From contig CAZYTO010000001.1 in NCBI GenBank assembly GCA_964650405.1, positions 4,268 through 68,267 on the forward strand: a DNA stretch of 64,000 nt. Reading direction: 5' to 3'. Under the pieces are notes generated by a model, which saw only the letters and a list, made by a program, of their open reading frames with translations, did not search any database and was not told where the DNA came from. This document shows, piece by piece, positions 1 through 64,000 of the stretch. The position numbers were made by a program, and so were the translations under genes. This DNA is from an uncultured Thermoanaerobaculia bacterium (GTDB lineage Bacteria > Acidobacteriota > Thermoanaerobaculia > Gp7-AA8). How positions within the stretch are numbered: position 1 is the stretch's first letter; each line of letters starts with the position of its first letter.

Positions 1-1053
1 AAGATCGCCTCGGCCGGGGCGAACGTGGCCGAACTGGAAGAGACCGTGGGCGGGCAAGCGTCGCCGCAGGATCTGGAGACCATGTTTCAACTGCTCTACC
101 TGCGGTTCACGGCGCCGCGGGCAGACGCAAAGGCGTTTGAATCGTGGAAGGCGCGCACCAAGGCATCCATCGAGAACCGCCAGGCACGTCCGGAGACCGT
201 CTTCGGCGACACGGTGCAGGTGACCATGTCCCAGGGCCACTTCCGCCGCCGGCCGATCAGTCCGGAGATCCTCGATGAAATCGATCTGGCCACGGCCGAG
301 GCGGTCTGGCGTGACCGCTTCGCCGACGCGGGCAACTTCACCTTCGGGATGGTGGGAGCGATGAAGATCGACGAGGTCCGCCCTCTCGTGCTGCAGTACC
401 TCGGCGGGCTGCCATCGGCCGGCCGGAAGGAGAACTGGAAGGACGTCGGCGTGCGCCCTCCCGGCGGCGTGGTCAACTTCGGAGTGAAGAAGGGACTCGA
501 GCCGAAGAGCCAGGTGCACATCGAGTTCACCGGCCCGGCATCGTGGTCGCGCGAGAACAGCCATCTCGCCACCTCGCTGGCCAGCGCGCTGCGCATTCGC
601 ATGCGCGAGGTCCTGCGCGAGGATTTGGGCGGAGTCTACGGCGTCGGCGTCTCCGGCGGAATCTCGCGGCGCCCTGTCGAACAAGTGTCCTTCACCATCT
701 CGTTCGGCTGCGCGCCGGAGCGCGTAGCCGAGCTGCAGAAGGCCACCCTCGACCTCATCGAATCGGTGAAGAAGGACGGCTTCAGCGACGACATCGCCGC
801 TAAAGTTCGCGAGCAGCAGGTCCGCGCACAGGAGACGGCGCTCCGGGAGAACGGCTACTGGCTCAGCGTCCTGCTGGGGTCCGCGCGCTTCGGCGACGAC
901 CCGAAGCTGGTGCTTCATTACGACGAACTGGTCAAGCTCGTGACCGCCGACTCCCTGCGCGACACCGCCCGAAAGTACTTCGATCCTCAACGCGTGGTGA
1001 CCGGCGTCCTTGAACCGGAGGTGGCACCGTCACCGGCGTCCGAGAAGCACTGA
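1..1053 (+). CDS. 5'-truncated (window edge) M16/insulinase-family peptidase, C-terminal domain
   Basis: ORF in frame 1 runs from the window start to the stop at 1053. The translation (..FTFGMVGAMKIDEVRPLVLQYLGGLP.., ..ISFGCAPERVAELQKATLDLIESV..) resembles the non-catalytic C-terminal half of M16 (pitrilysin/insulinase-like) zinc peptidases. Confidence 0.5.
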   Translation, partial: KIASAGANVAELEETVGGQASPQDLETMFQLLYLRFTAPRADAKAFESWKARTKASIENRQARPETVFGDTVQVTMSQGHFRRRPISPEILDEIDLATAEAVWRDRFADAGNFTFGMVGAMKIDEVRPLVLQYLGGLPSAGRKENWKDVGVRPPGGVVNFGVKKGLEPKSQVHIEFTGPASWSRENSHLATSLASALRIRMREVLREDLGGVYGVGVSGGISRRPVEQVSFTISFGCAPERVAELQKATLDLIESVKKDGFSDDIAAKVREQQVRAQETALRENGYWLSVLLGSARFGDDPKLVLHYDELVKLVTADSLRDTARKYFDPQRVVTGVLEPEVAPSPASEKH

Positions 1054-1150
1054 GATTCGGGGACATACGAGTGGCACGACGGAATAGATGTCCCCGAGTC
1101 CGGCCGGCTTGAAGGAAGCGCGCCCACGGTCCGGTCACCGTTGCGGACAG

Positions 1151-1968
1151 TCACCGGCTGACGCGCGCCGTGCCGCCTTTCATGACCCGCTCGAAGGGAA
1201 AGCCCGCGCGCACGCTCTCGATCATCGCCTTGAACGAGTCCGCAGGCAGAGCCGAATGGTGCGCATCGATGTTCTCGATGCCGTCGACGTTGAAGCCGAG
1301 GCGGTGCTGAAGTCTTCTTCGTTGCCGAAGAGGACGTCGGCAAGGGAGACCAGCCTGCGATTGACCTCCCGAGCCCGCTCCGGACCACCGATGCCCTTCC
1401 TTAGAGACGGACGGTAATTGAGGTCGTACGACACGATGACGCCGCGGCGGCGCGCTGCCTCCATCGCTTCGTTTGCCACGAGCGGCGTCGTCTCGGAGAG
1501 CGCAGCGAAAATACCGCCGGTGTGGAACCAGCGGACGCCGCCGGCGAAGACGGCATCCCAATCCACGTCGCCCGGCTTCAATTGGGCCACGCCCGTGTGG
1601 CCGCGATCGGAGCACCCAAGCGCGGCGCGCACGCCGAAGCCGCGCTCGGTGAAGTTGAGGCCATTGTGGGCGCGCCGCCCGACGCCGTCGTCCCCTGCCC
1701 AGCGAAGCCACGAAAGGTCGACGCCGCCCTGCAGCATGAGATCCTCGACGAGCCGGCCCACGGCATTGTCGACGAGTGCCGTCACGATCGCCGTGCGAAG
1801 GCCGAAGCAGCGGCGGAGGCCGCGAGCCACGTTGTACTCGCCGCCTCCTTCCCATACCTGAAACGAGCGCGCCGTGGCCACGCGCCCCTCACCCGGATCG
1901 AGCCGCAGCATGACCTCGCCAAGGCTGACGAGGTCGAATCGGCAGCCGGAGGGATCGTTAATCTTCAT
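1151..1968 (-). pseudogene. kdgK: 2-dehydro-3-deoxygluconokinase (PfkB family), interrupted by an apparent -1 frameshift near 1300-1310
   Basis: N-terminal 248-aa ORF (1222..1968) is a typical ribokinase/PfkB sugar kinase (MKINDPSGCRFDLVSLGEVMLRLDPGEG...NYRPSLRKG...VLFGNEEDFSTA). The conserved C-terminus (LGFNVDGIENIDAHHSALPADSFKAMIESVRAGFPFERVMKGGTARVSR) continues in another frame (ORF 1151..1855). Restoring one C in the run GCC(C)TCGGCTTC joins both frames into ...EEDFSTALGFNVDG... Confidence 0.6.
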
Positions 1969-4900
1969 TCAGAACGTGAACTTCGCGCCGAGCTGCACGA
2001 TGCGCGGCGGCTCGATCTCCGTCACGGCGCCGAACGTGGCGCTGGTCATGTTCGTGTCGATGGTGCGGTAATTCTTCTTGTTGAACACGTTGAAGACCTC
2101 GACGCGGATCTGCATCTTGGTCCGGTCGGCGAAGCGGACGTCCTTGAAGGCGGAGAGGTCGGTGTCGAAATAGCTCGGCCCCACCAGGCCGTTGCGCGGC
2201 TCCGTGCCGAGCTGTCCCGCGGCCGGGCGGGCGAATGCGGCCGTATTGAGCCAGTGGCTTTGCGTTCTGCCGCCGGCAGGCGGCCCGTTCGGATCCTGGC
2301 CGGGGACGTAATTGGCGCGCAAGGTGACCTGATCGCCGAAAATCGTGGTGTTCGTTCCGGCGGTGACGGTGAGGCGGCGGCCGGTCGAGTACTTCGTCAC
2401 GCCGGAGACCTCCCACCCGCCGAAAAGCCGGCCGCGCAGTCCCTGGTCCTCGCGGAAGAACGGCAGCCGGTAGATGTAGTTGACGGCCAGCACGTGCTTG
2501 CGGTCGAAGTCCTGATAGCCGTACTCGGCGGCGGGATTGCGTGGGTCCTGGGGCAGGCTGGCGGAGGACGTCGAGTCTTCGCTCTCGGCGTCGCCGCGCG
2601 CGCGGGAGAGCGTGTAGGCGATGCCGAAGGAGAAGTCGGTCGTCGAGCGGCGGTCGATGGCCACCTGCAGCGAGTCGTAGTCGGATCGCCCGGTTGTTTC
2701 GTTGATGACGATGCGGCCGAAGCCGCGGTACGGGCGGTTGGCGTTGATGGGCGTCGGCGCGAGGCCGGTCGTCGTGCTCGGCGTGACGAAGTTGAGCTCG
2801 CGCACCCGGAGCAGGTGGCGGGCCTTGTTGCCGACATAGGCCACGTCGGCGGCGATGTTCCAGGGCAATTCGCGCTGGAAGCCGAAGCTGTACGCGGTCA
2901 CCTTCGGCATCGGGAAGTTCGTGGCCACGGCTTCGAAGCCGCCCGGCGGCGCGCTGCTGGCCACGCCTCCGCCGGGATTGTCGACGGAGCCGTTGGTCAG
3001 CTCGAGGGTGCGCACGAACGGAGGCGAGGCTCCCTGGTCGCGCGTGCTGTTCGTCACGGGACGGTCATAGAAGATACCGAAACCGCCGCGCACCATCGTC
3101 CGTCCCGTATTGAACGGGTCCCAGTTGAAGCCGAGGCGGGGGCCGAGGTTGTTGCCCGGCGTGTGATAGAGACTGCGGGGGATGCCGTTCTGGCCGGCCA
3201 CCAGGATGCCGACGGCCGGCAGTCCGTTGACAATCACTCCCGTGCCGGGGACGAGATTCCCCTTGGAGTCGATCTGTGGGGCCAATGCGGGGTCGTAATG
3301 GTTCGGATCGAACGTGGCGATCCGATCGTGCCGTTCATAGACGCCAGGCATGTACTGATAGCGCAGGCCATAGCTCACGCTCAGGTTCGGCCGCAGTTGC
3401 CAGTGGTCCTGCGCATACGCCTCGGCCTGGTTGTACCGCATGTCCACGAACGGCGCGGCATCCGATTCCGTGTAGCGGTCATAGAGGCCGAGCAGGGCGT
3501 CGGCGAGCGCTACGCCGGTCCCCTTGGCGCGCGTGTCGGAGAAGGTGAATGCACCGGCGTCGGGAGTACGAAGCTCTTCCCCTTTTCGGAATTGCCCGAT
3601 GTACGTGCCGAACTTCAGCTCGTGATTCCCCTGCAGCGAGGTCATGTTGTTCTTGATCGTGTAGTAGTTGCCGATGATCTTCGTCGGATAGTCACTCCCC
3701 AGCAGGCCAGTGCCGAGCGTATAGCCGGTCATGGAACGGACGTTCGGGGCGCGATCGCCCCGGTTGCTCGGGAAGATCTCGGGGATGTTGAGAGCGCTGC
3801 GCGAGAAAAGATCGCCGGTCTGGATGAGGTACTGGTCATTGCGCACGGCGCTTACGGTCATGTCGTGCAGCACATGCGCACCGAAGGTCTGCGTCAGATT
3901 GCTGACGAAGCTGTCGCTGAAGCGATGGTGGCTGGTGGGCACCTGGGCGAAGCCGGAGCTGCCGCCGAACGAGCCGTACGGCTCGAGCTGCTGGACGTTG
4001 TCGCGGAGATAGCGCCCAGAGAGCGACGACGACGGGCTCAATGCCGTGTCCATGCGGATGATGTCCTCGCGGATCTCGCGATTCTGCGTCGGGGTGAGCG
4101 TGGCGATGGCGCGCAGGTTGGCGTCGGGATCGGGAAACAGCGCCACCAGCGCCGATCCATTCTTGGAGATCAGCTCGGGCGGGATGATCCCGCCCGGGAA
4201 CGGTTTGCCGGTCGACGGATCGATGGGCTGCTTCGGCGACTGCGAGAAATCGCCCATGCGCTCGCGCAGGCTCGGCACGGCGGCAATCATCGTCAGGCCG
4301 ACCTGGCTGTTGAGGTGCTTGTACTCCTGGCCGGCGAAGAAGAAGAAGCGCGCGTCGTCCGATACATGCGTCGCCACGGGGCCGCCGAAGTTCCAGCCGT
4401 AGTCCTTGAGATTGAGGTGGTCCTTCTGATGGGTGCGGAGATTCTTCGCGTCGAAGCGGTCGTCGCGGAGAAAGTCGTAGGCCGTGCCGTGAAACTCCTT
4501 CGTCCCGCGCTTGGTCACGACGTTGATCTGTGCGCCGCCGGCCTTGCCGTACTCGGCGTCGTACGGGTTGGAGATCACCTTGAACTCTTCGACGGAGTCG
4601 ATGCTGACGTTGTGCACCTGCGTGGCATTCGAGCCGACGTCGAGATTCTCGGCGCCGTCGAGGGTGAGGCTGGCGAAGTTCTTCCGCAGTCCGTTGATCT
4701 GCTGGCCGTCGGCGCGGAAGCTCGTGCCCGACTCGTAGCTCCCTTCATTGCGCGATACGCCGGGGACCAGCGTGACGAGCTGCATGTACGTGCGGCCGTC
4801 GATGGCCAGCTCCTTCGTCTGATCGCCGCTGATGAGGTGCGCGACGTTGGGACTGGAGGAGACCAGCGGCTCCTTTCCCCGCACCTCCATCACTTCGCTG

Positions 4901-5250
4901 AGCGGTCCGAGCTGGAGCGTGATGTCGACGCGCAGGCGCGCGTTCAGCTCGACCTTCATGTCCTTGCGGATGAACTTCTGGAAGCCGGAGAGCTCGGCGG
5001 TCAGGTTGGCCCGGCCGTACGGAAGGCTGGCCAGGAGGAAGAAGCCGGCCGCGTTGGTCTGCGTGCTTCGCTCGACGCCGATGTCCGGAAAGGCGAGGCG
5101 TACGTCGACGCCGGGGAGCGCGCCGCCGGCGGAGTCGCGGACGAAGCCGGAGACTTCGCCGACGATGTTCTGGGCCGTGGCGGGGAGGGCAGCCAGCAAG
5201 GCGAGGAAGAGCAGCGTCCAGAAAGAGTGGCGAGAGGAGGGGGTCGGCAT
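1969..5250 (-). CDS. TonB-dependent outer-membrane receptor with N-terminal carboxypeptidase-regulatory-like domain
   Basis: 1,093 aa with a signal peptide (MPTPSSRHSFWTLLFLALLAALPATAQ). The N-terminal CarboxypepD_reg-like beta-sandwich (GFVRDSAGGALPGVDVRL...) is followed by a plug and a 22-strand barrel, ending in the aromatic residues FTF. The stop abuts the kdgK start (cat 1966-1968 / tca 1969-1971), so the two are cotranscribed. Confidence 0.85.
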   Translation of the reverse strand: MPTPSSRHSFWTLLFLALLAALPATAQNIVGEVSGFVRDSAGGALPGVDVRLAFPDIGVERSTQTNAAGFFLLASLPYGRANLTAELSGFQKFIRKDMKVELNARLRVDITLQLGPLSEVMEVRGKEPLVSSSPNVAHLISGDQTKELAIDGRTYMQLVTLVPGVSRNEGSYESGTSFRADGQQINGLRKNFASLTLDGAENLDVGSNATQVHNVSIDSVEEFKVISNPYDAEYGKAGGAQINVVTKRGTKEFHGTAYDFLRDDRFDAKNLRTHQKDHLNLKDYGWNFGGPVATHVSDDARFFFFAGQEYKHLNSQVGLTMIAAVPSLRERMGDFSQSPKQPIDPSTGKPFPGGIIPPELISKNGSALVALFPDPDANLRAIATLTPTQNREIREDIIRMDTALSPSSSLSGRYLRDNVQQLEPYGSFGGSSGFAQVPTSHHRFSDSFVSNLTQTFGAHVLHDMTVSAVRNDQYLIQTGDLFSRSALNIPEIFPSNRGDRAPNVRSMTGYTLGTGLLGSDYPTKIIGNYYTIKNNMTSLQGNHELKFGTYIGQFRKGEELRTPDAGAFTFSDTRAKGTGVALADALLGLYDRYTESDAAPFVDMRYNQAEAYAQDHWQLRPNLSVSYGLRYQYMPGVYERHDRIATFDPNHYDPALAPQIDSKGNLVPGTGVIVNGLPAVGILVAGQNGIPRSLYHTPGNNLGPRLGFNWDPFNTGRTMVRGGFGIFYDRPVTNSTRDQGASPPFVRTLELTNGSVDNPGGGVASSAPPGGFEAVATNFPMPKVTAYSFGFQRELPWNIAADVAYVGNKARHLLRVRELNFVTPSTTTGLAPTPINANRPYRGFGRIVINETTGRSDYDSLQVAIDRRSTTDFSFGIAYTLSRARGDAESEDSTSSASLPQDPRNPAAEYGYQDFDRKHVLAVNYIYRLPFFREDQGLRGRLFGGWEVSGVTKYSTGRRLTVTAGTNTTIFGDQVTLRANYVPGQDPNGPPAGGRTQSHWLNTAAFARPAAGQLGTEPRNGLVGPSYFDTDLSAFKDVRFADRTKMQIRVEVFNVFNKKNYRTIDTNMTSATFGAVTEIEPPRIVQLGAKFTF

Positions 5251-5286
5251 CCGTTACCTCCGTCGGCTTCGCAGCCTGATTCTACC

Positions 5287-5397
5287 TAATTTGACCTTTC
5301 AGAAGACAATATGCCGTCCAAGTGGTCGGTGTCAAGCAGCTTTCTCCTTGACTCATGACGTGAGCGCAGGCTAATTTGTCCATGTTCAGGTCAAATG
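5287..5397. promoter_or_regulatory. Divergent promoter/operator region between the TonB-dependent receptor and the ROK regulator, with two palindromes
   Basis: Perfect 9-bp inverted repeat ATTTGACCT (5289-5297) / AGGTCAAAT (5388-5396). A second perfect palindrome GTCAAG-N10-CTTGAC lies at 5331-5352. The region is lower in GC than its surroundings. These are candidate ROK-repressor operators. Confidence 0.3.
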
Positions 5398-5438
5398 TGC
5401 TCCTGCGCACCAGTTTCTGTTACTAGAGTGGCGAAACG

Positions 5439-6653
5439 ATGAGACGGATCGACCCCAACAACTTCCACGTCGCCACCCGCGGCACCCCCCGGCAGATCAA
5501 CCGCCAGATCGCCCTCAATCTCATCCGCACCCGCCAGCCCATCTCCCGCGCCGACCTGGCCCGCTCCATGAACATGCGCCGCGGCGCGGTCAGCCTCCTC
5601 GTCAACGAGCTGATCGAAGAAGGGCTCATCTTCGAGGGCGCCACCGGCGAGACCTCCCGCGGCCGCAAACCGAAGTTCCTCTTCGTCGACACCCGCTCGC
5701 GCTGCGCCGTGGCCGTCGACGTCCGCCCGACGCGCACGTACTTCATGGTCACCGATCTCGTCGGCCGCCCGCTGGTGGGCATCACCAGCTTCGCCACCGA
5801 GCGCGAGCCGGAGCGTTTCGTCAGCGAGTTGACCAAACGCATTCACCGCGCGCTCTCCGATCACGACGAGCTCGGCGAGTGCGCCGGCGTGGGCATCGTC
5901 GTCCCGGGCATGGTCGACAGCACGCGCAGCCGGGTGCTCTTCGCCCCTCGCCTGGGCTGGCACGATCTGCCGCTGCTCGAGCCGCTGGAGAAAGCGCTGG
6001 GGATGCCGGTATCGATCGAGAACTCCGGCCGGGCCTGCGCGCTCGCGCAGTTGTGGGCGACGCGCGGCGGCACCGACACCCCCGACGACTTCGTCTTCGT
6101 CAGCGTCTCCGACGGCCTCGGTGTCGGCGTCATCGTGAAGGGGGAGTTGCTGCGCGGACAGCACAATGTGGCCGGCGAATTCGGCCACATGGCGCTCAGC
6201 ATCGACGGCCCGCGCTGCGCCTGCGGCGTCAACGGCTGCTGGGAGAGCTACGTCTCCAATCTGGCCACGCTCTCGCGCTATTTCGGACGCAACCTCGCCG
6301 ACGATCCACCGGCCGAGTCGATGACCCTGGCCATGGATGACCTCATCGCACTGGCGCACTCCGGCGACGCCAAGGCCCTGAGCGCACTGCAAACCACGGC
6401 CCGCTACCTCGGCTTCGGCCTGGCCTCGGTGGTCAATGCCGTCGATCCGGCCCGCATTTACATCGGCGGCGAGCTGACGGCGGCGTGGGATCTCGTCGAG
6501 GGCACGGTGCGCGGCAGCCTGAAGGAGCGGACCCTGCGTCCGGTCGGCCGCCATGTCGAGATCGTCGTGGTGCCGGCCAGCGACTATCCCCGCCTCAAAG
6601 GAGCCGCCGCCCTCGTTTCCGCCCCCTCGTTCGCCGCGCCGGTCGTCGCATAG
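5439..6653 (+). CDS. ROK-family transcriptional regulator (NagC/XylR-like)
   Basis: 404 aa. N-terminal HTH (INRQIALNLIRTRQPISRADLARSMNMRRGAVSLLVNELIEEGLI), then a ROK sugar-kinase-like fold with the zinc motif CACGVNGCWE and GHM. It is divergent from the receptor/kdgK operon. Confidence 0.85.
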   Translation: MRRIDPNNFHVATRGTPRQINRQIALNLIRTRQPISRADLARSMNMRRGAVSLLVNELIEEGLIFEGATGETSRGRKPKFLFVDTRSRCAVAVDVRPTRTYFMVTDLVGRPLVGITSFATEREPERFVSELTKRIHRALSDHDELGECAGVGIVVPGMVDSTRSRVLFAPRLGWHDLPLLEPLEKALGMPVSIENSGRACALAQLWATRGGTDTPDDFVFVSVSDGLGVGVIVKGELLRGQHNVAGEFGHMALSIDGPRCACGVNGCWESYVSNLATLSRYFGRNLADDPPAESMTLAMDDLIALAHSGDAKALSALQTTARYLGFGLASVVNAVDPARIYIGGELTAAWDLVEGTVRGSLKERTLRPVGRHVEIVVVPASDYPRLKGAAALVSAPSFAAPVVA

Positions 6654-6675
6654 AAATAAGGAGGCCGCCTCGATC

Positions 6676-7425
6676 ATGACGAAGCTCGCACTGGTCACGG
6701 GAGCCGGCAGCGGCATCGGGCGCGCGACGGCAATGGCCCTCGGCGGGCTGGGGATGGACGTGGCCGTGCACTATTTCCGCAACGCCGACGGCGCCAGGGA
6801 GACGGTCGCACAATTGCAGACGCTCGGCCGCAACGCCGATGCATTCCAGGCCGATCTGTCCCAATGGAGCGAAGTGCGCGATGTGGTCCGTGCAGTCGAG
6901 AATCGCTTCGGCGCGATCGACGTCCTGATCAACAACGCCGGCGATCTCGTCGAACGGCGCACCCTGCTCGAGATGACCGAGGCGCTGTGGCACACCATCC
7001 TCGACCTCAACCTGACCAGCGCGTTCTTTTGCACCCGGGCCGTCGTGCCCGGGATGAGGGCCCGCCGCAGCGGCGCGATCGTCAACGTCTCGTCGCTGGC
7101 CGCCCACAATGGGGGCGGGCCGGGCGCGTTCGCCTATGCCGCTGCCAAGGGCGGGCTGATCTCGTTCACCAAGGCCATTGCCAAGGAGCTGGCGCCGAGC
7201 GGCATCCGCGTCAATGCGGTCGCGCCGGCGCTCATCGGCGAGACGCACTTTCACGAGCGTTACACGCCGCGGCAGACCTTCGACAACGTCGTGAAATCGA
7301 TTCCGCTCGGCCGCGCCGGCACGCCTGAAGACGTCGCGCGCGTCATCGCCTTCCTGGCCAGCGAAGACAGCGCTTACCTGGCCGGCGAGACGATCGACAT
7401 CACCGGCGGATTGCACGTGAGGTAA
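6676..7425 (+). CDS. SDR-family oxidoreductase
   Basis: RBS AAGGAGG at 6657-6663, ATG at 6676. Classical SDR motifs: TGAGSGIGRA, NNAG, YAAAKGG, and C-terminal IDITGG. It sits in a hexuronate locus, so it is possibly a mannonate/altronate oxidoreductase. That assignment is an inference only. Confidence 0.8.
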   Translation: MTKLALVTGAGSGIGRATAMALGGLGMDVAVHYFRNADGARETVAQLQTLGRNADAFQADLSQWSEVRDVVRAVENRFGAIDVLINNAGDLVERRTLLEMTEALWHTILDLNLTSAFFCTRAVVPGMRARRSGAIVNVSSLAAHNGGGPGAFAYAAAKGGLISFTKAIAKELAPSGIRVNAVAPALIGETHFHERYTPRQTFDNVVKSIPLGRAGTPEDVARVIAFLASEDSAYLAGETIDITGGLHVR

Positions 7426-9359
7426 TGATGATGAAGAAATGCGTGCTGCTGCTCGCGCTCTGCGCCGTTCCCGCTCATGCCGAGGAGATTCCGACGTATG
7501 CGGCGCTCCTGGCGCGGCCGGTTCATTTGAAGCCGGAGTTGGAGGGCGTCCACCCGCGGGTCTTCGTCACGGCGGAGGAGATCGCGGCGCTGCGCGAGCG
7601 CGCGCGGACGACCCATCGTGAAGAGTGGGCGGGCGTCCTAGCCAACCTCGCCGCGCTCAAGGGGGATCCGCCCAAACCGCCGGGCCCGCAGGAGCGGCGC
7701 GCCCAGAACACGATCGCCTATGCCATCGCCGAGGTGAGCCTCGCCTATGCCATAGAGAAGAAGCCGGAGTACCTCGAGGCGGCGCGCAAGTGGACGCTCG
7801 CGGCCATCGACTACGAGCCGTGGGGATACACGTACAACCTCCCGAACGTCGACCTTGCCGCCGCGCATCTGCTCTATGCCATCGGCTGGTCGTACGACCT
7901 TCTCTATCACGACCTGCCGGACGCGGAGCGGCAGCGGATCCGGGCCTCGCTCGAGCGCCACGCCGATCTCGTCTACGACTATTTCGCATCGAAGAAGAAG
8001 CTCAACTTCACGCAGAACCACGACTTCATCACCACGTCCGGACTGGGCATCGTGGCGCTGACGCTCCTGGGCGAGTCGCCGAACGCGCCGAAGTGGGCGG
8101 CCCTGGCCCGCGCGCATCACGACCGCGCCGGGTATCTGCTCAGCCCTGACGGCCATTACTTCGAAGGCTTCGAGTATTGGACGTTTTCCGCGCCGTGGCT
8201 CGTGCACTTCCTCGACGCCTGGGAGCACTCCACGGGCGAGAGCCTGTGGGATCGCGACCTCTTCCGCAACTGGAAGCTCTACGTCGCGCACTCGGTCCTC
8301 CCCGACGGAAAGACCGTGACCGACTTCGGCGACATATGGGAAGGTCCTGTCACGCGCGCCCACAAGGGCGCCGATTACCCGCGCGTCTATCCCGGCGGAA
8401 CGCTGCGCAGCAACTACAACATCCTCTATCGCGTCGCGGCCCGATTGCACGATCCGGAAACGCAGGCCGTGGCCGAGCGCATGCGCGGCTTCGGGCAGAG
8501 CAATCACGAGGAGTATTGGACGTTGATCTGGCGCGATCCGTCTCTGGAGGCAGCGCCGATGTCGCACATTCCCTTGCGCCATCACTTCGCGGATTCCGGC
8601 TACGTCTACGTACGGACGTCGTGGGAAGGGGATGCGACCGTCCTCGCGTTCAAAGCCGGCCCGCCGGAAGGGCATCGTGCACTGGCATTGGAGGCGAAGA
8701 TTCCGGAGTGTACGCCCAGCGACGGCCACGCCCACCCGGACGCCAACAGCTTCATCTTCTATGCCCGCGGCCGCTACCTCACCGGCGACACCGGCTACGC
8801 GGGCCAGCCGCGCTCACGCAACCACAACACCATTTCCGTCGGCGGGATCGGGCAGGGGAGAGAGGGCAATCACGACGTCTGGGCCGGCATGGCGCGCGCG
8901 TCGCTGGACGGGATCCGCATCGTCGACGCGCAGTTGAGCGCCGGCAAGCCTCGCATCGTCGGCGAAGCGGCCGGCGCCTACACGAAGGATGCCGCGCTCG
9001 CGCGCTTCGAGCGCGAGGTCATTCTCGATCCGCAGCAGGTCACGCTCCAGGTCCGCGACCGCATCGAAACGCGCGAGCCGAAGACGGTGGAGTGGACGCT
9101 CAATGGCGACACGCCCTTCGTGAAGCGGGCCGGCGCCTTCGGCGACGGGGCAGTGGACGTCATCCCCAATCCTCCCAGCGGTGCGAAATTCGAGCTGCGC
9201 CCGACGGAGGTCAGTGCTCCCGGCCCTCCCGGCTCGCTCACGAAAGGACCGGTGGAATCGCGCGGCGACCAGATCGCGATCACCGCGCCGCCGGCGACGA
9301 AGTTCGTCTTCGAAGCGACTCTGCGGCCGGCGACGAACGCCGCGGCGGTGGGGCGGTGA
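7425..9359 (+). CDS. Heparinase II/III-like (polysaccharide lyase-like) secreted protein
   Basis: 644 aa with a signal peptide (MMMKKCVLLLALCAVPAHA). N-terminal alpha/alpha toroid-like region, and a C-terminal region with the HAHPDANSF motif characteristic of heparinase II/III-like proteins. The start overlaps the SDR stop (TAATGATGATG). Confidence 0.6.
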   Translation: MMMKKCVLLLALCAVPAHAEEIPTYAALLARPVHLKPELEGVHPRVFVTAEEIAALRERARTTHREEWAGVLANLAALKGDPPKPPGPQERRAQNTIAYAIAEVSLAYAIEKKPEYLEAARKWTLAAIDYEPWGYTYNLPNVDLAAAHLLYAIGWSYDLLYHDLPDAERQRIRASLERHADLVYDYFASKKKLNFTQNHDFITTSGLGIVALTLLGESPNAPKWAALARAHHDRAGYLLSPDGHYFEGFEYWTFSAPWLVHFLDAWEHSTGESLWDRDLFRNWKLYVAHSVLPDGKTVTDFGDIWEGPVTRAHKGADYPRVYPGGTLRSNYNILYRVAARLHDPETQAVAERMRGFGQSNHEEYWTLIWRDPSLEAAPMSHIPLRHHFADSGYVYVRTSWEGDATVLAFKAGPPEGHRALALEAKIPECTPSDGHAHPDANSFIFYARGRYLTGDTGYAGQPRSRNHNTISVGGIGQGREGNHDVWAGMARASLDGIRIVDAQLSAGKPRIVGEAAGAYTKDAALARFEREVILDPQQVTLQVRDRIETREPKTVEWTLNGDTPFVKRAGAFGDGAVDVIPNPPSGAKFELRPTEVSAPGPPGSLTKGPVESRGDQIAITAPPATKFVFEATLRPATNAAAVGR

Positions 9360-10639
9360 CGGTCGTCGAAGGACAGGCGGCGCGCTTCGCGCCCGCGGAG
9401 AGCGTTGCCACGCACGTGCGTTGGGTGGTCTGCGCGCTCCTCTTCTTCGCCACGACGATCAACTACATCGACCGCCAGATCCTCGCCCTCATCAAGGAGT
9501 TCATCGATCGCGACCTGGGATGGACGAACGCGCAGTTCGGCCTCGCCAACTCCGCCTTTCAGGGCGCCTATGCCGCCGGCCTGCTGCTGTTCGGCTGGTT
9601 CGTCGATCGCCATGGCCCGAAGCTCGGCCTCGCCGTCTCCATCGTGGCCTGGAGCCTCTCGGCGATGGCGCACTCGTTGTCGGGCTCCATCGGCGGCTTC
9701 TTCACCGCCCGCGTAGCGCTCGGCGCCAGTGAAGGGGGCAACTTCCCCTCGGCCATCAAGGCGGTCGCGCATTGGTTTCCGCAGCGCGAGCGCGCCTTTG
9801 CCACCGCCATCTTCAATTCCGGCGCAAACGTCGGCGCCATCATCGCCCCGGCCACCATCCCCATCATCGCCTACAGCCTCGGCTGGCGCTGGGCGTTCGT
9901 CTTCGCCGGGCTGGCGGGGTTTCTCTGGCTTCCTTTCTGGCTGACGCTCTACCGCTCGCCGCCCAACGACGTGGACGAGCCCAGGGAAACGCAAGGCCGC
10001 CCCATGGGATGGCTTCGCGCACTACGCCATCGCCAGACGTGGTCCTTCGTCGTGGCGAAGTTCATCACCGATCCCGTGTGGTGGTTCTTCCTCATCTGGC
10101 TGCCTGACTACTTCAAGGCACCGCGCGGCCTAAAAATCAAGAAGAGCTGGGTGCACCTCGTCACGATCTACGCCATCGGGAGGTGCTTCAGCATCTTCGG
10201 CGGCTGGGTGACGGGATACCTCACCCGCCGGGGATGGAGCGTGACGCGCGCGCGCAAGACGGGGATGTTTCTCTTCGCCCTGTGCGTCGTGCCCATCATC
10301 GCCGCGACGCGCGTGGGCGACTGGCCCGCCGTATTGCTCATCGGCCTGGCCGCCTCCGCCCATCAGGCCTTCTCGGCCAACCTCTTCACGACCGTCTCCG
10401 ACATGTTCGCCAGGAAAGACGTGGCCACGATCATCGGCCTGGGCGGGATGACCGGCTCGATCGGCGGCATCCTTTTCCCCTGGTTTTCCGGCCGCATTCT
10501 CGATCGCTACCACGCCCTCGGCAACGTCACGGCCGGCTATCAGATCCTGTTCGCCATCTGCGCGTCGGCGTATGTCGTCGCCTTCGCCATCCATCACGTG
10601 CTCGCCCCCAAATTCGAACGAGTTGAGGAGTTGCCATGA
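9356..10639 (+). CDS. exuT: MFS transporter, hexuronate transporter ExuT-like (ACS family)
   Basis: About 12 TM segments. Motifs INYIDRQ and GASEGGNFPSAIKAV are typical of ExuT/ACS-family sugar-acid porters. Putative GTG start at 9356 overlaps the previous stop (GTGA). The stop overlaps the uxaC start (ATGA). Confidence 0.75.
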   Translation: MTVVEGQAARFAPAESVATHVRWVVCALLFFATTINYIDRQILALIKEFIDRDLGWTNAQFGLANSAFQGAYAAGLLLFGWFVDRHGPKLGLAVSIVAWSLSAMAHSLSGSIGGFFTARVALGASEGGNFPSAIKAVAHWFPQRERAFATAIFNSGANVGAIIAPATIPIIAYSLGWRWAFVFAGLAGFLWLPFWLTLYRSPPNDVDEPRETQGRPMGWLRALRHRQTWSFVVAKFITDPVWWFFLIWLPDYFKAPRGLKIKKSWVHLVTIYAIGRCFSIFGGWVTGYLTRRGWSVTRARKTGMFLFALCVVPIIAATRVGDWPAVLLIGLAASAHQAFSANLFTTVSDMFARKDVATIIGLGGMTGSIGGILFPWFSGRILDRYHALGNVTAGYQILFAICASAYVVAFAIHHVLAPKFERVEELP

Positions 10640-12078
10640 AGCCGTTCATTCACGAGGACTTCCTGCTGGAGACCGACGTGGCCCGGGATCTCTACCACCG
10701 CTGTGTGAAGCACCTGCCCATCATCGACTATCACTGTCACCTGCCGGTGGAGCACATCGCGCGCAATCACCAGTTCCGCTCCATCGCCGAGGCCTGGCTG
10801 GAGGGCGATCACTACAAGTGGCGGGCCATGCGCACGAACGGCGTCGACGAACGCTATTGCACGGGCGATGGGTCCGACTGGGAGAAATTCGAGGCCTGGG
10901 CGAATACGGTCCCGGCCACGATGCGCAATCCGCTCTATCACTGGACGCACATCGAGCTGAAGAGCCCCTTCGGCATCACCGACCGCCTCTCCGGCCGCAA
11001 TGCGCGGGCCGTCTTCGACCGCTGCAATGAGCTCCTCCGCCAGCCGGAGTTCTCGACGCAGGGTCTGCTCCGCCAGGCGAACGTTACGTTGGTCGGCACG
11101 ACCGACGATCCGGCGGATTCGCTCGAGTTCCACGAGGCACTGGCCAACGATGACGCCGACTTCCGCGTCGTCCCGACGTGGCGCCCCGACGCCGCGCTGG
11201 CCGTCGACGATCCGCCTTCCTTCAATGCGTGGATTGCACGGCTGGAGGCGGCGGCCGGAATGTCGATCGGCAATTTCGCACAGTTGATGGAAGCGCTCGA
11301 GCGACGGCATGGGGCCTTCCACGAGGCCGGCTGCCGGATGTCGGATCACGGCCTGGAAGAGATCTATGCCGACGAATGGTCGGACGCCGAGGTGGTCTTG
11401 ACGTTCGATCGCGTCCGGACCGGCAAGGTCATCGAGGCGGATGCCGTGCGGCGCTGGAAATCGGCGCTGCTCCATCGCTTCGCGGTCATGGACCACGGCC
11501 GGGGCTGGGTCCAGCAGTTCCACCTCGGCGCGATGCGCAACAACAACGCCCGCAAGCTGCGCGCCATCGGCCGTGACTCCGGCTTCGACTCCATCGGCGA
11601 CTTCGAAATGGGACGCCCGCTGTCGCGCTTCTTCGACCGCCTCGAGCAGGGCGGCCTGGTGGCGAAGACCATCCTCTACAACCTCAATCCCCGCGACAAC
11701 GAGCTGATGGCCACGATGATCGGCAATTTCCAGGACGGCTCCGTGCCGGGCAAGATGCAATACGGCTCGGGATGGTGGTTCCTCGACCAGCTCGACGGCA
11801 TGACTGCGCAGATGACGGCCCTGTCGAACCTGAGCCTCTTCTCGCGCTTCATCGGCATGATCACCGACTCGCGGTGTTTCCTGTCGTACTCGCGGCACGA
11901 CTATTTCCGCCGCCTCGTGTGCAATCTCCTCGGCGAGGACGTTCGGCGCGGCCTTCTCCCCGACGACCGCGAAGCACTGGCCCTCATGGCCCAGGACGTC
12001 TCGTTCTTCAATGCCCGGGACTATCTCGGCCTGGAGCTCGGCCGCTCTGCGCGCGACGTCGTTCGCGCCGCGGCATGA
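10636..12078 (+). CDS. uxaC: Glucuronate isomerase
   Basis: 480 aa with high-confidence family signatures throughout: MKPFIHEDFLLETDVARDLYH...IIDYHCHL...HYKWRAMR...WTHIELK...YNLNPRDNE...GSGWWF. Confidence 0.92.
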   Translation: MKPFIHEDFLLETDVARDLYHRCVKHLPIIDYHCHLPVEHIARNHQFRSIAEAWLEGDHYKWRAMRTNGVDERYCTGDGSDWEKFEAWANTVPATMRNPLYHWTHIELKSPFGITDRLSGRNARAVFDRCNELLRQPEFSTQGLLRQANVTLVGTTDDPADSLEFHEALANDDADFRVVPTWRPDAALAVDDPPSFNAWIARLEAAAGMSIGNFAQLMEALERRHGAFHEAGCRMSDHGLEEIYADEWSDAEVVLTFDRVRTGKVIEADAVRRWKSALLHRFAVMDHGRGWVQQFHLGAMRNNNARKLRAIGRDSGFDSIGDFEMGRPLSRFFDRLEQGGLVAKTILYNLNPRDNELMATMIGNFQDGSVPGKMQYGSGWWFLDQLDGMTAQMTALSNLSLFSRFIGMITDSRCFLSYSRHDYFRRLVCNLLGEDVRRGLLPDDREALALMAQDVSFFNARDYLGLELGRSARDVVRAAA

Positions 12079-12770
12079 GCGGGCTCGAGCTCTTCCGTCT
12101 CGACGGCCGGCGTGCCGTCGTGACCGGCGCCGGGCGCGGCCTCGGCGCCGCGATGGCGGACGCATTGGAGGAGGCCGGCGCGGCGGTCGCTCGCGTGACG
12201 CGCAGGGAAGCGGAGCTCAGCGACCGCAAGTCCGTGACCTCGCTCTTCGACCGCATCGGCGAGGCCGACATCCTCGTCAACAACGCCGGCATCGTCCGCC
12301 GCGCACCGGCCATCGAATACTCGGACGACGATTGGGACGCCGTCATCGAGGTCAACCTTCGATCAGTCTTCGTCCTCTCGCGGGACTTCGCGCGGCGCCT
12401 CGCCGCGCGCAAGAGCGGCGGGCGGATCATCAACATCGCATCCATGCTGTCGTTTCAGGGCGGCATCCGCGTGCCCGCCTATGCGGCCGCGAAGAGCGGC
12501 CTGCTCGGCCTGACGCGCGCGCTGGCCAACGAGCTCGCGCCGCTCGGCATCAACGTCAATGCCATTGCGCCAGGCTACATGGCCACCGACAACACGCAGG
12601 CGCTGCGCGACGATCCGGAACGCAGCCGCCAGATCGTGGAGCGCATTCCCGCCGGGCGGTGGGGCACGCCCGGCGATCTCAAGGGTGCGGTAGTATTTCT
12701 GGCCTCGGCCGCGTCGGCGTACGTGCACGGCACGACGCTCGCCGTCGACGGCGGCTGGCTGTCACGATGA
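12075..12770 (+). CDS. kduD: 2-dehydro-3-deoxy-D-gluconate 5-dehydrogenase-like SDR
   Basis: ATG at 12075 overlaps the uxaC stop (ATGA). SDR motifs [21 protein letters not shown]. The call rests on family resemblance plus its position in the uronate operon. Confidence 0.7.
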
Positions 12771-12846
12771 CCGCGCCGCCTTCACCCCTCACCGCTGCGA
12801 CGTACGGGCGCGCCTTCGCCGTGATCGGCTCGCCAGCCGGAATGCC

Positions 12847-14055
12847 ATGAAGATCGTCGACGCCAAGGTGATTGTCTGTTCCCCGGGCCGCAATTTCGTG
12901 ACGCTCAAGCTCGTCACCGAAGACGGCATCCACGGCCTCGGCGACGCAACGCTGAACGGGCGCGAGCTGGCCGTTGCTTCGTACCTGAGCGACCACGTCC
13001 TCCCCCTCCTCATCGGCCGCGACGCGCGCAAGATCGAAGACACGTGGCACTATCTCTACAAGGGCGCCTACTGGCGCCGCGGACCGGTGACGATGACGGC
13101 CATAGCCGCCGTCGACTGCGCCTTGTGGGACATCCGCGGCAAGGCCCTGCAGACGCCGCTGTATCAACTGCTCGGCGGCGCGTCGCGCGATGGCGTGCTC
13201 GTCTACGGCCACGCCAACGGCGACACGATCGAAGCCACCGTCGACGCCGTCCGCCACTACCTCGGCCTGGGTTACAAGGCTGTCCGCGCGCAATGCGGCA
13301 TTCCCGGCCTCCCCAATGCCTACGGTGTCGGCCGCGGTGCGATGTTCTATGAGCCGGCGGAGAAGGGGAAACCGCTGGAGACGCGTTGGGACACGGCCGC
13401 ATATCTCGACCTCGTCCCGAAACTGTTCGAGCGCCTGCGCAACGAGGTCGGCGCCGACCCCCTGCTGCTGCACGACGCCCATCACCGCCTCACGCCCATC
13501 GAGGCCGCCCGCCTCGGCAAGAGCCTCGAGCCGTATCACCTCTTCTGGCTCGAGGATCCCACCGAGGCCGAGGCGCAGGAGGCGTTTCGCCTGATCCGCC
13601 GGCACACGACCACGCCGCTCGCCGTCGGCGAAGTCTTCAACACCATCTACGACTGCCATCAGCTCATTCAGGAGCAGTTGATCGACTACATCCGCGCCAC
13701 GGTCGTCCACGCCGGCGGCATCACGCACCTGCGCAAGATCGCCGCGCTGGCGGAGCTCCATCAGGTCCGCACCGGCTCGCACGGCGCGACGGACCTCAGC
13801 CCGGTCTGCATGGCCGCCGCCCTCCACTTCGATCTCAGCGTTCACAACTTCGGCATCCAGGAGTACATGCGCCACACCGCGGAGTGCGATCGCGTGTTTC
13901 CGCACAGCTACACGTTCGAGGGCGGCTTCATGCATCCCGGCGACGCTCCCGGCCTCGGCGTCGACATCGACGAAGCGTTGGCCGCGCAGTATCCGTACGA
14001 GCGCGCCTATCTCCCCGTCAACCGGCGCACCGACGGCACCGTGCACAGTTGGTAG
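12847..14055 (+). CDS. manD: D-mannonate dehydratase, enolase-superfamily type (ManD)
   Basis: 402 aa. [21 protein letters not shown]... is the typical ManD/GalD-subgroup N-terminus, followed by TIM-barrel metal ligands (D...E..D, HGATD). Confidence 0.85.
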
Positions 14056-14559
14056 CGCGCCGGCAGGCCCCGATGCAGTGAACGGCCCCGCAGGCGAACG
14101 ACATGGCCGAGGCGTCGCGCCGCTCGACCGGTACATCCGCCACACGTGCCGATTCCGTTCTGAACCGCTTCCCCAACGTCGCGGAGGTGTCGGGGAGGTG
14201 AAGTGCTGGTTCTTGCGGCCCCGACGGGAGGGGCGGCATCGCCCTCCTGGCCGCATGGTTTTCATGTGGCTCTACCTCGCCCAACTTCGCGTCGTGCCCT
14301 CCACTAGTCTTAGAGGCACGTGGCGACGTTTCCTGGATGCACCTCCGGAGTGGTTACATTCGACGCGTGGACGCGCTACATATGCCGTCTTGGGTATCCC
14401 GATTCACGCGCCACGTGTGCGGGCTTGATCGTGCGGAGTCCCCTGCTCGGTGCTTGGCCAAGAGAGACGTCGTTGGTGGATGCCGTGGGGTGTGGTACAG
14501 CCAAGTAGGCCTTTGCACCTGCGCGGTCCGCCCGCGGTGAAGCGTGGTGGAAGTGATCG

Positions 14560-15230
14560 GTTCAGTTGGAGTTGAGTCATGATGGCGTGGCGCTGATCAA
14601 AGTCGAACCGACGACCTCCTTGAGGTGCGACTCAGGCGACGGATCGCGTACTGCGCGGCGGGTTGGGCGGCCAAGCACGCGTTGACCCTGGAAGGGAAAG
14701 CTCTGCGTCTTGGTCGCGATCTCCTTACAAGGTCGGCGTTGGGTCTCGAGTCCAAAATAGTGACTCGCGAGTCCGTGATTCGGTGGCGCGAGTCAAAGTT
14801 AGGGACTCAGGGGTCAAACATTGAGACTCATGAGACTCTGGGTGTGGCTATTATGGGCTGATATTTAGACTGTTGAGTCAAATGTCTTGACTCATGGGTC
14901 TGAAATCAGGACTATTGAGTCTCTTATATTGTGTCTTTGACCCAATACATCACCTCGTGAGTCGTTAGTTGAGGCTCACGCGTCTTAATATAAGACTCAG
15001 AAGTCTGAAATAATGGCTATGATGGCCTAAACATCTGACTCGCGAGTCTCTTTGTTGGACTCCACCCCGCGTGCGGGAGACTGCGTTGCCGGATCTGCTC
15101 GGTCGTGAGGCAATGCCGGAGGCCCGCGACCCTGGAAATGAGACTCGAGACCTCCGCCGGCATGCTCGCGAGCTTGCGATCTTCGATGAACAGCCAGATA
15201 TCGAGACTCGCGAGCTCGCGTTCTTGACCG
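14560..15230. repeat. Low-GC, GAGTC/GACTC-dense noncoding island with palindromes (GACTCGCGAGTC twice; TGAGTCA-N8-TGACTCA)
   Basis: About 19 occurrences of GAGTC or its complement in ~650 bp, where chance predicts about 1.3. Local GC is about 40-45% against a ~66% background. There is no credible ORF. The island lies inside a 1.34-kb gap between the 3' ends of the convergent genes manD and alpha-2-macroglobulin. Confidence 0.5.
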
Positions 15231-15395
15231 TGCAGCCGGTGCGCCTGCCTGTGGACCCAGGGAATCGGACTGGCGAGCGACCGGCGGAGCCTGCGGAGTC
15301 GCGCGGGCTGGCTGAAGAGCGAGGAGGCGTCACTCGGGGCCCTGTCCCTGGCGGTCCATCGAGTGCGCCGCCCCGTCTTCAGCAACCGCCTGCTC

Positions 15396-18300
15396 TCACT
15401 TCTTCCCCGTCACCTCGATTCGTACCTCGTCCCCGTTCGCGCGGATCTCGGGGACGTACATTGCCTGCGCCAGCAGGGGCAGGGCGTGGAAGGCGCCGGG
15501 GACTTCGGCGCGCAGGGTGTAGCGGATCTCCCAGATGCCCTGGGGGAGGTGGTCGAGGAACATGGCCACTTTCCGGTCGCGCAGTTCCTGGTAGATCCAG
15601 GCCGTGCGGCCGGTGAGATCGGCGGAGGCATCGCGTTGCGTGACGGTGGGCTGCTCGCCGGGCGGCGTGGGGGAGTCGACGAACTTGCGGGTGACGGTGC
15701 CGCTGCGGAGCTCCCGCGCGTCCAGCGGCTCGCCGCTCTGGAGGGCGATGGCTTCGAGTCCGGCCGGCTTGAGGTCCTCGAAGAGCAGGTAGTCGTAGTC
15801 GTTCTTCGACTCGACGGTGAGGACGACCTCCACGCGGTCTCCGCTCTCGACCGAGCCGCCGTCGGGCAGGGGCACAGTCTCGTACACGATGCCTTTCAGC
15901 AGGGTGGGATGGGGGACGAGCTTGAAGTAGTCGCGGCGCACGTAGATCTCGTTCCCGGCCGCCTTCACCGGTTCTTCGAGTGAGACGAAGCGCGCCTCGG
16001 CCGAGAAGTAGAGGGGCGCATCGCCGTTCCCGCGGGTGCGGCGGATGGTGATCTCGTTGACGCCGTCGTGGGTGAAGGCGGGGTCGATGACGAAGCGGCT
16101 CGGCGCGCCGAGGATGCCGGCGGGAGTGACGGTCTTCGACGCGATGGCATGGCCGTTCACCGAGAGCTCGTAGCCGATGTCGCCCTTCAGCTCGCCGCTG
16201 GTGCGCATGTAGTCGTTGAGGCCGAGGAGGGCGATGGCCGTGTCGCGGGTATTGTTCCACTGCGCGCCGCGGCGGTTCTTCACCAGCCAGTTCATCACCG
16301 GCTCGATGAGGGCATTCTTCGGATCGACCGCCACCAGCGCCTGCAGGGCGAAGGACGTCGTCTCCACGGGACCGTCGTACCAATGCCACCAGAAGCGATC
16401 CTCACCCCAGTGCGCGGTGGCCATCGTCTCGGTAGCCGACGAACCGCCGCGCACAAGCACGGATTGATCGGGAGTGCGGTCGATCTGCACGCCGTCTTCG
16501 AGATTGCGCACGAGCACCTGGGCGCTCGCGGCATCGCCGAGATCATGCGCGGCCAGCGCCAGCAACGCGCGTGAGTAGGCCGTCAGCCGCTCGCGATTCG
16601 CATAGGCGTCGTCGAAGGCCTTCGTCATGGCCTTGCTGTGAGTCATGATTCTGTTTGCGCGGTTCCAGGCGGCCAGCGCATGGAGGATCCATGCCTCGTT
16701 GGCGTGATCTCCATGGATTGCCGGAAGTTGATCGTCGAGATACTTCGCAGCCCTCCCGACGGCCTCGTCCTCCACCGCCAGTCCCCCCTCTTTGGCGACG
16801 GCGAAGCCCCAGACGACATAGCCGGTCATGAAGAGGTCGCTGTTGCCCTCTTTCCACCATCCCCAGCCGCCGTCGCTGTGCTGGAAGTCGTACAGGCGGT
16901 CCATCGACGCGGTGGTGATGGCCTCGAGCTGGTGCAGGTCCTTCTTTCCCTTGGGATGTGTGGCGGCGGCGGAGCCGGACTCGATGCCGCCAAACACCCG
17001 CCCTTCGATGTCCGCAGGATCGAGACCGTTCGTCTTCAACGTGCGCGCCACGATGGCCGCGGGCAGAAAGCGGCTCATCGTCTGTTCCGTGCAGCCGTAC
17101 GGATAGTCGATGAGGTAGGGGAGTGCGTCGAGCATCGTCACGGCCAGGCTGGGGGAGATCTGTACGCTGAGCGTGGTGGCGCGGCGCGCAGAGGGGAGGT
17201 CGAGGCGGACCAGCGCCTCCGTTCCGCGCAACTTGCCGGAGCGGGCCACGAGCTTGTCGATGCCATGCTCGTAGACGGTGAACGACTTCTCCATTGCGTC
17301 GTTGTGCGCCCCGCCGCGGCCGGTGACGCGCAGCATGGCCGGGCCGGCATGTTCGGCCACGACTGCCCAGTCGACGCGCGTCTCGCCGTTGGCCGGAACG
17401 TCGACGGTCGTGGCATCGCCGTTCACGCGGCCGGACAAGGTCAGTCCTTCCACATCGAGGGACGGCCTGACGTGCTGGACGTCGGCGGTGTTGTTGTTGA
17501 GGACGGCCGAGACGACGGTGTGGTCGCCGGTCACGAAGAAGCGCGGCCCTTCCAGCCGGACGAGGAGCGGCAGGTTCGTTCGGGCCGTGGCGGAGGCCAT
17601 GCCGAACTGCGAGCCGGCGGTGACGGCACGCGCGGTCGTGCGCCACGTGGTCAGGGCCTCGGGATAGTCGAAGCTGACGGTGGCCTTGCCGTCAGCACCG
17701 GTGATGACGTCCGGCCTCCAGAACGCCGTGGAGCGGAAGTCGTGACGCACCTGGACCGCAGCCGCGGACTGGATCCCGGTGGGCTCGGTATCCCGTTTCG
17801 TGACCATATTCAGTCGCACAGACATCGACGGCTTTGCGACCGTGATGGCTTCCAGAAGCGGCGCTTCGGTGGTGACGGTGATGGCGTCCGCGACCGGCTT
17901 CGGAGGCGGAGGAGCGGGGAGCGTCTGGACGCCGCCCACTACGCCACCCACGACTCCGCGGCCCCCGAAAGCAAAGCCTGTCTGGTTTGCTCCGTCGACC
18001 TCGTAATAGGGCAGGAGAAGAGACGAGTCTGGTGCGGCAGCGTTCGTCGCGGTCTTCGTGGCCTGCTCATCGACCAGCGCGCCTTTTCCGTCCTCCACCA
18101 ACCGCACGTAGCGTTGCGACAGGACGCTCGACTCGATCCCCAGGCTCTGCGTGCGGAGGTCGTTGTAGAAGAACTGCCGGGGATCGCCGGCGTAGTCCTG
18201 GGCGATGGCGGTCACGGACGCGTCGGATACGGCCACCGCCACCTCTGCCGGCACGGGTTTGCCGGCGGCATCGCGCGTCGTCACGGTGACGGTGCCCTTC

Positions 18301-21300
18301 TGCCGCGGCTCGTAATCCTCGCGGTCCGTGTGCACCTCGACTTTCACGAACTTCTCGACCGGCGGGACGACGATCTCCTTCGTCTCCGTTGCCACCGCGC
18401 GGTCGAACATCGACGAAGCGGTGATGAAGAAATTCGGTATGTGGTGCCGGTCGATGGGCAGTTCGATCATCTTCACGGTCCCGTCGAGGTGAACGACCTG
18501 GGTCTGGTCGATGTCCAGCGTCGTCGTGGTCACCATCACCCACCGCCCGCTGGACGGCGTGGCGATCATCACCGGCATGGTGGCGCCGGCATGGACCGTG
18601 TCCTGATCGATCACGAGATCGAGGCCGGCGGAGTGGTAACCGACTTCATTGGTGGCGTGCTCGGTGACCCACACCGCCGTCTCCGCCGTGACGAGGTCGC
18701 GCGCCCGCAGCGGCCGGTCGCCGTCGCGGTCCTCGCTCGTCCATTTCGCTACGTAGTATCCGGTGCGCGAGGGCGTGAACGTGAACGTGGCGTTGCCCTT
18801 CACGTCCGTGTTCACCTTCGAGGTCGTGACCTCCTCGTCGTGATACGACGCCACTCTCTGCCGCCATCCCGGAGGCGGGAAGGGAGCCGTGGCCGCCCGT
18901 GCCCGCTCCACTTCGCGGACGGTGACGTCGCGGCCGGCAGGATCGGTCCAGATCTCCTCCCAGGTGCGCCGGAAGACTTTCACGGTGCCTGTCGTCGGGA
19001 CGGGCTCGTCGTTCGCGTCGGCGGCGTTGAAGTCGATCGAGACGCGCTCATTCGGCAGGCGCAGGTAGTGCTGGGGGTGACCGTTGACGGCATACCGCTG
19101 CTTCATCACGGCCACGGTTCCGCTGCCCGTCACCTCGCGCCGCGAGGCGTCCGTCACCTTCACGGCGATGATGTACGCCGTGTCGGGACCGTCGCGGTCG
19201 GTGTCGATGTGCACGACAGCCCGGCCGCTCGCATCCGTCTTCAGCGTCTCGTGATGCAATTCCTCCCCGCTGCCGGAATCATCGGAGCTCGACTGGTCGG
19301 GATAGAACCAGCCGTACTCGTGCCACGGATGCCAGTCGCGATGGTACGGGGCCTTCTCTATGTCCACCTCGACGGTGGCATTGGCGACCGGACCGCCGAA
19401 GTAGTAGGACGCCTCCACGCTGGCCTCGATGGTGTCGCCGAGACGGTATCGCTTCTTCTTCCCGTCCTCCTCGGGCGTCGAGACGGTCACCCGAAACTCC
19501 GGCAGCTTGTATTCCTCGATACTGAACAGCAGGGCGGTGCCGATGTCGTTGTCCTTGTCGGAGGGTTGTCTGAGAATGACCGTGTAGCCGCCGAGCGGCA
19601 TTTCCGCGGTGACCGGCAGCTCGGCCCAGAAACTACCGAAGGCATTCAGCTCGGCCACGCCGGACGCGATCTTGTCGTCCCGCGGTCCGCTGATCTCCCA
19701 CTCCACCTTCCGCCCGGCCGGTGTCGTCCAGTCGCCGCCTTTCCGCGTCCGGGCGATGACCTTCCACTGCACCGTCTCGCCCGGCCGGTAGGCGGGGCGG
19801 TCGGTGAATGCGTAGATGCGCCACTCGTCCGGTTCGGCGCTTGAGCCCGCGCTGTAAAGGTAGCTTGCGTGGTAGGCCTGCCTGCTGCCCTTCGAGGCAG
19901 TGATCAACGTCTGGTCGTGAAGGTTGGCGGCCATTCGGATCTCGGCGACGCCGTTCGCGTTCGTCTCCGCGTCACGAACGCTCAGCGCGGGGTCCGTTCC
20001 CCTCCCGTCCAGGACGCGAACGCGCGCGCCGGCCACCGGCTCGCCGCTCATCACGTCCGCCACGAGGATCTGAAGATGGCCCTCGACGGAGTGCGCGAGG
20101 ATGCCGATGTCGCTGACCAGCAGGAGCTGCCTCGATGACTGCTGGCCGTTAGTCGCGGTGACGACGTAGGCGCCCGGCCCGAGCTTCGGCTCGATGCGCA
20201 CCGCCTTGCTGCCGGGGATGTGCTCTCCCTTGTCGCCGGTCTCGAACGTCCAGCGCCGGAGGACCGGCTCCCGTTCCCGTTGCAGGTGATCGATCCAGTG
20301 GTCCAGGTTTCTCCCCGGTCGCACGTCGCGGGTCAGGTCGACGGCGGCCAGGGTCAGCTCGATCGACGTCACGTTTCGCCAGGTCAGGACCACCTGCTGT
20401 TCCGAGGAGGGGAGGAAAGTCGCCCCGGCGTAGACGCCTACCGCGGGGAGGGTGATCTGGTCGATCTGCGACAGCGCCTGTTCACGGAGAGGGGACTCCC
20501 CGGGCTGGTATTCGGCGACGATGCGGCGAAGGAGTTCCAGCGCCTTGAGGTAGTCCTTCCGGAATCCGCTCTCGCCGTTGTCGAGGACGACGACGCTGCC
20601 GGCGTAGGAGAGCTCGCCGGCATAGGCAAAGAGGGCCTGGTCGTAATACGTGCCCTTGCGGCCCTGGCCGATGAGAATGTCGAGGTGTTCCAGGCCCCGC
20701 TCCACGCTTTCCGGCTTCTGCTCCTGGAGGAGCTTCTGGGCCAGTAGGAACCGGGCATGATCGCGGTCATTCGGAGATTCGGCGACGCTGAGAGCTTTGA
20801 CGAGCAGGTCCTTTGGAGCCAAGTTTCGTTGGGAGAGCCGCCAGACGATGTCCAGGTAACGCCGGCGCGCCAGGGGAAGATCGTCGCTTCCCTCCCACCA
20901 GTCCAGCGCAGCGGTCCAGTACTTCGGCACAGCGGTGTAGTCCTGCAGGTAGGGGTGGAACGCGTGCAGGTCGCCGAGCGACTCATTCGCCTCCGCCCAC
21001 ACCCGATCGTGATCGTCTCCGCTCTTGAGGATCAGTTGTTCGAGCGCCGTCTGCGCTCCGCTGCGCGCCGTCGGATCGGAAAGAGGGCTCGCGGCGTCAT
21101 TGCGCCATGCCGTGTCGGCCAGCCGGAATTCGATCCAACGCCGCTCGTCGGGCGCCAGCGACGGCAGCTTCAAGGCCTGCTCGTAGAACCCGTGAGCGCG
21201 GCCGAAAGACTTTTCCGCGTAGCTCTGTTCCGCCTGTTCCTTCAACTGGCCGTAAGAGGAGGGCGCGGACGGGGCGCCACCCGACGCCGGCAGGAACCTG

Positions 21301-21332
21301 AGCAAGGCAAGCAGGAACGAAATCAGCGACAT
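15396..21332 (-). CDS. Bacterial alpha-2-macroglobulin (thioester-containing protease inhibitor), 1,978 aa
   Basis: Signal peptide. Multiple MG-like beta-sandwich domains. Intact thioester motif GCTEQ (..[26 protein letters not shown]..), a TED alpha/alpha-toroid region, and a receptor-binding-like C-terminus. Confidence 0.9.
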   Translation of the reverse strand: [1978 protein letters not shown]

Positions 21333-21549
21333 GCAAATCCTCCCGGCATGCGTCGTCGCCGCATGCGTTGACGGTTAGACACACCGGCAGCCCGAAAGCT
21401 AAGCCAGTGCGGGCTTTCCGGATGCTGAGTTCGTCACAATTTCAGGTGCAATCGGGGTCGGATCGGAAACTCACCTCGTCCCGCCGCCCGGTCTGTCCTC
21501 TAAACAGACTCCGTACCCAAGGCCGAGTTTGGCCCCGGCGCTTCCCCGC

Positions 21550-22332
21550 CTACCGCGCCAGCGCAGCCCAGATGACGGCCAGTGAGGCCACGTCCGGCGC
21601 GCGCGGCGCGACCTTCGGATGGTCCCACTCGGCGGCGAAGCGCTGGAGGCGCCGCTCGTACTTCGGCGTCGAATACGCGCCGCAGATGTCTCCGGCGACA
21701 ACTTCGGTGCTCTCGCGGAGCGTCCGGATGGCCCATCCCACGTCATCGGCGGTGAAGAGGCCGTTTTCCCAGTTCGTGGCCATGTCCTCGGTGCGCAGGC
21801 AGTCGAGGTCCACCGTGACGTAGACGCTGGTTCCCCGGAGCGACCCGGCGAAGCGGGCGAAGTCGCCGCGCCAGCCGTCGCGGGTGAGGTCGCCCCGCTC
21901 CAGGTACCGCTCCCGCCACCCGTGGACCTGGAGGCGCGGGTCGCGGCTGCCGAAGAGACGCGCCGGCCAGTTGAGCTCGAAATTACCGCAACCCCAGACA
22001 CTGGCTCGGGTTACGTGCGGGAGCTCGAGGGCGCGGTTGATCCAGCCGCCGCAGGCCCAGTGCGGCGGGCGGCGGTCCCAATCGGGGTGGTTGTCGAACG
22101 AGACGAGGTGGATGGGCGTGCGGACGTTGCGGAGAAACGCGGCCGTGAGGTGGTGGAAGTCGCCCGAGCCGCTGAGAACGAAGGGTGGCAACCGGCTGGA
22201 TACCTCGCGGATGAACGCCTCCATCGTGCGGCGGGGGGCGAAGCAGCGGAGCCGCGGTCCCCAGGCCAGGGCGTCGATTCGCGCCATCCCGAGAATTTCC
22301 GGCTCCCACGCCGCGTCAAGGTCCAAGTACAC
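21550..22332 (-). CDS. Arginase/ureohydrolase-fold-like protein (UPF0489-like), hypothetical
   Basis: 260 aa with arginase-family-like metal motifs in the expected order: SGDFHH, FDNHPDW, VTVDLDCL. The start is uncertain. The annotated N-terminus overlaps the divergent desaturase start. Confidence 0.4.
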   Translation of the reverse strand: MYLDLDAAWEPEILGMARIDALAWGPRLRCFAPRRTMEAFIREVSSRLPPFVLSGSGDFHHLTAAFLRNVRTPIHLVSFDNHPDWDRRPPHWACGGWINRALELPHVTRASVWGCGNFELNWPARLFGSRDPRLQVHGWRERYLERGDLTRDGWRGDFARFAGSLRGTSVYVTVDLDCLRTEDMATNWENGLFTADDVGWAIRTLRESTEVVAGDICGAYSTPKYERRLQRFAAEWDHPKVAPRAPDVASLAVIWAALAR

Positions 22333-23239
22333 TGCGCAAGACTATCCGAACGTTAAACGCTCCGAACACTCCCTCCTCTTCCAATACTCCGCGTGGGACG
22401 CCATCCCGGTCGTCGCTGCCCTCGTGCAGTTCGCCTATCTGTTGTTCCTTTTCGTGGCCTTCCCGCGGCTGCCGGGCTGGGCGCTGCTCCCGCTCGGGCT
22501 GATCTGGTCGGTCAGCATCTCCTGGAACATCAACGGCGTGGCCCACAACTTCCTGCACAACGCCTATTTCCGCAGCAACGCCCTGAACCGCGTCTTCAGC
22601 ACCGTCCAGTCGGTCACGCTGGGCTTCTCGCAGGTCTTCTACGAACAGGTGCACAAGGACCATCACAAGGGGAACGCCGACCTCCCCGACACGCACGGCC
22701 GCACGCGCGATCCGCTGTCGATCTACAAGCACGGCCACGACGGACAGCCCGAGAGTCCGTGGACGTACGTGTTCCTCGGCTACTTCCGCGATGACCCGAA
22801 GGCCATCTACCGCTCCCTGCGCCGCAAGGGGCGGGCTCTGGCCTACTGGGGCGTGGCCGAGATCGTGCTCTTCCTCTCGCTCTACGTCGCCGCCGGCATC
22901 GCCAACTGGCGCTTCCTCGTGTTCTTCCTGCCGTTCTATTACTTTGGCCACTGTCTCTCGTACCTCAACGGCTACTACCTCCACTTCGGCGGCAAGCCCG
23001 ACGTGCCGCTGGCGTGGGGCGTCAGCTCGTACCACAAGCTGTACAACTGGACGTGGTTCAACAACGGCTACCACGCCGAGCACCACTACCGCCCGCGCGT
23101 GCACTGGACGGAGATGAAAGCGCTGCACGAACAACTCGCCGAGGAGCAGCAAACGGCGGGCGTGCGCGTGATCACGGTGCCCCACGCCCTCGGTTTTCTG
23201 GCCACGGCGCCCCCTCCGGAGCCGGAACCCGCGGCGTAG
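22211..23239 (+). CDS. Membrane fatty-acid desaturase-family protein (di-iron, three His boxes)
   Basis: His boxes HNFLHN, HKDHHKG and HAEHHYRP, with 4 or more TM segments. The only ATG/GTG start candidates in frame before the first TM are ATG 22211 and GTG 22226. The family includes sphingolipid/carotenoid-type desaturases and hydroxylases. The substrate is unknown. Confidence 0.7.
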   Translation: MNASIVRRGAKQRSRGPQARASIRAIPRISGSHAASRSKYTAQDYPNVKRSEHSLLFQYSAWDAIPVVAALVQFAYLLFLFVAFPRLPGWALLPLGLIWSVSISWNINGVAHNFLHNAYFRSNALNRVFSTVQSVTLGFSQVFYEQVHKDHHKGNADLPDTHGRTRDPLSIYKHGHDGQPESPWTYVFLGYFRDDPKAIYRSLRRKGRALAYWGVAEIVLFLSLYVAAGIANWRFLVFFLPFYYFGHCLSYLNGYYLHFGGKPDVPLAWGVSSYHKLYNWTWFNNGYHAEHHYRPRVHWTEMKALHEQLAEEQQTAGVRVITVPHALGFLATAPPPEPEPAA

Positions 23240-23370
23240 GCTCTCCCGGCAAACCGGGAGATGATTGTGTTATTCTGACTTTGGCCGGCGCGGCCAGACG
23301 ACGACAGACAGCAGCGATAGTGTTCACGGGAGGCGTACCGACGCCTCCCGTTTGCGTTGATGGAGACCTC

Positions 23371-24855
23371 ATGACTCGAAACCGACTTGCAGCCGTGATG
23401 ACTTCGTTGTTCGTACTGCTTCTCGCCGCCGGCGTCTCTGCCGCCCACCGCCGGATCGGTCCGGCGCCGCAAGGGGGCGTGCTGGAAGGCGTCATCCTGA
23501 GGGTCGATGGCGGCAGCGTCACCATCGGCGGCCCCAACATCAATCAGAGCGTCCGGCTCGGCTCGGCCACCGCGGTGACGATCGACGGCCAGCCCTCCGG
23601 ACCCGGCGCCCTGAACGCCGGCGACGATGCCTCCCTGCAGGTTCACGAGGATGCCGGACGGCAGCTCGTTGCCGATGCGGTATCGGTCACGCACGATCAC
23701 GACGTCAGCGGCGTCATCACCACCGTCTCGGCGACGTCGCTGACCATCGACAGCGCCGACGGCTCGCACACATTCGCCATCACCACCGATACAGTGGTCA
23801 TCATCAACGGTCAGAAGGGGACCGCGGCCGGTCTGGCTACGGGAATGCACGTGGACGTGGCCTCGGCGATCCGGAATGGCACGCCGACGGCGCTGCTGAT
23901 CCGCGAAAAGACCGAGACGGCGGAGAGCGAAGGCACGGTGACGGCCGTCAGCGCCACGTCGATCACGGTCCACTCCTCCGACGGCAAGGACACCACCAGT
24001 GCCATCGACAGCCATACCGTGGTGCGCCGCGGCGACGCCGTGGCCAGGGTGGCGGACATCATCGTGGGCGCGCACGTGCACGTGTTCTCCGTGAACGGAA
24101 CGGCCGTGTTCATCCAGATCCAGGATCCGAACCGCCCGCTCGAGGTCCACGGCACGATCTCCGCCCTCGGGGCAAGCTCGATCACCGTGCATCCGAAGTC
24201 GGGCGCCGACGTGACGATCGCCGTCAACAGCGCGACCATCATCCGGCAGGGAAGGAACCAGCTTGCGTTCACCGATCTGAAGGTAGGTGACACCGTCGAC
24301 GTCGAAGCGCAGAAGGCCGCGGGCGGCGCGCTGACGGCGGTGCGCATCCAGGTGGAAGTGGAGGACGAGCGCTTCGTCGAAGTGCGCGGAACGATCACGG
24401 CCGTATCCGGCTCGATGCTCACGGTGAAGACGGCCGACGGCACGAGCGTGACGGTCTCGATCAGCTCCACGACGGTCATCCGTGCCCATGACGGGCACGG
24501 CTCGGTGTCCGACCTCACGGTGGGAGCGTCGGTGGAGATCGAAGCGAAGCGCAACGCCGACAACTCGCTCACGGCGCTCTTCATCGAGGTCAATGGGCCC
24601 ACGTTTGTCGCCACAGTCGAGGTGGAAGGGACGATCAAATCGGTCGGCACCTCGTCGTTGGTCGTGACCGTGCACTCCGGCGAAGTGACCGTCAGCGTCG
24701 ACGCCTCGACGGTGATCACCAACAACGGCCACTCGGCTCACCTGGCGGACCTCACGGCCGGAGAGCGCGTCGAGGTCCACGCGCAGCTCCAGCCCAACGG
24801 CGCACCGCCCCTGGCGAAGACCATCACTGCCATGAGTGCCACAAGCGGGCACTGA
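23371..24855 (+). CDS. Secreted protein built of six tandem ~75-80-aa beta-rich repeats (possibly DUF5666-like)
   Basis: Signal peptide (MTRNRLAAVMTSLFVLLLAAGVSAA). Repeat consensus roughly V.GTITAVS.SS.TV...DG..VT..I.S.T.I....G......DL.VG..V.VEA.....G.LTA..I.V, present six times. Confidence 0.65.
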   Translation: MTRNRLAAVMTSLFVLLLAAGVSAAHRRIGPAPQGGVLEGVILRVDGGSVTIGGPNINQSVRLGSATAVTIDGQPSGPGALNAGDDASLQVHEDAGRQLVADAVSVTHDHDVSGVITTVSATSLTIDSADGSHTFAITTDTVVIINGQKGTAAGLATGMHVDVASAIRNGTPTALLIREKTETAESEGTVTAVSATSITVHSSDGKDTTSAIDSHTVVRRGDAVARVADIIVGAHVHVFSVNGTAVFIQIQDPNRPLEVHGTISALGASSITVHPKSGADVTIAVNSATIIRQGRNQLAFTDLKVGDTVDVEAQKAAGGALTAVRIQVEVEDERFVEVRGTITAVSGSMLTVKTADGTSVTVSISSTTVIRAHDGHGSVSDLTVGASVEIEAKRNADNSLTALFIEVNGPTFVATVEVEGTIKSVGTSSLVVTVHSGEVTVSVDASTVITNNGHSAHLADLTAGERVEVHAQLQPNGAPPLAKTITAMSATSGH

Positions 24856-24872
24856 TGGCACTTGCTGACCTG

Positions 24873-24898
24873 ACGGCCGGCCCGAAGAGGCCGGCCGT
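24873..24898. terminator. Perfect GC hairpin between convergent genes (ACGGCCGGCC-cgaaga-GGCCGGCCGT)
   Basis: 10-bp stem, 6-nt loop, 18 bp after the stop of the repeat protein. There is no obvious U-tract, so it is a candidate bidirectional terminator or RNA-stabilising element. Confidence 0.4.
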
Positions 24899-25022
24899 GT
24901 CCGCACTTCGACGATACGGCTGGATCCCGCCGATCCGCCAGGAGTTTTCTTCGTAGTGGCGGGGTGAGGGGTCACGGCTTTCAACAGAGCCATTCATCGT
25001 GAGGGCGCTCGTTCATCCTAGC

Positions 25023-25325
25023 CTACCGCCGGATGTGACCAAGGCGCTCCCACTGTTCGAGCAGCCACGTCCAGAACGGACGGGACTTGCCGAGATAGCG
25101 CTCGATCGACGGCCAGAGATCGGCAATCTGCTGGGGCGTGATGAATTGCAGGGCGTCGTCGGGCTTGGCTTGCCGCATCAACTTGCCGATGAGATAGGGA
25201 TAGGTCGCCGAGTCGTGATCGGTTAGTGCACGTTCGAACTCATCGAGCGTCCACTCCATATCCCACAGGAAGTAGGGACGCCCCTGGGCGTCCGTGAGCA
25301 GATCGCGTGGTGTCGGGGCAAGCAT
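25023..25325 (-). CDS. Hypothetical small protein (100 aa)
   Basis: Clean ORF with non-repetitive composition (MLAPTPRDLLTDAQGRPYFLWDMEWTLDEFERALTD...). No recognisable family. Confidence 0.4.
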   Translation of the reverse strand: MLAPTPRDLLTDAQGRPYFLWDMEWTLDEFERALTDHDSATYPYLIGKLMRQAKPDDALQFITPQQIADLWPSIERYLGKSRPFWTWLLEQWERLGHIRR

Positions 25326-25382
25326 GATCGGTCCTGCGAAAGGATAGCCGCATTGGACCTAACGGAGAGTGCAGCCTGCGTC

Positions 25383-26348
25383 TTATCCCCCCGCCGCCGC
25401 CGGGCGAGGCTCCAGCCGGTCCAGCTCGTGCGGCAGGGAGAAGTGCACGTCCTCTTTCACCGTCAGCAGCTCTTCCACGTCCGTGACGCCGAGGCGCTCG
25501 CGGGCGAAGCCGATGACCTGCTGCACGAGGATCTCCGGGGCCGAGGCGCTGGCGGTGAGGCCGACCACCCGGGTGTCGTCGATCCACTCCGGCTGGATGT
25601 CGGCGGCGGTCTCGATGAGGTGGGCGCGGAGGTTGCGGGCCTGGGCCACCTCGCAGAGGCGGAGGGAGTTCGAGCTGTTGGGCGCGCCGAGGACGAGCAG
25701 CACGTCGACGTGCTGGGCCAGCGCCTTCACCGCGTCCTGCCGGTTCTGGGTGGCGTAGCAGATGTCGTCTTTCGGCGGCGCCTGCAGGGCGGGGAAGCGC
25801 TCGTGCAGGATCTGCACGATCTCGCGGGTGTCATCGACGCTGAGCGTGGTCTGGGTCAGGTAGACCACCTTGTCCGGCGTGTCGACCACGACGGTGCGCG
25901 CTTCCTCTTTCGAGCCGACGACGCGGATGGCGGCCGGAGCTTCGCCCAGCGTGCCGATGGTCTCGTCGTGCTCCTTGTGGCCCACGAAGAGGATGGTGTA
26001 GCCCTTGCGCGCGAACCCCACCACTTCCAGGTGGACCTTCGTCACCAGCGGGCAGGTGGCGTCGATGGTGAACAGCCGCTTCTGCCGGGCCACCTCGCGC
26101 ACCTCGGGGGAGATGCCGTGCGCGGAGAAGATCACCACGCCGCCGTCCGGCACCTCGTCCAGCTCCTCCACGAAGACCGCGCCGCGGCGGCGCAGCTCTT
26201 CGACGACGTAGCGGTTGTGGATGATCTCCTTGCGGACGTAGACAGTGCCTTCGCAGATCTCCAGCGCCTTCTCGACGACAGAGATGGCCCGCACCACGCC
26301 GGCGCAGAAACCGCGGAGGCCGGCCACCATGAGCTTGCGGCCGCTCAC
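25383..26348 (-). CDS. ispH: 4-hydroxy-3-methylbut-2-enyl diphosphate reductase
   Basis: Strong IspH/LytB signatures: GFCAGVVRAI, SAHGISP, HNRYVV, three Cys ligands. The start is either GTG at 26348 (overlapping the dxs stop) or ATG at 26330. Confidence 0.9.
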   Translation of the reverse strand: MSGRKLMVAGLRGFCAGVVRAISVVEKALEICEGTVYVRKEIIHNRYVVEELRRRGAVFVEELDEVPDGGVVIFSAHGISPEVREVARQKRLFTIDATCPLVTKVHLEVVGFARKGYTILFVGHKEHDETIGTLGEAPAAIRVVGSKEEARTVVVDTPDKVVYLTQTTLSVDDTREIVQILHERFPALQAPPKDDICYATQNRQDAVKALAQHVDVLLVLGAPNSSNSLRLCEVAQARNLRAHLIETAADIQPEWIDDTRVVGLTASASAPEILVQQVIGFARERLGVTDVEELLTVKEDVHFSLPHELDRLEPRPAAAGG

Positions 26349-28246
26349 CAGGTCACCGTCTCTTTCTCCAGCTCGCGGCCGGCGGGGAGGGGTGCGGACT
26401 GGGAAAGGTCCGGATAGAGCTCGAACACGTGCTCGACGATGCCTGCGGCGTCGAGCCGGAACTTGGCCCGCTGCTGGGGCTGCGGCGCGTGCTCGATGAA
26501 GACGTCCGGGATGGCATGGACGCGCACGCCCGTCGCATCGGAGCCGCGCGCCTCGAGCGCTTCGAGAACGGCGCTGCCGAGGCCGCCCGCGGCCAGGTGC
26601 TCCTCCAGGGTCACGAGCCGCGGCGCCAGCTCGAGGGCCTGCTCGATCAGCTCCGTGTCGAGCGGCTTGGCGAAGCGGGCGTTGATGACTCCGCAGTCGA
26701 CGCCGTGGGCGGCCAGCAGCTCCGCCGCTTCCAGCGCGGGCGGGACCATCGAGCCGTACGCGAAGAGCGTGACGTCGATGCCGGCGCGGAGCACTTCGCC
26801 GCGGCCTACGGGAATCTGCTGCAACGCGGCGTCGAGCGGGACGCCGGCGCCGAAGCCGCGCGGATAGCGCACGGCGAACGGCTTGCCGGAGTACACGGCG
26901 GTGAAGAGCAGGTGCTGCAGCTCGTTCTCGTCCTTCGGCGCGGCCACGGTCATGTTCGGGACGACGCGCGTGTAGCCGATGTCGAAGACGCCCTGGTGGG
27001 TCTTGCCGTCGTCGCCCACGAGCCCCGCGCGATCGATGCAGATGGTGACCGGCAGCGACTGCAGGGCAACGTCGTGGATGAGCTGATCGAACGAGCGCTG
27101 GAGGAACGTCGAGTAGATGGAGACGACCGGCCGCAGACCGGCCTTGGCCATTCCCGCCGCCATGATCACGGCGTGCTCCTCGGCGATGCCGACGTCATAG
27201 ACGCGGTCAGGGAAGTGGCGCCGCACCTCGGTCAGGGCCGTCCCTTCGAGCATGGCCGCGCTGATGGCCACCACCTTCGGGTCGTTGCGCATCAGCGTGA
27301 TGAGCGTCTTGGCGAAGACCTGCGAGTACGTGTAGCGGGGCGACGAATCGCTCGAAGCGCTGGGCGTGCCCGGCTGGTGATACTTCGACGGGTTCTCTTC
27401 GGCCGCCGCGTAGCCCCGCCCCTTGTGGGTAAGAACGTGCAGTACGACCGGGCCGTCGTTCGAGGCGTCGCGCGCGGAGCGGAGGGCCTCTTCGAGCGCA
27501 GGCTGGTCATGGCCGTCTACCGTCCCGATGTAGTGGAGGCCGAGCTCTTCCCACACGCGCCCGCTGCGCGGACGGGTGAGCCAGCCGACGTTCTCGGAGA
27601 TCGACCAGCCGTTATCGTTAAAGACCACGACCAGGCGTTTCGCCTTGCAGTGGCCGATGTTGTTGAGCGCTTCGTAGCTCGGTCCGGACGTGAGCGCGCC
27701 GTCGCCCACGACGGCCAGGACGTAAGGAGCCTCACCATCCGAAGATGAGAATTGTCCGTTCCCGTCGTGATCGTGGCCGTTGCCACCATGGCCATTGCCC
27801 GAGGAGGAGGACGGACTGTTGTCCGTCGCGCGAGGCTGCAGGGCGAGCGACATGCCGAGGGCGTAGGAGAGGCCGGTGCCGGCGTGTCCGGCGGCGAGCG
27901 TGTCGTGATCGCTCTCGGCCGGCTCGGCGAATCCGGAGAGCCCGCCCGGCGTGCGGATGGAGGCGAACTGGCGCCGCCGGCCGGTGACGAGCTTGTGGGT
28001 GTAGCACTGGTTGGAGGTATCCCACACGAAGCGGTCGTGCGGGCTGTGGAAGACGCGATGCATGGCCAGGGTGAGCTCCACCGCGCCGAGGTTCGAGGCA
28101 AGATGGCCGCCGCGCCGGGTAATGGTCTCGATGATCAGCGCGCGGCAGTCGGCCGCGAGCTCGGCCACTTCCGCGAAGCTGAGAGCATCGAGGTCGCGCG
28201 GGGAATCGATTCGTTCGAGTATGGTCAAAATCCTCACCTCACCCAT
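26345..28246 (-). CDS. dxs: 1-deoxy-D-xylulose-5-phosphate synthase, with a ~30-aa Ser/Gly/His/Asp-rich low-complexity insertion
   Basis: 633 aa with TPP-binding GDG...N motifs and pyrimidine-binding and transketolase C-terminal domains. The insertion ..PRATDNSPSSSSGNGHGGNGHDHDGNGQFSSSDGEAP.. lies just before the GDGALTSG motif. Confidence 0.9.
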   Translation of the reverse strand: MGEVRILTILERIDSPRDLDALSFAEVAELAADCRALIIETITRRGGHLASNLGAVELTLAMHRVFHSPHDRFVWDTSNQCYTHKLVTGRRRQFASIRTPGGLSGFAEPAESDHDTLAAGHAGTGLSYALGMSLALQPRATDNSPSSSSGNGHGGNGHDHDGNGQFSSSDGEAPYVLAVVGDGALTSGPSYEALNNIGHCKAKRLVVVFNDNGWSISENVGWLTRPRSGRVWEELGLHYIGTVDGHDQPALEEALRSARDASNDGPVVLHVLTHKGRGYAAAEENPSKYHQPGTPSASSDSSPRYTYSQVFAKTLITLMRNDPKVVAISAAMLEGTALTEVRRHFPDRVYDVGIAEEHAVIMAAGMAKAGLRPVVSIYSTFLQRSFDQLIHDVALQSLPVTICIDRAGLVGDDGKTHQGVFDIGYTRVVPNMTVAAPKDENELQHLLFTAVYSGKPFAVRYPRGFGAGVPLDAALQQIPVGRGEVLRAGIDVTLFAYGSMVPPALEAAELLAAHGVDCGVINARFAKPLDTELIEQALELAPRLVTLEEHLAAGGLGSAVLEALEARGSDATGVRVHAIPDVFIEHAPQPQQRAKFRLDAAGIVEHVFELYPDLSQSAPLPAGRELEKETVTW

Positions 28247-29889
28247 GCATTGATTGCGGAAAAGATGGAGCGCATGCGCTGCGTCCGCGGCCGCAGCGGC
28301 GGAACGCCGCGGGCCACGGCCTGATTGACGTGCCGGGAGATGCGGAAGACTTCGGCCCGGCCGATCTTGGCGCCGGCACCGGCGCGGGCGAGCTTGTCCA
28401 GCGTGGCCTCGGCCAGGGCCACGGGCAGGGCCGCGAAGGCCACGATGCCCTGCGGCGCTCCGCCCGACTGCAGGGCCAGCGTGTATTCGGTGGCCGCCTC
28501 GAGATCGGCCTTGGCCAGGGCGATGACGTCGGCCCGGTCGGCATCCGGCGGGATGTAGCTGCGTCCCTCGGAGAAGTCGTCGTTCGTGTCCTTGAGGATG
28601 TTGACGAGCTGCAGCCCCTCGCCGAACGTGGCGGCGCGGGCGCGCAGGTACGGCGCGGCGCTGCGAAGCTGAGGCGCCCGCAGCACGAAGAGCTCGGTCA
28701 ACATCTCGCCGACGATGCCCGCCACCGCGTAGCAGTAGTCGCGCAACTGCTGCATGCCGGTGAGCTGCAGCCGGTCACCGTGCGGCGTGACCTCGGTCAG
28801 GGCCACGAAGTGGGCCATGCCCTGCGCGGAGCGGATGACGTGCTCGCGGATGACGTCGCGCGCCTTTTCCGGCAGCGCCGCAAATGCGCGCATGACCAGG
28901 GGCACGTCGGCGATGAGCCGCGCGTAGCCCGCATGCGGCGACGGTTTCTTCGCGTACCAGGCAGCCGCGACGCGCTCGGCGTCGTGGTCCGTCCGCAACA
29001 GCTCACAGAACTCGTCCAGCGCCGCCAGCCGTTCGGCGACCGGCCAGTGGCTGGCGTCCTCGAACGTGTCTGCGATGCGGAAGAGGAGATAGGCAATCGT
29101 GACCTGCGCGCGCGTGCTGTCGCGGAGGAGGGGAATGCAGAGGGCGAAGGTGCGGCTGGTCTCGGCCAGCAGGGCGTCGAGGTGCGGGTCGCTCCCGTCG
29201 CCCGCTTCCGACGGCAGGCTGCCGGTGAAGCTTGCGAGGAAATCCGCAAGCGCGCCGGAACAGGCACGCAGCCGGTTGCGCATGTTCAGCAATGTCGGAA
29301 TCGCCGACGGCCGCAGCAGCGCGTGGCGGGTGACGGCCATGCGGTCGATCGTGCCGTCCGCGTTCGTGGCCGTGGCGACGAACGGCGGGATGTCGTCGTC
29401 GAGCGTGTCGAAGATCGCACGCACGGCCGTAAACGGCACACCCTTGCGTGCGGCGGCGCGCGCCCATCCCGCCGATTCGGTGTCGATGGCCTGCGCTCCG
29501 TTGTTGGAGAGCGCGTGCTTGTCGCCAACCATCCGCTCCACGGAGCGAAAGACGGCGCTCGCACCTGCCAGCGGCTGGCAGGCCAGCTCCGTGCCGTCGG
29601 GCGCGATGACTTTCTTCGCGACGATCACTTGATTGCGGTGCAGCTCCCCGGCGAGCGCGCCGGCGATGCCGGCGCCGATCAGCAGGGTGAGGTCGAATTC
29701 CTGGAGCAGGGCCGCGGCCGACTCCTCGGCGCGGGCCAGGCCGTCGCCGCCGGCCATGAGGACCACCGGGTGGCCGGAAAGGCGGCCGGCGTGACAACGC
29801 CGTCCGCCGATCCGCATCGTGCGCTCGACGGCCGTGCGGCGCAGCAGCGGCGCCAGCTCTTCCGGCAAGGCTGTGATGATGCCGATCAT
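28234..29889 (-). CDS. Fusion protein: N-terminal MTA/SAH-nucleosidase-family domain (HpnG-like adenosylhopane nucleosidase) plus C-terminal eukaryote-type squalene synthase
   Basis: Residues ~1-225 show a PNP/MTAN fold (MIGIITALPEELAPL...VVLMAGGDG...LLIGAGIAGAL). Residues ~235-551 align motif-for-motif with class-I squalene synthase: SRTFALCIP...YLLFRIADTFED, YCYAVAGIVGEMLTELF, and LQLVNILKDTNDDFSEGRSYIP, which is the second Asp-rich motif. It is a single uninterrupted ORF. Confidence 0.75.
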   Translation of the reverse strand: MIGIITALPEELAPLLRRTAVERTMRIGGRRCHAGRLSGHPVVLMAGGDGLARAEESAAALLQEFDLTLLIGAGIAGALAGELHRNQVIVAKKVIAPDGTELACQPLAGASAVFRSVERMVGDKHALSNNGAQAIDTESAGWARAAARKGVPFTAVRAIFDTLDDDIPPFVATATNADGTIDRMAVTRHALLRPSAIPTLLNMRNRLRACSGALADFLASFTGSLPSEAGDGSDPHLDALLAETSRTFALCIPLLRDSTRAQVTIAYLLFRIADTFEDASHWPVAERLAALDEFCELLRTDHDAERVAAAWYAKKPSPHAGYARLIADVPLVMRAFAALPEKARDVIREHVIRSAQGMAHFVALTEVTPHGDRLQLTGMQQLRDYCYAVAGIVGEMLTELFVLRAPQLRSAAPYLRARAATFGEGLQLVNILKDTNDDFSEGRSYIPPDADRADVIALAKADLEAATEYTLALQSGGAPQGIVAFAALPVALAEATLDKLARAGAGAKIGRAEVFRISRHVNQAVARGVPPLRPRTQRMRSIFSAINAWVR

Positions 29890-29893
29890 GCCG

Positions 29894-30895
29894 TCATCCG
29901 AGGAAGTTCCAGGCCATCATCCGGAACATGTCGCCGGGGTGCTTCGGCAGCTCGCGGACCACCGAGGCCTCGAAACCCGAGTGCATGGCGCAGTTGCGGC
30001 AGAGCGGATCCTCGCGCGACTCCCAGTACTGCCAGTCGGTGCCGTTCCAGAACTCATCCCACGAATCGGAGTAGGTCTTGCCGATCAGGTAGCACGGCCC
30101 CTTCCAGCCGCGGGGCGTGTAGGTGACGGTGCTCCAGGGGGAGCAGTTGTAGTCCCGGAGCCCGGCCGCGAACTCGAGGAACATCGGCGTCGAGGTGAGG
30201 CGGTACTTCTTCGAGATCTCCAGGACGCGGCGGAACTTCTTCTGGATCTCGTCGCGGGTGAGGAAGATGTCGCTCTCGACCGACTCGTAGTGATAGCCGG
30301 GCGAGACGAGCATCCCTTCCACGCCGAGGCCGGTGAGCATGCTGCAAAGCTCCTCGACCTCGGCCACGTCGGTCTCGCGGAAGATCGTCGTGTTGGCCAT
30401 CATGTGGTGGCCGGCGGCCACGCCGCGCTTGACCATCTCGATGGCCTTGTCGAACACGCCGTTGCGCGCGCAGACGCGGTCGTGCGTCTCCCGCATCCCG
30501 TCGAGGTGGACGTTGATCATCAGCCGCTTGTGCGGCTTGATGCGCCCGTAGACCTTTTCGTCGAGCAGTAGCGCGTTGGTGCAGAGGTAGATGTGGCGCT
30601 TGCGCTCGATCAGTCCGGCCACCAGCTCCGGCAGCTCCGGATAGAGCGTAGGCTCGCCGCCGCAGATGGAGATGACCGGTGCCTCGGAAATGTCCGCGGC
30701 CTCCAGGCATGCCTCGAGCGGCAGGCGGTCGGCCAGCTTGCCCGTGTGCCGCTCCAGCGCGCAGCCGATACAGGCCAGGTTGCACGTGTACAGCGGCTCG
30801 AGCATCAGCACGAACGGATAACGGCGGTTGCCCCTCAGTCCGTTGCGGACCTGAAGGCGGATGGTGTCAGTCGTAAGGTGAAGTGGAAACCTCAT
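29894..30895 (-). CDS. hpnH: Hopanoid-biosynthesis radical-SAM protein (adenosylhopane synthase)
   Basis: CNLACIGCA radical-SAM cysteine triad, and an HpnH-like N-terminus (RYPFVLMLEPLYTCNLAC). ATG at 30893-30895 overlaps the shc stop (ATGA). An alternative TTG start lies at 31000. Confidence 0.85.
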   Translation of the reverse strand: MRFPLHLTTDTIRLQVRNGLRGNRRYPFVLMLEPLYTCNLACIGCALERHTGKLADRLPLEACLEAADISEAPVISICGGEPTLYPELPELVAGLIERKRHIYLCTNALLLDEKVYGRIKPHKRLMINVHLDGMRETHDRVCARNGVFDKAIEMVKRGVAAGHHMMANTTIFRETDVAEVEELCSMLTGLGVEGMLVSPGYHYESVESDIFLTRDEIQKKFRRVLEISKKYRLTSTPMFLEFAAGLRDYNCSPWSTVTYTPRGWKGPCYLIGKTYSDSWDEFWNGTDWQYWESREDPLCRNCAMHSGFEASVVRELPKHPGDMFRMMAWNFLG

Positions 30896-32820
30896 CGTGT
30901 CGTTGCGTCCCTGTACTCGCCAAGTGCCCACAGGGGGAAGTACGTGGCGTAGAGGTGATAGCGAAGATAGAAGACCTTGGGGAAACCGGTGGCGGTCCAA
31001 TAGTCATCCCGCCAGGAGCCGTCCTCACGCTGATTGCGGAGCAGGTAGTCGACGCCGCGCCGCGCCTCCTCGGAGTCTCCCGCTCCCGCAGCGAGCAACG
31101 ACAGGAGGCCCCAGGCGGTCTGTGACGGCGTGCTCGGGCCGATACCCTTCTGCGACGGGTCGTCGTACGACGCGGGCAGCTCGCCCCAGCCGCCGTCGGG
31201 ATTCTGATGCTCGTTCATCCAGCGTACCATGCGCTCGAAGCGGTGGGCGTGAGCGGCCGGGTCGACGGCGGCCAGGCCGCGCGCGACGAGGAAGGTTCCG
31301 TAGATGTAGTTGCAGCCCCACCTTCCGTACCAGGTGCCGCTGAAGTCCTGGGTGTCGTGCAGGTAGCGCACGGCGGCCTGCAGGGCCGGGTGGCGCGGAT
31401 CGAAGCCGAGGCCGACCAGGGCTTCGAGGGTGCGGCCGGTGATGTCCTCACAACTGGGGTCGATCATGGCGTTATGGTCGGCAAAGGGGATGAAGGTGAA
31501 GACTTCATTATTGCATTCCTTGTCGAATGCACCCCAGCCGCCGTCGCGGTTCTGCATGGAGAGCTGCCATTGGATGGCCCAGTCCAGGGCCACGCGGCGG
31601 GCGCTCTCCTCCTCGTGGTCGGTGAACCGCACACCGTCGATGGCCAGCAGCACCTCGGAGGTGTCGTCGGTGTCGGGATAGAAGAGGTTGTCGTACTGGA
31701 AGAACCAGCCGCCGCCCTTCCCCTCGGGATTGTTGCGCTTCCAGTCGGCGTCGATGGTGGACTGTTTCGATAGGAGCCAGCGCGCCCCGGCCAGCAGGCG
31801 CGGGTCGTTCGCCGCCGTCCCGGTCTGCCGGAGGATGTGCACCGCCAGGGCCGTGTCCCACACGGCCGAGAAGCACGGCTGCAGGCGCAGCGTCCCGTTC
31901 TCTTCGATCTCGAAGCTCTCCAGCGCGTCGAGCTGGCTCTTGATGACCGGGTGATCGGCGGAATAGCCGAGCGCGCGGAAGGCGAAGATGACATTGATGA
32001 TGGGAGGGAAGATGGCGCCGAGGCCGCCGCTGCCCTCGAGATGCTCGACGATCCACGCGGTGGCCTTCTTCAGCGCGCGGCGGCGCAACGGCTTGAGCGG
32101 AATGGCCTCGGCGATCTTGGCGACGACGTCGGTCACGTTGAAGAACCCGCGCCAGAAACGCTCGCGCCGGGAGCGTTTCACCGGCTCGGCATGCCGCTTC
32201 GCCGCATACAGCTCCTCGATTCCAAGGGGCACTTCGCACGTCGGCTTGTGCGCCCAGATGATCGACAGCGGCACGACGATGCAACGCGACCAGTACGACA
32301 TCTTGTAGATGTTGAAGGCGAACCAGTCCGGGAAGAGGATCAGCTCCGGCGGCACGGCCGGGCACTTGGCCCAGTCGTACTGCCCGAAGATCGAGAGATA
32401 GATCTTCGTGAAAGAATTACAGGCGTCCACGCCTCCGAGGGCGAGGATGCTCTCCCGGGCCCGGACCATGTGCGGCGCGTCGGGCGAGTCACCGGCGAGC
32501 TTGAGCACGAAGTAGGCCTTGACCGAACCGCTCAGCTCCGTCGGACCGCCGGCGTAGATGGGCCACCCGCCGTCGTCGAGCTGCTGCTGGCGCAGGTAGG
32601 CCGCACCCTTGCGGAAGCGCTCGTCGTGAGCCCGGCCAAGGTAGTGCAGGAGAAGGAGATACTCCGACTCGAGGATGGTGTCACCCTCGAGCTCCCCACA
32701 CCAGTGGCCGTCCATGTGCTGGATGGAGAAAAGGCGTTGCCGGGCGGCCTCCATGGCCGCCGCGACCCTGGTTGTCTCTTCAGAGACTTCGTCTACAACT
32801 GGGAACTGGTGAACTGTCAT
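30892..32820 (-). CDS. shc: Squalene-hopene cyclase
   Basis: 642 aa. DTDDTSE catalytic aspartate motif (DxDDTA-type), multiple QW repeats, and the characteristic C-terminus (...GFPKVFYLRYHLYATYFPLWALGEY). Confidence 0.93.
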   Translation of the reverse strand: MTVHQFPVVDEVSEETTRVAAAMEAARQRLFSIQHMDGHWCGELEGDTILESEYLLLLHYLGRAHDERFRKGAAYLRQQQLDDGGWPIYAGGPTELSGSVKAYFVLKLAGDSPDAPHMVRARESILALGGVDACNSFTKIYLSIFGQYDWAKCPAVPPELILFPDWFAFNIYKMSYWSRCIVVPLSIIWAHKPTCEVPLGIEELYAAKRHAEPVKRSRRERFWRGFFNVTDVVAKIAEAIPLKPLRRRALKKATAWIVEHLEGSGGLGAIFPPIINVIFAFRALGYSADHPVIKSQLDALESFEIEENGTLRLQPCFSAVWDTALAVHILRQTGTAANDPRLLAGARWLLSKQSTIDADWKRNNPEGKGGGWFFQYDNLFYPDTDDTSEVLLAIDGVRFTDHEEESARRVALDWAIQWQLSMQNRDGGWGAFDKECNNEVFTFIPFADHNAMIDPSCEDITGRTLEALVGLGFDPRHPALQAAVRYLHDTQDFSGTWYGRWGCNYIYGTFLVARGLAAVDPAAHAHRFERMVRWMNEHQNPDGGWGELPASYDDPSQKGIGPSTPSQTAWGLLSLLAAGAGDSEEARRGVDYLLRNQREDGSWRDDYWTATGFPKVFYLRYHLYATYFPLWALGEYRDATTR

Positions 32821-32887
32821 GTCCAGACCTCGCCGATTCCCGGGCCGAAATCAGACGACTTGTCATCACTGCTCCCCTGGAACCTGA

Positions 32888-34220
32888 TTATATGGGTGGA
32901 TGCGGCAGTTCGCCGCGCAACAATCTAAAACGGGCGACGACAGCCGTTAGATGTGCTGAGGCGCTGGAAGTTTCGTCTTCCGCGTCAGATAGCGCAATCT
33001 CGGCAGTCTCCACATCGTTCGCTTCTCCACGTCCCTCCCGCGCCAGCTCCTCCGCAACGCGCAGGCTCTCCTGGGCCACGGCCAGTGCGCGGCCGGCCAG
33101 ATTGCTCTCCGCCGTCGCCTCGTTCACCTCGGTCACGGCTTCACTCCAGGCGAGCTCGAGTTGCGCGCGGCGCGCCTCGCGCCCGGCCTTGAGCTGTTCG
33201 AGTTGCGCCGCCACGCGCGTAGACGTCGCCGCCCGACGCCCCCCGGTCCACAAGGGGAGAGTCACCGTCGCGCCCACGCTAAGGTCGTTTGGCGTGAAAT
33301 GGTTGTAATAGCGTCCAAAGCGGTCGAAGAGCCGCGAATATTGCACCTGCGCGGCAATGCTCGGTTGCCAGAAAGCGCTGCTCACGACCAGTGCCTTCTG
33401 CAGGGCATCGATGCGCACATCGAATGCGCGCAACTCGGGGTCGGCGGTGAGTGCGGCCTTCACATCGCCGCGCTCGCCCGCGTTTCTCGTTCCCATCTCA
33501 GGCGATTGCGCCTGCGCCGGGGCAGCCCAGACGTCTCCGACCATGCTGCTGAAACGCGCGCGATCGAGGTCGTAACGGGCGCGGGCCTGCGCTTCGCGCC
33601 GCTGGGCCATGGCCACTTGCAGGATGGCGCGGTCGACGTCGAGATCGCGGGCCCGCCCCTCCTTCTGCAGTGCCTGTGTGCGAGCGGCGATCGTCTCGCT
33701 CGCCGCCACGCGCCGCTGCGCCGAGGCGATGAGAGAGGCGCCGCCCACAAGGCGGCCGTAGAGCTCCGCGACGTTCTGGGCCACTTCGCGCCGCCGCGCC
33801 TCCAGCCGCGCCACCGCCGCGTCCACTTCCGACAGTGCGGTCAGTTGCTCCGCATGGGCGGACGCATCGTAGAGGAGCCGGTGTGCCTCGACCGTGCCGA
33901 TGGCCGGCACCTGGCCGAGAACGGCGATGGGCAGGCCGGTGGCGTATCCGGGCGTCGTGGAGATCGAAGCCGCGGGCGCGAACGGATTGGCCAGGGTCGC
34001 GCTCGCCCGCGCCTCCGCCACCCCCGCTTCCAGCACGCGCAGGTCAGGCGCATGCGCAAGGGCATGCGCGATCGCCTCATCGAGCGTCTGGGTCTGGCCG
34101 GCGGTGGCGAACAACAACAGGAGGCCGAATGCCAGAAACCGAACACCGAACCGGACCGCCGCAGGCGGTGTAGGGCACGACCGCGTCGTGCCGAACCCCG
34201 GCGGGCGGGCAGGCGGCGTC
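32888..34220 (-). CDS. TolC-family outer-membrane efflux protein (start uncertain)
   Basis: Two TolC-like repeats with coiled-coil segments; the signal-peptide-like stretch is ..RFLAFGLLLLFATAGQTQT. The annotated upstream extension to 34411 is GC-rich read-through containing tandem hairpin repeats, so the real start probably lies near 34150-34220. A TTG at ~34220 is one candidate. Confidence 0.65.
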
Positions 34221-34269
34221 AAGGGCGCACCGGGGTCAGGGGCCGCGCCGGGGTCAGAGCTTCTGTCTT

Positions 34270-34370
34270 CTCCGGCGTGACCAAAGACCGAAGGTCTGAC
34301 CCCAGCAGTGCCAACCGGACACCGAAGATCTGGCCCCAGCCCTGCCGAAGACCGAAGGTCTGACCCCAAC
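34270..34370. repeat. Tandem ~34-bp repeat (x3) with embedded mini-hairpin AGACC-GAA-GGTCT in the spacer between the FtsX-like permease and TolC genes
   Basis: agaccgaaggtctgacccca occurs twice exactly (about 34278 and 34346), with a degenerate third copy, gacaccgaagatctggcccca, between them. Confidence 0.4.
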
Positions 34371-34403
34371 CTTGTCGCGGGGGCCGCCGAGGCGGCGGGG
34401 TTC

Positions 34404-35612
34404 TTACTCATGCCGCAGGGCCTCGGTGGGATTGAGATTTGCCGCGCGCACGGCGGGGGCTACGCCGAAGAGCAGTGTGACTCCGGCGGAGAAGAGAAAC
34501 GCCAGGATGGCCGAGAGGGGCGAGATCTCGATGGCGACCTGCCTCACGAGCGTGCGCAGCACGAGCGGGACGCCGACGCCGATACCGACGCCGAGGGCCG
34601 AGCCGATGCTGCCCAGCAGCAGCGCTTCGAGGAGGAACTGGGCCAGGATGTCGCGCTGCCGCGCTCCCACCGAGCGCCGGATGCCGATCTCCCGCGTGCG
34701 ATGCTCCACCGAGGCCAGGAGGATGTTCATGATCCCCACGCCGCCGACGATCACCGAAACCGATGCGGCCAGGATGAAGACGACGATGAGCCCGGCCGAG
34801 ATCGTCTTGGCCACAGTGACCACCTGGGTCATGTTCTCGACGTTGAACACGGCGCCCGGGCGGTGGCGGTCGTGCAGGGTCTCTTCGACGACCTTCTGGG
34901 CGCGGGGGATGGCGTTGAAATCGCGCACGTCGGCGAAGAGGGTGTCGACGCGGTGCGCCGGCGCCGTGAAGAACCAGGCCACGGTGATAGGGATGAAGAG
35001 CGTGTCGGCGCGCATCTCGCCGTTGCCCATCGTATCGACGGGATTTTCGAACTCGCCGATGACGAGAAACGTCATGCCCAGCGTGCGGACCGTCTTCTCC
35101 GCGGCCTCGTCGTTGCGGAAGAGCTTCTCGTAGAGCTCCCTGCTGACCACGCAGACTTTGGAGCGCTGCGTGAGGTCGTCGTCGTCGAGGAAGCGCCCGC
35201 GCAGGAGGTGCACGTTGCGGCGGACGTCGACATAGCTGGGCGAGGTGCCGAGGACGGCGACGGTTACCGAGCGCGCCTCGACCGCGACGCTTCCCTTCAT
35301 CTCCACGAGCGGCGTGACGCCGGAGAAGAGGTCCGTCCGTGCCGTGACGGCCTGCGCGTCGCCTTCGTTGATGCGGTCGTCGACGGCGTGGGAGACGCCC
35401 GCGGTGATGTTGCCTTCGTACGTCGCCCACACGACATGCGAGCCGACGGCCTCAATCTGGGCCATGACGAAGGCGCGCCCGCTCAGTCCGAGCGAGACGA
35501 TGATGATGATCGCGGCCGTGCCGACGATGAGCCCCGCCAGGGTCAGCCATGTCTGCAGCGGGTGCGTGCGGAAGCGGTGCAGCGCGGTGGAGAGGACTTC
35601 GCGGCCGATCAT
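34404..35612 (-). CDS. ABC-transporter permease, FtsX/MacB-like (permease only, no ATPase domain)
   Basis: 402 aa. N-terminal TM, large periplasmic domain, and a C-terminal 3-TM FtsX domain (..GIMNILLASVEHRTREIGIRRSVGA..). Confidence 0.8.
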   Translation of the reverse strand: MIGREVLSTALHRFRTHPLQTWLTLAGLIVGTAAIIIIVSLGLSGRAFVMAQIEAVGSHVVWATYEGNITAGVSHAVDDRINEGDAQAVTARTDLFSGVTPLVEMKGSVAVEARSVTVAVLGTSPSYVDVRRNVHLLRGRFLDDDDLTQRSKVCVVSRELYEKLFRNDEAAEKTVRTLGMTFLVIGEFENPVDTMGNGEMRADTLFIPITVAWFFTAPAHRVDTLFADVRDFNAIPRAQKVVEETLHDRHRPGAVFNVENMTQVVTVAKTISAGLIVVFILAASVSVIVGGVGIMNILLASVEHRTREIGIRRSVGARQRDILAQFLLEALLLGSIGSALGVGIGVGVPLVLRTLVRQVAIEISPLSAILAFLFSAGVTLLFGVAPAVRAANLNPTEALRHE

Positions 35613-35822
35613 TCGCCCGCCCCGGCATTGCGATTCGCTTTGCTCTGTCGCAGATTGGAGCCTGGGAGAAACCCCTCACCCCGGCCCTTCCGCGCTGAGG
35701 GTAGCGAAGCCGATTCCGCCCGCGTGGAAGTGCGCGCTCCAGGGCCGACCCTCTCCCGCCGGGAGAGGGTGGCCTTGTCTCGCTTTCCGTCTTCGACAGT
35801 CATTTCGTCTCAGTCCGATTCG

Positions 35823-36983
35823 TCACGAGCCGGTTGCCGTCTTCGCCGGCGCTGCCTCGACAGTCTGGCCGTCTTTCAGCGGCGCGGCGCTCGGCAGGAT
35901 CACCAGGTCGCCTTCGCGCAGACCGCTGACGACCTCCACGTCATTCGGGCCGATCAGGCCGACTTCGACCGGCGTTCGGGAGGCCTTGCCGCCGAGCAGG
36001 CGGTAGACGATGCGGGCCGTTCCTTCGCGCTGCAGGGCGCCGCGGGGAATGACCAGCGCCGATGGTTTCTCGCCGGCCACGATCTCGACGTTGACCGACG
36101 CATTGGAGGGGAGGGCGCCGGCATCGCCGGAAAGCTCGCCGAGGACTTCCCCGACCTCCCGCCCGCCTGCGTCGCGCAACCCGGGCGGCACGAGGACGAC
36201 GCTGCCGTCCCATCTGCCGCCGCGTGCGCCGTCGAACGTGACGACGAGACGCTGGCCGGCGCGGACGCGGGGGAGGTCGGGTGCATCGACGCGTGCACGG
36301 ACCCGCACGTGCAGCGGGTCGGTCACCGTGGCCAGGAGCTGGCCGGGGGCGACGCTTTCGCCGGCGGCGCGGGGGAGGTTGTAGACGATACCTGCGGCCG
36401 GCGCGCGCAGGAGCCGCGACGTCGCGCGGCGCTCCAGCTCCCGCGTCGATTGCTCGAGGAGCTGCCTCCGTTTCGCGACGTCGGCGGCATGTGCGGCGGC
36501 CTGGCGCACCTTTTCCTCCGCCTGACGCCAGGCACCTTCGTCCATGCTCTGCTGCTGCGCGGTGATGGCTCCGGTTTTCACGAGTCGGGCATCACCTTCG
36601 ACGATGCTCTTCAGATGCTGCGCCTCCTGCTCAGCGGCCGTACGCTCGATGGCGTTGCTCTCGGCCTCGGCAGCAAGCTGCGCCGCCTCCTGGCGGCTTG
36701 CGAGGAGTCGTTGATCGAGCTCGGGGTTTTCCAGTCGCACCAGCGCCGCGCCGGGAGCCACGCGATCGCCTTCGCGTACGAGCACTGCCCCGACGATTCC
36801 TCCCTCGGCGGCGCGGACTTCGCCGCCGGCCGGCGATTCGAGTGAGCCGTCAGCCAGGATGGGCACGACGAGCGCCCGCCGCGCGACCGGCGCTGTTTCC
36901 ACGAGTGGTGTTTCATGGCAGGCCAGCGTGAGCAGCGCAACGGCTGCTGCCCCCACCACCCGGCCTTTTGCCCTGTCCGTCAT
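35823..36983 (-). CDS. HlyD/MacA-family periplasmic adaptor subunit
   Basis: Membrane anchor, coiled-coil hairpin (..LDQRLLASRQEAAQLAAEAESNAIERTAAEQEAQ..), and beta-barrel/lipoyl-like regions. ATG start at ~36983 (MTDRAKGRVV...). Confidence 0.8.
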   Translation of the reverse strand: MTDRAKGRVVGAAAVALLTLACHETPLVETAPVARRALVVPILADGSLESPAGGEVRAAEGGIVGAVLVREGDRVAPGAALVRLENPELDQRLLASRQEAAQLAAEAESNAIERTAAEQEAQHLKSIVEGDARLVKTGAITAQQQSMDEGAWRQAEEKVRQAAAHAADVAKRRQLLEQSTRELERRATSRLLRAPAAGIVYNLPRAAGESVAPGQLLATVTDPLHVRVRARVDAPDLPRVRAGQRLVVTFDGARGGRWDGSVVLVPPGLRDAGGREVGEVLGELSGDAGALPSNASVNVEIVAGEKPSALVIPRGALQREGTARIVYRLLGGKASRTPVEVGLIGPNDVEVVSGLREGDLVILPSAAPLKDGQTVEAAPAKTATGS

Positions 36984-37221
36984 CGACTCTTCACTCCCGC
37001 CCTTCTTGCAGAGAGACGTACGCGCCGGGGTCCGGTTTTGCTCACGATTCGCCATCAGCCGCACGCCAATTCCGCCGGATTTGCCTCTCGTAGCCCTATC
37101 CTGCCCTTCTCCGGACGGTTCCCAGATCCTATCAGGTTGAAAGTCTCCAATGATTTACATGGTTCAGCTTGCGAAAGTGTGAGTTACGACAAACAATCCT
37201 AGTCCCATAGGAGGTTTTTCT

Positions 37222-38763
37222 ATGACTCGGCGTTGTCTCTTCGTGATTCTTGCCCTGACGATCGGACTCCTTGCCATATCCATCTCCGGCCAGACGGTGG
37301 GAGCGGTGTTGACCGGCTCCCAGGAAGTGCCGGCGACGGCATCCCCCGGCTGGGGGAACTTCACCGGAACGTTCGACTCCACGCACTCGAACCTGACCAT
37401 CACCTGGACGGTAGCAAATCTCGGCGCCCCGATCACCGGGTTCCACATCCACCAGAAAGCCGCCGGGCAGCAGACGGGCGGCATCGTCTTCAATGTCCAG
37501 GGCCTCGGCGGGACGTTCGTAAACGGCAAGCTGACCGGAACGTTCCCGATCACGCCAACCCTGGCTACGCAGATCCTTACGAGCCCCTCGGATTTCTACG
37601 TCAACGTTCACACGAGTCAGTTCCCGGGCGGCGCGGTGCGCGGCGACCTGGCCATCAACAGCGGCGGAATGATTACGTATGCCGCAGATCTCCGCGGGAC
37701 GAACGAAGTGCCGGCCAACTCGAGCACCGCGTACGGCTCGGCGTTCGTGACGATCAATCCGAACAACAACCAACTGTCTTGGGAAGTGGCCACGACGGGT
37801 CTTTCGCCCACCCTGTCGCATATCCACGGGCCGGCGGCCGCGGGCGTGAATGGGTCGGTGATCATCAGCTTCGCCACGAACGCTTCGGCGTTTACGAACG
37901 GGCGGACGAACGGCTCCATCGACATCAGCTCGCTCAATCCCACGACGCTGGCGACACTGCTGTCCGATCCCACGCAGTTCTATGTAAACGTCCACTCGGC
38001 GGCGTTCCCCGGAGGCGAGATTCGCGGGCAGCTCACGAACGCGAACGAGTACGACGTCGCCGTGGCCGGCCACGTAACGAACGCCCTCGGGCAGACGTTC
38101 GTGACGGACGTCCGCGTGTTCAACCCGTCCTATGACACGCCGGCGGACGCGCTGCTCGAGTATTTCCAGAGCGGAACGACGGCGAACGCGACGCAGTCGA
38201 TGGCCGTGAGCATTCCGGCGCGCGGCACCGCCGCGCTGGACGACGCCACGGGATCCTCGGGTCTCAACGTCAGCGGCATCGGCGCGATTCGCGTCTCGGG
38301 CGCGTCGAAGCTGGCGGTGACCTCGCGCATCTTCGCCGACCTCCGCAGCAGCGGGAAGGGAACGTTCGGCCAGTTCGCGCCGGGGTTCGCCCGCAGCGCC
38401 GCGCTGCGCCGGGGAACGCTGCCTCAGTTGTCGAACCGCTCCGATCTCTCGGCCGGCTACCGCACGAACATCGGTTTCTTCAACCCCGTGAACCAGACGG
38501 CCACCCTTCGCCTCGAGCTGCGCGACGCCACCGGCGCGCTGGTCGGGTCGAACCTGCTCACGTTGCAGGCGCTCTCGCAGCAGCAGAACGCGATCGGCGT
38601 GTACTTCCCCGGCGTCGATCTCTCGAACGCCACGAACCTGACCCTGACGTTCGATTCGAGCGTCGGCATCGTGACCTATGCCTCGGTCGTCGACAACGTC
38701 TCGACCGATCAGATCTTCGTCTTCGCGCAGGAGGATACCGGCACGGCGACGAACAGTAATTGA
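37222..38763 (+). CDS. Secreted protein with two tandem CHRD domains plus a C-terminal beta-rich domain
   Basis: RBS AGGAGG at 37209-37214. Signal peptide. Two copies of the CHRD pattern: GSQEVP..SPGWG...HIH......FYVNVHTSQFPGGAVRGDL, then EVPANSSTAYGSAF...HIHGP...FYVNVHSAAFPGGEIRGQL. Confidence 0.8.
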   Translation: MTRRCLFVILALTIGLLAISISGQTVGAVLTGSQEVPATASPGWGNFTGTFDSTHSNLTITWTVANLGAPITGFHIHQKAAGQQTGGIVFNVQGLGGTFVNGKLTGTFPITPTLATQILTSPSDFYVNVHTSQFPGGAVRGDLAINSGGMITYAADLRGTNEVPANSSTAYGSAFVTINPNNNQLSWEVATTGLSPTLSHIHGPAAAGVNGSVIISFATNASAFTNGRTNGSIDISSLNPTTLATLLSDPTQFYVNVHSAAFPGGEIRGQLTNANEYDVAVAGHVTNALGQTFVTDVRVFNPSYDTPADALLEYFQSGTTANATQSMAVSIPARGTAALDDATGSSGLNVSGIGAIRVSGASKLAVTSRIFADLRSSGKGTFGQFAPGFARSAALRRGTLPQLSNRSDLSAGYRTNIGFFNPVNQTATLRLELRDATGALVGSNLLTLQALSQQQNAIGVYFPGVDLSNATNLTLTFDSSVGIVTYASVVDNVSTDQIFVFAQEDTGTATNSN

Positions 38764-38778
38764 GGAAGCCCCGTTTAC

Positions 38779-38807
38779 GTGGAGGCCGCCGCGCCGGCGG
38801 CCTCCAC
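38779..38807. terminator. Perfect 13-bp-stem GC hairpin between convergent genes (GTGGAGGCCGCCG-cgc-CGGCGGCCTCCAC)
   Basis: Lies between the stop of the CHRD protein (38763) and the stop of the MmgE/PrpD gene (38817). Candidate bidirectional terminator. Confidence 0.45.
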
Positions 38808-38816
38808 ACGGAACGG

Positions 38817-40379
38817 CTACGCCCGCTTCTGTACTGCCATCCGCTGTTGTGCTGCCGTCGTCACTAGTGAGAGAAACCGCTCCACCTCCGCGCGCGAAAG
38901 GGTAGGGAGGTGCTCGAGGAGGCCGAGGAGTTGTGTCGCCTCGTAGTTACCGACGGCGGCGGCGAGCTTTTGTCTCATCAGTGCACGCACTTCGTCGCCG
39001 CCCCCTGCGAAGCCGCGTGGGATGGAGATCGCGCGTTGAACGACGTGGCCGTTTGTGAGGCGGATCTCCACGCGTGCACCGATGGGCTTGGTCGATTCGC
39101 GAAAATCCAACGGTCGCCGGTCGCCGGCGGCACGCGCCAGCGCCGCCACGAGCCGCGCGACCTGCCACGCATTGCGCAGGCGCGCCGTCTTTGCGAGGGT
39201 CAGGGCGAAGAGCGCGGCCTTCCAGCGGGGGATGCGGCGCAGCGCGGCGCCGATGGGAATGTCGGCCGTGAGCGCATTGACGGTCAACGGCACGTCATGA
39301 CGCGTCCGCACCCGTGCCGCCAGCGCCCAGACGTCGGGTCTGGCAATCCAGTCGCGCTTCAACTGGGCGGGCGTGAATTCGCGGGCCAGGATCGCCGAGG
39401 CGAGGACGAAGGGCGTGGAGAACGTGAGCGTGGAGATGCACGAGCGGGGTCCGTCGAGATACGGCGCGGAGTGTGCGTCCATCCCCACGGTGAAGATCGA
39501 GGCTCGGACGGCGACGGCCGCGATGTCGTCAGGCGATAGGTTGTGAGTGCGGACGAGGTCGAGCGTGGCATCGAGCGCGGCACAGAGATAGCCGCAAACG
39601 GGATAGAGCTTGTAACTGTTCGTCTCCGTATGCCATCGCTCGCCGAGGCCGTCGAGGAAGTCGCGCACCGGCAGGCGAGTGGCCCTGGCGAAGAAACCGC
39701 CGGAATCGTCGAGCGGATCGCGCGGTGCACGAAGGCCGGCGCGCACGGCGTCGATTGCTTCCATGCCGGTTCGCACCGGCAGCGCCGCACACAGCACCTT
39801 GGCATCGGAGCCGAGGAACGCGGGATAGAGCGCGTGGCCCGGGTACGACAGCGCGATGGCCAGCGCCTCGGCGAACTGTGTCTCGTTCAGCCCTTCGAGC
39901 CTGGCCCGTGCCGCGGCGGCCGCGACGAGGTGGAGGTGCGTCGCCATCTGACCGCGCGTGGAGCCGACCGCACAGACCATGTTGATGCGCGCCGCGAGCT
40001 CGTTGGCGATGAGCTGGGCGAGGAGCATCTCGGCGCCCGAGCGGCCATCGGCCAGTGCCAGGGGCACGATCACCGACGAGTGGCCGGTATGACCGCCGAG
40101 CATCACGTCGTCGAAGTCGACGACCATCGACCATGCCGCCATGAGCATGGCTGCATGCGCCGGCGGTGCGCTCTCGCCGGTCGGAACGATCCGCGCCGCG
40201 CCGGGACCGGGCGAGGGAAAGGCCGCGGCGATTTGCGCTCCGAGGTCGCTGTCGAAACCGGTGAAGACCGCGGCGAGCATCGACAGCCACTGGTTGACGG
40301 CCTGCTCGCGTACGTGCCGCGGCACGTCGTCGAGGGTGAGCCGGCACGCCCAGCGCGCCATGCGTTGGAGCGTGGTCAC
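38817..40379 (-). CDS. MmgE/PrpD-family protein (2-methylcitrate-dehydratase fold)
   Basis: 520 aa with an N-terminus typical of the family (..LTLDDVPRHVREQAVNQWLSMLAAVFTG..). GTG start at 40379. It lies downstream, on the same strand, of the FAAL-ACP-aminotransferase megaenzyme gene. Confidence 0.85.
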   Translation of the reverse strand: MTTLQRMARWACRLTLDDVPRHVREQAVNQWLSMLAAVFTGFDSDLGAQIAAAFPSPGPGAARIVPTGESAPPAHAAMLMAAWSMVVDFDDVMLGGHTGHSSVIVPLALADGRSGAEMLLAQLIANELAARINMVCAVGSTRGQMATHLHLVAAAAARARLEGLNETQFAEALAIALSYPGHALYPAFLGSDAKVLCAALPVRTGMEAIDAVRAGLRAPRDPLDDSGGFFARATRLPVRDFLDGLGERWHTETNSYKLYPVCGYLCAALDATLDLVRTHNLSPDDIAAVAVRASIFTVGMDAHSAPYLDGPRSCISTLTFSTPFVLASAILAREFTPAQLKRDWIARPDVWALAARVRTRHDVPLTVNALTADIPIGAALRRIPRWKAALFALTLAKTARLRNAWQVARLVAALARAAGDRRPLDFRESTKPIGARVEIRLTNGHVVQRAISIPRGFAGGGDEVRALMRQKLAAAVGNYEATQLLGLLEHLPTLSRAEVERFLSLVTTAAQQRMAVQKRA

Positions 40380-40410
40380 GCGGTGCTCGCAATCGGAGGA
40401 AGGCCCTCAG

Positions 40411-40520
40411 GAACGAGCGACGAGCGACCAGCGGCCAGCGAGACGCGATCAGCGGCCAGCGGAGCGCAACCAGCGAAGTGCGACCAGCGAACAGCGATCA
40501 GCGACCAGCGAATTGGAGCC
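40411..40520. repeat. Degenerate tandem repeat: nine CAGCG units (GACCAGCG / GATCAGCG / GGCCAGCG) in ~100 bp, in the spacer between the megaenzyme and MmgE/PrpD genes
   Basis: Sequence: acgagcgaccagcggccagcgagacgcgatcagcggccagcggagcgcaaccagcgaagtgcgaccagcgaacagcgatcagcgaccagcgaattgg. A near-palindrome CCTCCCTACGTAGGAGG follows at ~40536-40555. Confidence 0.4.
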
Positions 40521-40592
40521 CCCTCGAGGAGTCGCACCTCGTTCCCCTCCCTACGTAGGAGGTGCATCACTGTCAATGCTTCGGGGGCCGGA

Positions 40593-43500
40593 TCACGCAC
40601 GCACACCGGCCAGCCGCTCGTAGCCGGCTTCGTCCTCCCTCTTCTCGAGCCTGTGGTCGAGCAGGACGCGGAATCCCAGCTCGTCCGCGAGCCGCTCCAT
40701 CTCCAGCACCTGCTGGAGTGAAAGGTCATATCCGAGACCGCTGTCCTGGTAGCGCTGGTCCATGGCCAGCATCATCGTCTCGGCCATGCAGGCGTAGGCG
40801 CTGCCGCGGGCCAGCGAGGCGTTGAACCCGAGCGAGGCGTCGCCGGGCATCCGCACCACGCCGCCGTCTATGACCAGGACGTCGGGACGGGCCGCGCGCA
40901 CCGCGGCGTCGACGTTCGACGGCCGCGAGATGTCGCAGACGATGGCGCGCTTGCGCAGGTTCTCGTCGCGCACCATCCGCTCGGTCGTGCTCGTACAGCA
41001 GACGACGAGATCGACGTCCGGCAGCGTTCCGGCGGCGTCGACGGAGATCTCGAGCGCATGCGTCCGCCGGATCAGCTCCTCGCCGATGCGTACCAGCGCG
41101 GCACGGTCGGGCGTCGGCGGAAGGGTGAAGTCGAGCTCCTCGACCCAGCTTGCGACGGAGCCCGGGGTGAGGTCAGACCCGCTCCGCAGCTCGTCGAGGG
41201 ACCAGACGATCCGGCCGGCGACCTGCAGCAGGCGCTCGCGCGTCTCGTTCGGATGGGCGGGATTGCCGATGAGCACGAGCCGCCCCGCATCGCGCGAGAG
41301 GAGGATCGACAGCGCGGACCCGATGGCCCCGCCGGCACCGACGATGCCGACCGTGCGGCGGGCCAGGTTGAGGCTCCGCTCCGCCGCGGCCAGGCGGATG
41401 GTCTGCCGCGCCGCGACGGCCGTGAACGAGTTCCCGGTCGTCAGCGGCGGCAGTCCGTTGCCCTTGAGCGACAGGCCGCCCTGCGTGACCACGGAGGTGT
41501 AGGCGCCGAGGCCGATGATCTTCGCGCCGCGCTTCTGGGCCAGCTTCGCCGCGTCGTAGATCTCGGCCACGGCCCGGTCGTGCTTCATGGCCCGCAGTTC
41601 CTCGGCGCGCCGCGGCACGAGGATGAACTCCCCGTATGCCGACTTGTGATTGTCGCCGGTGACACGCGTCTCGCCGATGACCAGCGGGTCGAAGTTGTCG
41701 CCGAGGGCGTTCGAAAGCGCGGAGAGCTGCGCCTCGTCGAGCGGCGCGAGGCTGCCGTCGATATCGCCGTAGTCCTTCCACGCCAGCGGATGCACGAGGA
41801 AGGCGAAGCGCCCTTCGTTCCGGCGCGGCTCGAAGCGGTGGGCACGCGCCTCGGCGCGAGGGCGGTGGATCTCGACCGTGGCGCTGAAGCCGGTGACCTG
41901 CGAGGTGAGCGCAGCGAGGTTACGCCGGTCGATCCGTTGCAGCACGCGCTCCAGCGCGTGGAGGAAGAACTGGCACTCGTCCCACGTGGCCGTCAGCGGC
42001 GGCTCGATGCGCAGCACGCCCCCCTGGTTGAGCGTGTAGCCGACGCGTACGCCTTCGACGTGGAGGAGGTGGCTGACCACGAGGGCTGTCAGCGCTTCCT
42101 GCTCGCCGAGGTACCCGAGCAGGCCGTCGCCGGCATTGTGGCGAGTGAGACCAAAGCGGAGACCGAGGAGGTAGCCGCGCCCGCGGACTTCGCCGATGAG
42201 GCCCGGATAGCTGCGATCGAGCGCCAGCAGGCCGTCCTTGAGCCGGGCGCCGTTCGCGGCCACCTGGCCGATCAGCGCGCCTTTGTTCTCTTCGAGGAGA
42301 TCGAGGGTGGCCAGGCCGGCGCGGCAGGCCAGCGTATTACCTGCGAAGGTCGACGTGTGTTTCAGCGCGAACTCGTCGTTGTAGGCGGCGGCCGTGCAGA
42401 GACACGCGCCGATGGGAACGAGCCCGCCGCCAAGCGCCTTGGCCACGGTCATCACGTCGGGGGTGATGCCGAGATCGCGGCAGACGAACATCGCGCCGGT
42501 CCGGCCCAGCCCCGTCTGGATCTCGTCGGCGACGAAGAGCGTGCCGGTCTCGCGGCAGATCTTGCGCGCCTGGCGGAGATACCCCGCCGGCGGCTCCACG
42601 ATGCCGCCCTCTCCCTGGATCGGCTCGACGACGAATGCCGCGTGCCGGCCGCCGGAGAGGATCCGGCGTAGCGCGTCGAGATCGCCGTACGGAACGTACT
42701 CGAAGCCGGGCACCGGCGCTCCGAACGGTTTCTGGTACTTCTCCTTGTCCGTCGCGGAGAGCGCGCCGAGCGTCTTGCCGTGGAAACCGTTGTTCGCGGC
42801 GAGGACGGCGTGGCGTCCGGTCGTGGAGCGGCAAAGCTTGATGGCCGCCTCGATGGCTTCCGCGCCGCTGTTGGCGAACGTGACATACGCCATGCCCGGC
42901 GGCGCCACGGCGAGCAGCCGCTCCGCCAGCTCTCCGGCGGCGTTGAGCAGCGACGGCTGGACGAAGCTCGGCTCGCCGCGCTCGCGCACGGCCTGCAGCG
43001 CAGCCCAGATGCGGGGTGGATTGAAGCCGAACGGGAGGGCACCGTATTGCGCGAGAAAGTCGAGATACCGCCGGCCGTTCTCGTCCCACAGCCAGCTTCC
43101 CTCGCCGCGCACGAACGACTTGTCCATGCCCATTTGTGTCAGGAGACGCCCGAGCTCGGGGTTCACGGACGTTTCGAAGGGATGCGGGCGGCGAGCGGCG
43201 AGCGGCGAGCGGGGAGACGCTGGAGTCGAACGGGAGTCGGCCAGCGGGGGACGTTGCATGGCGACCGACGGCTGAAGCTGGGGCGGTGCGGACGGGATTG
43301 CCGCGGCCTGCGGAGTTAGACGCACCGGCAAGGGAGGTGGCGGCGGGCTGGTCGTTTTCTTCGTGTGCGGCGGAACGAGCGGCGTGACGTTGGCCGGAGA
43401 GGCCGGCTCGCGCGGCGTTTCCTGAATGCGGCGGACGGGCTGGCGGGGGCGCGGCCGCCCCTCGAAGAGGCTCCCCGCGTCCAGGTGGAGCGCGAACGTC

Positions 43501-45395
43501 TCCTCGATCTCGCCGACGAGGGTGACGACGACGAGGGAGTCGAGGCCGAACGCCACGAGCGGCAGGTCGCGGTCGAGGAGTGCAGCCGGCTGTCGCGTTC
43601 GTGCGGCGATGCCCTCGACCAGCCACGACTCCAGGCGGTCGAGGCCACGTCCCCGCTTCGGGGCAGTTGGTTCGTCCAGTCGGGCGAACAGCGCCTCGTC
43701 CCTCCAAGCGGTGATGGGGTCCAGGTTGCCAGCCAGGAACTCGTTCCGGATCAGCGCGCGCTGCGTCTTGCCGCTGGTCGTCTTCGGCAGGCTGTTCGGG
43801 CGGAGGAGGGAGACGGCGGAGACCTCGACCGTGAGCTCGGCGGCGACGGCGCTGCGGATGCGTGCCATGAGCGCATTCGTGTCGAGATCGCGCCGCGCCT
43901 CGCGGCGGACCTCGGCGACGATGACCAGTCTCTCCGCACCGGCCACGTCGGCCGAGACCGCCGCGACGAACGAGGCGTGAATGGCCGGATCGCACTGCTC
44001 GACGACCTGCTCGATGTCCTGGGGCGCGAGGTTGCGGCCGCGGATGATGATCAGGTCCTTGATGCGGCCGGTGACGAACAGCTCCCCATCGTGCAGGAAG
44101 CCGAGGTCGCCGGTGCGCATGAACGGACCGTCGCCATCGGCGAGATGCGCAGCAAACGTCTCCGCGGAGAGCTCCGGCTGATGCCAGTAGCCTTGCGCCA
44201 CGCTCGGGCTGCCGAGCCAGATCTCGCCCACTTCGTCCTCGTTGCAGCGGCGTCCCGAGCCGGATTCGACGATCACCACGCGCGAGTCGAGCAGGGGAGC
44301 CCCGCAACTGACGAGGCTCGCGCACGGCGCCGTGGCCGCCGGGCGCGGCCGATGCGACTCCAGGCTGGCGCGCGAGAACGACGTCGTGCCGCGGTGGTAG
44401 CGGCCGGTGGCAAAGAGCGTGTTCTCGGCGAGACCATAGCAGGGGAAGAACGCCTCGCGCCGGAAGCCGCACGGGGCGAACGCTTCGGCAAACGCATCGA
44501 GCGTGGCGGCGCGGATCGGCTCCGCGCCGTTGAAGGCGGTGCGCCACCGTGAGAGATCGAGTCCCTCCCGCTCCTCCGCAGAGATGCGCTCGACGCACAG
44601 CCCATAGCCGAAGTCGGGGGCGCCGCTGAACGTCCCGCCGTAACGGCTGACGGCGTCGAGCCAGAGGCGCGGCTTCTTGAGGAAATCGACCGGTGCGAGC
44701 AGGTAACACGGCACGCCGTTATAGAGCGACGACAAGACGATGCTGATCAGGCCCATGTCGTGGAAGAGCGGCAGCCACGACACGATGACCGTGTCGGGGC
44801 CGTGATGGACGGCCTCCTTCGCCAGGGCCTGATTGTGAATGATGTTGCCGTGGCTGACCATCACGCCTTTCGGCGCGGAAGTCGACGCTGACGTGTATTG
44901 CAGGAAGGCCAGAGTATCGGGTCCGGCATTGGGATCGACCCACGCCGAAGCTTCGTCGAGGGACACCTCGCTGGTGATCAGCCACTCGACGGCGGCCAGG
45001 CCGGGGGCTTCGTCGAAGCGCGCCGCCAACTGGCGATGGACGACGTCGGTGGTCATGGCCACTTTGGGCCGGGCGTCGTCGAGGATGGCCGCCAGGCGCT
45101 TGAGGTTGTGATTGGCCCGCGGCGGATAGCCGGGAACAGCCACGGCGCCGGCGGCCAGACATCCATAGAAGGCGGCGATGTACTCGGTCCCGCTGGGATA
45201 GAGGAGCAGGACGCGCTCGCCCCGCGCGCCGAGCCGTTGCAGCCGGGCGGCCAGGGCCCGTACGCGCCGGTCCAACTGGCCGAAGGAGAGGGTCTCCGAC
45301 TCGTCGCCTCCGCTGAGGAACGTATAGGAGCGCGCGCCCGGCCGGGTCTGGGCGCGGTCGCGAAGCAGGTGAATGAGCGAAGCAGGCGATGCCAT
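40593..45395 (-). CDS. Four-domain biosynthetic enzyme: fatty acyl-AMP ligase (FAAL) - ACP - Pro-rich linker - class-III (PLP) aminotransferase - C-terminal Rossmann-fold NAD(P)-binding dehydrogenase-like domain
   Basis: 1,600 aa. The N-terminal ~580 aa is an adenylation/FAAL fold (..YTFLSGGDESETLSFGQLDRRVRALAARL..). The carrier domain has a GLDSL phosphopantetheine site. The linker is PPPPPLPVRLTPQAAAIPSAPPQLQPS. The aminotransferase motifs are ..ANSGAEAIEAAIKL.., ..FHGKTLGA.., and ..VADEIQTGLGRTGAMF... The C-terminal ~450 aa contains GIVGAGGAIGSALSILL but no family that can be confidently assigned. Confidence 0.85.
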   Translation of the reverse strand: MASPASLIHLLRDRAQTRPGARSYTFLSGGDESETLSFGQLDRRVRALAARLQRLGARGERVLLLYPSGTEYIAAFYGCLAAGAVAVPGYPPRANHNLKRLAAILDDARPKVAMTTDVVHRQLAARFDEAPGLAAVEWLITSEVSLDEASAWVDPNAGPDTLAFLQYTSASTSAPKGVMVSHGNIIHNQALAKEAVHHGPDTVIVSWLPLFHDMGLISIVLSSLYNGVPCYLLAPVDFLKKPRLWLDAVSRYGGTFSGAPDFGYGLCVERISAEEREGLDLSRWRTAFNGAEPIRAATLDAFAEAFAPCGFRREAFFPCYGLAENTLFATGRYHRGTTSFSRASLESHRPRPAATAPCASLVSCGAPLLDSRVVIVESGSGRRCNEDEVGEIWLGSPSVAQGYWHQPELSAETFAAHLADGDGPFMRTGDLGFLHDGELFVTGRIKDLIIIRGRNLAPQDIEQVVEQCDPAIHASFVAAVSADVAGAERLVIVAEVRREARRDLDTNALMARIRSAVAAELTVEVSAVSLLRPNSLPKTTSGKTQRALIRNEFLAGNLDPITAWRDEALFARLDEPTAPKRGRGLDRLESWLVEGIAARTRQPAALLDRDLPLVAFGLDSLVVVTLVGEIEETFALHLDAGSLFEGRPRPRQPVRRIQETPREPASPANVTPLVPPHTKKTTSPPPPPLPVRLTPQAAAIPSAPPQLQPSVAMQRPPLADSRSTPASPRSPLAARRPHPFETSVNPELGRLLTQMGMDKSFVRGEGSWLWDENGRRYLDFLAQYGALPFGFNPPRIWAALQAVRERGEPSFVQPSLLNAAGELAERLLAVAPPGMAYVTFANSGAEAIEAAIKLCRSTTGRHAVLAANNGFHGKTLGALSATDKEKYQKPFGAPVPGFEYVPYGDLDALRRILSGGRHAAFVVEPIQGEGGIVEPPAGYLRQARKICRETGTLFVADEIQTGLGRTGAMFVCRDLGITPDVMTVAKALGGGLVPIGACLCTAAAYNDEFALKHTSTFAGNTLACRAGLATLDLLEENKGALIGQVAANGARLKDGLLALDRSYPGLIGEVRGRGYLLGLRFGLTRHNAGDGLLGYLGEQEALTALVVSHLLHVEGVRVGYTLNQGGVLRIEPPLTATWDECQFFLHALERVLQRIDRRNLAALTSQVTGFSATVEIHRPRAEARAHRFEPRRNEGRFAFLVHPLAWKDYGDIDGSLAPLDEAQLSALSNALGDNFDPLVIGETRVTGDNHKSAYGEFILVPRRAEELRAMKHDRAVAEIYDAAKLAQKRGAKIIGLGAYTSVVTQGGLSLKGNGLPPLTTGNSFTAVAARQTIRLAAAERSLNLARRTVGIVGAGGAIGSALSILLSRDAGRLVLIGNPAHPNETRERLLQVAGRIVWSLDELRSGSDLTPGSVASWVEELDFTLPPTPDRAALVRIGEELIRRTHALEISVDAAGTLPDVDLVVCCTSTTERMVRDENLRKRAIVCDISRPSNVDAAVRAARPDVLVIDGGVVRMPGDASLGFNASLARGSAYACMAETMMLAMDQRYQDSGLGYDLSLQQVLEMERLADELGFRVLLDHRLEKREDEAGYERLAGVRA

Positions 45396-45576
45396 GACTG
45401 TTCGATATCGATTCGATGACGGTCCGATTCGTGTGACTCGTTGCTGACGGCGCGGGGATTTGTGACGGCAATGTAGATCGGAATACGGAAGTTGTCAATT
45501 CCATGAAGAAAGAATTGCGTCATGCCGTTATTTAATGTATAACGCGGCCATCCACTATTGCGGGCCGGAGGATCTG
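45396..45576. promoter_or_regulatory. AT-richer divergent promoter region of the biosynthetic cluster
   Basis: Candidate sigma70-like elements for the plus operon: TTGCGT-N17-TATAAC (about 45517-45545). RBS GGAGG at about 45566-45570, then ATG at 45577. Repeated TGTGAC motifs lie upstream. Confidence 0.35.
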
Positions 45577-46707
45577 ATGAATTTCCTGAAACGGGATCGG
45601 GAGACGCTGGAGAGATTTCTGCCGGGGCTCGACGCCCGCCTGCTGAACATCCCCCTCATGGACATCGAACAGCCGGGAAACCCCGGCCTCACCTTCCTGC
45701 GCGAGCTGGAAGGCGCCGCCCTGCTGGTTCCTGCCCAGCACGGCGGTAAGGGAGCCTCGGCCGCGGAAGCCATCCAGATTCACCGCGCCGTGGCCACCCG
45801 GTCGCCCTCCCTGGCCATCGCCATGACCATGCATAATTTTTCCGTCGCCACCCTGGTCGAGTACCTCTTCTATGGCGACTACACGGTGGAGCTGCTGCAG
45901 CAGATCGCCGGCGGCCAGTTGCTGGTGGCCTCGGGGTTCGCCGAGGGGCGGGCGGGCACGAGCATTCTCGATCCGGCCATGAAGGCTACGCCGCTGGAGG
46001 GCGGCGGCTACCTCCTCAACGGCAGCAAGAAGCCCTGCAGCCTCCCGAATTCGATGCACATTCCTACGGCCAGCGGGGCGGTGCCGTCCAAAAGCGGCAA
46101 CGGCGGTCATCGCCGGGCCGTTGCCGTTGTTCCGGCTGATGCCGAGGGGATCGATCGGAGGCCGTTCTGGAGCAGCAACGTTCTACGGGGCGCGGAGAGC
46201 GAAGAGCTCTGCCTGACCAACGTGGCCATCACCGACGCGCAGCTCTTCTTCCCGGAAGTGGAGGAGAGCCTCGATGCCGTCGAGGCGGGCGGGTTTCTCT
46301 GGTTCGAGCTGCTCGTCTCGGCCTCGTATCTCGGCGTGGCCTCGGCCCTCGTGGAGAAGGTGCTCACCAGCAACCGTGGCGACGCCAATGAACGGATGCA
46401 ACTGGCCATCGAATGCGAAGGGGCCATGGCCGCGCTGGAAGGCGTCGCGCGCGCCATGCAGACGGGCGAGCGGGGCGAGGCCATCCTCGTACAGTCGCTC
46501 CTCGTCCGCTTCTCCGTGCAGCAGGCCATCGAGCGGATCACCGCTCGGGCGGCCGAGCTCCTCGGCGGCATGGCCTTCATCAAGTCGCCCGACGTCGGCT
46601 ACCTCTACGCGGCCAGCCGGGCCCTGGCCTTCCATCCGCCGTCGCGGCTCAGCGTGAGTGCGGCCGTCGACGGCTACCTGCACGGCCAGCCGATGCAGGT
46701 GGCGTAA
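45577..46707 (+). CDS. Acyl-CoA-dehydrogenase-fold flavoenzyme (candidate amine N-hydroxylase / acyl-ACP dehydrogenase)
   Basis: ACAD middle-domain pattern (..GRAGTSILDPAMKATPLEGGGYLLNGSKKPCS..) and a C-terminal helical domain. The RBS-supported start is at 45577. The listed upstream ATG at 45535 would overlap the putative -10 box. Confidence 0.7.
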   Translation: MNFLKRDRETLERFLPGLDARLLNIPLMDIEQPGNPGLTFLRELEGAALLVPAQHGGKGASAAEAIQIHRAVATRSPSLAIAMTMHNFSVATLVEYLFYGDYTVELLQQIAGGQLLVASGFAEGRAGTSILDPAMKATPLEGGGYLLNGSKKPCSLPNSMHIPTASGAVPSKSGNGGHRRAVAVVPADAEGIDRRPFWSSNVLRGAESEELCLTNVAITDAQLFFPEVEESLDAVEAGGFLWFELLVSASYLGVASALVEKVLTSNRGDANERMQLAIECEGAMAALEGVARAMQTGERGEAILVQSLLVRFSVQQAIERITARAAELLGGMAFIKSPDVGYLYAASRALAFHPPSRLSVSAAVDGYLHGQPMQVA

Positions 46708-46716
46708 ACGGAGGCG

Positions 46717-47187
46717 GTGATCATGGACAAGCACAACCGCTTCCATACGCCGGCGATCTACAACCTCGAGCGGCTGGACTGGCTGGTAATCGGTGCCGTA
46801 GCCCTCATCCTGCTGTGCGTGGAGCGGCATGAGGTGCGGTGGTGGCCTTTCGTCATTGCCTTCGCGTTTCCCGACGTCATCGGGACGTTCCCCGGCCTCT
46901 ACTGCTATTACGGGCGGCGCAACGGCGCGCATCGCTCCATTCCCGGCGTCATTCACCAGCTCTACAACTTCGGACACTCGTTCGCCACGCTCGGCCTGTT
47001 CTGTGCCGGCTGGTTCCTGGTGACGCGCCGCTTCGAATGGTGGATGCTGGCGTTCCCCATCCATCTCGCGGGCGACCGGTCGATCTTCGGCAACATCTAC
47101 AAGCCATTCGGCACGGCCTTCGAGCCGGTGCCCCACGACGCCTTCGTCCGCTTCGAGCGCGAGTACCGCGCCGCCGGCACCTGGTGA
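46717..47187 (+). CDS. Small integral membrane protein (156 aa, ~4 TM), hypothetical
   Basis: Hydrophobic segments WLVIGAVALILLCV, WWPFVIAFAFPDVIGTF, FATLGLFCAGWFLV, WWMLAFPIHLAG. Tightly spaced within the operon. Confidence 0.5.
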   Translation: MIMDKHNRFHTPAIYNLERLDWLVIGAVALILLCVERHEVRWWPFVIAFAFPDVIGTFPGLYCYYGRRNGAHRSIPGVIHQLYNFGHSFATLGLFCAGWFLVTRRFEWWMLAFPIHLAGDRSIFGNIYKPFGTAFEPVPHDAFVRFEREYRAAGTW

Positions 47188-47198
47188 GGAGGACGCTC

Positions 47199-48155
47199 AT
47201 GACTGCCATCCCGAAGGAAGCGGACTGGAACGAGGCGCCCGGCCTGATCGAAGGCGCCAGCCGCCTCGAGCTGACCGCGCGCGATTGCCATCTCGACTAT
47301 TGGCTGACGGCCGTGCCGCAGGGCACGCTGCGCGGAACCGTTCACGGGCACTCGCCGCAGGCGCGCATCCCCGACTACATGCTGCGCGAAGGGCCGCTGC
47401 GGGCAGCCATCATGAACGAGTTCGCCTTCCGGGCCATCGCCGAGGAGAAGGCCACACGCGCCATCACCTACATCGTGGCCAGCGCGCCCGACGTCTGGTC
47501 CATGGAGTTCTTCGTCACCCAGCTCGTTGACGAGGCACGCCACTCGCGCGTGCTCCGCGACCACCTCGTGGAACCCGGCGTAACGGAGGACGAGCTGTTC
47601 CCGCCGAACGAGCGCATTGCTGGCGACGACGTCCGCGCCACCCTGGCGCCGCTCGAAGACTTCGCCCTGCCGATGATCCGCGACGATCGCGACTTCATCG
47701 CCGGAGTGGTCATCCTGACCATTCTCGTGGAAGGCGTTCTGGCACCGGCCGCGGAGCTGTCGCACTGCAAGTGGCGGCTCCTCGATCCCGCCGCGGCGGA
47801 GATCGAACGGGGAGCCAACATCGACGAGATCCGCCACCTCACGGTGGGCAGCGCGATCGTCCGCGAGTACCTGCTTGCGCATCCCGGCGAGAAGGCGCAC
47901 GTCCTCGAGATCATCACGCGGGGGCGGGCTCTGTGGGCCGCCCTCCCGGCCTCGGAGGTGATCTTCAAACGCGAGATCCTCTTCCAGCAGGGACTGGAGG
48001 AGCACGCTGCCGTAGCCGGCGACTACGAGGTCTGGCCGGGGCGGCGCCTCGTGGATACTACGCCGGAAGAGCGCCTGATGACCGCGCACACGTGGTCGGC
48101 GGAGATGCAGAACAGCCGCCTGCGCTATATGGGATTGCCGGAGGCCATTCCGTGA
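47199..48155 (+). CDS. Ferritin-like non-haem di-iron carboxylate protein (putative oxygenase/oxidase)
   Basis: RBS GAGGAGG precedes ATG 47199. Two E...ExxH pairs: EFAFRAIAEE / QLVDEARH, and ILVEGVLAPAAE / NIDEIRH. This is the 4-helix-bundle di-iron ligand pattern found in AurF-, ADO- and UndA-like enzymes. Confidence 0.6.
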   Translation: MTAIPKEADWNEAPGLIEGASRLELTARDCHLDYWLTAVPQGTLRGTVHGHSPQARIPDYMLREGPLRAAIMNEFAFRAIAEEKATRAITYIVASAPDVWSMEFFVTQLVDEARHSRVLRDHLVEPGVTEDELFPPNERIAGDDVRATLAPLEDFALPMIRDDRDFIAGVVILTILVEGVLAPAAELSHCKWRLLDPAAAEIERGANIDEIRHLTVGSAIVREYLLAHPGEKAHVLEIITRGRALWAALPASEVIFKREILFQQGLEEHAAVAGDYEVWPGRRLVDTTPEERLMTAHTWSAEMQNSRLRYMGLPEAIP

Positions 48156-49186
48156 TGCCGGCGAGCGATGCACCGGCTTCCGAGCGCCTGGCCGCGGTCG
48201 TGCGCCGCGGGCTGCGGCTCGACGAAGGCGCGGCCGTATCTCTACGGGAGGTCGGAGAGCTCGCCAACATCAATTACGTCTATCGCGTCGAAGTGCCGGG
48301 CCGCAGCCTCTACCTCAAGGTCGTGCCCGAAAAGCCGAAGCGTCTTCCGGTACGCCTCCCGCGGGAGCGTGTCTTTTCCGAGGCGGAGGCCATCCGCCGT
48401 TTCGGCGCACTGGCGGGAGGGCGCGTTCGCATCCCCGAGGTGCTGTTCGTCGACGAAGAGGAGATGGCCCTCGGCATGACCGACGTGGGCGAAGGGCGGC
48501 ACGTGCTCTTCGAGGTGTTGCCCGACGGCTTCGAGCTGCTGAGCGAAGCCGCGGAAGCGCTGGGACTGGCTCTCGGGACGATTCATCGCGGCACGCGGGC
48601 AGGCGGCAGCCTGAGGCCCGCTGCGGAAGAGGCGGTGATTCGCAGGATCGTCTTCGACGGTCTGCTCGCGCCGGGTGCCATGCACATCTTTCCCGAGGCG
48701 TGGCCCGACGTGCTGGCCGAGATGCAGGCCTTTCGCGAGTGCCTCATCCACGCCGACCTCTGGAGTAAGAACCTCCTCGTCCGCGCGGGCGAGCCCGTGG
48801 CCATCGTCGATTTCGAAGGTGTCTGCTACGGCGATCCCGCTTTCGACCTCGGCACGCTGACGGCGGTGGCGGTGTTGCCGGCACTGGAACGGCCGGCGTT
48901 GGCAGGAGAGGCGCTGGGGTTTGTGACGCGCCTGCTGCGGAGCTGGGCGATGACCGCCGGCGCCGACGCCTGGTACCCGGCCGTGCAGCGGCGGACGTTC
49001 CGCGCCACGGCGACGTTCCTCGCCGCTCGGGGCTTCGGTCCGTTCGCCTACGACCTGAGCGACGAGGCAAAGCAGCGGATCGCCCAGCTCGGGCGCGCGC
49101 TGGCCACGAGCCCGCCGCCGGACTTCGCCGGCTTTCGCGATCTCGTCCTCCGGTATGCAGCCGTGACCGCCGAGGCGCGCTCGTGA
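48155..49186 (+). CDS. Aminoglycoside-phosphotransferase/choline-kinase-like (APH-fold) kinase
   Basis: Catalytic-loop HADLWSKNLL and metal-binding IVDFE motifs. ATG overlaps the previous stop (TGATG). Confidence 0.75.
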   Translation: MPASDAPASERLAAVVRRGLRLDEGAAVSLREVGELANINYVYRVEVPGRSLYLKVVPEKPKRLPVRLPRERVFSEAEAIRRFGALAGGRVRIPEVLFVDEEEMALGMTDVGEGRHVLFEVLPDGFELLSEAAEALGLALGTIHRGTRAGGSLRPAAEEAVIRRIVFDGLLAPGAMHIFPEAWPDVLAEMQAFRECLIHADLWSKNLLVRAGEPVAIVDFEGVCYGDPAFDLGTLTAVAVLPALERPALAGEALGFVTRLLRSWAMTAGADAWYPAVQRRTFRATATFLAARGFGPFAYDLSDEAKQRIAQLGRALATSPPPDFAGFRDLVLRYAAVTAEARS

Positions 49187-50331
49187 TGCGCAGCCGGGTC
49201 TACGACTCGATCGACGACATCGGCGCGGCCCGGCTTGCGCCGCTGTCCACCGGCCTCGATTTCTCCTACGGCCTGCTGCGGGCTATGGAGCGCTCGATCT
49301 GGGGCGACCTCGCCGTCCGCTACCTGGCCGTCGAGGATGACGACGGCACCCTGCTCCTCTTCACGCCCGTCTATGCCGGCAGTAATCTCAATTTCAACGC
49401 GCTGCTGCCGAAGGCCATCCAGAAGGGGTATGGCGCGCTTGTTCGCGCGGTGGGGCAGGCCATGGCCACCCGCGTGGCCGTCGTCGGCTGCCTCATCTCC
49501 GATCGAGGCTGGATCCCGATGCATCCGGAGCTGCGGGATCGCGCCGCGGCATTGCGCCTGATGTTGCAGGACCTCGACGTCGTGGCGAAGCAGCACCATG
49601 CCCAACTGGCCATGCTCAAGGACATCCATCGCGACTTTCCGGAGGAAGACCGCGCCGTCCTGCGCGCCGGCGGATACCTGGAGGGCTTCTCCCTCCCCAC
49701 CATCCGCATCAACACGGCCTATCCGTCGTTCGAGGACTTCCTGGCGAAGCAGTTGACGAAGAACGGCCGCAAACATGCGCGCAAGCAGTTTCACCGGGCC
49801 GAGGGCGTCTTCGAGCTGCGGGCCATCGCCGATTTCGAGGAGATGGTGCCCCGCGTCTTTCCGCTGCACCGGGCGGTGTTCCTGAAGGCGAAGTACCAGT
49901 TCGAGGAGCTGCCGCCGCGCTTCTTCGTCGAGTGCGCCCGGTCGCAGACTCCGAAGACGGAGCTGATCGTCTGCGAGCGGGTGGCTGACCGGCGCATTGT
50001 CGGTTCGCTGATGATCTTCTACGACGACCACGAACAGCAGAACAAGCGGATCGGCATCGACTACAGCATCGAAGAGAGTGGTCTGGTCTACAACCTGCTC
50101 AACTACACCGGCATCCAGCGCGCCATCGCCCGCGGCATCCGGACGCTCTGGCTCGGCCAGAGCTCCTACGTCCCCAAGACGCGCCTCGGCGGTGAGCTCG
50201 ACGACCAGTACCTGCTGATCAAGGCGTACGACCCGCTCCTGAAGCCGACCCTGCCGCTGCAGAAGTGGTGGATGTCCCGCTACTCCGCGGCCAACATCCT
50301 CGCCGGCGTCGAACAAGGGGTGTCGCTGTGA
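49183..50331 (+). CDS. FemXAB/BioF2-like GNAT-fold acyl/aminoacyl transferase
   Basis: 382 aa with two tandem GNAT-like halves. It resembles the Acetyltransf_6 / FemAB family that includes tRNA-dependent aminoacyl transferases. ATGA overlap with the kinase gene. Confidence 0.6.
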   Translation: MMRSRVYDSIDDIGAARLAPLSTGLDFSYGLLRAMERSIWGDLAVRYLAVEDDDGTLLLFTPVYAGSNLNFNALLPKAIQKGYGALVRAVGQAMATRVAVVGCLISDRGWIPMHPELRDRAAALRLMLQDLDVVAKQHHAQLAMLKDIHRDFPEEDRAVLRAGGYLEGFSLPTIRINTAYPSFEDFLAKQLTKNGRKHARKQFHRAEGVFELRAIADFEEMVPRVFPLHRAVFLKAKYQFEELPPRFFVECARSQTPKTELIVCERVADRRIVGSLMIFYDDHEQQNKRIGIDYSIEESGLVYNLLNYTGIQRAIARGIRTLWLGQSSYVPKTRLGGELDDQYLLIKAYDPLLKPTLPLQKWWMSRYSAANILAGVEQGVSL

Positions 50332-51374
50332 CCCGGGTCGTGCTGACGGGCGCCGCGACGATGACGGGCTTCGAGGTGCTGAAGTCGCTGCTCGAGTGCC
50401 ACGAGGTGACGTCCATCCGGCTGCTGCTGCCGGCAGGAGCATCCGGCCGCGTCGGCACGCTCCTCGGAGGGCTCCCTGCCTCGGTGCAGGTCACGGAGGC
50501 GCGGATTGATCTGCTGCAGTTCGGGTTGCCGCTCGCGGCGCTGGAGGAGCTTGCCGCGTCGTCGGACGTGGCCGTTCACTGTGCACAGCGCGAGAGGCCC
50601 GATCAGGATCTCGAACGGGCGCGGGAGGTGAACGTCCTGCCGGTCGTTACGTGGATCGCGCTGCTGGAGCGGCACCCGGCCTTGCGCCTGCACCACCTCT
50701 CGTCGGCGCTCGTCGGCGGCGACCGGAAAGGCCTCTTCACGGAGTTCGACCTCGACTGCGGCCAGGGTTTTCACAATGCCTGGGAGCGCAGCAAGTTCGA
50801 GGCTGAGGTGCGGCTGCGCGGATCGAGCGTGAGCGACCGGGTGACGATGTATCGCCCCAGCCATACGCTGGCCCGGCTGCCGGCCATGGAGCTCGGCGGC
50901 GCCTCACCGCTGCTGGCGACGCTCGCCGCGGCCTCGCTGCTGCCCGGAGACCCCAAAGCACGGCTCGACTTCGTCCCTGCCGACTACGTGGCCGGCGCGA
51001 TGGTGGCGCTGCTGCGCAAGGAAGCGGAAGGAACGTTCCACATCGCCTGCGGCTGGAACGATTCGCTGCCGGTGACGCAGGCCGCCGCGCTGGCCGCTCA
51101 AGGCCGCGGGCGGGCCCGGGGCGCGTTCGTGCTGCCGCGCATCGCTTCCTGGCCGCAGAGCGTGTTCGGAGCGGCCGCGCCGAACGGGCTGTCGACGCGG
51201 CGCCTGGCGTTCGCCACGGCACGCGACCTCCTCCACCAGGGGCCGGTATTCGACACGTTCCGCGCGGAGGGCGCGCTCGACATCCCCTGCCCGGCGCCCG
51301 AAAGCTGGCTCGCCGATGCGGTCCGCCTCGGCGAATCGCAGCACTGGCACAGAGCCAGTCGCGTCGTTCGCTGA
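50328..51374 (+). CDS. Stand-alone thioester reductase (NRPS R-domain-like extended SDR, NAD_binding_4)
   Basis: GTG start overlapping the previous stop (GTGA). TGAATMTGFEV nucleotide-binding loop and catalytic Y..SK (HNAWERSKFEAE), as in carboxylic-acid reductase / NRPS terminal reductase domains that release aldehydes from carrier proteins. Confidence 0.75.
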   Translation: MTRVVLTGAATMTGFEVLKSLLECHEVTSIRLLLPAGASGRVGTLLGGLPASVQVTEARIDLLQFGLPLAALEELAASSDVAVHCAQRERPDQDLERAREVNVLPVVTWIALLERHPALRLHHLSSALVGGDRKGLFTEFDLDCGQGFHNAWERSKFEAEVRLRGSSVSDRVTMYRPSHTLARLPAMELGGASPLLATLAAASLLPGDPKARLDFVPADYVAGAMVALLRKEAEGTFHIACGWNDSLPVTQAAALAAQGRGRARGAFVLPRIASWPQSVFGAAAPNGLSTRRLAFATARDLLHQGPVFDTFRAEGALDIPCPAPESWLADAVRLGESQHWHRASRVVR

Positions 51375-51434
51375 ATCTTTTATCCGCTTGTTTGCTGTCC
51401 GCAAACAACGAACAACGGACAACGAACAACGGAG

Positions 51435-52076
51435 TCACCAGAGCAACGGCACCAGCGCCCGCACCTCGCGCCGGTAGGTTGTGTACGCGTCGCCGAGGCG
51501 GCCGATCATCTCAGCTTCTTCATAGCGGATGCGGCGGACGTAGGCGAAGAGCTGGAAGACCAGCGAGAGCGCGGCCCCGATCCAGGCGTGGAGAAACAGC
51601 AGCGTCCCCACGAACAGCAGCAGCGCGCCGCCGTACGCGGGGTGGCGGATGAAGCGGAACGGCCCTGTGCGGATGACCTGGTGGTCGTCGTACACAGTGA
51701 TGAACCAGGTGAAGTAGCGGCCGAGCGTGCGCACGGCCCAAACGCGCAGACTGAGACCGGCCAGCATCAGGGCGGCCGCGATCGTGGTGACAGCGTCCCA
51801 GTCGAAGCTGGCGGGGTAGCGCAGGTACAGCGCCTCCAGCACGCCGGCGAGCTGGGTGAGGTAGACGGACCAGACGATCTGCGCGGCCGTGCCGCGGTCG
51901 CGGGGAGGGGCAGCCGCGTCGATCGGCTTGTAGACCGGCTGGAAGATGGAGATGGCCATGGCCACGGCCACCAGGATCCAGAGCTGCGGATGGAGCAGCG
52001 CCCGCGGCTGTCCCGCGGCGGGCAGGATGTAGAACGCGGCCGCGGCGATGAGCGCCGTGAGGACCTTGCGGATCAT
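51435..52076 (-). CDS. Isoprenylcysteine carboxyl methyltransferase / phospholipid methyltransferase-family membrane protein
   Basis: 213 aa, multi-TM, with RHPAYGG and EE...L motifs. ATG at 52074-52076. The longer listed ORF upstream is Arg/Pro-rich read-through. Confidence 0.8.
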   Translation of the reverse strand: MIRKVLTALIAAAAFYILPAAGQPRALLHPQLWILVAVAMAISIFQPVYKPIDAAAPPRDRGTAAQIVWSVYLTQLAGVLEALYLRYPASFDWDAVTTIAAALMLAGLSLRVWAVRTLGRYFTWFITVYDDHQVIRTGPFRFIRHPAYGGALLLFVGTLLFLHAWIGAALSLVFQLFAYVRRIRYEEAEMIGRLGDAYTTYRREVRALVPLLW

Positions 52077-52651
52077 CCGTGACCCGGGTCCGCGAGCTCC
52101 ACGAGCCCCTTCGACTGCCGGGCCGCGGCCTTCTGGATGTCGCGGAGGATGCGCAGGTGGTGGCGATGGTGGATGTCGAGGAAGAAGAACCACTGGCGCG
52201 AGGTGAGGTACTTCATCCGCGGGTGCATGCTCTTGCCGGTTGCCGCGCGGACGCGGCCGAGGTCCCAGTCGTTGTCGGCGAGCCGGCGGTGCAGCCGCGT
52301 CTTCAGCGGCTGGATCTCGACCAGGGAGCCCGTTCCCGGGACGAGGGGCGGAATGGTCGGGAACAGCTTGCGGGGGATGCGGCCCGTCACCATGAGACTG
52401 CGGCCGAGGAAGCTCGGCTGGTCGCGCTCGTGCCCGCCGCCGAGCGACTCGTCGAGGCGGTCGAAGACCCAGTGCGTAGCGAGGTAGAGGTGCTCGAGCT
52501 GCTGGCCATACGTCCAGTGACTGACCTCGGGAACGTGCAGGGTGAGGTCGCGCCGGCAATGCTCGGCCAGCTCCGCCGCGAAGCGGGGAGCGGCATGGAG
52601 CCGGCCCTCGCCGTCGAGCGATCCCCACAGCCGGTGCACTGCTCGTGTCAT
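52073..52651 (-). CDS. DinB/YfiT-like putative metalloenzyme
   Basis: 192 aa, with RBS AGGAGAG upstream of ATG 52651. Motifs WTYGQQLEHLYLATHWVFDRL and FLDIHHRHHLRILRDI fit the DinB_2 His-triad pattern. Its stop overlaps the ICMT start (ATGA). Confidence 0.5.
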   Translation of the reverse strand: MTRAVHRLWGSLDGEGRLHAAPRFAAELAEHCRRDLTLHVPEVSHWTYGQQLEHLYLATHWVFDRLDESLGGGHERDQPSFLGRSLMVTGRIPRKLFPTIPPLVPGTGSLVEIQPLKTRLHRRLADNDWDLGRVRAATGKSMHPRMKYLTSRQWFFFLDIHHRHHLRILRDIQKAAARQSKGLVELADPGHG

Positions 52652-52821
52652 GCGATCCACGGTTGTCTCTCCTGACTTAGGGCTCGGGTTAGTGGCGCGA
52701 GCGGGTGATGGCGAGCGGTGAACGGAAAGGGCGAGCGGCGAGCGGGAGTGCGCCGGCGAACGGAACGTAGGGGTATCCCGCTCGCCGTTGCCGCCTCCCG
52801 CTCGCCCTCGGACCAACTGAA

Positions 52822-53295
52822 TCAACGCCCAAACGAGAATGGATTGAAGATCACCCGGAAGCCTCGCCGCACGTTCTTCGTGCCGATCTGGCGGGCGAAT
52901 GCTCTCGGCGCTTTGCCGGCCTTGCGGGCGGCATCACTGAAGCCGCGGGCGGCATTGCGGAGGGAATCGCGGACCAGTCCGTCGCGCCGCTTGCGGGCGG
53001 AGCGTTTGCTGCGCTTCCTGAAGGTGTCGAAGCCTTCGGCGAACGAATTCGCGGCCCGGTAAACAGCGCGCGACGCGCCGAGGACCAGCTTCTGGAATGG
53101 CTTCGTACCCTTCGTGTAGCGGCGTTTCTTGCCCTTCTTCTTCGTGCGGCTGAAGTAGACCGGAGCGCCGGCCTGCTGCTGCGTCTCCTGGGCGGTGTAG
53201 CTCACGGGCGGTGTTCCTTCGCTTCCTGTGGCGCTGGTCCTGGTCTCGGGCTGGTCGGTGCCGCCCTTGGTGCCTCGTGTGGTGTCAGTTGCCAT
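52822..53295 (-). CDS. Hypothetical Lys/Arg-rich protein (157 aa)
   Basis: RBS AGGAGG then ATG at 53293-53295 (MATDTTRGTKGG...). Contains ..PVYFSRTKKKGKKRRYTKG.. Confidence 0.45.
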   Translation of the reverse strand: MATDTTRGTKGGTDQPETRTSATGSEGTPPVSYTAQETQQQAGAPVYFSRTKKKGKKRRYTKGTKPFQKLVLGASRAVYRAANSFAEGFDTFRKRSKRSARKRRDGLVRDSLRNAARGFSDAARKAGKAPRAFARQIGTKNVRRGFRVIFNPFSFGR

Positions 53296-53360
53296 GTCCT
53301 GCCTCCTCGTTGTCCGGCTTGGGGTTGTCCGGCTCCTGGGGGTTCGCGTGTCGGTGACGG

Positions 53361-53603
53361 TCAGAAGATCGATGGAAGGATGCCGCTGCTTCGCTTTCCG
53401 CGTCTGCGCTTCTTGCGGTAGACGAGGACGACCGGGACGAACTGTTTGCCTTCGGCCTGGTCGCCGAGCGACGTCGTCACTTCGGCCACGGCGTCCTGGA
53501 CGTCCGTCACGATCGGTCCGCATCCCTTCTCGAGATCGCGGAGCTTTCTCCGGGTGGTCTTGCCGGCGTCGATGACGATCGGCGCGCTCACGATTGCTCC
53601 CAT
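53361..53603 (-). CDS. Hypothetical small basic protein (80 aa)
   Basis: RBS GAGGAGG upstream. MGAIVSAPIVIDAGKTTRRKLRDLEKG...VPVVLVYRKKRRRGKRSSGILPSIF. Shares a V-x-V/F-Y/S-R-K/T-K-K/R-R/K-GK-R/K motif with the adjacent 157-aa protein. Confidence 0.45.
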   Translation of the reverse strand: MGAIVSAPIVIDAGKTTRRKLRDLEKGCGPIVTDVQDAVAEVTTSLGDQAEGKQFVPVVLVYRKKRRRGKRSSGILPSIF

Positions 53604-53689
53604 GCCTTGCCTCCTCGATTGCGTCAGTGTTCCGTCTCTTCACGTATGGATAGAAGGAAAGCTATACCAAAGGACGGCGATATGTCAAT

Positions 53690-55684
53690 ATGACTGAAAT
53701 CATGAAGCACGACGACGGCGAGCGGAACGGGCGGGCCAGGAGCCTGCGGCGGGAGAAGATCCAGCGCGCCGCCGCGGGCGCAACCCGCCGCTGGCGGAAG
53801 CTCCACAGCGATGTCGCGGCCGCGCCCGCTGCCGCGGACCGGCTCCCCCTGTATCAATCGCTGCCCCGGCCGCCCCACCTCGGCGTCACCCGGTCGAAGG
53901 ATCCGGCCCTTCCGCCGCGGCGCCCGGACCTGCAATTCCACGCCGGCAGAATGCGCACGGCGTGGCGATTGCTGCGCTGGTTCTACGCCGCGGCCTGGTT
54001 CGGATGCGGCGTCCTGCTGGACAAGCTGCGGCACCGGGACAGCGAAGCGTCCCGGGCCGAGCGTCTCCGCCGGACCTTCGAGTCGATGGGGACGACGTTT
54101 ATCAAGCTGGGCCAGCAGCTATCGATGCGGCTCGATCTCCTGCCGTACGCCTATACGCGCGAGCTGGAGAACATGCTCGACGACGTCAGGGCCATGGACA
54201 CGGACGTGGCGGTGAAGGTCATCGAGCGGACGTCCGGGCGCCGGATCGAGAAGATCTTCGCCGTGTTCGATCCGAAACCGATCGGGTCCGCCTCGGTGGC
54301 CTGTGTCTACCAGGCCGTGCTGAAGAGCGGGGAGCGGGTGGCGGTGAAGGTGCGGCGGCCGGGCATCGGGGAGCTCCTCATGGCCGACATGCGCGCCCTC
54401 GGCTGGCTCATGACCATCGGTGAGCTGTTCATCATGCGTCCCGGCTTCACGGCCAACTTCCTCTACGAGCTGCAGACGATGCTGCTGGAGGAGCTCGACT
54501 TCATCCGCGAGGCGCGCTTCAACGAGCTGTTCCGGCGGCGCACGCGCAAGGCGCGCCTCCGCTTTGCCTCGGCGCCGAAGATCTTCTTCGAGCACTCGAA
54601 CGCCGAGGTTCTCGTGGCGGAGCTCCTGGAAGGGGTATGGCTGACGGATGTGCTGGCCGCCCTCGAGCACGACGACCGGGCCGCGCAGCACCGCCTCGAG
54701 GAGATGGGCATCGACCCGATCATCCTGGCCCGGCGCATCCAGACCATCGCCCGCTTCAACAACTTCGAGAACATCTTCTTTCACGCCGACCTGCACCCGG
54801 CCAACGTGCTGGTCCGCCCCGGAAACGAGATCGTCCTGATCGATTTCGGCTCCTGCGGCTCATTCAGCCGGAGGGAGCTGAATTCCTGGCGGCGCTGGTT
54901 CGACGCCCAGAGCGTGAACGACGTGCAGGGGATGGTGCAGGCGGCGCTGGCGATCATCGAGCCGCTGCCGCCGATCGACAAGGACTCGTTCGGGCTGCGC
55001 CTGGAGACGGTGTTCTGGAACGATCTCTACGCCATCAAGAGCAAGCACTCGGAATGGCACGAGCGCATCTCGGCCCGGATGTGGATCGGCTTCCTGAAGC
55101 TCTCCCGCGAGTTCGGCGTGCCGATGCGCCTCAACACGCTGCGCATGATCCGAGCCTCGATGCTCGCAGACACGCTGGCGGCGCGCCTCGATCACGACCA
55201 GGACCCGTACGGGGAGTACCGCCACTACGAGCGCGGCGCGGGAAAGCGGGCCAAGCGGCGGGTCGTGAAACGGTTGCGCCGCCTCTTCGGACCGGGCAAG
55301 TGGGTGCGGCTGGAGCAGGGGATCGAGTCGGGCGTGAAGCTCTTCTACGGCGTCCAGCGCACGGTCGACTCCCTCGCCTCCATCGGCATCATTCCCCTCA
55401 TCGGCAAGGCCGCGGAGGTGGTGGCTATCGCCGTCAAGTCGCTCTTCTACGCGGGCGCCCTGGCGGGAGTCTGGGCCATGGTGAACCTGATTTGCAACGT
55501 CGCTACCGGAGCGCGGCCGGAGGAGCGGATCTACCTGCATCTCCTCTATCACGTCATCGTGAACAATGGCTGGTACCAGATCGCGGCCATGCTGCCGCTG
55601 CTCCTGGTGGGGCGGCGCATCCTCATCCGCCTGCGGGACCGCGACTACTCGGCGCCGCAGGGCTCTTCGGGACGGCTGCTGTAA
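53690..55684 (+). CDS. ABC1/UbiB-family atypical kinase
   Basis: ABC1 signatures: AVKVRRPGI, DFIREARF, and HADLHPANVL..IDFG. C-terminal TM segments. Confidence 0.85.
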   Translation: MTEIMKHDDGERNGRARSLRREKIQRAAAGATRRWRKLHSDVAAAPAAADRLPLYQSLPRPPHLGVTRSKDPALPPRRPDLQFHAGRMRTAWRLLRWFYAAAWFGCGVLLDKLRHRDSEASRAERLRRTFESMGTTFIKLGQQLSMRLDLLPYAYTRELENMLDDVRAMDTDVAVKVIERTSGRRIEKIFAVFDPKPIGSASVACVYQAVLKSGERVAVKVRRPGIGELLMADMRALGWLMTIGELFIMRPGFTANFLYELQTMLLEELDFIREARFNELFRRRTRKARLRFASAPKIFFEHSNAEVLVAELLEGVWLTDVLAALEHDDRAAQHRLEEMGIDPIILARRIQTIARFNNFENIFFHADLHPANVLVRPGNEIVLIDFGSCGSFSRRELNSWRRWFDAQSVNDVQGMVQAALAIIEPLPPIDKDSFGLRLETVFWNDLYAIKSKHSEWHERISARMWIGFLKLSREFGVPMRLNTLRMIRASMLADTLAARLDHDQDPYGEYRHYERGAGKRAKRRVVKRLRRLFGPGKWVRLEQGIESGVKLFYGVQRTVDSLASIGIIPLIGKAAEVVAIAVKSLFYAGALAGVWAMVNLICNVATGARPEERIYLHLLYHVIVNNGWYQIAAMLPLLLVGRRILIRLRDRDYSAPQGSSGRLL

Positions 55685-55831
55685 CGCAGTACGATGGCTG
55701 CGATGTCCGACGGCACGTACGACCTCTTCGCGATCCTGGGATCGATCGCCGCGATCCTCGTGCTCTGGATCCGCTTTCGTCAGGGGCGGATGGTACGGCG
55801 GCTGCACGACCTGACGATGGGAGCAGGGATG

Positions 55832-56230
55832 ATGAAAATCTCGAATGCGTTTGCCAGTTACTCCGTCGACGACCTGCAGCGGGCCAAGGCCTTTTACGGA
55901 GACCTGCTTGGACTCTCGGTGAAGGAAACACCGCAGGGGCTCAGCCTGCAGTTTCAGAGCTCGATCGTTTATCTGTATCCGAAGCCGAATCACCAGCCGG
56001 CCACGTTCACGGTGCTCAACTTTCCGGTGGTGAGCGTCGACGGGGCGGTGACGGAGCTAACCGGGCGCGGCATCCAGTTCGAGCATTACGACATGCCGGA
56101 GCTGAAGACCGACGCGCGCGGCATCGCCCGCGGCCGCGGTCCGACCATCGCCTGGTTCAAGGACCCGGCCGGCAACATCCTTTCGGTCGTCGATGCCGGG
56201 GACTCGCCGAGTCAGGTTGGCAAAGCCTGA
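55832..56230 (+). CDS. VOC (glyoxalase/bleomycin-resistance fold) family protein
   Basis: [30 protein letters not shown]...[17 protein letters not shown]. Two beta-alpha-beta-beta-beta modules. The upstream in-frame extension from 55694 is hydrophobic, so it is uncertain whether it belongs to the gene. Confidence 0.65.
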
Positions 56231-56335
56231 ACGGCGGCTTGAAGGCTGAACGGCTCAAAGGCTGAAGGGGGTTGAACAGGGCATTGTTCTCCCTTTCAGC
56301 CTTCCAACCTTCCAGCCTTTCAGTCTTCATTCGCA
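56231..56335. repeat. GC-rich palindromic intergenic element (direct units AAGGCTGAA, then complementary TTCAGCCTT units)
   Basis: Direct units ttGAAGGCTGAAcgg and caAAGGCTGAAggg, then ccCTTTCAGCCTTcc and cCAGCCTTTCAG. Lies between the convergent VOC and FAD-oxidoreductase genes. Related in sequence to the element at 63008-63068. Confidence 0.45.
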
Positions 56336-56347
56336 GTGACGTGGGCC

Positions 56348-57739
56348 TCAGATGCAGGCCGGCTGATGGTCCAGGTGCGTCTCGTCGACGATGGCCTTTT
56401 CCGTGAGGCGCGGGCGCAGGTTCTGGCGCCGCCGGCCGAGCTCTTCGCGGACGAGGCGCAGCGTCTCCGGTAGCGCGCCCCGGCGCTTGCGGGCGTCGAG
56501 CAGCATGCGGATCGTCGCGGCGGTGAGCGAAGTGAGGCCGAAGAGGTCGCGGGGACGGCGGCGGTGGATGAAGATGTCGAGAAAATCCTTGCGGAGCTCC
56601 TCGTCGCGCGCCACGCCGCGGAGGATCTCCAGCAGGACGGGCGAGATCGGGCCGCGCTTGCCGATGTCGTTGGCGAACCAGTAGTGCTGGAAGGCGTCGG
56701 CGTCGCGCCACCGCCACCAGCGGCGGAGCTCCTCATCGCGATCGCGTGGCCTGCGGAAGCCAGCCAGGATGGCTTCGGAGAGACGCTCGATCTGGCGGAG
56801 AGCGTCGGAAATGCCCTGCCCGGGCGTCGGATCCTTGAAGTGTCCGGAGTCGCCTGCGAGCACCCAACCGGGACCCGCCGCCTCGCGGAAGAAGCCTTCG
56901 AATCGGGTAAGACCGCGGAACTTCGTCACGCGTTCGGCTCCCTCGAGCAGCGCGGCGACGGGCGGGCATCCATTTATGGCGCGCTGGAACGAGCCTTCGC
57001 TGTCCGCGCGGACTTCGTCGAGCGTCTCCAGCGGCGGGCAGGAGATGGCGATGAAGTGACCGTGATCGGCCGGTGCGGCCACCACGAAGTCGTCACCCAG
57101 CCGGTGGTAATAGACCCTGGCCACCGGTTGCGCCTTCACGCCACGGAAGTAGGCCCAGGTGCTCATCCGCTCGCTGGAGGTGACGTGGTACCGGCGCGCG
57201 CCGGTGAGCCGGGCGATCGTGGAGAGGCGGCCGTCCGCACCGACGACGAGATCGGCCTCCAGGCTGGACACACGTCCGTCGCGTCCGGTGACCCGCACGC
57301 CGCGCACGCGCCCGCCCCTCTCCAGCAGGCCCGTGACCCGCGTGTGGAGGCGCAGATCGACGCCCGCCTCGCGGGCCGCCTCGACGAGGTGAATGTCGAG
57401 GGTGATGCGCCGTACGCAGAGCATCGGCACGGGCGGATCCATGGCCCGGAGGCGCGGCGGACCGGAGAGGTCGACGTCTTCGAACTTCATGTAGCAATCG
57501 GTGATGGGAGGGGAGCCCGACGAGGCCAGCACACGGTCGAAGATGCCGAGCTTCTGCAGGACCTCGATCCCGCTCAACTGGAACATGTGCGTCGACAGCG
57601 TATCGCTGGGGAATTCGGCCTGGTCGACGACGCAGACCGATAGTCCGGCCCGCCGCAGGAAGACCGCCAGCGGCGAGCCGGCGCACCGCGCGCCGACGAT
57701 CACCACGTCGAAGCGGTCCTTCGTTCCGTTCCCGTTCAC
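56348..57739 (-). CDS. FAD-dependent oxidoreductase (geranylgeranyl-reductase / PHBH-fold monooxygenase-like)
   Basis: DVVIVGARCAGSPLA dinucleotide-binding motif and GWVLAGDSGHFKDPTPGQG FAD-fold motif. GTG at 57739 avoids overlap with the upstream membrane-protein gene. An alternative start lies at 57820. Confidence 0.7.
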   Translation of the reverse strand: MNGNGTKDRFDVVIVGARCAGSPLAVFLRRAGLSVCVVDQAEFPSDTLSTHMFQLSGIEVLQKLGIFDRVLASSGSPPITDCYMKFEDVDLSGPPRLRAMDPPVPMLCVRRITLDIHLVEAAREAGVDLRLHTRVTGLLERGGRVRGVRVTGRDGRVSSLEADLVVGADGRLSTIARLTGARRYHVTSSERMSTWAYFRGVKAQPVARVYYHRLGDDFVVAAPADHGHFIAISCPPLETLDEVRADSEGSFQRAINGCPPVAALLEGAERVTKFRGLTRFEGFFREAAGPGWVLAGDSGHFKDPTPGQGISDALRQIERLSEAILAGFRRPRDRDEELRRWWRWRDADAFQHYWFANDIGKRGPISPVLLEILRGVARDEELRKDFLDIFIHRRRPRDLFGLTSLTAATIRMLLDARKRRGALPETLRLVREELGRRRQNLRPRLTEKAIVDETHLDHQPACI

Positions 57740-57773
57740 GGCTTCCGGCTCTCCTCGCTCGGGGCGTATGGCG

Positions 57774-58271
57774 CTACCGCGACGTCGCCGCGACCGGCGG
57801 ACAATCGACGGGGGGTACACCCTCGAACACGGCCATGTTGTTCAGCCGCCCGCCGATGGCGGCGGCCACTGCGAAGATCACGAAGCCCGTGCCCGGCACG
57901 GCCAGCGTCGCCACCAGCGCGAGAAGGAGATAGACGTACGGGATCTTCACCTGCGCGGCGCGGCGTGCCATCCAGGCCCCGGCGATGAGCGGCATGACCA
58001 GCAGATCGATCCAGCCGGCCAGCAGCAGGCCGTCGTTGGCGAAGAGGCCGTAGAGACCCCCGAGTGAGAAGAACCCTTTCGGGTCGCCCGGATGCGGTCC
58101 CTCGTTCCAACTGAGCAGCAGCACGAGCGTGTAGCCGATGCCCAGGATGAGGGGGACGATGATGCCGGCGAACCAGAAGTTCGCCCAGGGCCGCCGCGGG
58201 AAGAGGATCAGCGACGCCCAACCGGCGCCGGCGAGGGCGAGAGCAACGTAGAAGAGGGCTTCGTTCGTCAT
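57774..58271 (-). CDS. Small 4-5-TM membrane protein (possibly DUF4281/ABA4-like), hypothetical
   Basis: 165 aa, highly hydrophobic (MTNEALFYVALALAGAGWASLILF...). Confidence 0.5.
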   Translation of the reverse strand: MTNEALFYVALALAGAGWASLILFPRRPWANFWFAGIIVPLILGIGYTLVLLLSWNEGPHPGDPKGFFSLGGLYGLFANDGLLLAGWIDLLVMPLIAGAWMARRAAQVKIPYVYLLLALVATLAVPGTGFVIFAVAAAIGGRLNNMAVFEGVPPVDCPPVAATSR

Positions 58272-58295
58272 GGCGTATCTCCTCGTGTCCGTCGT

Positions 58296-59138
58296 TCAAA
58301 CGGGATTGGTGGCCACCACGTAGTAGTACCGGGTGCCGGACTGCGCGGTGCGATCGACGTAGCTCGTCGTCTCGACCTTCGGTGCAATCCAGCCGAAGGG
58401 TCCCTGCGGCGTCGGGCCGCGCTTGACCTTGTAGGATTTCGCCCCGGCCACGGCGTTCCACCGCAGCAAGACGCCGCCCTCCGGCGCGGACGTGGCCGTC
58501 AGGCCCGCCGGCGGATAGAAGGGGACCGGAGTCCAGAGGAAGGCCCCCTGGATCAAGGCCAGGATGAGCTTCGGCGCGTAGAGCAGGCCGCCCTTCCCGG
58601 TGGTCTGGCGCGCGAAGCGGTCCAGGAAGTAGTCGGTCATCGGGCCGGAGCCGTAGTTCTCGCAGAGGTAAGCCAGCAGGGTGGTGGAGTCGAAGTAGGC
58701 CAGGCGGAAGCTCACCAGTCCGTCCACGAAGCAGAACTTGTCTACGACGGGCACGGTGAGGCCGTTCGAGACGACGAACCGCCAGTTGATCAGGATCTCT
58801 GTGTCGTTGTTCGCCCAACTGATCACCTCTCCGCGGAGATCGGGGAAGTACTTGAAGAGCAGGAGGAAGTCGGAGGCGGCCTTCTCGGCGCCGGTCGACG
58901 TGCCTGCGGAGTCGATCATCACCGCGCCGTCGGTGAAGACGGACGGTCCCCACTGCGAGGGATCGCCGGTGTGCCAGATGTGGTTGAACCAGTTGACGTA
59001 GTCGAGGGGCGTGGTGCCCCAGATGGCGGGATTGGGAAGGTTGTCCTTCAGGGGCGGCGCCAGGGCCGGCGTCGGGGTGAACGGATCGGTGACGTCGAAG
59101 TGGTAATCGGAGCCGTTGCCGAGATTTCTCTGAGCCAT
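58296..59138 (-). CDS. NTF2/SnoaL-like domain protein with a C-terminal fibronectin type III domain
   Basis: ATG at 59136-59138 (MAQRNLGNGSDYHF...). The C-terminus has an FN3 pattern: ..PAGLTATSAPEGGVLLRWNAVAGAKSYKVKRG...TRYYYVVATN. Confidence 0.5.
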   Translation of the reverse strand: MAQRNLGNGSDYHFDVTDPFTPTPALAPPLKDNLPNPAIWGTTPLDYVNWFNHIWHTGDPSQWGPSVFTDGAVMIDSAGTSTGAEKAASDFLLLFKYFPDLRGEVISWANNDTEILINWRFVVSNGLTVPVVDKFCFVDGLVSFRLAYFDSTTLLAYLCENYGSGPMTDYFLDRFARQTTGKGGLLYAPKLILALIQGAFLWTPVPFYPPAGLTATSAPEGGVLLRWNAVAGAKSYKVKRGPTPQGPFGWIAPKVETTSYVDRTAQSGTRYYYVVATNPV

Positions 59139-59287
59139 ACGCTTGCCCCCCGTCCGTCGCGCCAAGGCCGTGGTCAGGGCCGTGGCAACGACGCGTCTGT
59201 ATCTCCGCCGGAAGCACGCGGTCGAGCGCGTCGAACCGGTCATCGTGACCCTCGCCGGTGATTTGTAGCGATTTATACGGAGTTATA

Positions 59288-60682
59288 TCATGCCACCGCT
59301 ACGGACGTCAAGCGCGCCGCTGCGATGCGCGCGGCCAGACGATCCAGCAGGGGTGTGGTCATGGCCGTCGTCACCAGGGCCATGAGCACGATCATGGTGA
59401 ACAGCGTGCGGGAGATCACGCCGATATCCAGTCCGATGTTGAGGACCACCATCTCCATCAGTCCGCGCGTGTTCATCAGCACGCCGATGGCCGCCGACTC
59501 GCGCCAGGAGAAGCCGGCCACGCGCGCGCTGAGCAGCGCTCCGCCCAGCTTTCCGGCGATGGCCACGGCCAGGACCAGCGCGCAGAGCAGCCAGGGGCCG
59601 GCGCCGTCGAGCAGGCCGACGTTCGTGCGCAGTCCGGTCACGGCGAAGAACAGGGGCAGAAAGACGATGCACGTCAGCGTCCGCACGTGCCCCACCAGCA
59701 CTTCCGGCAGGCGCGTCTCCCGCGGAATGATCGTCCCGGCCAGGAAGGCGCCGAACAGTGCGTGGATGCCCAGCATCTCCGTGATGCATGACGACGCCAG
59801 CACGAGGAGGATGATGCCGGCCAGGACGCGCTCGCCCGGCGGGCCGTTCGCCCGGCGGACCAGCACCTCGAGCAGCAGCGGCCGCACCGCGGTGATCATG
59901 ACCGCGACGTAGACGGCCATGAGGACGATCCGGACGGCCAGCGTGGCCGGGTCGGTGGCCCGCACGATCATGACCACCAGGGCCAGGATGCACCAGGCCG
60001 AGACGTCGTCGACGGCCGCGCAGGCGATGGCGGTGTTGCCCATCTTCGTGCGCAGGAGGTGCCGCTCCTCCAGAATGCGGGCCAGCACGGGGAAGGCGGT
60101 GATGCTCATCGACGTGCCGAGGAAGAGGGCGAAGCCGCGAAAGCTCACGCCCTGCTCAGCCAGGCGCGGATAGAGGTAGAGGGCCAGCGCCGAGCCGAGG
60201 ACGAACGGAACGACGATGCTGACGTGGCTGATGAGGACGATGCTGTCGCGCCGCTCCCGCATCAGCTCCGGCGCGAACTCGAGGCCGACCAGGAACATGA
60301 AGAAGATCAGTCCGATCTGGCTCAGCGACGTCAGCGTGCCGATGCTCGGGACCGGGAACGTGGCCGCGAACAGGTGAGGTGCCACCCGGCCGAACAGCGA
60401 CGGTCCGAGCAGGATGCCTGCCGCCACTTCGCCAATGACGGGGGGCTGGCGGATGACGCGCAGAAGCGCGCCGGCGGCCCGGCTTGCCACGATCATGGCG
60501 ATGATCTGCAGGAGGGTCAGGGCCAGATCGGGGAGCAGTCCCGGCCCGGCGGCACTCGGTACGGCCGGGGCGGAGGTATGAGCCTGCGCGCCGGCGTGCA
60601 GTCCCGCGCCGGCGCGCAGCAACAGCACCTCGAGCGCCACGCCGCCGGCGAGCAGGGCCAGGTAGAGCGCAGGGCGCCTCAT
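59288..60682 (-). CDS. Cation:proton antiporter, CPA2 (Kef/NapA-type) membrane domain
   Basis: 464 aa, ~12 TM, with typical Na_H_Exchanger motifs (..GEVAAGILLGPSLFG.., ..FFAVTGLRT..). Confidence 0.85.
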   Translation of the reverse strand: MRRPALYLALLAGGVALEVLLLRAGAGLHAGAQAHTSAPAVPSAAGPGLLPDLALTLLQIIAMIVASRAAGALLRVIRQPPVIGEVAAGILLGPSLFGRVAPHLFAATFPVPSIGTLTSLSQIGLIFFMFLVGLEFAPELMRERRDSIVLISHVSIVVPFVLGSALALYLYPRLAEQGVSFRGFALFLGTSMSITAFPVLARILEERHLLRTKMGNTAIACAAVDDVSAWCILALVVMIVRATDPATLAVRIVLMAVYVAVMITAVRPLLLEVLVRRANGPPGERVLAGIILLVLASSCITEMLGIHALFGAFLAGTIIPRETRLPEVLVGHVRTLTCIVFLPLFFAVTGLRTNVGLLDGAGPWLLCALVLAVAIAGKLGGALLSARVAGFSWRESAAIGVLMNTRGLMEMVVLNIGLDIGVISRTLFTMIVLMALVTTAMTTPLLDRLAARIAAARLTSVAVA

Positions 60683-60736
60683 GACGTTAGGACGTCATTA
60701 TATCTCTGCATTCAAAAACCAGCGGCGCGGCGGCGG

Positions 60737-61120
60737 CTACATGAGGTCGACCGGCGGCTGCGGCTCCGCCTTCTCCGGCGGGGTCTGCGGCTCGCGCATG
60801 CGCTGCCGGGCGCGGCTGAAGGCCCGCTCGAGCTCGTCCCAGGCCCTCTCGAAGCCGTCCTTCAGCTCTGCCGCCACCGGCCTGCGCGTGCGGTGCAGGT
60901 CGAGCAGCACCTGCTTCGCCTCGCCGGCGGCGTGACGCAGGGTGGCCGTGACTTCGCCCAGATCGCCGCGCGCCGCATCGAGCGATACCTTGGCCCGGCT
61001 GCGGAACTGGTCGACGTCGAAGCCCCACTCGCGCAGCACGCGCGCACCGCGGCGCGGCTCCTGTTGCGGCTCTCCCTGCGGCGTTTCCGGTTCGGGGGCG
61101 GGATTCTCGTTTGTGTCCAT
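60737..61120 (-). CDS. Hypothetical protein (127 aa), Pro/Glu-rich termini
   Basis: Clean ORF, with no family recognised. Confidence 0.35.
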   Translation of the reverse strand: MDTNENPAPEPETPQGEPQQEPRRGARVLREWGFDVDQFRSRAKVSLDAARGDLGEVTATLRHAAGEAKQVLLDLHRTRRPVAAELKDGFERAWDELERAFSRARQRMREPQTPPEKAEPQPPVDLM

Positions 61121-61191
61121 GAGTCTCTCCTGGCATCACGATACGCCTACTCGCGCCGCGTGTTGCATTCCAGGCAAACGCGGCCGCAGTC

Positions 61192-62967
61192 CTAATTCGA
61201 CGCCGTGGCCGCCTGCTTTCCGATCCACTGATTAACATTCATCTCCAGCACGCCCAGGGGCACCGCGCCGCTGCCCAGCACCACGTCGTGGAACTCGCGG
61301 ACGTCGAAGCGCGGGCCGAGCGCCTGCTCGGCGCGCTTGCGCAGCTCCTTGATCTTCAGCTCCCCGAGCTTGTAAGCGAGCGCCTGGCCCGGCCAGGAGA
61401 TGTAACGGTCCACCTCTGTCTCGCACTCGTGCAGGGGAAGAGCCGTATGCGTGGCCAGGTAGTCGATGGCCTGCTGCCGCGTCCATCCCATCGAATGGAC
61501 GCCCGTATCGACGACCAGGCGGCAGGCCCGCCACATCTCGTAGGTCAGCCGGCCGAAGTTGCTGTATGGATCGGTGTAGAAGCCCGCCTCCAGCCCGAGC
61601 CATTCGCAGTACAGTCCCCATCCCTCGGAGAACGCGGAGTTGCCGGAGAAACGCCGGAAGTACGGCAGCTCGGCCAGCTCCCGGCTGAGGGCGATCTGCA
61701 GGTGATGGCCGGGAACGGCCTCGTGCAGCGTCAGGGCCTCGAGGTTGTACAGCGGCCGGCTGTCGAGCATGTACGTGTTCACCCAGTACGTGCCCGGCTG
61801 CGTGCCGCCCAGCGGCGCGCCGACGTAGCGGCCGCTGGTGTACTTCGGGGCGATGTCATCGGGGACGGGGGCCACGGTATAGGGAAGGCGGGGCAGCGTC
61901 TTGAAGAGCGACGGCAGCTTACCGTCCATCCGCTTGGCGATCCAGGCCGCGCGGGACAGCAGCTCTTCCGGGGTCTTCGCGTAGAACCGCGGGTCGGTGC
62001 GCAGGAACTTCAGGAAGGCCGCGAAGTCGCCCTGGAAGTGCACCTGCTGGATCACGGCGTTCATCTCCGCGGAGATGCGGTCGACCTCCGAGAGACCGAG
62101 CTTGTGGATCTCCTCGGCGGTGAGGTCGAGCGTCGTGAACTCGCGGATCTTCAGTGCGTAATACTCCCGCCCGTTGGGCAAGTCGTAGGCGCCGAGGGTC
62201 GTGCGGGCGCCGGGGAGGTACTCGTTGTCGAAGAAGTCGAGGAACTCGCGGTAACCCTTCACCGCGCCGTCCATGATGGCCGAGCGCCCTGCGCTGCGCA
62301 GCCGCTCACGCTCCGACTCGGGCACGGCGTTGGGGAAGTGCTCGAACGGCTTCCAGAAGACGCTCCTGGCCGGATCGTCGACCACGTGGGCCGAGATGGT
62401 CTTGTCGTAGCCGGTGAGCGTGGCGCGCGGCACGGTCATACCGCGTTTCAGGCCGATGCGCATGAGGGCGATCTGCTCCTGAACGTAGCGCGGCCAGGCC
62501 CGGAGGCGGCTGATGTAGTTCTCGTAGTCCTTCACCGTCTTCAGCGGCATTTCCTCGGCGAGGCGGGAGAAGCCGGTGTGGAAGCCGGAGTCGGCGTTGA
62601 AGGGCATCTGGTAGTCGCCGAGGTCGTACGACTGGAGGCCGATCTCGAGCTGGCGTTTGAAAATGTCGTAGTTGACCCGGTCGTCCTGCGGCAACTTCGA
62701 CCGGTCGATCTCCGTGAGCTCGGCCAGCGCGGCCTTCGAGGCATTGTGCCGGCGCTCGAGGTCCGCCGGCGTGGCGGACGGCATCAGGTCGTCGTGCTCA
62801 TGCCGGTTGACGGACGTGGCGAAGAGCGGATTCTCCTGCATCCGCGTCTCCCACACGCGATTGAAGAGCGCGTGCAGCCGGGTCACTTCATTGTCGGCGT
62901 GGAGGGGGAGGGCGAGGAAGGCGACGACGACGGCGGCGAGGATCGCGATTTGTCGTTTCACATGCAA
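61192..62967 (-). CDS. DUF885-family secreted protein (HExxGHH metallopeptidase-like)
   Basis: Signal peptide (MHVKRQIAILAAVVVAFLALPLHA). HEAVPGHHLQ motif. TTG start. Confidence 0.8.
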   Translation of the reverse strand: MHVKRQIAILAAVVVAFLALPLHADNEVTRLHALFNRVWETRMQENPLFATSVNRHEHDDLMPSATPADLERRHNASKAALAELTEIDRSKLPQDDRVNYDIFKRQLEIGLQSYDLGDYQMPFNADSGFHTGFSRLAEEMPLKTVKDYENYISRLRAWPRYVQEQIALMRIGLKRGMTVPRATLTGYDKTISAHVVDDPARSVFWKPFEHFPNAVPESERERLRSAGRSAIMDGAVKGYREFLDFFDNEYLPGARTTLGAYDLPNGREYYALKIREFTTLDLTAEEIHKLGLSEVDRISAEMNAVIQQVHFQGDFAAFLKFLRTDPRFYAKTPEELLSRAAWIAKRMDGKLPSLFKTLPRLPYTVAPVPDDIAPKYTSGRYVGAPLGGTQPGTYWVNTYMLDSRPLYNLEALTLHEAVPGHHLQIALSRELAELPYFRRFSGNSAFSEGWGLYCEWLGLEAGFYTDPYSNFGRLTYEMWRACRLVVDTGVHSMGWTRQQAIDYLATHTALPLHECETEVDRYISWPGQALAYKLGELKIKELRKRAEQALGPRFDVREFHDVVLGSGAVPLGVLEMNVNQWIGKQAATASN

Positions 62968-63007
62968 AGCTTAGTACAGCGGCGGCCGGGGGGAAGGCGC
63001 TGTAACA

Positions 63008-63068
63008 AGAGGCTGGAAGGCTGAGAAGGCTGGAAGGTGTCAGCGAGCCGGCTCAGCCTTCCAGCCTT
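63008..63068. repeat. GC-rich palindromic intergenic element (perfect 15-bp inverted repeat GGCTGGAAGGCTGAG / CTCAGCCTTCCAGCC)
   Basis: Arms at 63011-63025 and 63052-63066, plus an extra direct unit AAGGCTGGAAGG. The unit sequence is related to the element at 56231-56335. Confidence 0.45.
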
Positions 63069-63073
63069 CGTTG

Positions 63074-63985
63074 TCAGTCCGCCAGTGCCTCCGCCAGTGT
63101 CGCCGCGAAGGCGTCCGCGGCTCCGTCGCTGCTCAGACCGACGGGGATGTTGTAGCGGAAGATGACGCGGCCGTTCTTGGTGATGGTCGCGCTGCCGCCA
63201 CCGTTGAGATCCTGGCTGTAACGGGAGCCGAAGCGGTTCGAGATCGACGAGGTCGACTCCCACCGGATGGCCACCGGCGCCTCGATGTTGCTGAAGTCGA
63301 CATCGGGGAGGTAACGATGCAGAGCGCGGTAGACCACCAGGTGATCGCCGCCGCCGATGAGGGCCATTTCCTTCACGCCGCGAAGCTCGTTGTGCAGGCG
63401 ATCCAGGGCGCGCTCGTTCCCGCGATAGTGTCCGGGAGTCTCGACGTACACCGGTGCCCGGCGTGGGACCGTCTCCACCGGCACATCCGCTCGCGGTTGC
63501 GCGTCGGTCTGCGACGACTGCGATGACGGTTGCGGCTGCAACTGGGCAACCTGCGGCGGCCGATTCTGCCCGCGCGATACCGGCTGCGGTTGTACCTGCG
63601 CCGGGTTCTGAGGCTTCGTCGTCTGCGGCTGCGAGAGAAGCTGCGGCTGCCCTTGCTGCCCCGGCGGGTTCGAGATTTCGGCGGTCAGTTTCGGCGCGGT
63701 GTCCGTCTTCTGCGGCGTGACGTTCACCGTCGTCTGCGACGGTTTGGACGGGCCGGGCGTCGTCCCTTCGGCGGTGACTTTCGACGAGCTGACCTTCGTG
63801 AACGGCGAGACGATCTCGGAAATCTTCGGCCACAGCGCGTAGGCCGCGCCGCCGATCAACAGCACGACGATGGCCAGGACCGCCATGACCGGCCCGGCGC
63901 TGCTCCGGCGCCGCGGGCCTCCCTGCGGCAGAGGCGTGAGCACGGTCGCCTGCGCGCCGGCTGGTACCGGTACCGGCGGAGGCAC
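63074..63985 (-). CDS. Membrane-anchored hypothetical protein with a Pro/Gln-rich linker and a C-terminal globular domain (start may lie beyond the window end)
   Basis: TM segment VMAVLAIVVLLIGGAAYALW. Long low-complexity PQ-rich linker. C-terminal ~110-aa domain (..HYRGNERALDRLHNELRGVKEMALIGGGDHLVVY..). Confidence 0.4.
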   Translation of the reverse strand: MPPPVPVPAGAQATVLTPLPQGGPRRRSSAGPVMAVLAIVVLLIGGAAYALWPKISEIVSPFTKVSSSKVTAEGTTPGPSKPSQTTVNVTPQKTDTAPKLTAEISNPPGQQGQPQLLSQPQTTKPQNPAQVQPQPVSRGQNRPPQVAQLQPQPSSQSSQTDAQPRADVPVETVPRRAPVYVETPGHYRGNERALDRLHNELRGVKEMALIGGGDHLVVYRALHRYLPDVDFSNIEAPVAIRWESTSSISNRFGSRYSQDLNGGGSATITKNGRVIFRYNIPVGLSSDGAADAFAATLAEALAD

Positions 63986-64000
63986 CGCCGGTTGCGGCGT

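Follow-up and report, generated by a model that had tools for sequence, protein, structure and literature searches.

What does a 1600-aa protein do when a fatty-acid-activating domain, a carrier, a transaminase and a Rossmann-fold domain lie on one chain, and which pathway does it serve? The protein is encoded at 40593..45395 (minus strand) of the window, the whole 64,000-nucleotide stretch analysed here, whose host is probably a soil acidobacterium. A first-pass annotation, which gave no strand, had described it as an unusual FAAL-ACP-aminotransferase with an extra, unassigned C-terminal domain. Here, homology points to a single-polypeptide fatty amine synthase feeding a valanimycin/azodyrecin-type azoxy pathway, a reading to which we assign a probability of about 0.72.

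The predicted gene is one 1600-aa open reading frame (ORF), as first proposed, and its GC3 signature (0.71/0.50/0.88) is that of a real gene. Approximately 76 database proteins of 1500 to 1660 aa are collinear with the whole ORF (41 to 71% identity), the nearest four-domain homologues being Acidobacteriota MAGs. Residue conservation was read from a MAFFT alignment of 73 full-length four-domain sequences, in which K543, S620, D957, K986, G1353/G1356/G1359 and C1536 are invariant (73/73). Because homologues are collinear over the whole length and the catalytic residues are invariant, the possibility raised earlier, that a frameshift had split the ORF, was excluded. Pfam regions and an AAR-fold C terminus confirmed four parts on one chain (FAAL, ACP, class III transaminase and AAR-like thioester reductase). 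The reported lack of KS and AT was also borne out, as Pfam found no KS, AT or C domains, whether in the ORF itself or among the likely genes that were scanned within the window; neither a C nor an A(aa) domain, as in an NRPS module, was found in the ORF. Upstream lies a divergent intergenic region of 139 bp with a sigma-70-like promoter match (45470..45498, minus strand; consensus match only, 10/12).

Residues 1 to 565 (43701..45395, minus strand) form a FAAL-type adenylation domain with A10 lysine K543, matched in Pfam by AMP-binding (residues 12 to 404, 3e-68) and a DIP2-like C-subdomain (residues 447 to 559, PF23024). Its top NCBIfam matches are FAAL families (PRK05850, 2e-128; FadD32; FadD21), and FAAL models outscore the acyl-CoA ligase model (PRK05850, 429 bits, and FadD32/FadD21/FadD28, 320 to 365, versus PRK07768, 308), all scores being below the equivalog cut-offs. 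The segment at about residues 335 to 365 resembles what we take to be the FAAL-specific insertion of FadD32/FadD28 that blocks CoA use. The ACP domain follows (residues ~585 to 655; 43431..43643, minus strand; PP-binding Pfam match at 591 to 648, 1.5e-6), with phosphopantetheine serine S620 in a GLDS motif (codon 43536-43538) and present in 73/73 sequences. A proline-rich, poorly conserved linker (residues ~656 to 745; 43161..43430, minus strand; column identity, 0.16 to 0.25 in the 73-sequence alignment) separates it from the transaminase and is presumed to be a flexible tether; the ACP serine and the transaminase lie 140 aa apart in the ORF and 70 to 233 aa apart among homologues.

The PLP-dependent class III (omega) transaminase occupies residues 746 to 1160 (41916..43160, minus strand; Pfam Aminotran_3 at 761 to 1152, 2e-87) and carries K986 (codon 42438-42440) and D957. 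Among NCBIfam models, those for PigE, putrescine aminotransferase and acetylornithine aminotransferase fit it best, and the domain is 36% identical to a stand-alone transaminase of a Streptomyces alkyl-azoxy cluster. The layout is that of TamH, in which one chain carries a class III transaminase with its catalytic lysine and, behind it, an AAR-like reductase.

The C-terminal domain had been given as an NAD(P)-binding domain of ~450 aa. The strings quoted for it (GIVGAGGAIGSALSILL and DLVVCCTSTTERMV) do occur in the ORF translation; its structured part is shorter, about 390 aa (residues 1195 to 1581; 40653..41813, minus strand). Pfam gave only a sub-threshold Shikimate_DH match (residues 1455 to 1502) in this region. 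The proposed HMM search left the domain readily assignable, as NCBIfam matched the PigE N-terminal region (2e-35) and TIGR04058 (1.8e-21), and PDB sequence searches matched PigE (4ppm, 1e-19) and AAR (6jzu, 1e-14). In the proposed structure prediction (AF2 model, pLDDT 84), the best Foldseek match was again AAR 6jzu (E, 9e-22; target-normalised TM, 0.81), in agreement with thioester reduction; the AAR fold consists of an N-terminal subdomain, a Rossmann domain and a C-terminal part. The GxGGxxG motif is present as GAGGAIG at residues 1353 to 1359 (G1353-x-G-G1356-x-x-G1359), YACMAETMM (C1536, codon 40788-40790) aligns with FACFAEAM of AAR (C294), and a helical insert (~1382 to 1445) is present relative to AAR and PigE. 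On sequence and modelled fold, the domain belongs to the acyl-ACP reductase (AAR) superfamily. Because scores fall far below the NCBIfam equivalog cut-offs (76.9 versus 449.7 for TIGR04058, the cyanobacterial AAR equivalog; 510.6 for the whole protein versus 850 for PigE NF053554, which matches in three pieces in swapped order), it is a member of the superfamily and no orthologue. It is the same type of thioester reductase as in PigE, TamH and KecF, and its claimed novelty does not hold.

Downstream of the four-domain gene and on the same strand lies a gene for an MmgE/PrpD-family protein by Pfam (38817..40379, minus strand), a putative VlmK-like lyase; PF03972 is named as the VlmK family (PMC9379638). 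Its product shares 35% identity (E, 6e-69) with the PrpD-family gene found in a valanimycin-type cluster of Streptomyces; NCBIfam PrpD models gave no match to it. On the plus strand, the divergent operon opens with an acyl-CoA-dehydrogenase-fold flavoprotein (45535..46707), a candidate VlmH-like amine N-hydroxylase whose best matches are DszC monooxygenases; full-length comparison with the gene at the VlmH position in locus L087 gave 42% identity (E, 2e-96). A role as a TamT-like acyl-ACP desaturase was rejected for this protein on account of these same matches. Next is a 154-aa integral membrane protein (46723..47187, plus strand; weak DUF4260 match), predicted to be VlmO-like (N-N bond), with 38% identity (E, 1e-33) to the gene at the VlmO position in L087. 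Its residues D53, H87, H116 and D120, invariant in 12 loci, were matched by spacing to D51, H82, H110 and D114, the essential residues of VlmO (PMC11705231). A VlmB-like non-haem di-iron protein, a candidate azoxy synthase, follows (47199..48155, plus strand); it matches the Kitasatospora (K. setae) homologue deposited as 'Putative VlmB homolog' (PDB 6d9f/8wvr) over its full length (E, 3.3e-100) with DEARH and IDEIRH kept, and shares 49 to 52% identity with genes that RefSeq names 'VlmB-like protein' on 13 Streptomyces plasmids. The VlmH-VlmO-VlmB gene order is that of the Streptomyces clusters.

The remaining plus-strand genes follow closely. An APH-family kinase (48155..49186; Pfam APH, 8e-18; weak LxmK and MTR kinase matches), whose start overlaps the VlmB-like stop, is presumed to replace VlmJ functionally; of the VlmJ/VlmK pair, a VlmK homologue is present, while the kinase is of APH type versus the DAG-kinase type of VlmJ. 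The next product is a FemAB-like dupli-GNAT protein (49186..50331; Pfam FemAB_like and Acetyltransf_6). Sequence and profile searches of it against the PDB found nothing, and BLASTP gave no sequence similarity (E, 0.11) to the VlmA homologue of L087 (DUF2156); the best folds for its AF2 model (pLDDT 88) are FemX, the MprF soluble domain and Sba18/Sbb17. From this model it is presumed to be an aminoacyl-tRNA-dependent transferase, an analogue and no orthologue of VlmA. The separate R-domain reductase annotated in trans at 50328-51374 was recovered as a stand-alone NAD_binding_4/thioester-reductase-type SDR (50265/50328..51374, plus strand), a conserved cluster member; the start at 50328 is plausible because a GTG there overlaps the upstream stop by 4 nt. 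It is not an obvious partner for the carrier domain, and could in principle act on a carrier-bound acyl group. An ICMT/PEMT-family membrane methyltransferase (51435..52076, minus strand) is co-conserved in loci L001, L008, L013 and L086 and may methylate the product carboxylate. The cluster also holds a DinB_2-like gene which, like the NAD_binding_4 and ICMT genes, has no valanimycin counterpart. Start and stop codons overlap by 1 to 4 nt, so the genes are taken to form one operon, and by homology this operon, overlooked in the first-pass annotation, is a valanimycin-type azoxy cassette. No VlmA-type DUF2156/PF09924 gene was found in the cluster, and no flavin reductase (VlmR) among the window ORFs scanned (one may be elsewhere in the genome); the window genes scanned include neither an aminoacyl-tRNA synthetase nor a phosphopantetheinyl transferase.

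In the reaction sequence that we propose, a free fatty acid would be adenylated by the N-terminal FAAL domain, which would load the acyl group onto the phosphopantetheine arm at S620 of its own ACP. The ACP, on its long proline-rich tether, would carry the acyl thioester to the AAR-like domain, where the acyl group would be transferred to C1536 and reduced with NAD(P)H to the aldehyde in the manner of cyanobacterial AAR and PtTamH. Next, the class III PLP transaminase (K986) would convert the aldehyde to a primary alkylamine, with glutamate or alanine as the probable amino donor. The earlier idea of a self-contained fatty-acid-to-fatty-amine enzyme is therefore one that homology supports. The alkylamine most likely enters a valanimycin/azodyrecin-type azoxy pathway, in which it would be N-hydroxylated by the VlmH-like flavoprotein, O-aminoacylated from an aminoacyl-tRNA by the FemX/MprF-fold transferase, given its N-N bond by the VlmO-like membrane protein and taken to the azoxy level in a four-electron oxidation by the VlmB-like di-iron enzyme. 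Tailoring of the product would fall to the kinase and the PrpD/VlmK-like lyase, with an exo-olefin arising by dehydration if the amino acid is serine, and the ICMT-type methyltransferase and the stand-alone reductase may tailor it further. The VlmA and VlmJ steps are presumably performed by these non-orthologous proteins, assigned on fold or family grounds only. Judged by gene content, the product of the cluster is most likely a long-chain alkyl azoxy (N=N-O) compound.

For the last domain of the enzyme, three roles had been offered: direct reduction of the thioester, regeneration of the amino donor in the way of an amino-acid dehydrogenase, or action on the amine product. The first is favoured by the NCBIfam and PDB matches, the fold and the invariant C1536. 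In a rival reading, the C-terminal domain is an amino-acid dehydrogenase, or a terminal amidation domain (carmabin TAD-like), and the stand-alone NAD_binding_4 protein reduces the thioester. Glutamate and tryptophan dehydrogenases do occur among the fold matches (E, ~1e-5), but reach a TM of 0.34 at most and have only the Rossmann fold in common with the domain, and the dehydrogenase assignment was rejected; the C-terminal domain of PtTamH was likewise once annotated as an amino-acid dehydrogenase and later reassigned (PMC9594044). TAD structures (9e4s and 9e50) are the second-best folds (E, ~4e-18) and the R-type reductase in trans is kept in the cluster, yet AAR and PigE are far closer to the domain in both sequence and fold: the TAD comparison gave a weak sequence match of 3e-4 and a TM of 0.61 to 0.67, versus 1e-14 and 0.81 for AAR, values that do not place the domain among TADs. 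The TADs of the carmabin study reportedly terminate NRPS modules, where a fused transaminase is not expected. In addition, the catalytic cysteine is invariant and the AAR-like domain always stands directly behind the transaminase, as in PtTamH, for which aldehyde and amine formation were demonstrated; we consider either alternative assignment very improbable. Still less credible is an iturin/mycosubtilin-like reaction, in which the transaminase would aminate an in-chain oxo group of the ACP-bound substrate before the reductase releases an amino aldehyde. The FAAL-ACP-...-AMT order is also that of iturin-type loading modules, but neither the ORF nor its neighbourhood offers a KS or anything else that could furnish a beta-keto group, the transaminase is nearest to aldehyde and omega-amine enzymes (PigE, putrescine aminotransferase and acetylornithine aminotransferase), and the adjoining acyl-CoA-dehydrogenase-fold gene is a VlmH homologue and no beta-oxidation enzyme.

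A further alternative leaves the enzyme as a source of fatty aldehyde or amine and changes its destination, the Vlm-like genes giving a hydrazine or hydroxylamine lipid, another N-N/N-O product or an N-acyl aminolipid. The cluster lacks VlmR and any orthologue of VlmA or VlmJ, three of its genes (NAD_binding_4, ICMT and DinB_2-like) lack a valanimycin counterpart, and azodyrecin mutants convert fatty amine and alanine to amide shunt products (bioRxiv 10.1101/2023.10.13.562208), all of which would suit such an outcome. Against it, the VlmB-like gene is homologous over its full length (E, 3e-100) to K. setae VlmB, an azoxy-installing enzyme, with both ExxH motifs kept, and homologues of VlmO, VlmH and VlmK are all present and co-conserved. 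We regard this alternative as unlikely and retain the azoxy pathway as the destination of the amine.

The four-domain gene and the cassette occur together in 13 independent loci (identity as low as 41%), from Acidobacteriota, Nannocystaceae (Myxococcota) and a 'delta proteobacterium' MAG. The four-domain enzyme is not exclusive to azoxy pathways, since two homologues (L003 and L084) lie outside any such cassette. A broader proposal, to which we give about even odds, is that uncultured Acidobacteriota and some Myxococcota make long-chain alkyl azoxy lipids, e.g., methyl 2-(alkyl-ONN-azoxy)acrylates, with the VlmH/VlmO/VlmB/VlmK core kept, amine supplied by the four-domain enzyme, a FemX-like protein in place of VlmA and an APH-type kinase in place of VlmJ. 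The azoxy clusters described in the cited work are all from Streptomyces or Kitasatospora (PMC9379638, PMC11705231, bioRxiv 10.1101/2023.10.13.562208); a literature search of limited coverage turned up neither a FAAL-ACP-transaminase-AAR fusion nor a Vlm-type cluster from outside Actinobacteria. If our reading is correct, the conserved enzymatic azoxy cascade would reach beyond those described producers, and the cassette would separate indispensable steps (VlmH, VlmO and VlmB) from replaceable ones (amine supply, aminoacyl transfer and kinase). Aliphatic azoxy compounds (valanimycin, elaiomycins and azodyrecins) are bioactive and rare, and conservation of the cassette in Acidobacteriota and Myxococcota hints at an unexplored product class. 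The ORF would also be the first self-contained enzyme for the conversion of a fatty acid to a primary amine, which at present takes either a carboxylic acid reductase combined with a transaminase or the two proteins of the TamA/TamH cascade, put forward by its authors as a useful biocatalyst (PMC9594044). A single chain tethering its carrier to both active sites would be a test case for channelling, with ~70 varied homologues to screen.

Set against known systems, the iturin-type loading module used as the comparator in the first-pass annotation proved to be the wrong one. The mycosubtilin/iturin module (FAAL-ACP-KS-...-AMT) has the FAAL-ACP start and a PLP aminotransferase on one megasynthase, as does the ORF, but its KS makes the beta-keto group that is aminated and NRPS modules follow, whereas the ORF has no KS and ends in an AAR-like reductase. 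Cyanobacterial AAR (6jzu, TIGR04058) and the C-terminal domain have the fold (TM, 0.81), nucleotide motif and catalytic cysteine in common, and for this reason a ping-pong acyl-enzyme mechanism is presumed for the latter. AAR itself is a stand-alone protein of 340 aa that partners aldehyde-deformylating oxygenase in alkane synthesis, while the C-terminal domain is ~21% identical to it (structural alignment), carries the extra helical insert and is fused behind a transaminase; the window genes that were scanned include no aldehyde-deformylating oxygenase (ADO).

The valanimycin (vlm) and azodyrecin (ady/azd) clusters have VlmH, VlmO, VlmB and VlmK homologues in the same local order as here (PMC9379638, PMC11705231, bioRxiv 10.1101/2023.10.13.562208). 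The azodyrecin route uses separate enzymes to pass from fatty acid to aldehyde, amine, N-hydroxylated amine, coupling with alanyl-tRNA and azoxy product (PMC9379638; bioRxiv 10.1101/2023.10.13.562208), and, like the proposed pathway, draws its alkylamine from a fatty acid by way of an aldehyde that a class III transaminase aminates. Streptomyces clusters obtain the amine with valine decarboxylase or by pairing a transaminase with a separate dehydrogenase or fatty-acid reductase, whereas here a single four-domain protein would supply it. Where Streptomyces has VlmA (DUF2156) and VlmJ (DAG-kinase type), the cluster here has a FemAB-like protein and an APH-type kinase; the window genes scanned contain no VlmR or seryl-tRNA synthetase, and the host is apparently no actinobacterium.

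Transaminase-AAR fusions are known and partly characterised: PtTamH (PMC9594044), PigE (PMC8341465) and KecF with its relatives (PMC10829540). KecF/PpKTFusion and thermophilic fusions are transaminase-AAR didomains proposed to release polyketides by reductive amination; these are fed by separate PKS or FAS-like carriers, and the activity tested was that of the transaminase only (PMC10829540). PigE of the prodigiosin MAP pathway (4ppm; PMC8341465) joins an AAR-like reductase and a class III transaminase on one chain, as in the ORF, and is the best NCBIfam model for both halves as well as the best PDB sequence match of the C-terminal domain. It differs in its order (reductase, then transaminase), in having no adenylation domain or ACP, in missing ~50 residues of the helical insert and in its substrate, a 3-acetyloctanoyl thioester.

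The right comparator is TamA plus TamH, and with its C-terminal domain of AAR type the ORF reads as a natural fusion of the two. PtTamA (adenylation-ACP) and PtTamH (transaminase plus AAR-like reductase) together convert a C12 acid to a C12 amine in vitro; an aldehyde was detected as the intermediate, and the reductase needs an ACP-bound substrate, not acyl-CoA (PMC9594044). This system, from tambjamine YP1 biosynthesis in Pseudoalteromonas tunicata, has the same four domains, chemistry and transaminase-then-reductase order (PMC9594044), and the spacing from the GxxGxxG motif to the cysteine is 183 residues in the ORF versus 180 in PtTamH. The likeness is drawn from the published description plus the PigE and AAR comparisons, as PtTamH was not identified by its published motif positions among 50%-identity database representatives. 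TamA and TamH are two proteins, whereas the ORF is one chain with a proline-rich linker and an adenylation domain that scores as FAAL type; the equivalent of the TamA-like adenylation-ACP partner is fused upstream as FAAL-ACP and would deliver the acyl group within the chain. The fate of the amine also differs, being a bipyrrole in the tambjamine system and, we infer, an azoxy cassette for the ORF.

The open reading frame running from 45395 to 40593 on the minus strand is 1600 codons long and has the codon-position G+C pattern of a genuine gene (G+C content of the window, 63-70%). Pfam assigned AMP-binding (residues 12-404), a DIP2-like C-subdomain of the adenylation region (447-559), PP-binding (591-648), and Aminotran_3 (761-1152). 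The top NCBIfam models were fatty acyl-AMP ligase (FAAL) families for the N terminus and PigE, putrescine aminotransferase, and acetylornithine aminotransferase for the transaminase domain. The first-pass annotation took the gene to encode a single polypeptide, and a database search agreed; ~76 proteins of 1500-1660 aa, chiefly from Acidobacteriota MAGs, were collinear with the entire ORF at 41-71% identity, which excludes a frameshift artefact. Aligning 73 full-length sequences showed no variation at S620 (ACP serine), K543 (A10 lysine of the adenylation domain), K986 (PLP lysine), D957, the GxGGxxG glycines (1353, 1356, and 1359), or C1536. The stretch from ACP to transaminase was proline rich and weakly conserved, the ACP serine lying 70 to 233 aa from the transaminase start across homologues in the same alignment.

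The C-terminal Rossmann domain, previously left unassigned, could be placed in the superfamily of the cyanobacterial acyl-ACP reductase (AAR). Taken alone, the last 447 residues matched two NCBIfam models, that of PigE over its N-terminal half (2e-35) and the AAR model TIGR04058 (1.8e-21). The top PDB sequence matches were PigE (4ppm, 1e-19) and AAR (6jzu, 1e-14), with YACMAETMM in the window protein aligned to FACFAEAM, the motif holding the AAR catalytic C294. An AlphaFold2 model (19 homologues as input; mean pLDDT, 84) had AAR as its first fold match (6jzu; E, 9e-22; target TM, 0.81); the carmabin-pathway "TAD" domain, which is AAR-like, was also matched (E about 4e-18). A confidently modeled helical insert of ~55-75 residues (roughly 1382-1445) is extra relative to AAR and PigE and accounts for the GxxGxxG-to-Cys spacing of 183 residues; the spacing in PtTamH is 180 (G707 to C887).

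Alternative identities were weighed against these matches. A new domain was rejected, as AAR and PigE were matched by both sequence and fold; the HMM search and the AlphaFold model with fold search each led to the AAR family, not to a novel one. For the same reason a shikimate dehydrogenase was rejected, Shikimate_DH (residues 1455-1502) being a sub-threshold Pfam match only. An amino-acid dehydrogenase regenerating the amino donor, one of the roles offered by the first-pass annotation, was discarded, since amino-acid and formate dehydrogenases matched the model at E about 1e-5 only (TM, <=0.34). The C-terminal domain of PtTamH was itself formerly annotated in databases as an amino-acid dehydrogenase (PMC9594044), the same trap as for the window domain. 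The NCBIfam, PDB, and fold matches instead favor another of the offered roles, thioester reduction, and identify the domain as a predicted AAR-superfamily thioester reductase. The earlier observation of this gene stands, and its interpretation stands in part. Both this type of domain and its joining to a transaminase were known before.

A profile search with the C-terminal domain gave 3,644 representatives at E <=0.001, counted among clusters at 50% identity. The transaminase-AAR unit is very common in Bacillota as a stand-alone didomain (850-1000 aa); it also stands behind a docking domain, terminates NRPS (C-A-PCP) and PKS (KS-ACP) modules, precedes an adenylation domain, and follows FAAL-ACP, as in the window. 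The FAAL-ACP arrangement belongs to a modular reductive-amination release family, and no description of FAAL-ACP-transaminase-AAR was found in the literature searched. Permutations exemplified by database proteins P0136, P0151, P0171, P0194, and P0129 included KS-ACP-transaminase-AAR, C-A-PCP-transaminase-AAR, TubC-type docking domain-transaminase-AAR, a recurrent transaminase-AAR-adenylation class (~1400 aa), and a 2624-aa protein with the Pfam order adenylation, class I/II aminotransferase, adenylation (DIP2-type), ACP, transaminase, and AAR. Didomains without a fused FAAL (loci L012, L014, and L016-L083) came from Syntrophomonadaceae, Peptococcaceae, Dethiobacter, Halanaerobiales, and Sporotomaculum syntrophicum; none of these ~65 Bacillota loci had the Vlm-like neighbors described below.

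The four-domain gene is divergent from a compact operon in which neighboring genes overlap at their start and stop codons by 1-4 nt. The VlmH-like gene (45535-46707) encodes an acyl-CoA dehydrogenase fold nearest to DszC-type monooxygenases. The VlmB-like protein (47199-48155) had no Pfam match, matched PDB 6d9f/8wvr ("Putative VlmB homolog") over its full length (E, 3.3e-100), and keeps both ExxH motifs; we take 6d9f to be the Kitasatospora setae VlmB protein. In valanimycin biosynthesis the azoxy group arises when the di-iron enzyme VlmB oxidizes a hydrazine intermediate; VlmB is listed there under UniProt E4N6B3, an entry of the K. setae series (PMC11705231). Between these genes lies that of a VlmO-like 154-aa membrane protein (46723-47187) with only a weak DUF4260 match, as likewise reported for Ady6/VlmO (PMC9379638). 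By family assignment, an APH-family kinase (48155-49186), a FemAB-like GNAT protein (49186-50331), and a stand-alone NAD_binding_4 reductase (50328-51374) follow. The FemAB-like protein had a 100% match in the protein collection (P0269); the best match of the four-domain protein was 71%. In locus L001, which holds a homologous cluster, the stand-alone reductase is fused to an alpha/beta hydrolase, and genes for both a hydrolase and a reductase are also present in the azodyrecin cluster (bioRxiv 10.1101/2023.10.13.562208). Downstream of the four-domain gene, the product of a MmgE/PrpD-family gene (38817-40379) had no match among bona fide PrpD models; VlmK belongs to PF03972 (PMC9379638). The 213-bp spacer between these two genes contains an imperfect tandem heptamer (AGCGACC, 13.7 copies, 68% matches; 40416-40511). 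A DinB_2-like gene (52073-52825, minus strand) shares 4 nt with the start of the ICMT gene, with an ABC1 atypical kinase gene beyond it (53690-55684, plus strand); both are syntenic with the L001 cluster and may belong to the cluster. No flavin reductase, dedicated aminoacyl-tRNA synthetase, or phosphopantetheinyl transferase was found among the window genes scanned.

Thirteen distinct loci with sufficient flanking sequence carried the cassette together with the four-domain gene, down to 41% identity. Its core was the VlmH-like, VlmO-like, and VlmB-like genes; FemAB-like and NAD_binding_4 genes were present in most loci, and kinase, PrpD, and ICMT genes in many. Hosts included Acidobacteriota MAGs (Pyrinomonadaceae, Thermoanaerobaculia, Holophagales, and Candidatus Angelobacter), one Nannocystaceae MAG, and one "delta proteobacterium" MAG. 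Two four-domain homologues (L003 and L084) lay in unrelated gene contexts. In the homologous cluster of L085 (50% identity), genes for a 967-aa AMP-binding-ACP-acyltransferase protein and a fatty acid desaturase adjoin the cassette (20082-23760), which hints at further lipid tailoring; a fatty acid desaturase gene of the window lies 17 kb off (21884-23239).

Elsewhere in the window, a minus-strand run of isoprenoid/hopanoid genes (25383-32820) encodes LytB/IspH, DXP synthase, a phosphorylase fused to a squalene/phytoene-synthase domain, a DUF3463 radical-SAM protein (HpnH-like), and squalene-hopene cyclase. An efflux set (OEP, MacB-FtsX permease, and HlyD type) and a CHRD-domain protein (32888-37064 and 37222-38763) are encoded between the hopanoid genes and the cluster of the four-domain gene. 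A 1978-aa bacterial alpha-2-macroglobulin (15396-21332) and a CarboxypepD_reg-Plug-beta-barrel TonB-dependent receptor (1969-5250), of a kind common in Acidobacteriota and so consistent with an origin there, were also found.

From the domain identities, catalytic-residue conservation, Vlm homology, and gene co-occurrence observed here, we infer a pathway in which the FAAL would adenylate a fatty acid and load S620, and the tethered ACP would offer the thioester to C1536 for NAD(P)H reduction to the aldehyde, which K986-PLP transamination would convert to a 1-aminoalkane. This amine would undergo N-hydroxylation by the VlmH-like enzyme and O-aminoacylation from aminoacyl-tRNA by the FemX/MprF-fold enzyme; the VlmO-like protein would then make the N-N bond and the VlmB-like enzyme the azoxy group. 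The kinase and VlmK-like lyase would dehydrate a serine-derived side chain, and methylation of the carboxylate may fall to the ICMT-type enzyme.

The cassette was compared with a RefSeq-annotated valanimycin-type cluster on a Streptomyces plasmid (L087), comprising DAG-type kinase, PrpD, serS, DUF2156, acyl-CoA dehydrogenase family, 169-aa hypothetical, flavin reductase, VlmB-like, and PLP decarboxylase genes. Identities to the L087 counterparts were 42% over full length for the VlmH-like protein (E, 2e-96), 38% for the VlmO-like protein (E, 1e-33), and 35% for the PrpD-like (VlmK) protein (E, 6e-69). D53, H87, H116, and D120, invariant in 12 VlmO-like sequences, correspond by spacing to the essential D51, H82, H110, and D114 of VlmO (PMC11705231). 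The FemAB-like protein had no similarity to the L087 DUF2156 protein (VlmA; E, 0.11); the best folds of its AlphaFold2 model (pLDDT, 88) were FemX, the MprF soluble domain, and Sba18/Sbb17, all aminoacyl-tRNA-dependent transferases, and VlmA belongs to the fold family of the MprF soluble domain.

Precedents exist for the amine-forming steps. In PtTamH, an AAR-like reductase comes after a transaminase, and with PtTamA (adenylation-ACP), NADH, and glutamate the protein turns C12 acid into C12 amine in vitro; aldehyde was seen once the amino donor was left out, and the reductase requires ACP-bound substrate and does not accept acyl-CoA (PMC9594044). PigE has the same two domains in the opposite order and is now believed to reduce the thioester first and then transaminate (PMC8341465; PMC10829540). 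TamA and TamH are separate proteins, whereas the window protein reads as both fused head to tail, a four-domain single chain that appears new in the literature searched. For azodyrecin, amine supply is proposed to pair a transaminase with either a dehydrogenase or a fatty-acid reductase (bioRxiv 10.1101/2023.10.13.562208). Streptomyces alkyl-azoxy clusters, whose transaminase is 36% identical to the transaminase domain of the window protein, draw alkylamine from a separate "aldehyde dehydrogenase" and class III transaminase adjoining dedicated FAS genes; the predicted use of the four-domain chain to supply amine to a Vlm-type azoxy cassette, in non-actinobacterial phyla, likewise appears new in the literature searched.

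Follow-up and report, generated by a model that had tools for sequence, protein, structure and literature searches.

The window, the whole 64-kb stretch of DNA analysed here, holds a gene cluster at 38.8-52.6 kb in which a gene for a small integral membrane protein is followed by one for a ferritin-fold di-iron oxidase. The features of the cluster are listed below with the basis for each assignment.

38817..40379, minus strand: MmgE/PrpD-family protein, of the family of VlmK (PF03972, PF19305)
40593..45395, minus strand: FAAL-ACP-class III aminotransferase-acyl-ACP-reductase protein, 1600 aa (AMP-binding, PP-binding, Aminotran_3)
45535..46707, plus strand: VlmH-like flavin-dependent monooxygenase with an acyl-CoA-dehydrogenase fold, DszC class (DszC matches)
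46723..47187, plus strand: VlmO-like integral membrane protein, 154 aa, with an alternative GTG start at 46717 (D/H/H/D quartet, VlmB neighbour)
47188..47193, plus strand: Shine-Dalgarno sequence GGAGGA of the di-iron gene (read from the sequence)
47199..48155, plus strand: VlmB-like ferritin-fold di-iron oxidase, 318 aa (homology to PDB 6d9f/8wvr, invariant ligands)
48155..49186, plus strand: APH-family kinase (PF01636, E = 4.2e-18)
49186..50331, plus strand: FemAB-like tandem-GNAT protein, 381 aa (PF04339, PF13480)
50328..51374, plus strand: NAD_binding_4/thioester-reductase-like SDR, start inferred at GTG 50328 (domain matches)
51435..52628, minus strand: membrane protein with a C-terminal ICMT/PEMT methyltransferase domain (domain match)

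The original prediction described two adjacent genes at 46717-48155, the second preceded by a strong ribosome-binding site, and the sequence confirmed both points, with both genes on the plus strand. The di-iron gene runs from ATG 47199 to TGA 48153-48155, and its GGAGGA motif lies immediately 3' of the stop codon of the membrane protein gene (TGA 47185-47187). The pair had also been called translationally coupled, which is borne out only in part. The two genes themselves are separated by 11 nt without overlap, and the next three junctions do overlap: the ATG of the kinase gene overlaps the stop codon of the VlmB-like gene by 1 nt (TGATG, 48153-48157), and overlaps are likewise found between the kinase and FemAB-like genes (TGATG, 49184-49188) and between the FemAB-like and SDR genes (GTGA, 50328-50331). 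The open reading frame of the membrane protein opens at GTG 46717, which would give the 156 amino acids proposed originally. However, the start is likely to be ATG 46723, giving 154 amino acids, because GGAGG is present at 46710-46714 and 33 of 33 aligned homologs begin with MDK; since all of these start at the methionine of that motif, GTG 46717 was rejected as the true start.

A single-sequence search of the PDB with the di-iron protein returned 6d9f/8wvr, a "Putative VlmB homolog", at E = 3.9e-100. The alignment, which the original prediction had proposed as a check, covers the full length of the protein (residues 3-317 of 318 against 4-319, approximately 51% identity), and a profile search of the PDB recovered the same homolog at E = 1e-158. 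Close homologs carry the NCBI label "VlmB-like protein". Both of the E..ExxH motifs noted originally are real (E82...E112-A-R-H115 and E178...E210-I-R-H213), and none of the six ligand residues (E82, E112, H115, E178, E210, H213) varies among the 82 family sequences compared, one of which is the PDB chain; all metal ligands are thus common to that chain and the window protein. That chain is about equally distant (about 51-55%) from every locus examined. The window protein is 56-65% identical to the VlmB proteins of actinobacterial clusters, with the ligands and many second-shell residues invariant; the genome search behind this comparison gave 417 hits. Scans of the di-iron and membrane proteins against Pfam and NCBIfam at E ≤ 0.01 assigned neither to a family; when the Pfam threshold was relaxed to E = 10, the di-iron protein gave a single, spurious 11-residue match. 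By sequence homology, then, the di-iron protein is a full-length member of the VlmB family, the bridge to the characterised VlmB (UniProt E4N6B3) being the PDB "putative VlmB homolog", the NCBI names and the homologs at Kitasatospora and Streptomyces loci. In Streptomyces, VlmO and VlmB are the membrane enzyme and the di-iron oxidase responsible for the azoxy (N-N-O) group of valanimycin-type antibiotics; VlmO yields a hydrazine, which VlmB turns into an azoxy compound (PMC11705231, review). The window protein is accordingly predicted, from its family, to oxidise a hydrazine to an azoxy group.

The AlphaFold2 model of the membrane protein (pLDDT 81) contains helices at residues 10-33, 40-65, 75-84/87-101 and 106-122, followed by a C-terminal helix at 139-150. 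The four membrane-length helical segments agree with the originally proposed topology of about four transmembrane helices; hydropathy analysis gave three segments at the threshold used. Four residues of this protein, D51, H85, H114 and D118, show no variation among the 79 sequences aligned. The columns of this quartet correspond to D51/H82/H110/D114 in the homologs from Kitasatospora (L044), Streptomyces (L010), Wenjunlia (L019) and Rhodococcus (L059), and D51/H82/H110/D114 are the positions described as essential in VlmO, where they probably bind iron (PMC11705231, review). The window protein is 34-46% identical to the actinobacterial copies. Its match to Pfam DUF4260 (PF14079), seen only with the threshold relaxed to E = 10, is weak and under the gathering score (E = 0.027, 14.9 bits), and a similarly weak resemblance to DUF4260 has been described for Ady6 (PMC9379638). 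Foldseek comparison of the model with solved structures gave nothing significant (best E = 0.68). Homologs at 50% identity or more number 100, and the family is small, comprising 145 representatives after 50% clustering among 1.84 billion proteins; at all loci that we looked at, its members occur in biosynthetic contexts. Together, these observations support membership of the VlmO family, for which the actinobacterial locus homologs and the matching residue numbers provide the bridge to characterised VlmO (UniProt E4N6B1, Q84F35). The protein is therefore a predicted metal-dependent, N-N bond-forming hydrazine synthase.

The two families also travel together. Homologs of VlmB and VlmO were found side by side in 78 of 80 loci drawn from two phyla (69 actinobacterial and 11 acidobacterial); they lie on one strand in 76 of these 78 and within 700 bp of each other in 70. 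Only 11 nt separate the window genes; for most actinobacterial loci, the distance between the aligned regions is 150-700 bp. In some proteins the VlmO domain is naturally fused to a VlmA-type domain (PF09924), which ties VlmO to the aminoacyl-ester step. Chance resemblance is excluded by the homology of both proteins, i.e., the match of the di-iron protein to 6d9f and the 100 close homologs of the membrane protein.

We then considered the remaining genes of the cluster. The VlmH-like protein has its best matches in DszC (NCBIfam E = 2e-14; PDB E = 2.8e-13). An acyl-CoA-dehydrogenase-like gene of this kind is present in 72 of the 80 loci, the window copy being 36-49% identical to those in actinobacterial loci and 76-85% identical to those in the closest acidobacterial loci, and it is predicted to encode a fatty-amine N-hydroxylase. 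Two PDB entries, 4ppm, "Aminotransferase" (E = 8.4e-20), and the acyl-ACP reductase 6jzu (E = 8.6e-15), match the C-terminal 421 residues of the 1600-aa protein, whose predicted role is to turn a fatty acid, by way of an aldehyde, into a fatty amine. The MmgE/PrpD-family protein, which shows 59-65% identity to its counterparts in seven of the closest acidobacterial loci and 26-40% to those in 32 actinobacterial loci, may be a phosphate-eliminating lyase. The sole kinase in the operon belongs to the APH family and, across the 80 loci, is conserved in the acidobacterial ones only; it presumably stands in functionally for VlmJ. Its match to the NCBIfam model GntI, an N-oxide/N-hydroxy kinase, is weak and far below the cutoff (E = 0.0015). 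The ICMT/PEMT-type protein is conserved in seven acidobacterial loci and could carry out carboxyl O-methylation. No flavin reductase (VlmR) domain was detected by Pfam among the 45 ORFs scanned, which are the larger ones and represent about 80% of the window.

The canonical tRNA-dependent transferase of these pathways, VlmA (PF09924, LPG_synthase_C), is missing. Using tblastn with two VlmA-type domains, we obtained nothing better than E = 0.74 in the 64-kb window and no match in the 11 acidobacterial loci, while the same two queries matched 56 actinobacterial loci. The Streptomyces locus L010 illustrates the canonical set, with VlmA (PF09924, E = 9.4e-61), a VlmH-like protein, VlmO, VlmB and MmgE/PrpD. 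A candidate for the missing activity is the FemAB-like protein, whose model (pLDDT 90.6) was matched by Foldseek to FemX (TM 0.61), to the aminoacyl-tRNA-dependent enzymes Sba18 and Sbb17 and to soluble domains of MprF; its best TM-scores are to aminoacyl-tRNA-dependent transferases. A single-sequence PDB search with this protein gave spurious matches only, and a profile-profile comparison with the VlmA family found no homology (probability 0.2%), so that the two proteins have a fold in common but no detectable sequence homology. From the modelled fold, we infer that the FemAB-like protein could act as the aminoacyl transferase in place of VlmA.

The cluster was also compared with characterised systems. 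The valanimycin clusters of S. viridifaciens and Kitasatospora setae, KaO/KaB of KA57-A and ElaO/ElaB of elaiomycin all have the same small D/H/H/D membrane protein beside a di-iron protein of approximately 320 aa with the E, ExxH, E, ExxH pattern, and in both the valanimycin-type clusters and the window a VlmH-like N-hydroxylase and a VlmK-like MmgE/PrpD protein are nearby. The hosts differ, being Actinomycetota in the former case and probably Acidobacteriota in the latter, as does the source of the amine, which comes from valine decarboxylation in valanimycin and would come from a fatty acid here. Relative to valanimycin, the window lacks VlmA (PF09924), seryl-tRNA synthetase and, among the ORFs scanned, VlmR, and its kinase is of the APH family whereas VlmJ is of the PF19279 type (family according to PMC9379638). 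The long-chain logic is shared instead with azodyrecin (Ady6/Ady8 of Streptomyces sp. RM72 and A1C6; AzdO/AzdB of S. mirabilis P8-A2), in which a fatty acid is reduced, transaminated, N-hydroxylated, aminoacylated and rearranged to the azoxy stage, after which the carboxyl group becomes a methyl ester. AzdO is a membrane protein of 155 aa, against 154 aa for the window protein. Azodyrecin biosynthesis uses a separate reductase and transaminase, the VlmA homolog Ady7/AzdA and the PF04072 methyltransferase Ady1, whereas the window has the fatty-amine steps fused in one 1600-aa protein, a FemAB-like transferase and an ICMT/PEMT-type candidate. The window additionally encodes an MmgE/PrpD lyase and a kinase, suggesting a valanimycin-like dehydration. 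Hydrazine synthetases of the cupin/MetRS type (ForJ, Spb40-type) perform the same step, from an O-aminoacyl-hydroxylamine to a hydrazine (PMC11705231), but these are soluble zinc cupins fused to or paired with a MetRS-like domain, with no homology to the four-helix membrane protein described here.

Given these relationships, we conclude with high confidence that the pair carries out the N-N-forming and N-oxidising steps at the core of an aliphatic azoxy pathway, one of the valanimycin/azodyrecin/elaiomycin type, much as the original prediction of an N-N bond-forming or azoxy-oxidising module had anticipated; the full-length VlmB homology, the four VlmO residues and the synteny all point this way. 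Family membership, catalytic residues, synteny and operon structure were observed directly, and the reactions of VlmO and VlmB are those in the literature. The substrate, the product and the roles of the exchanged enzymes would be as follows. The FAAL-ACP-aminotransferase-AAR protein, encoded by the divergent gene, would activate a fatty acid, reduce the ACP thioester to an aldehyde and transaminate this to a fatty amine, which the VlmH-like flavoenzyme would N-hydroxylate. Esterification of the hydroxylamine oxygen with an aminoacyl group would follow, the amino acid probably being serine or another with a hydroxyl group and the FemAB-like protein most likely being the catalyst. With a metal at D51/H85/H114/D118, the VlmO-like protein would rearrange the O-aminoacyl-N-alkylhydroxylamine to an N-alkylamino amino acid, creating the N-N bond of a hydrazine, and the VlmB-like protein, through its six conserved ligands and O2, would oxidise the hydrazine by way of an azo intermediate to the azoxy group. 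A serine-derived side chain may then be dehydrated by the APH kinase together with the MmgE/PrpD lyase, in the manner of VlmJ and VlmK, and the ICMT-like enzyme may methylate the carboxylate. On the evidence of its gene content, the cluster is probably a variant not reported before, with a long-chain aliphatic azoxy compound as its product. The pair itself is thus informative about the product of the cluster, pointing to such a compound as most likely and away from alkanes, nitro compounds and plain fatty amines.

Other readings of the locus were considered. Because the canonical ester-forming step of VlmA is missing, the pair might belong to the VlmO and VlmB families and yet act on a different intermediate or yield a different N-N product (a hydrazine, or an azo, hydrazone or diazo compound). 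Phosphorylation of the hydroxylamine oxygen by the APH kinase might, for instance, supply the leaving group for N-N bond formation. The absence of VlmA from the window and from the 11 acidobacterial loci, the lack of sequence homology between VlmA and the FemAB-like protein and the faint GntI match of the kinase are all compatible with this. So is a related fusion cluster, L082, which has VlmO-VlmA and no VlmB match within 8 kb on either side (L083 likewise has the fusion and no VlmB in its examined flanks), indicating that VlmO chemistry need not be tied to azoxy formation, and so is Dob3, a ferritin-like di-iron oxidase that makes a diazo group from a hydrazone (PMC12154687). We nevertheless consider a different intermediate or product unlikely: the 56-65% identity of the window VlmB to its actinobacterial counterparts, with every ligand and many second-shell residues invariant, speaks for an unchanged reaction, the FemAB-like model is closest by TM-score to aminoacyl-tRNA-dependent transferases, and the VlmK-like lyase accounts for the kinase more simply.

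The original prediction had also left room for AurF-type N-oxygenation and for aldehyde deformylation, and neither found support. A ferritin-like fold with two ExxH motifs in a cluster that makes an amine would suit an N-oxygenase of the AurF/CmlI/AzoC type that gives a nitroso or nitro compound from the fatty amine, with the azoxy group arising by non-enzymatic coupling and the membrane protein being unrelated. However, at thresholds up to E = 10, the di-iron protein matched none of the N-oxygenase families in Pfam, and the PDB searches, by single sequence and by profile, retrieved neither AurF nor CmlI; the cluster has a separate flavin-dependent candidate for N-hydroxylation, and the membrane and di-iron genes are conserved together in 78 of 80 loci, which leaves this identity very improbable. 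Deformylation by an ADO/UndA-like enzyme in partnership with the AAR-like part of the 1600-aa protein, giving hydrocarbons, is suggested by the homology of that domain to cyanobacterial AAR, and cyanobacterial AAR partners a di-iron ADO. It too has a very slight chance of being correct, given that neither ADO nor UndA was matched in Pfam or the PDB, that the di-iron protein is a full-length VlmB homolog and that the AAR domain is fused to an aminotransferase, which implies that the aldehyde is consumed by transamination. A housekeeping ferritin, rubrerythrin or ribonucleotide reductase R2 next to a generic membrane DUF by chance, the pair of outcomes against which the original prediction had been set, is effectively refuted on present evidence. 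Marginal profile matches exist to R2lox (partial, positions 100-229, E = 2.9e-4) and to RNR small subunits (R2, E = 0.04-0.2), as expected from a common superfamily, but the VlmB homolog at 1e-158 is ahead by more than 150 orders of magnitude. The membrane family, with its few representatives and biosynthetic contexts, does not behave as a housekeeping DUF, and the pair is syntenic in biosynthetic clusters of two phyla.

Closely related clusters occur beyond the window. The core of the cluster layout is common to the 11 Acidobacteriota loci, which are labelled Thermoanaerobaculia, Pyrinomonadaceae, Holophagales, Bryobacterales, "Ca. Angelobacter" and unclassified Acidobacteriota. Our search of the literature on azoxy clusters in Acidobacteria/Acidobacteriota turned up nothing relevant, and the distribution survey that we found covers actinobacteria alone. 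These loci may represent a widely conserved, apparently unreported acidobacterial variant of the azoxy pathway, with a single FAAL-ACP-aminotransferase-AAR megasynthase, a FemAB-like protein for VlmA and an APH kinase for VlmJ, the product of which would be a new class of long-chain azoxy lipids, e.g., a 2-(alkyl-ONN-azoxy)acrylate or its methyl ester; we judge the chances of this full proposal to be evenly divided.

Enzymatic formation of N-N bonds is rare. The VlmO/VlmB cascade was not elucidated until 2023-2024 and, to our knowledge, all work on it has concerned Streptomyces and related bacteria; a core of this type is now seen in a probable acidobacterium. The FemAB-like protein would be an apparent non-orthologous replacement of VlmA and thus a candidate second route to O-aminoacyl-hydroxylamines, one that, if true, would be useful for biocatalytic synthesis of hydrazines and azoxy compounds. 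Acidobacteriota are abundant in soil, but very few natural products from this phylum have been described in detail. Given the high conservation of VlmB (68-91% identity across many metagenomes), the proposed azoxy lipid may serve the physiology or ecology of soil acidobacteria, as opposed to being an antibiotic of sporadic occurrence.

The window has a G+C content of about 67%, and reading of the sequence places the pair within a run of six tightly packed plus-strand genes extending from 45535 to 51374:

45535-46707, plus strand: acyl-CoA-dehydrogenase-fold protein, first gene of the run
46723-47187, plus strand: 154-aa membrane protein, 15-nt gap to previous gene
47199-48155, plus strand: 318-aa protein with two ExxH motifs, 11-nt gap to previous gene
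48155-49186, plus strand: APH-family kinase, its ATG sharing one base with the preceding stop (TGATG)
49186-50331, plus strand: FemAB-like/GNAT protein, TGATG junction with the kinase gene
about 50328-51374, plus strand: NAD_binding_4 reductase, GTGA overlap with previous gene

The original prediction had singled out the second and third genes as a small membrane protein and a ferritin-like di-iron protein. Its coordinates, sizes, ribosome-binding site and motifs held, except that the membrane protein has 154 rather than 156 residues, its start most likely being ATG 46723 because all homologs begin MDK. This ATG is preceded by GGAGG 8 nt upstream, and GGAGGA (47188-47193) directly follows the TGA of the membrane gene, 5 nt before ATG 47199. 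The two genes, described there as translationally coupled, do not overlap; 11 nt separate them.

Pfam and NCBIfam searches assigned no family to the di-iron protein. A PDB sequence search matched one entry set, 6d9f/8wvr ("Putative VlmB homolog"; E = 3.9e-100, residues 3-317), and a profile from 11 homologs improved this match to E = 1e-158. By contrast, the next solved proteins were R2-like ligand-binding oxidase (E = 2.9e-4) and ribonucleotide reductase small subunits (E = 0.04-0.2), and a housekeeping ferritin/R2 identity thus failed this direct test. An AurF-type N-oxygenase and an ADO-type deformylase failed it as well, with AurF, CmlI, ADO and UndA chains absent from the profile-search matches at E <= 10. 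More than 1,400 relatives were found in a large protein database, the named ones being "VlmB-like protein" from Acidobacteriota or Thermoanaerobaculia assemblies. Both predicted ExxH motifs were recovered: E82, E112, H115, E178, E210 and H213 are invariant in 82 of 82 compared sequences and, judged from sequence, are the classical ferritin-like four-carboxylate, two-histidine site. We assign the protein to the family of VlmB, the valanimycin di-iron oxidase.

Sequence comparison likewise places the membrane protein in the family of VlmO, the valanimycin membrane enzyme. Close homologs, none of them named in the database, share its length of about 154 aa. HMMER, run exhaustively over 1.84 billion cluster representatives, returned only 145 relatives, so the membrane-protein family is small and specialised. 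A genome scan with a VlmB alignment, using one genome per GTDB species, identified 417 genomes with a relative; the best 80 of the loci comprised 11 from Acidobacteriota and 69 from Actinomycetota, mostly Streptomyces. Homologs of the window's membrane protein were detected by tblastn in 78 of these 80 VlmB loci (34-46% identity in the actinobacterial ones), on the same strand as the VlmB gene in 76 of the 78 and at most 700 bp from it in 70. Residues D51, H85, H114 and D118 are invariant in a 79-sequence alignment; in the proteins from Kitasatospora, Streptomyces, Wenjunlia and Rhodococcus, the aligned residues are D51, H82, H110 and D114. Exactly these four are named for VlmO in review PMC11705231, as essential residues and probable iron ligands. 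According to that review, VlmO forms the N-N bond that converts O-seryl-isobutylhydroxylamine to a hydrazine, VlmB oxidises the hydrazine first to an azo intermediate and then to the azoxy compound, and no VlmO structure exists. In agreement with the last point, the AlphaFold2 model of the window's protein (pLDDT 81; four helical segments long enough to cross a membrane, then a short helix at the C terminus) had no significant match among solved structures. Its sole Pfam signal, a sub-threshold match to DUF4260 (E = 0.027), is shared with the VlmO homolog Ady6, for which weak DUF4260 similarity was reported (PMC9379638), and another homolog, AzdO, is described as a membrane protein of 155 aa.

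Further genes of the cluster flank the run:

divergent strand: 1600-aa protein with AMP-binding (FAAL-like), PP-binding and class III aminotransferase domains
38817-40379, beyond the 1600-aa protein: MmgE/PrpD protein
downstream, opposite strand: membrane protein with ICMT/PEMT methyltransferase domain

Over its C-terminal 421 aa, the 1600-aa protein matched 6jzu, a long-chain acyl-ACP reductase from cyanobacteria (E = 8.6e-15), and PDB entry 4ppm, "Aminotransferase" (E = 8.4e-20), which we take to be the prodigiosin transaminase PigE; this combination of predicted domains is consistent with a route from fatty acid through aldehyde to fatty amine. The opening gene of the run is closest to DszC-class flavin monooxygenases and 36-49% identical to its counterpart in actinobacterial loci, which fits a putative VlmH-type N-hydroxylase. 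VlmK, which acts in valanimycin dehydration, is itself an MmgE/PrpD protein (PMC9379638). In NCBIfam, the kinase gave weak matches below threshold to methylthioribose kinase (E = 4e-10), to LxmK, a class V lanthionine synthetase kinase (E = 2e-7), and to GntI, the guanitoxin N-oxide kinase (E = 0.0015). The GntI match hints at an N-OH group, in place of a serine hydroxyl, as a possible target of phosphorylation.

The canonical layout, exemplified by Streptomyces locus L010, differs: SARP regulator, VlmA (PF09924, E = 9.4e-61), aldehyde dehydrogenase, VlmH-like, SRPBCC protein, VlmO, VlmB and MmgE/PrpD. VlmA-type domains were found in 56 of the 69 actinobacterial loci, in none of the 11 acidobacterial loci and nowhere in the window (best E = 0.74). 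The APH kinase, FemAB-like protein, NAD_binding_4 reductase and ICMT-type protein were found, among the 80 loci, only in acidobacterial ones, where the copies share 35-81% identity with those of the window and gene order is kept. The FemAB-like family is small (164 matches, with at least 60% identity in all 120 listed). Its confident AlphaFold2 model (pLDDT 90.6) has a tandem-GNAT fold, and the best TM-score matches were aminoacyl-tRNA-dependent transferases, namely FemX (TM 0.61), Sba18/Sbb17 and the soluble domains of MprF/A-PGS/L-PGS (E from 1e-9 to 1e-12); tandem GNATs that depend on CoA gave matches too. Profile-profile alignment with VlmA was negative (probability 0.2%). The protein thus occupies VlmA's logical place, with a predicted fold class common to both and no detectable sequence homology. 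We infer that it replaces VlmA, and likewise that VlmJ's part is played by the APH kinase. An exception to the former is locus L053 (uncultured Acidobacteriota), which at about 9333-12100 carries VlmH-like, VlmO-like, VlmB-like, APH kinase and ICMT-type genes and within 10 kb has no FemAB-like, NAD_binding_4 or VlmA-type gene. The strongest competing reading, which we regard as improbable, has the pair acting, in VlmA's absence, on some other activated hydroxylamine or giving some other N-N product.

Under the preferred reading, in which the FemAB-like protein acts in place of VlmA, a fatty acid would be loaded and reduced on the 1600-aa megasynthase and transaminated to a fatty amine, which the VlmH-like enzyme would N-hydroxylate. 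The FemAB-like protein would aminoacylate the hydroxylamine oxygen, the VlmO-like enzyme would form the N-N bond of a hydrazine, and the VlmB-like enzyme would carry out its four-electron oxidation to the azoxy group; optional tailoring might comprise phosphorylation and elimination (kinase, MmgE/PrpD), then O-methylation. N-N bond and azoxy formation are proposed from family membership and published family biochemistry, the remaining steps from domain content and analogy with azodyrecin and valanimycin.

Five homologs (P0224, P0229, P0230, P0243 and P0258) carry a VlmO domain at the N terminus and, fused to it at the C terminus, a DUF2156/LPG_synthase_C domain (PF09924), which is VlmA's family; VlmO is therefore physically tied to the enzyme that makes its substrate. 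Fusion P0224 lies in two loci:

L082, 8001-9482: fusion P0224
L083, 3897-5378: fusion P0224

Besides the fusion, this cluster encodes FAAL, ACP, KS, an aminotransferase-AAR protein, a VlmH-like protein sharing 49% identity with that of the window, a CMAS-type methyltransferase and two fatty-acid desaturases. The 8-kb flanks on either side revealed no VlmB, so the product may be a hydrazine lipid instead of an azoxy lipid. P0264 (571 aa) is a different fusion, with a VlmO-like domain (451-568) behind a long, polytopic N-terminal membrane region resembling an amino-acid permease.

Upstream of the pair, at a distance of about 14 kb, is a hopanoid/isoprenoid gene block (26345-32820, minus strand). 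The stretch between it and the putative azoxy cluster (32888-38763) contains efflux genes and a CHRD protein, and other genes lie downstream of the cluster or farther upstream:

26345-28246, minus strand: DXP synthase
28234-29889, minus strand: PNP_UDP_1 and squalene/phytoene-synthase fusion
29894-31000, minus strand: radical-SAM and DUF3463 protein, HpnH-like
30892-32820, minus strand: squalene-hopene cyclase
32888-34411: outer-membrane efflux protein
34404-35612: MacB/FtsX permease
35823-37064: HlyD-type adaptor
37222-38763, plus strand: protein with two CHRD-domain matches
52822-53643, minus strand, downstream of the cluster: DUF6312 protein
53690-55684, downstream: ABC1/UbiB-type atypical kinase
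55685-56230, downstream: glyoxalase/bleomycin-resistance-fold protein
56348-57820, minus strand, downstream: FAD_binding_3 monooxygenase
1969-5250, minus strand: 1093-aa TonB-dependent receptor with CarboxypepD_reg domain
10636-12078: glucuronate isomerase (uronate catabolism)
12847-14055: enolase-superfamily dehydratase (uronate catabolism)
15396-21332, minus strand: 1978-aa bacterial alpha-2-macroglobulin

The efflux system (32888-37064) could export the cluster's product, and the gene for the glyoxalase-fold protein is a candidate for self-resistance; CHRD was absent from every related locus searched. The alpha-2-macroglobulin, TonB receptor and uronate-catabolism genes are ordinary chromosomal context, presumably fitting an acidobacterial origin.

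The pair is a new example of a known, recently characterised enzyme pair, which lessens the surprise. No report of the pathway outside actinobacteria or of a VlmA-less architecture was found in the searchable literature, though Shi et al. (JACS 2023) may mention either; the genome survey in PMC9379638 covered 3,146 actinobacteria only. The cluster variant appears moderately novel, and the identification is solid and useful, with a clear route to experiment.
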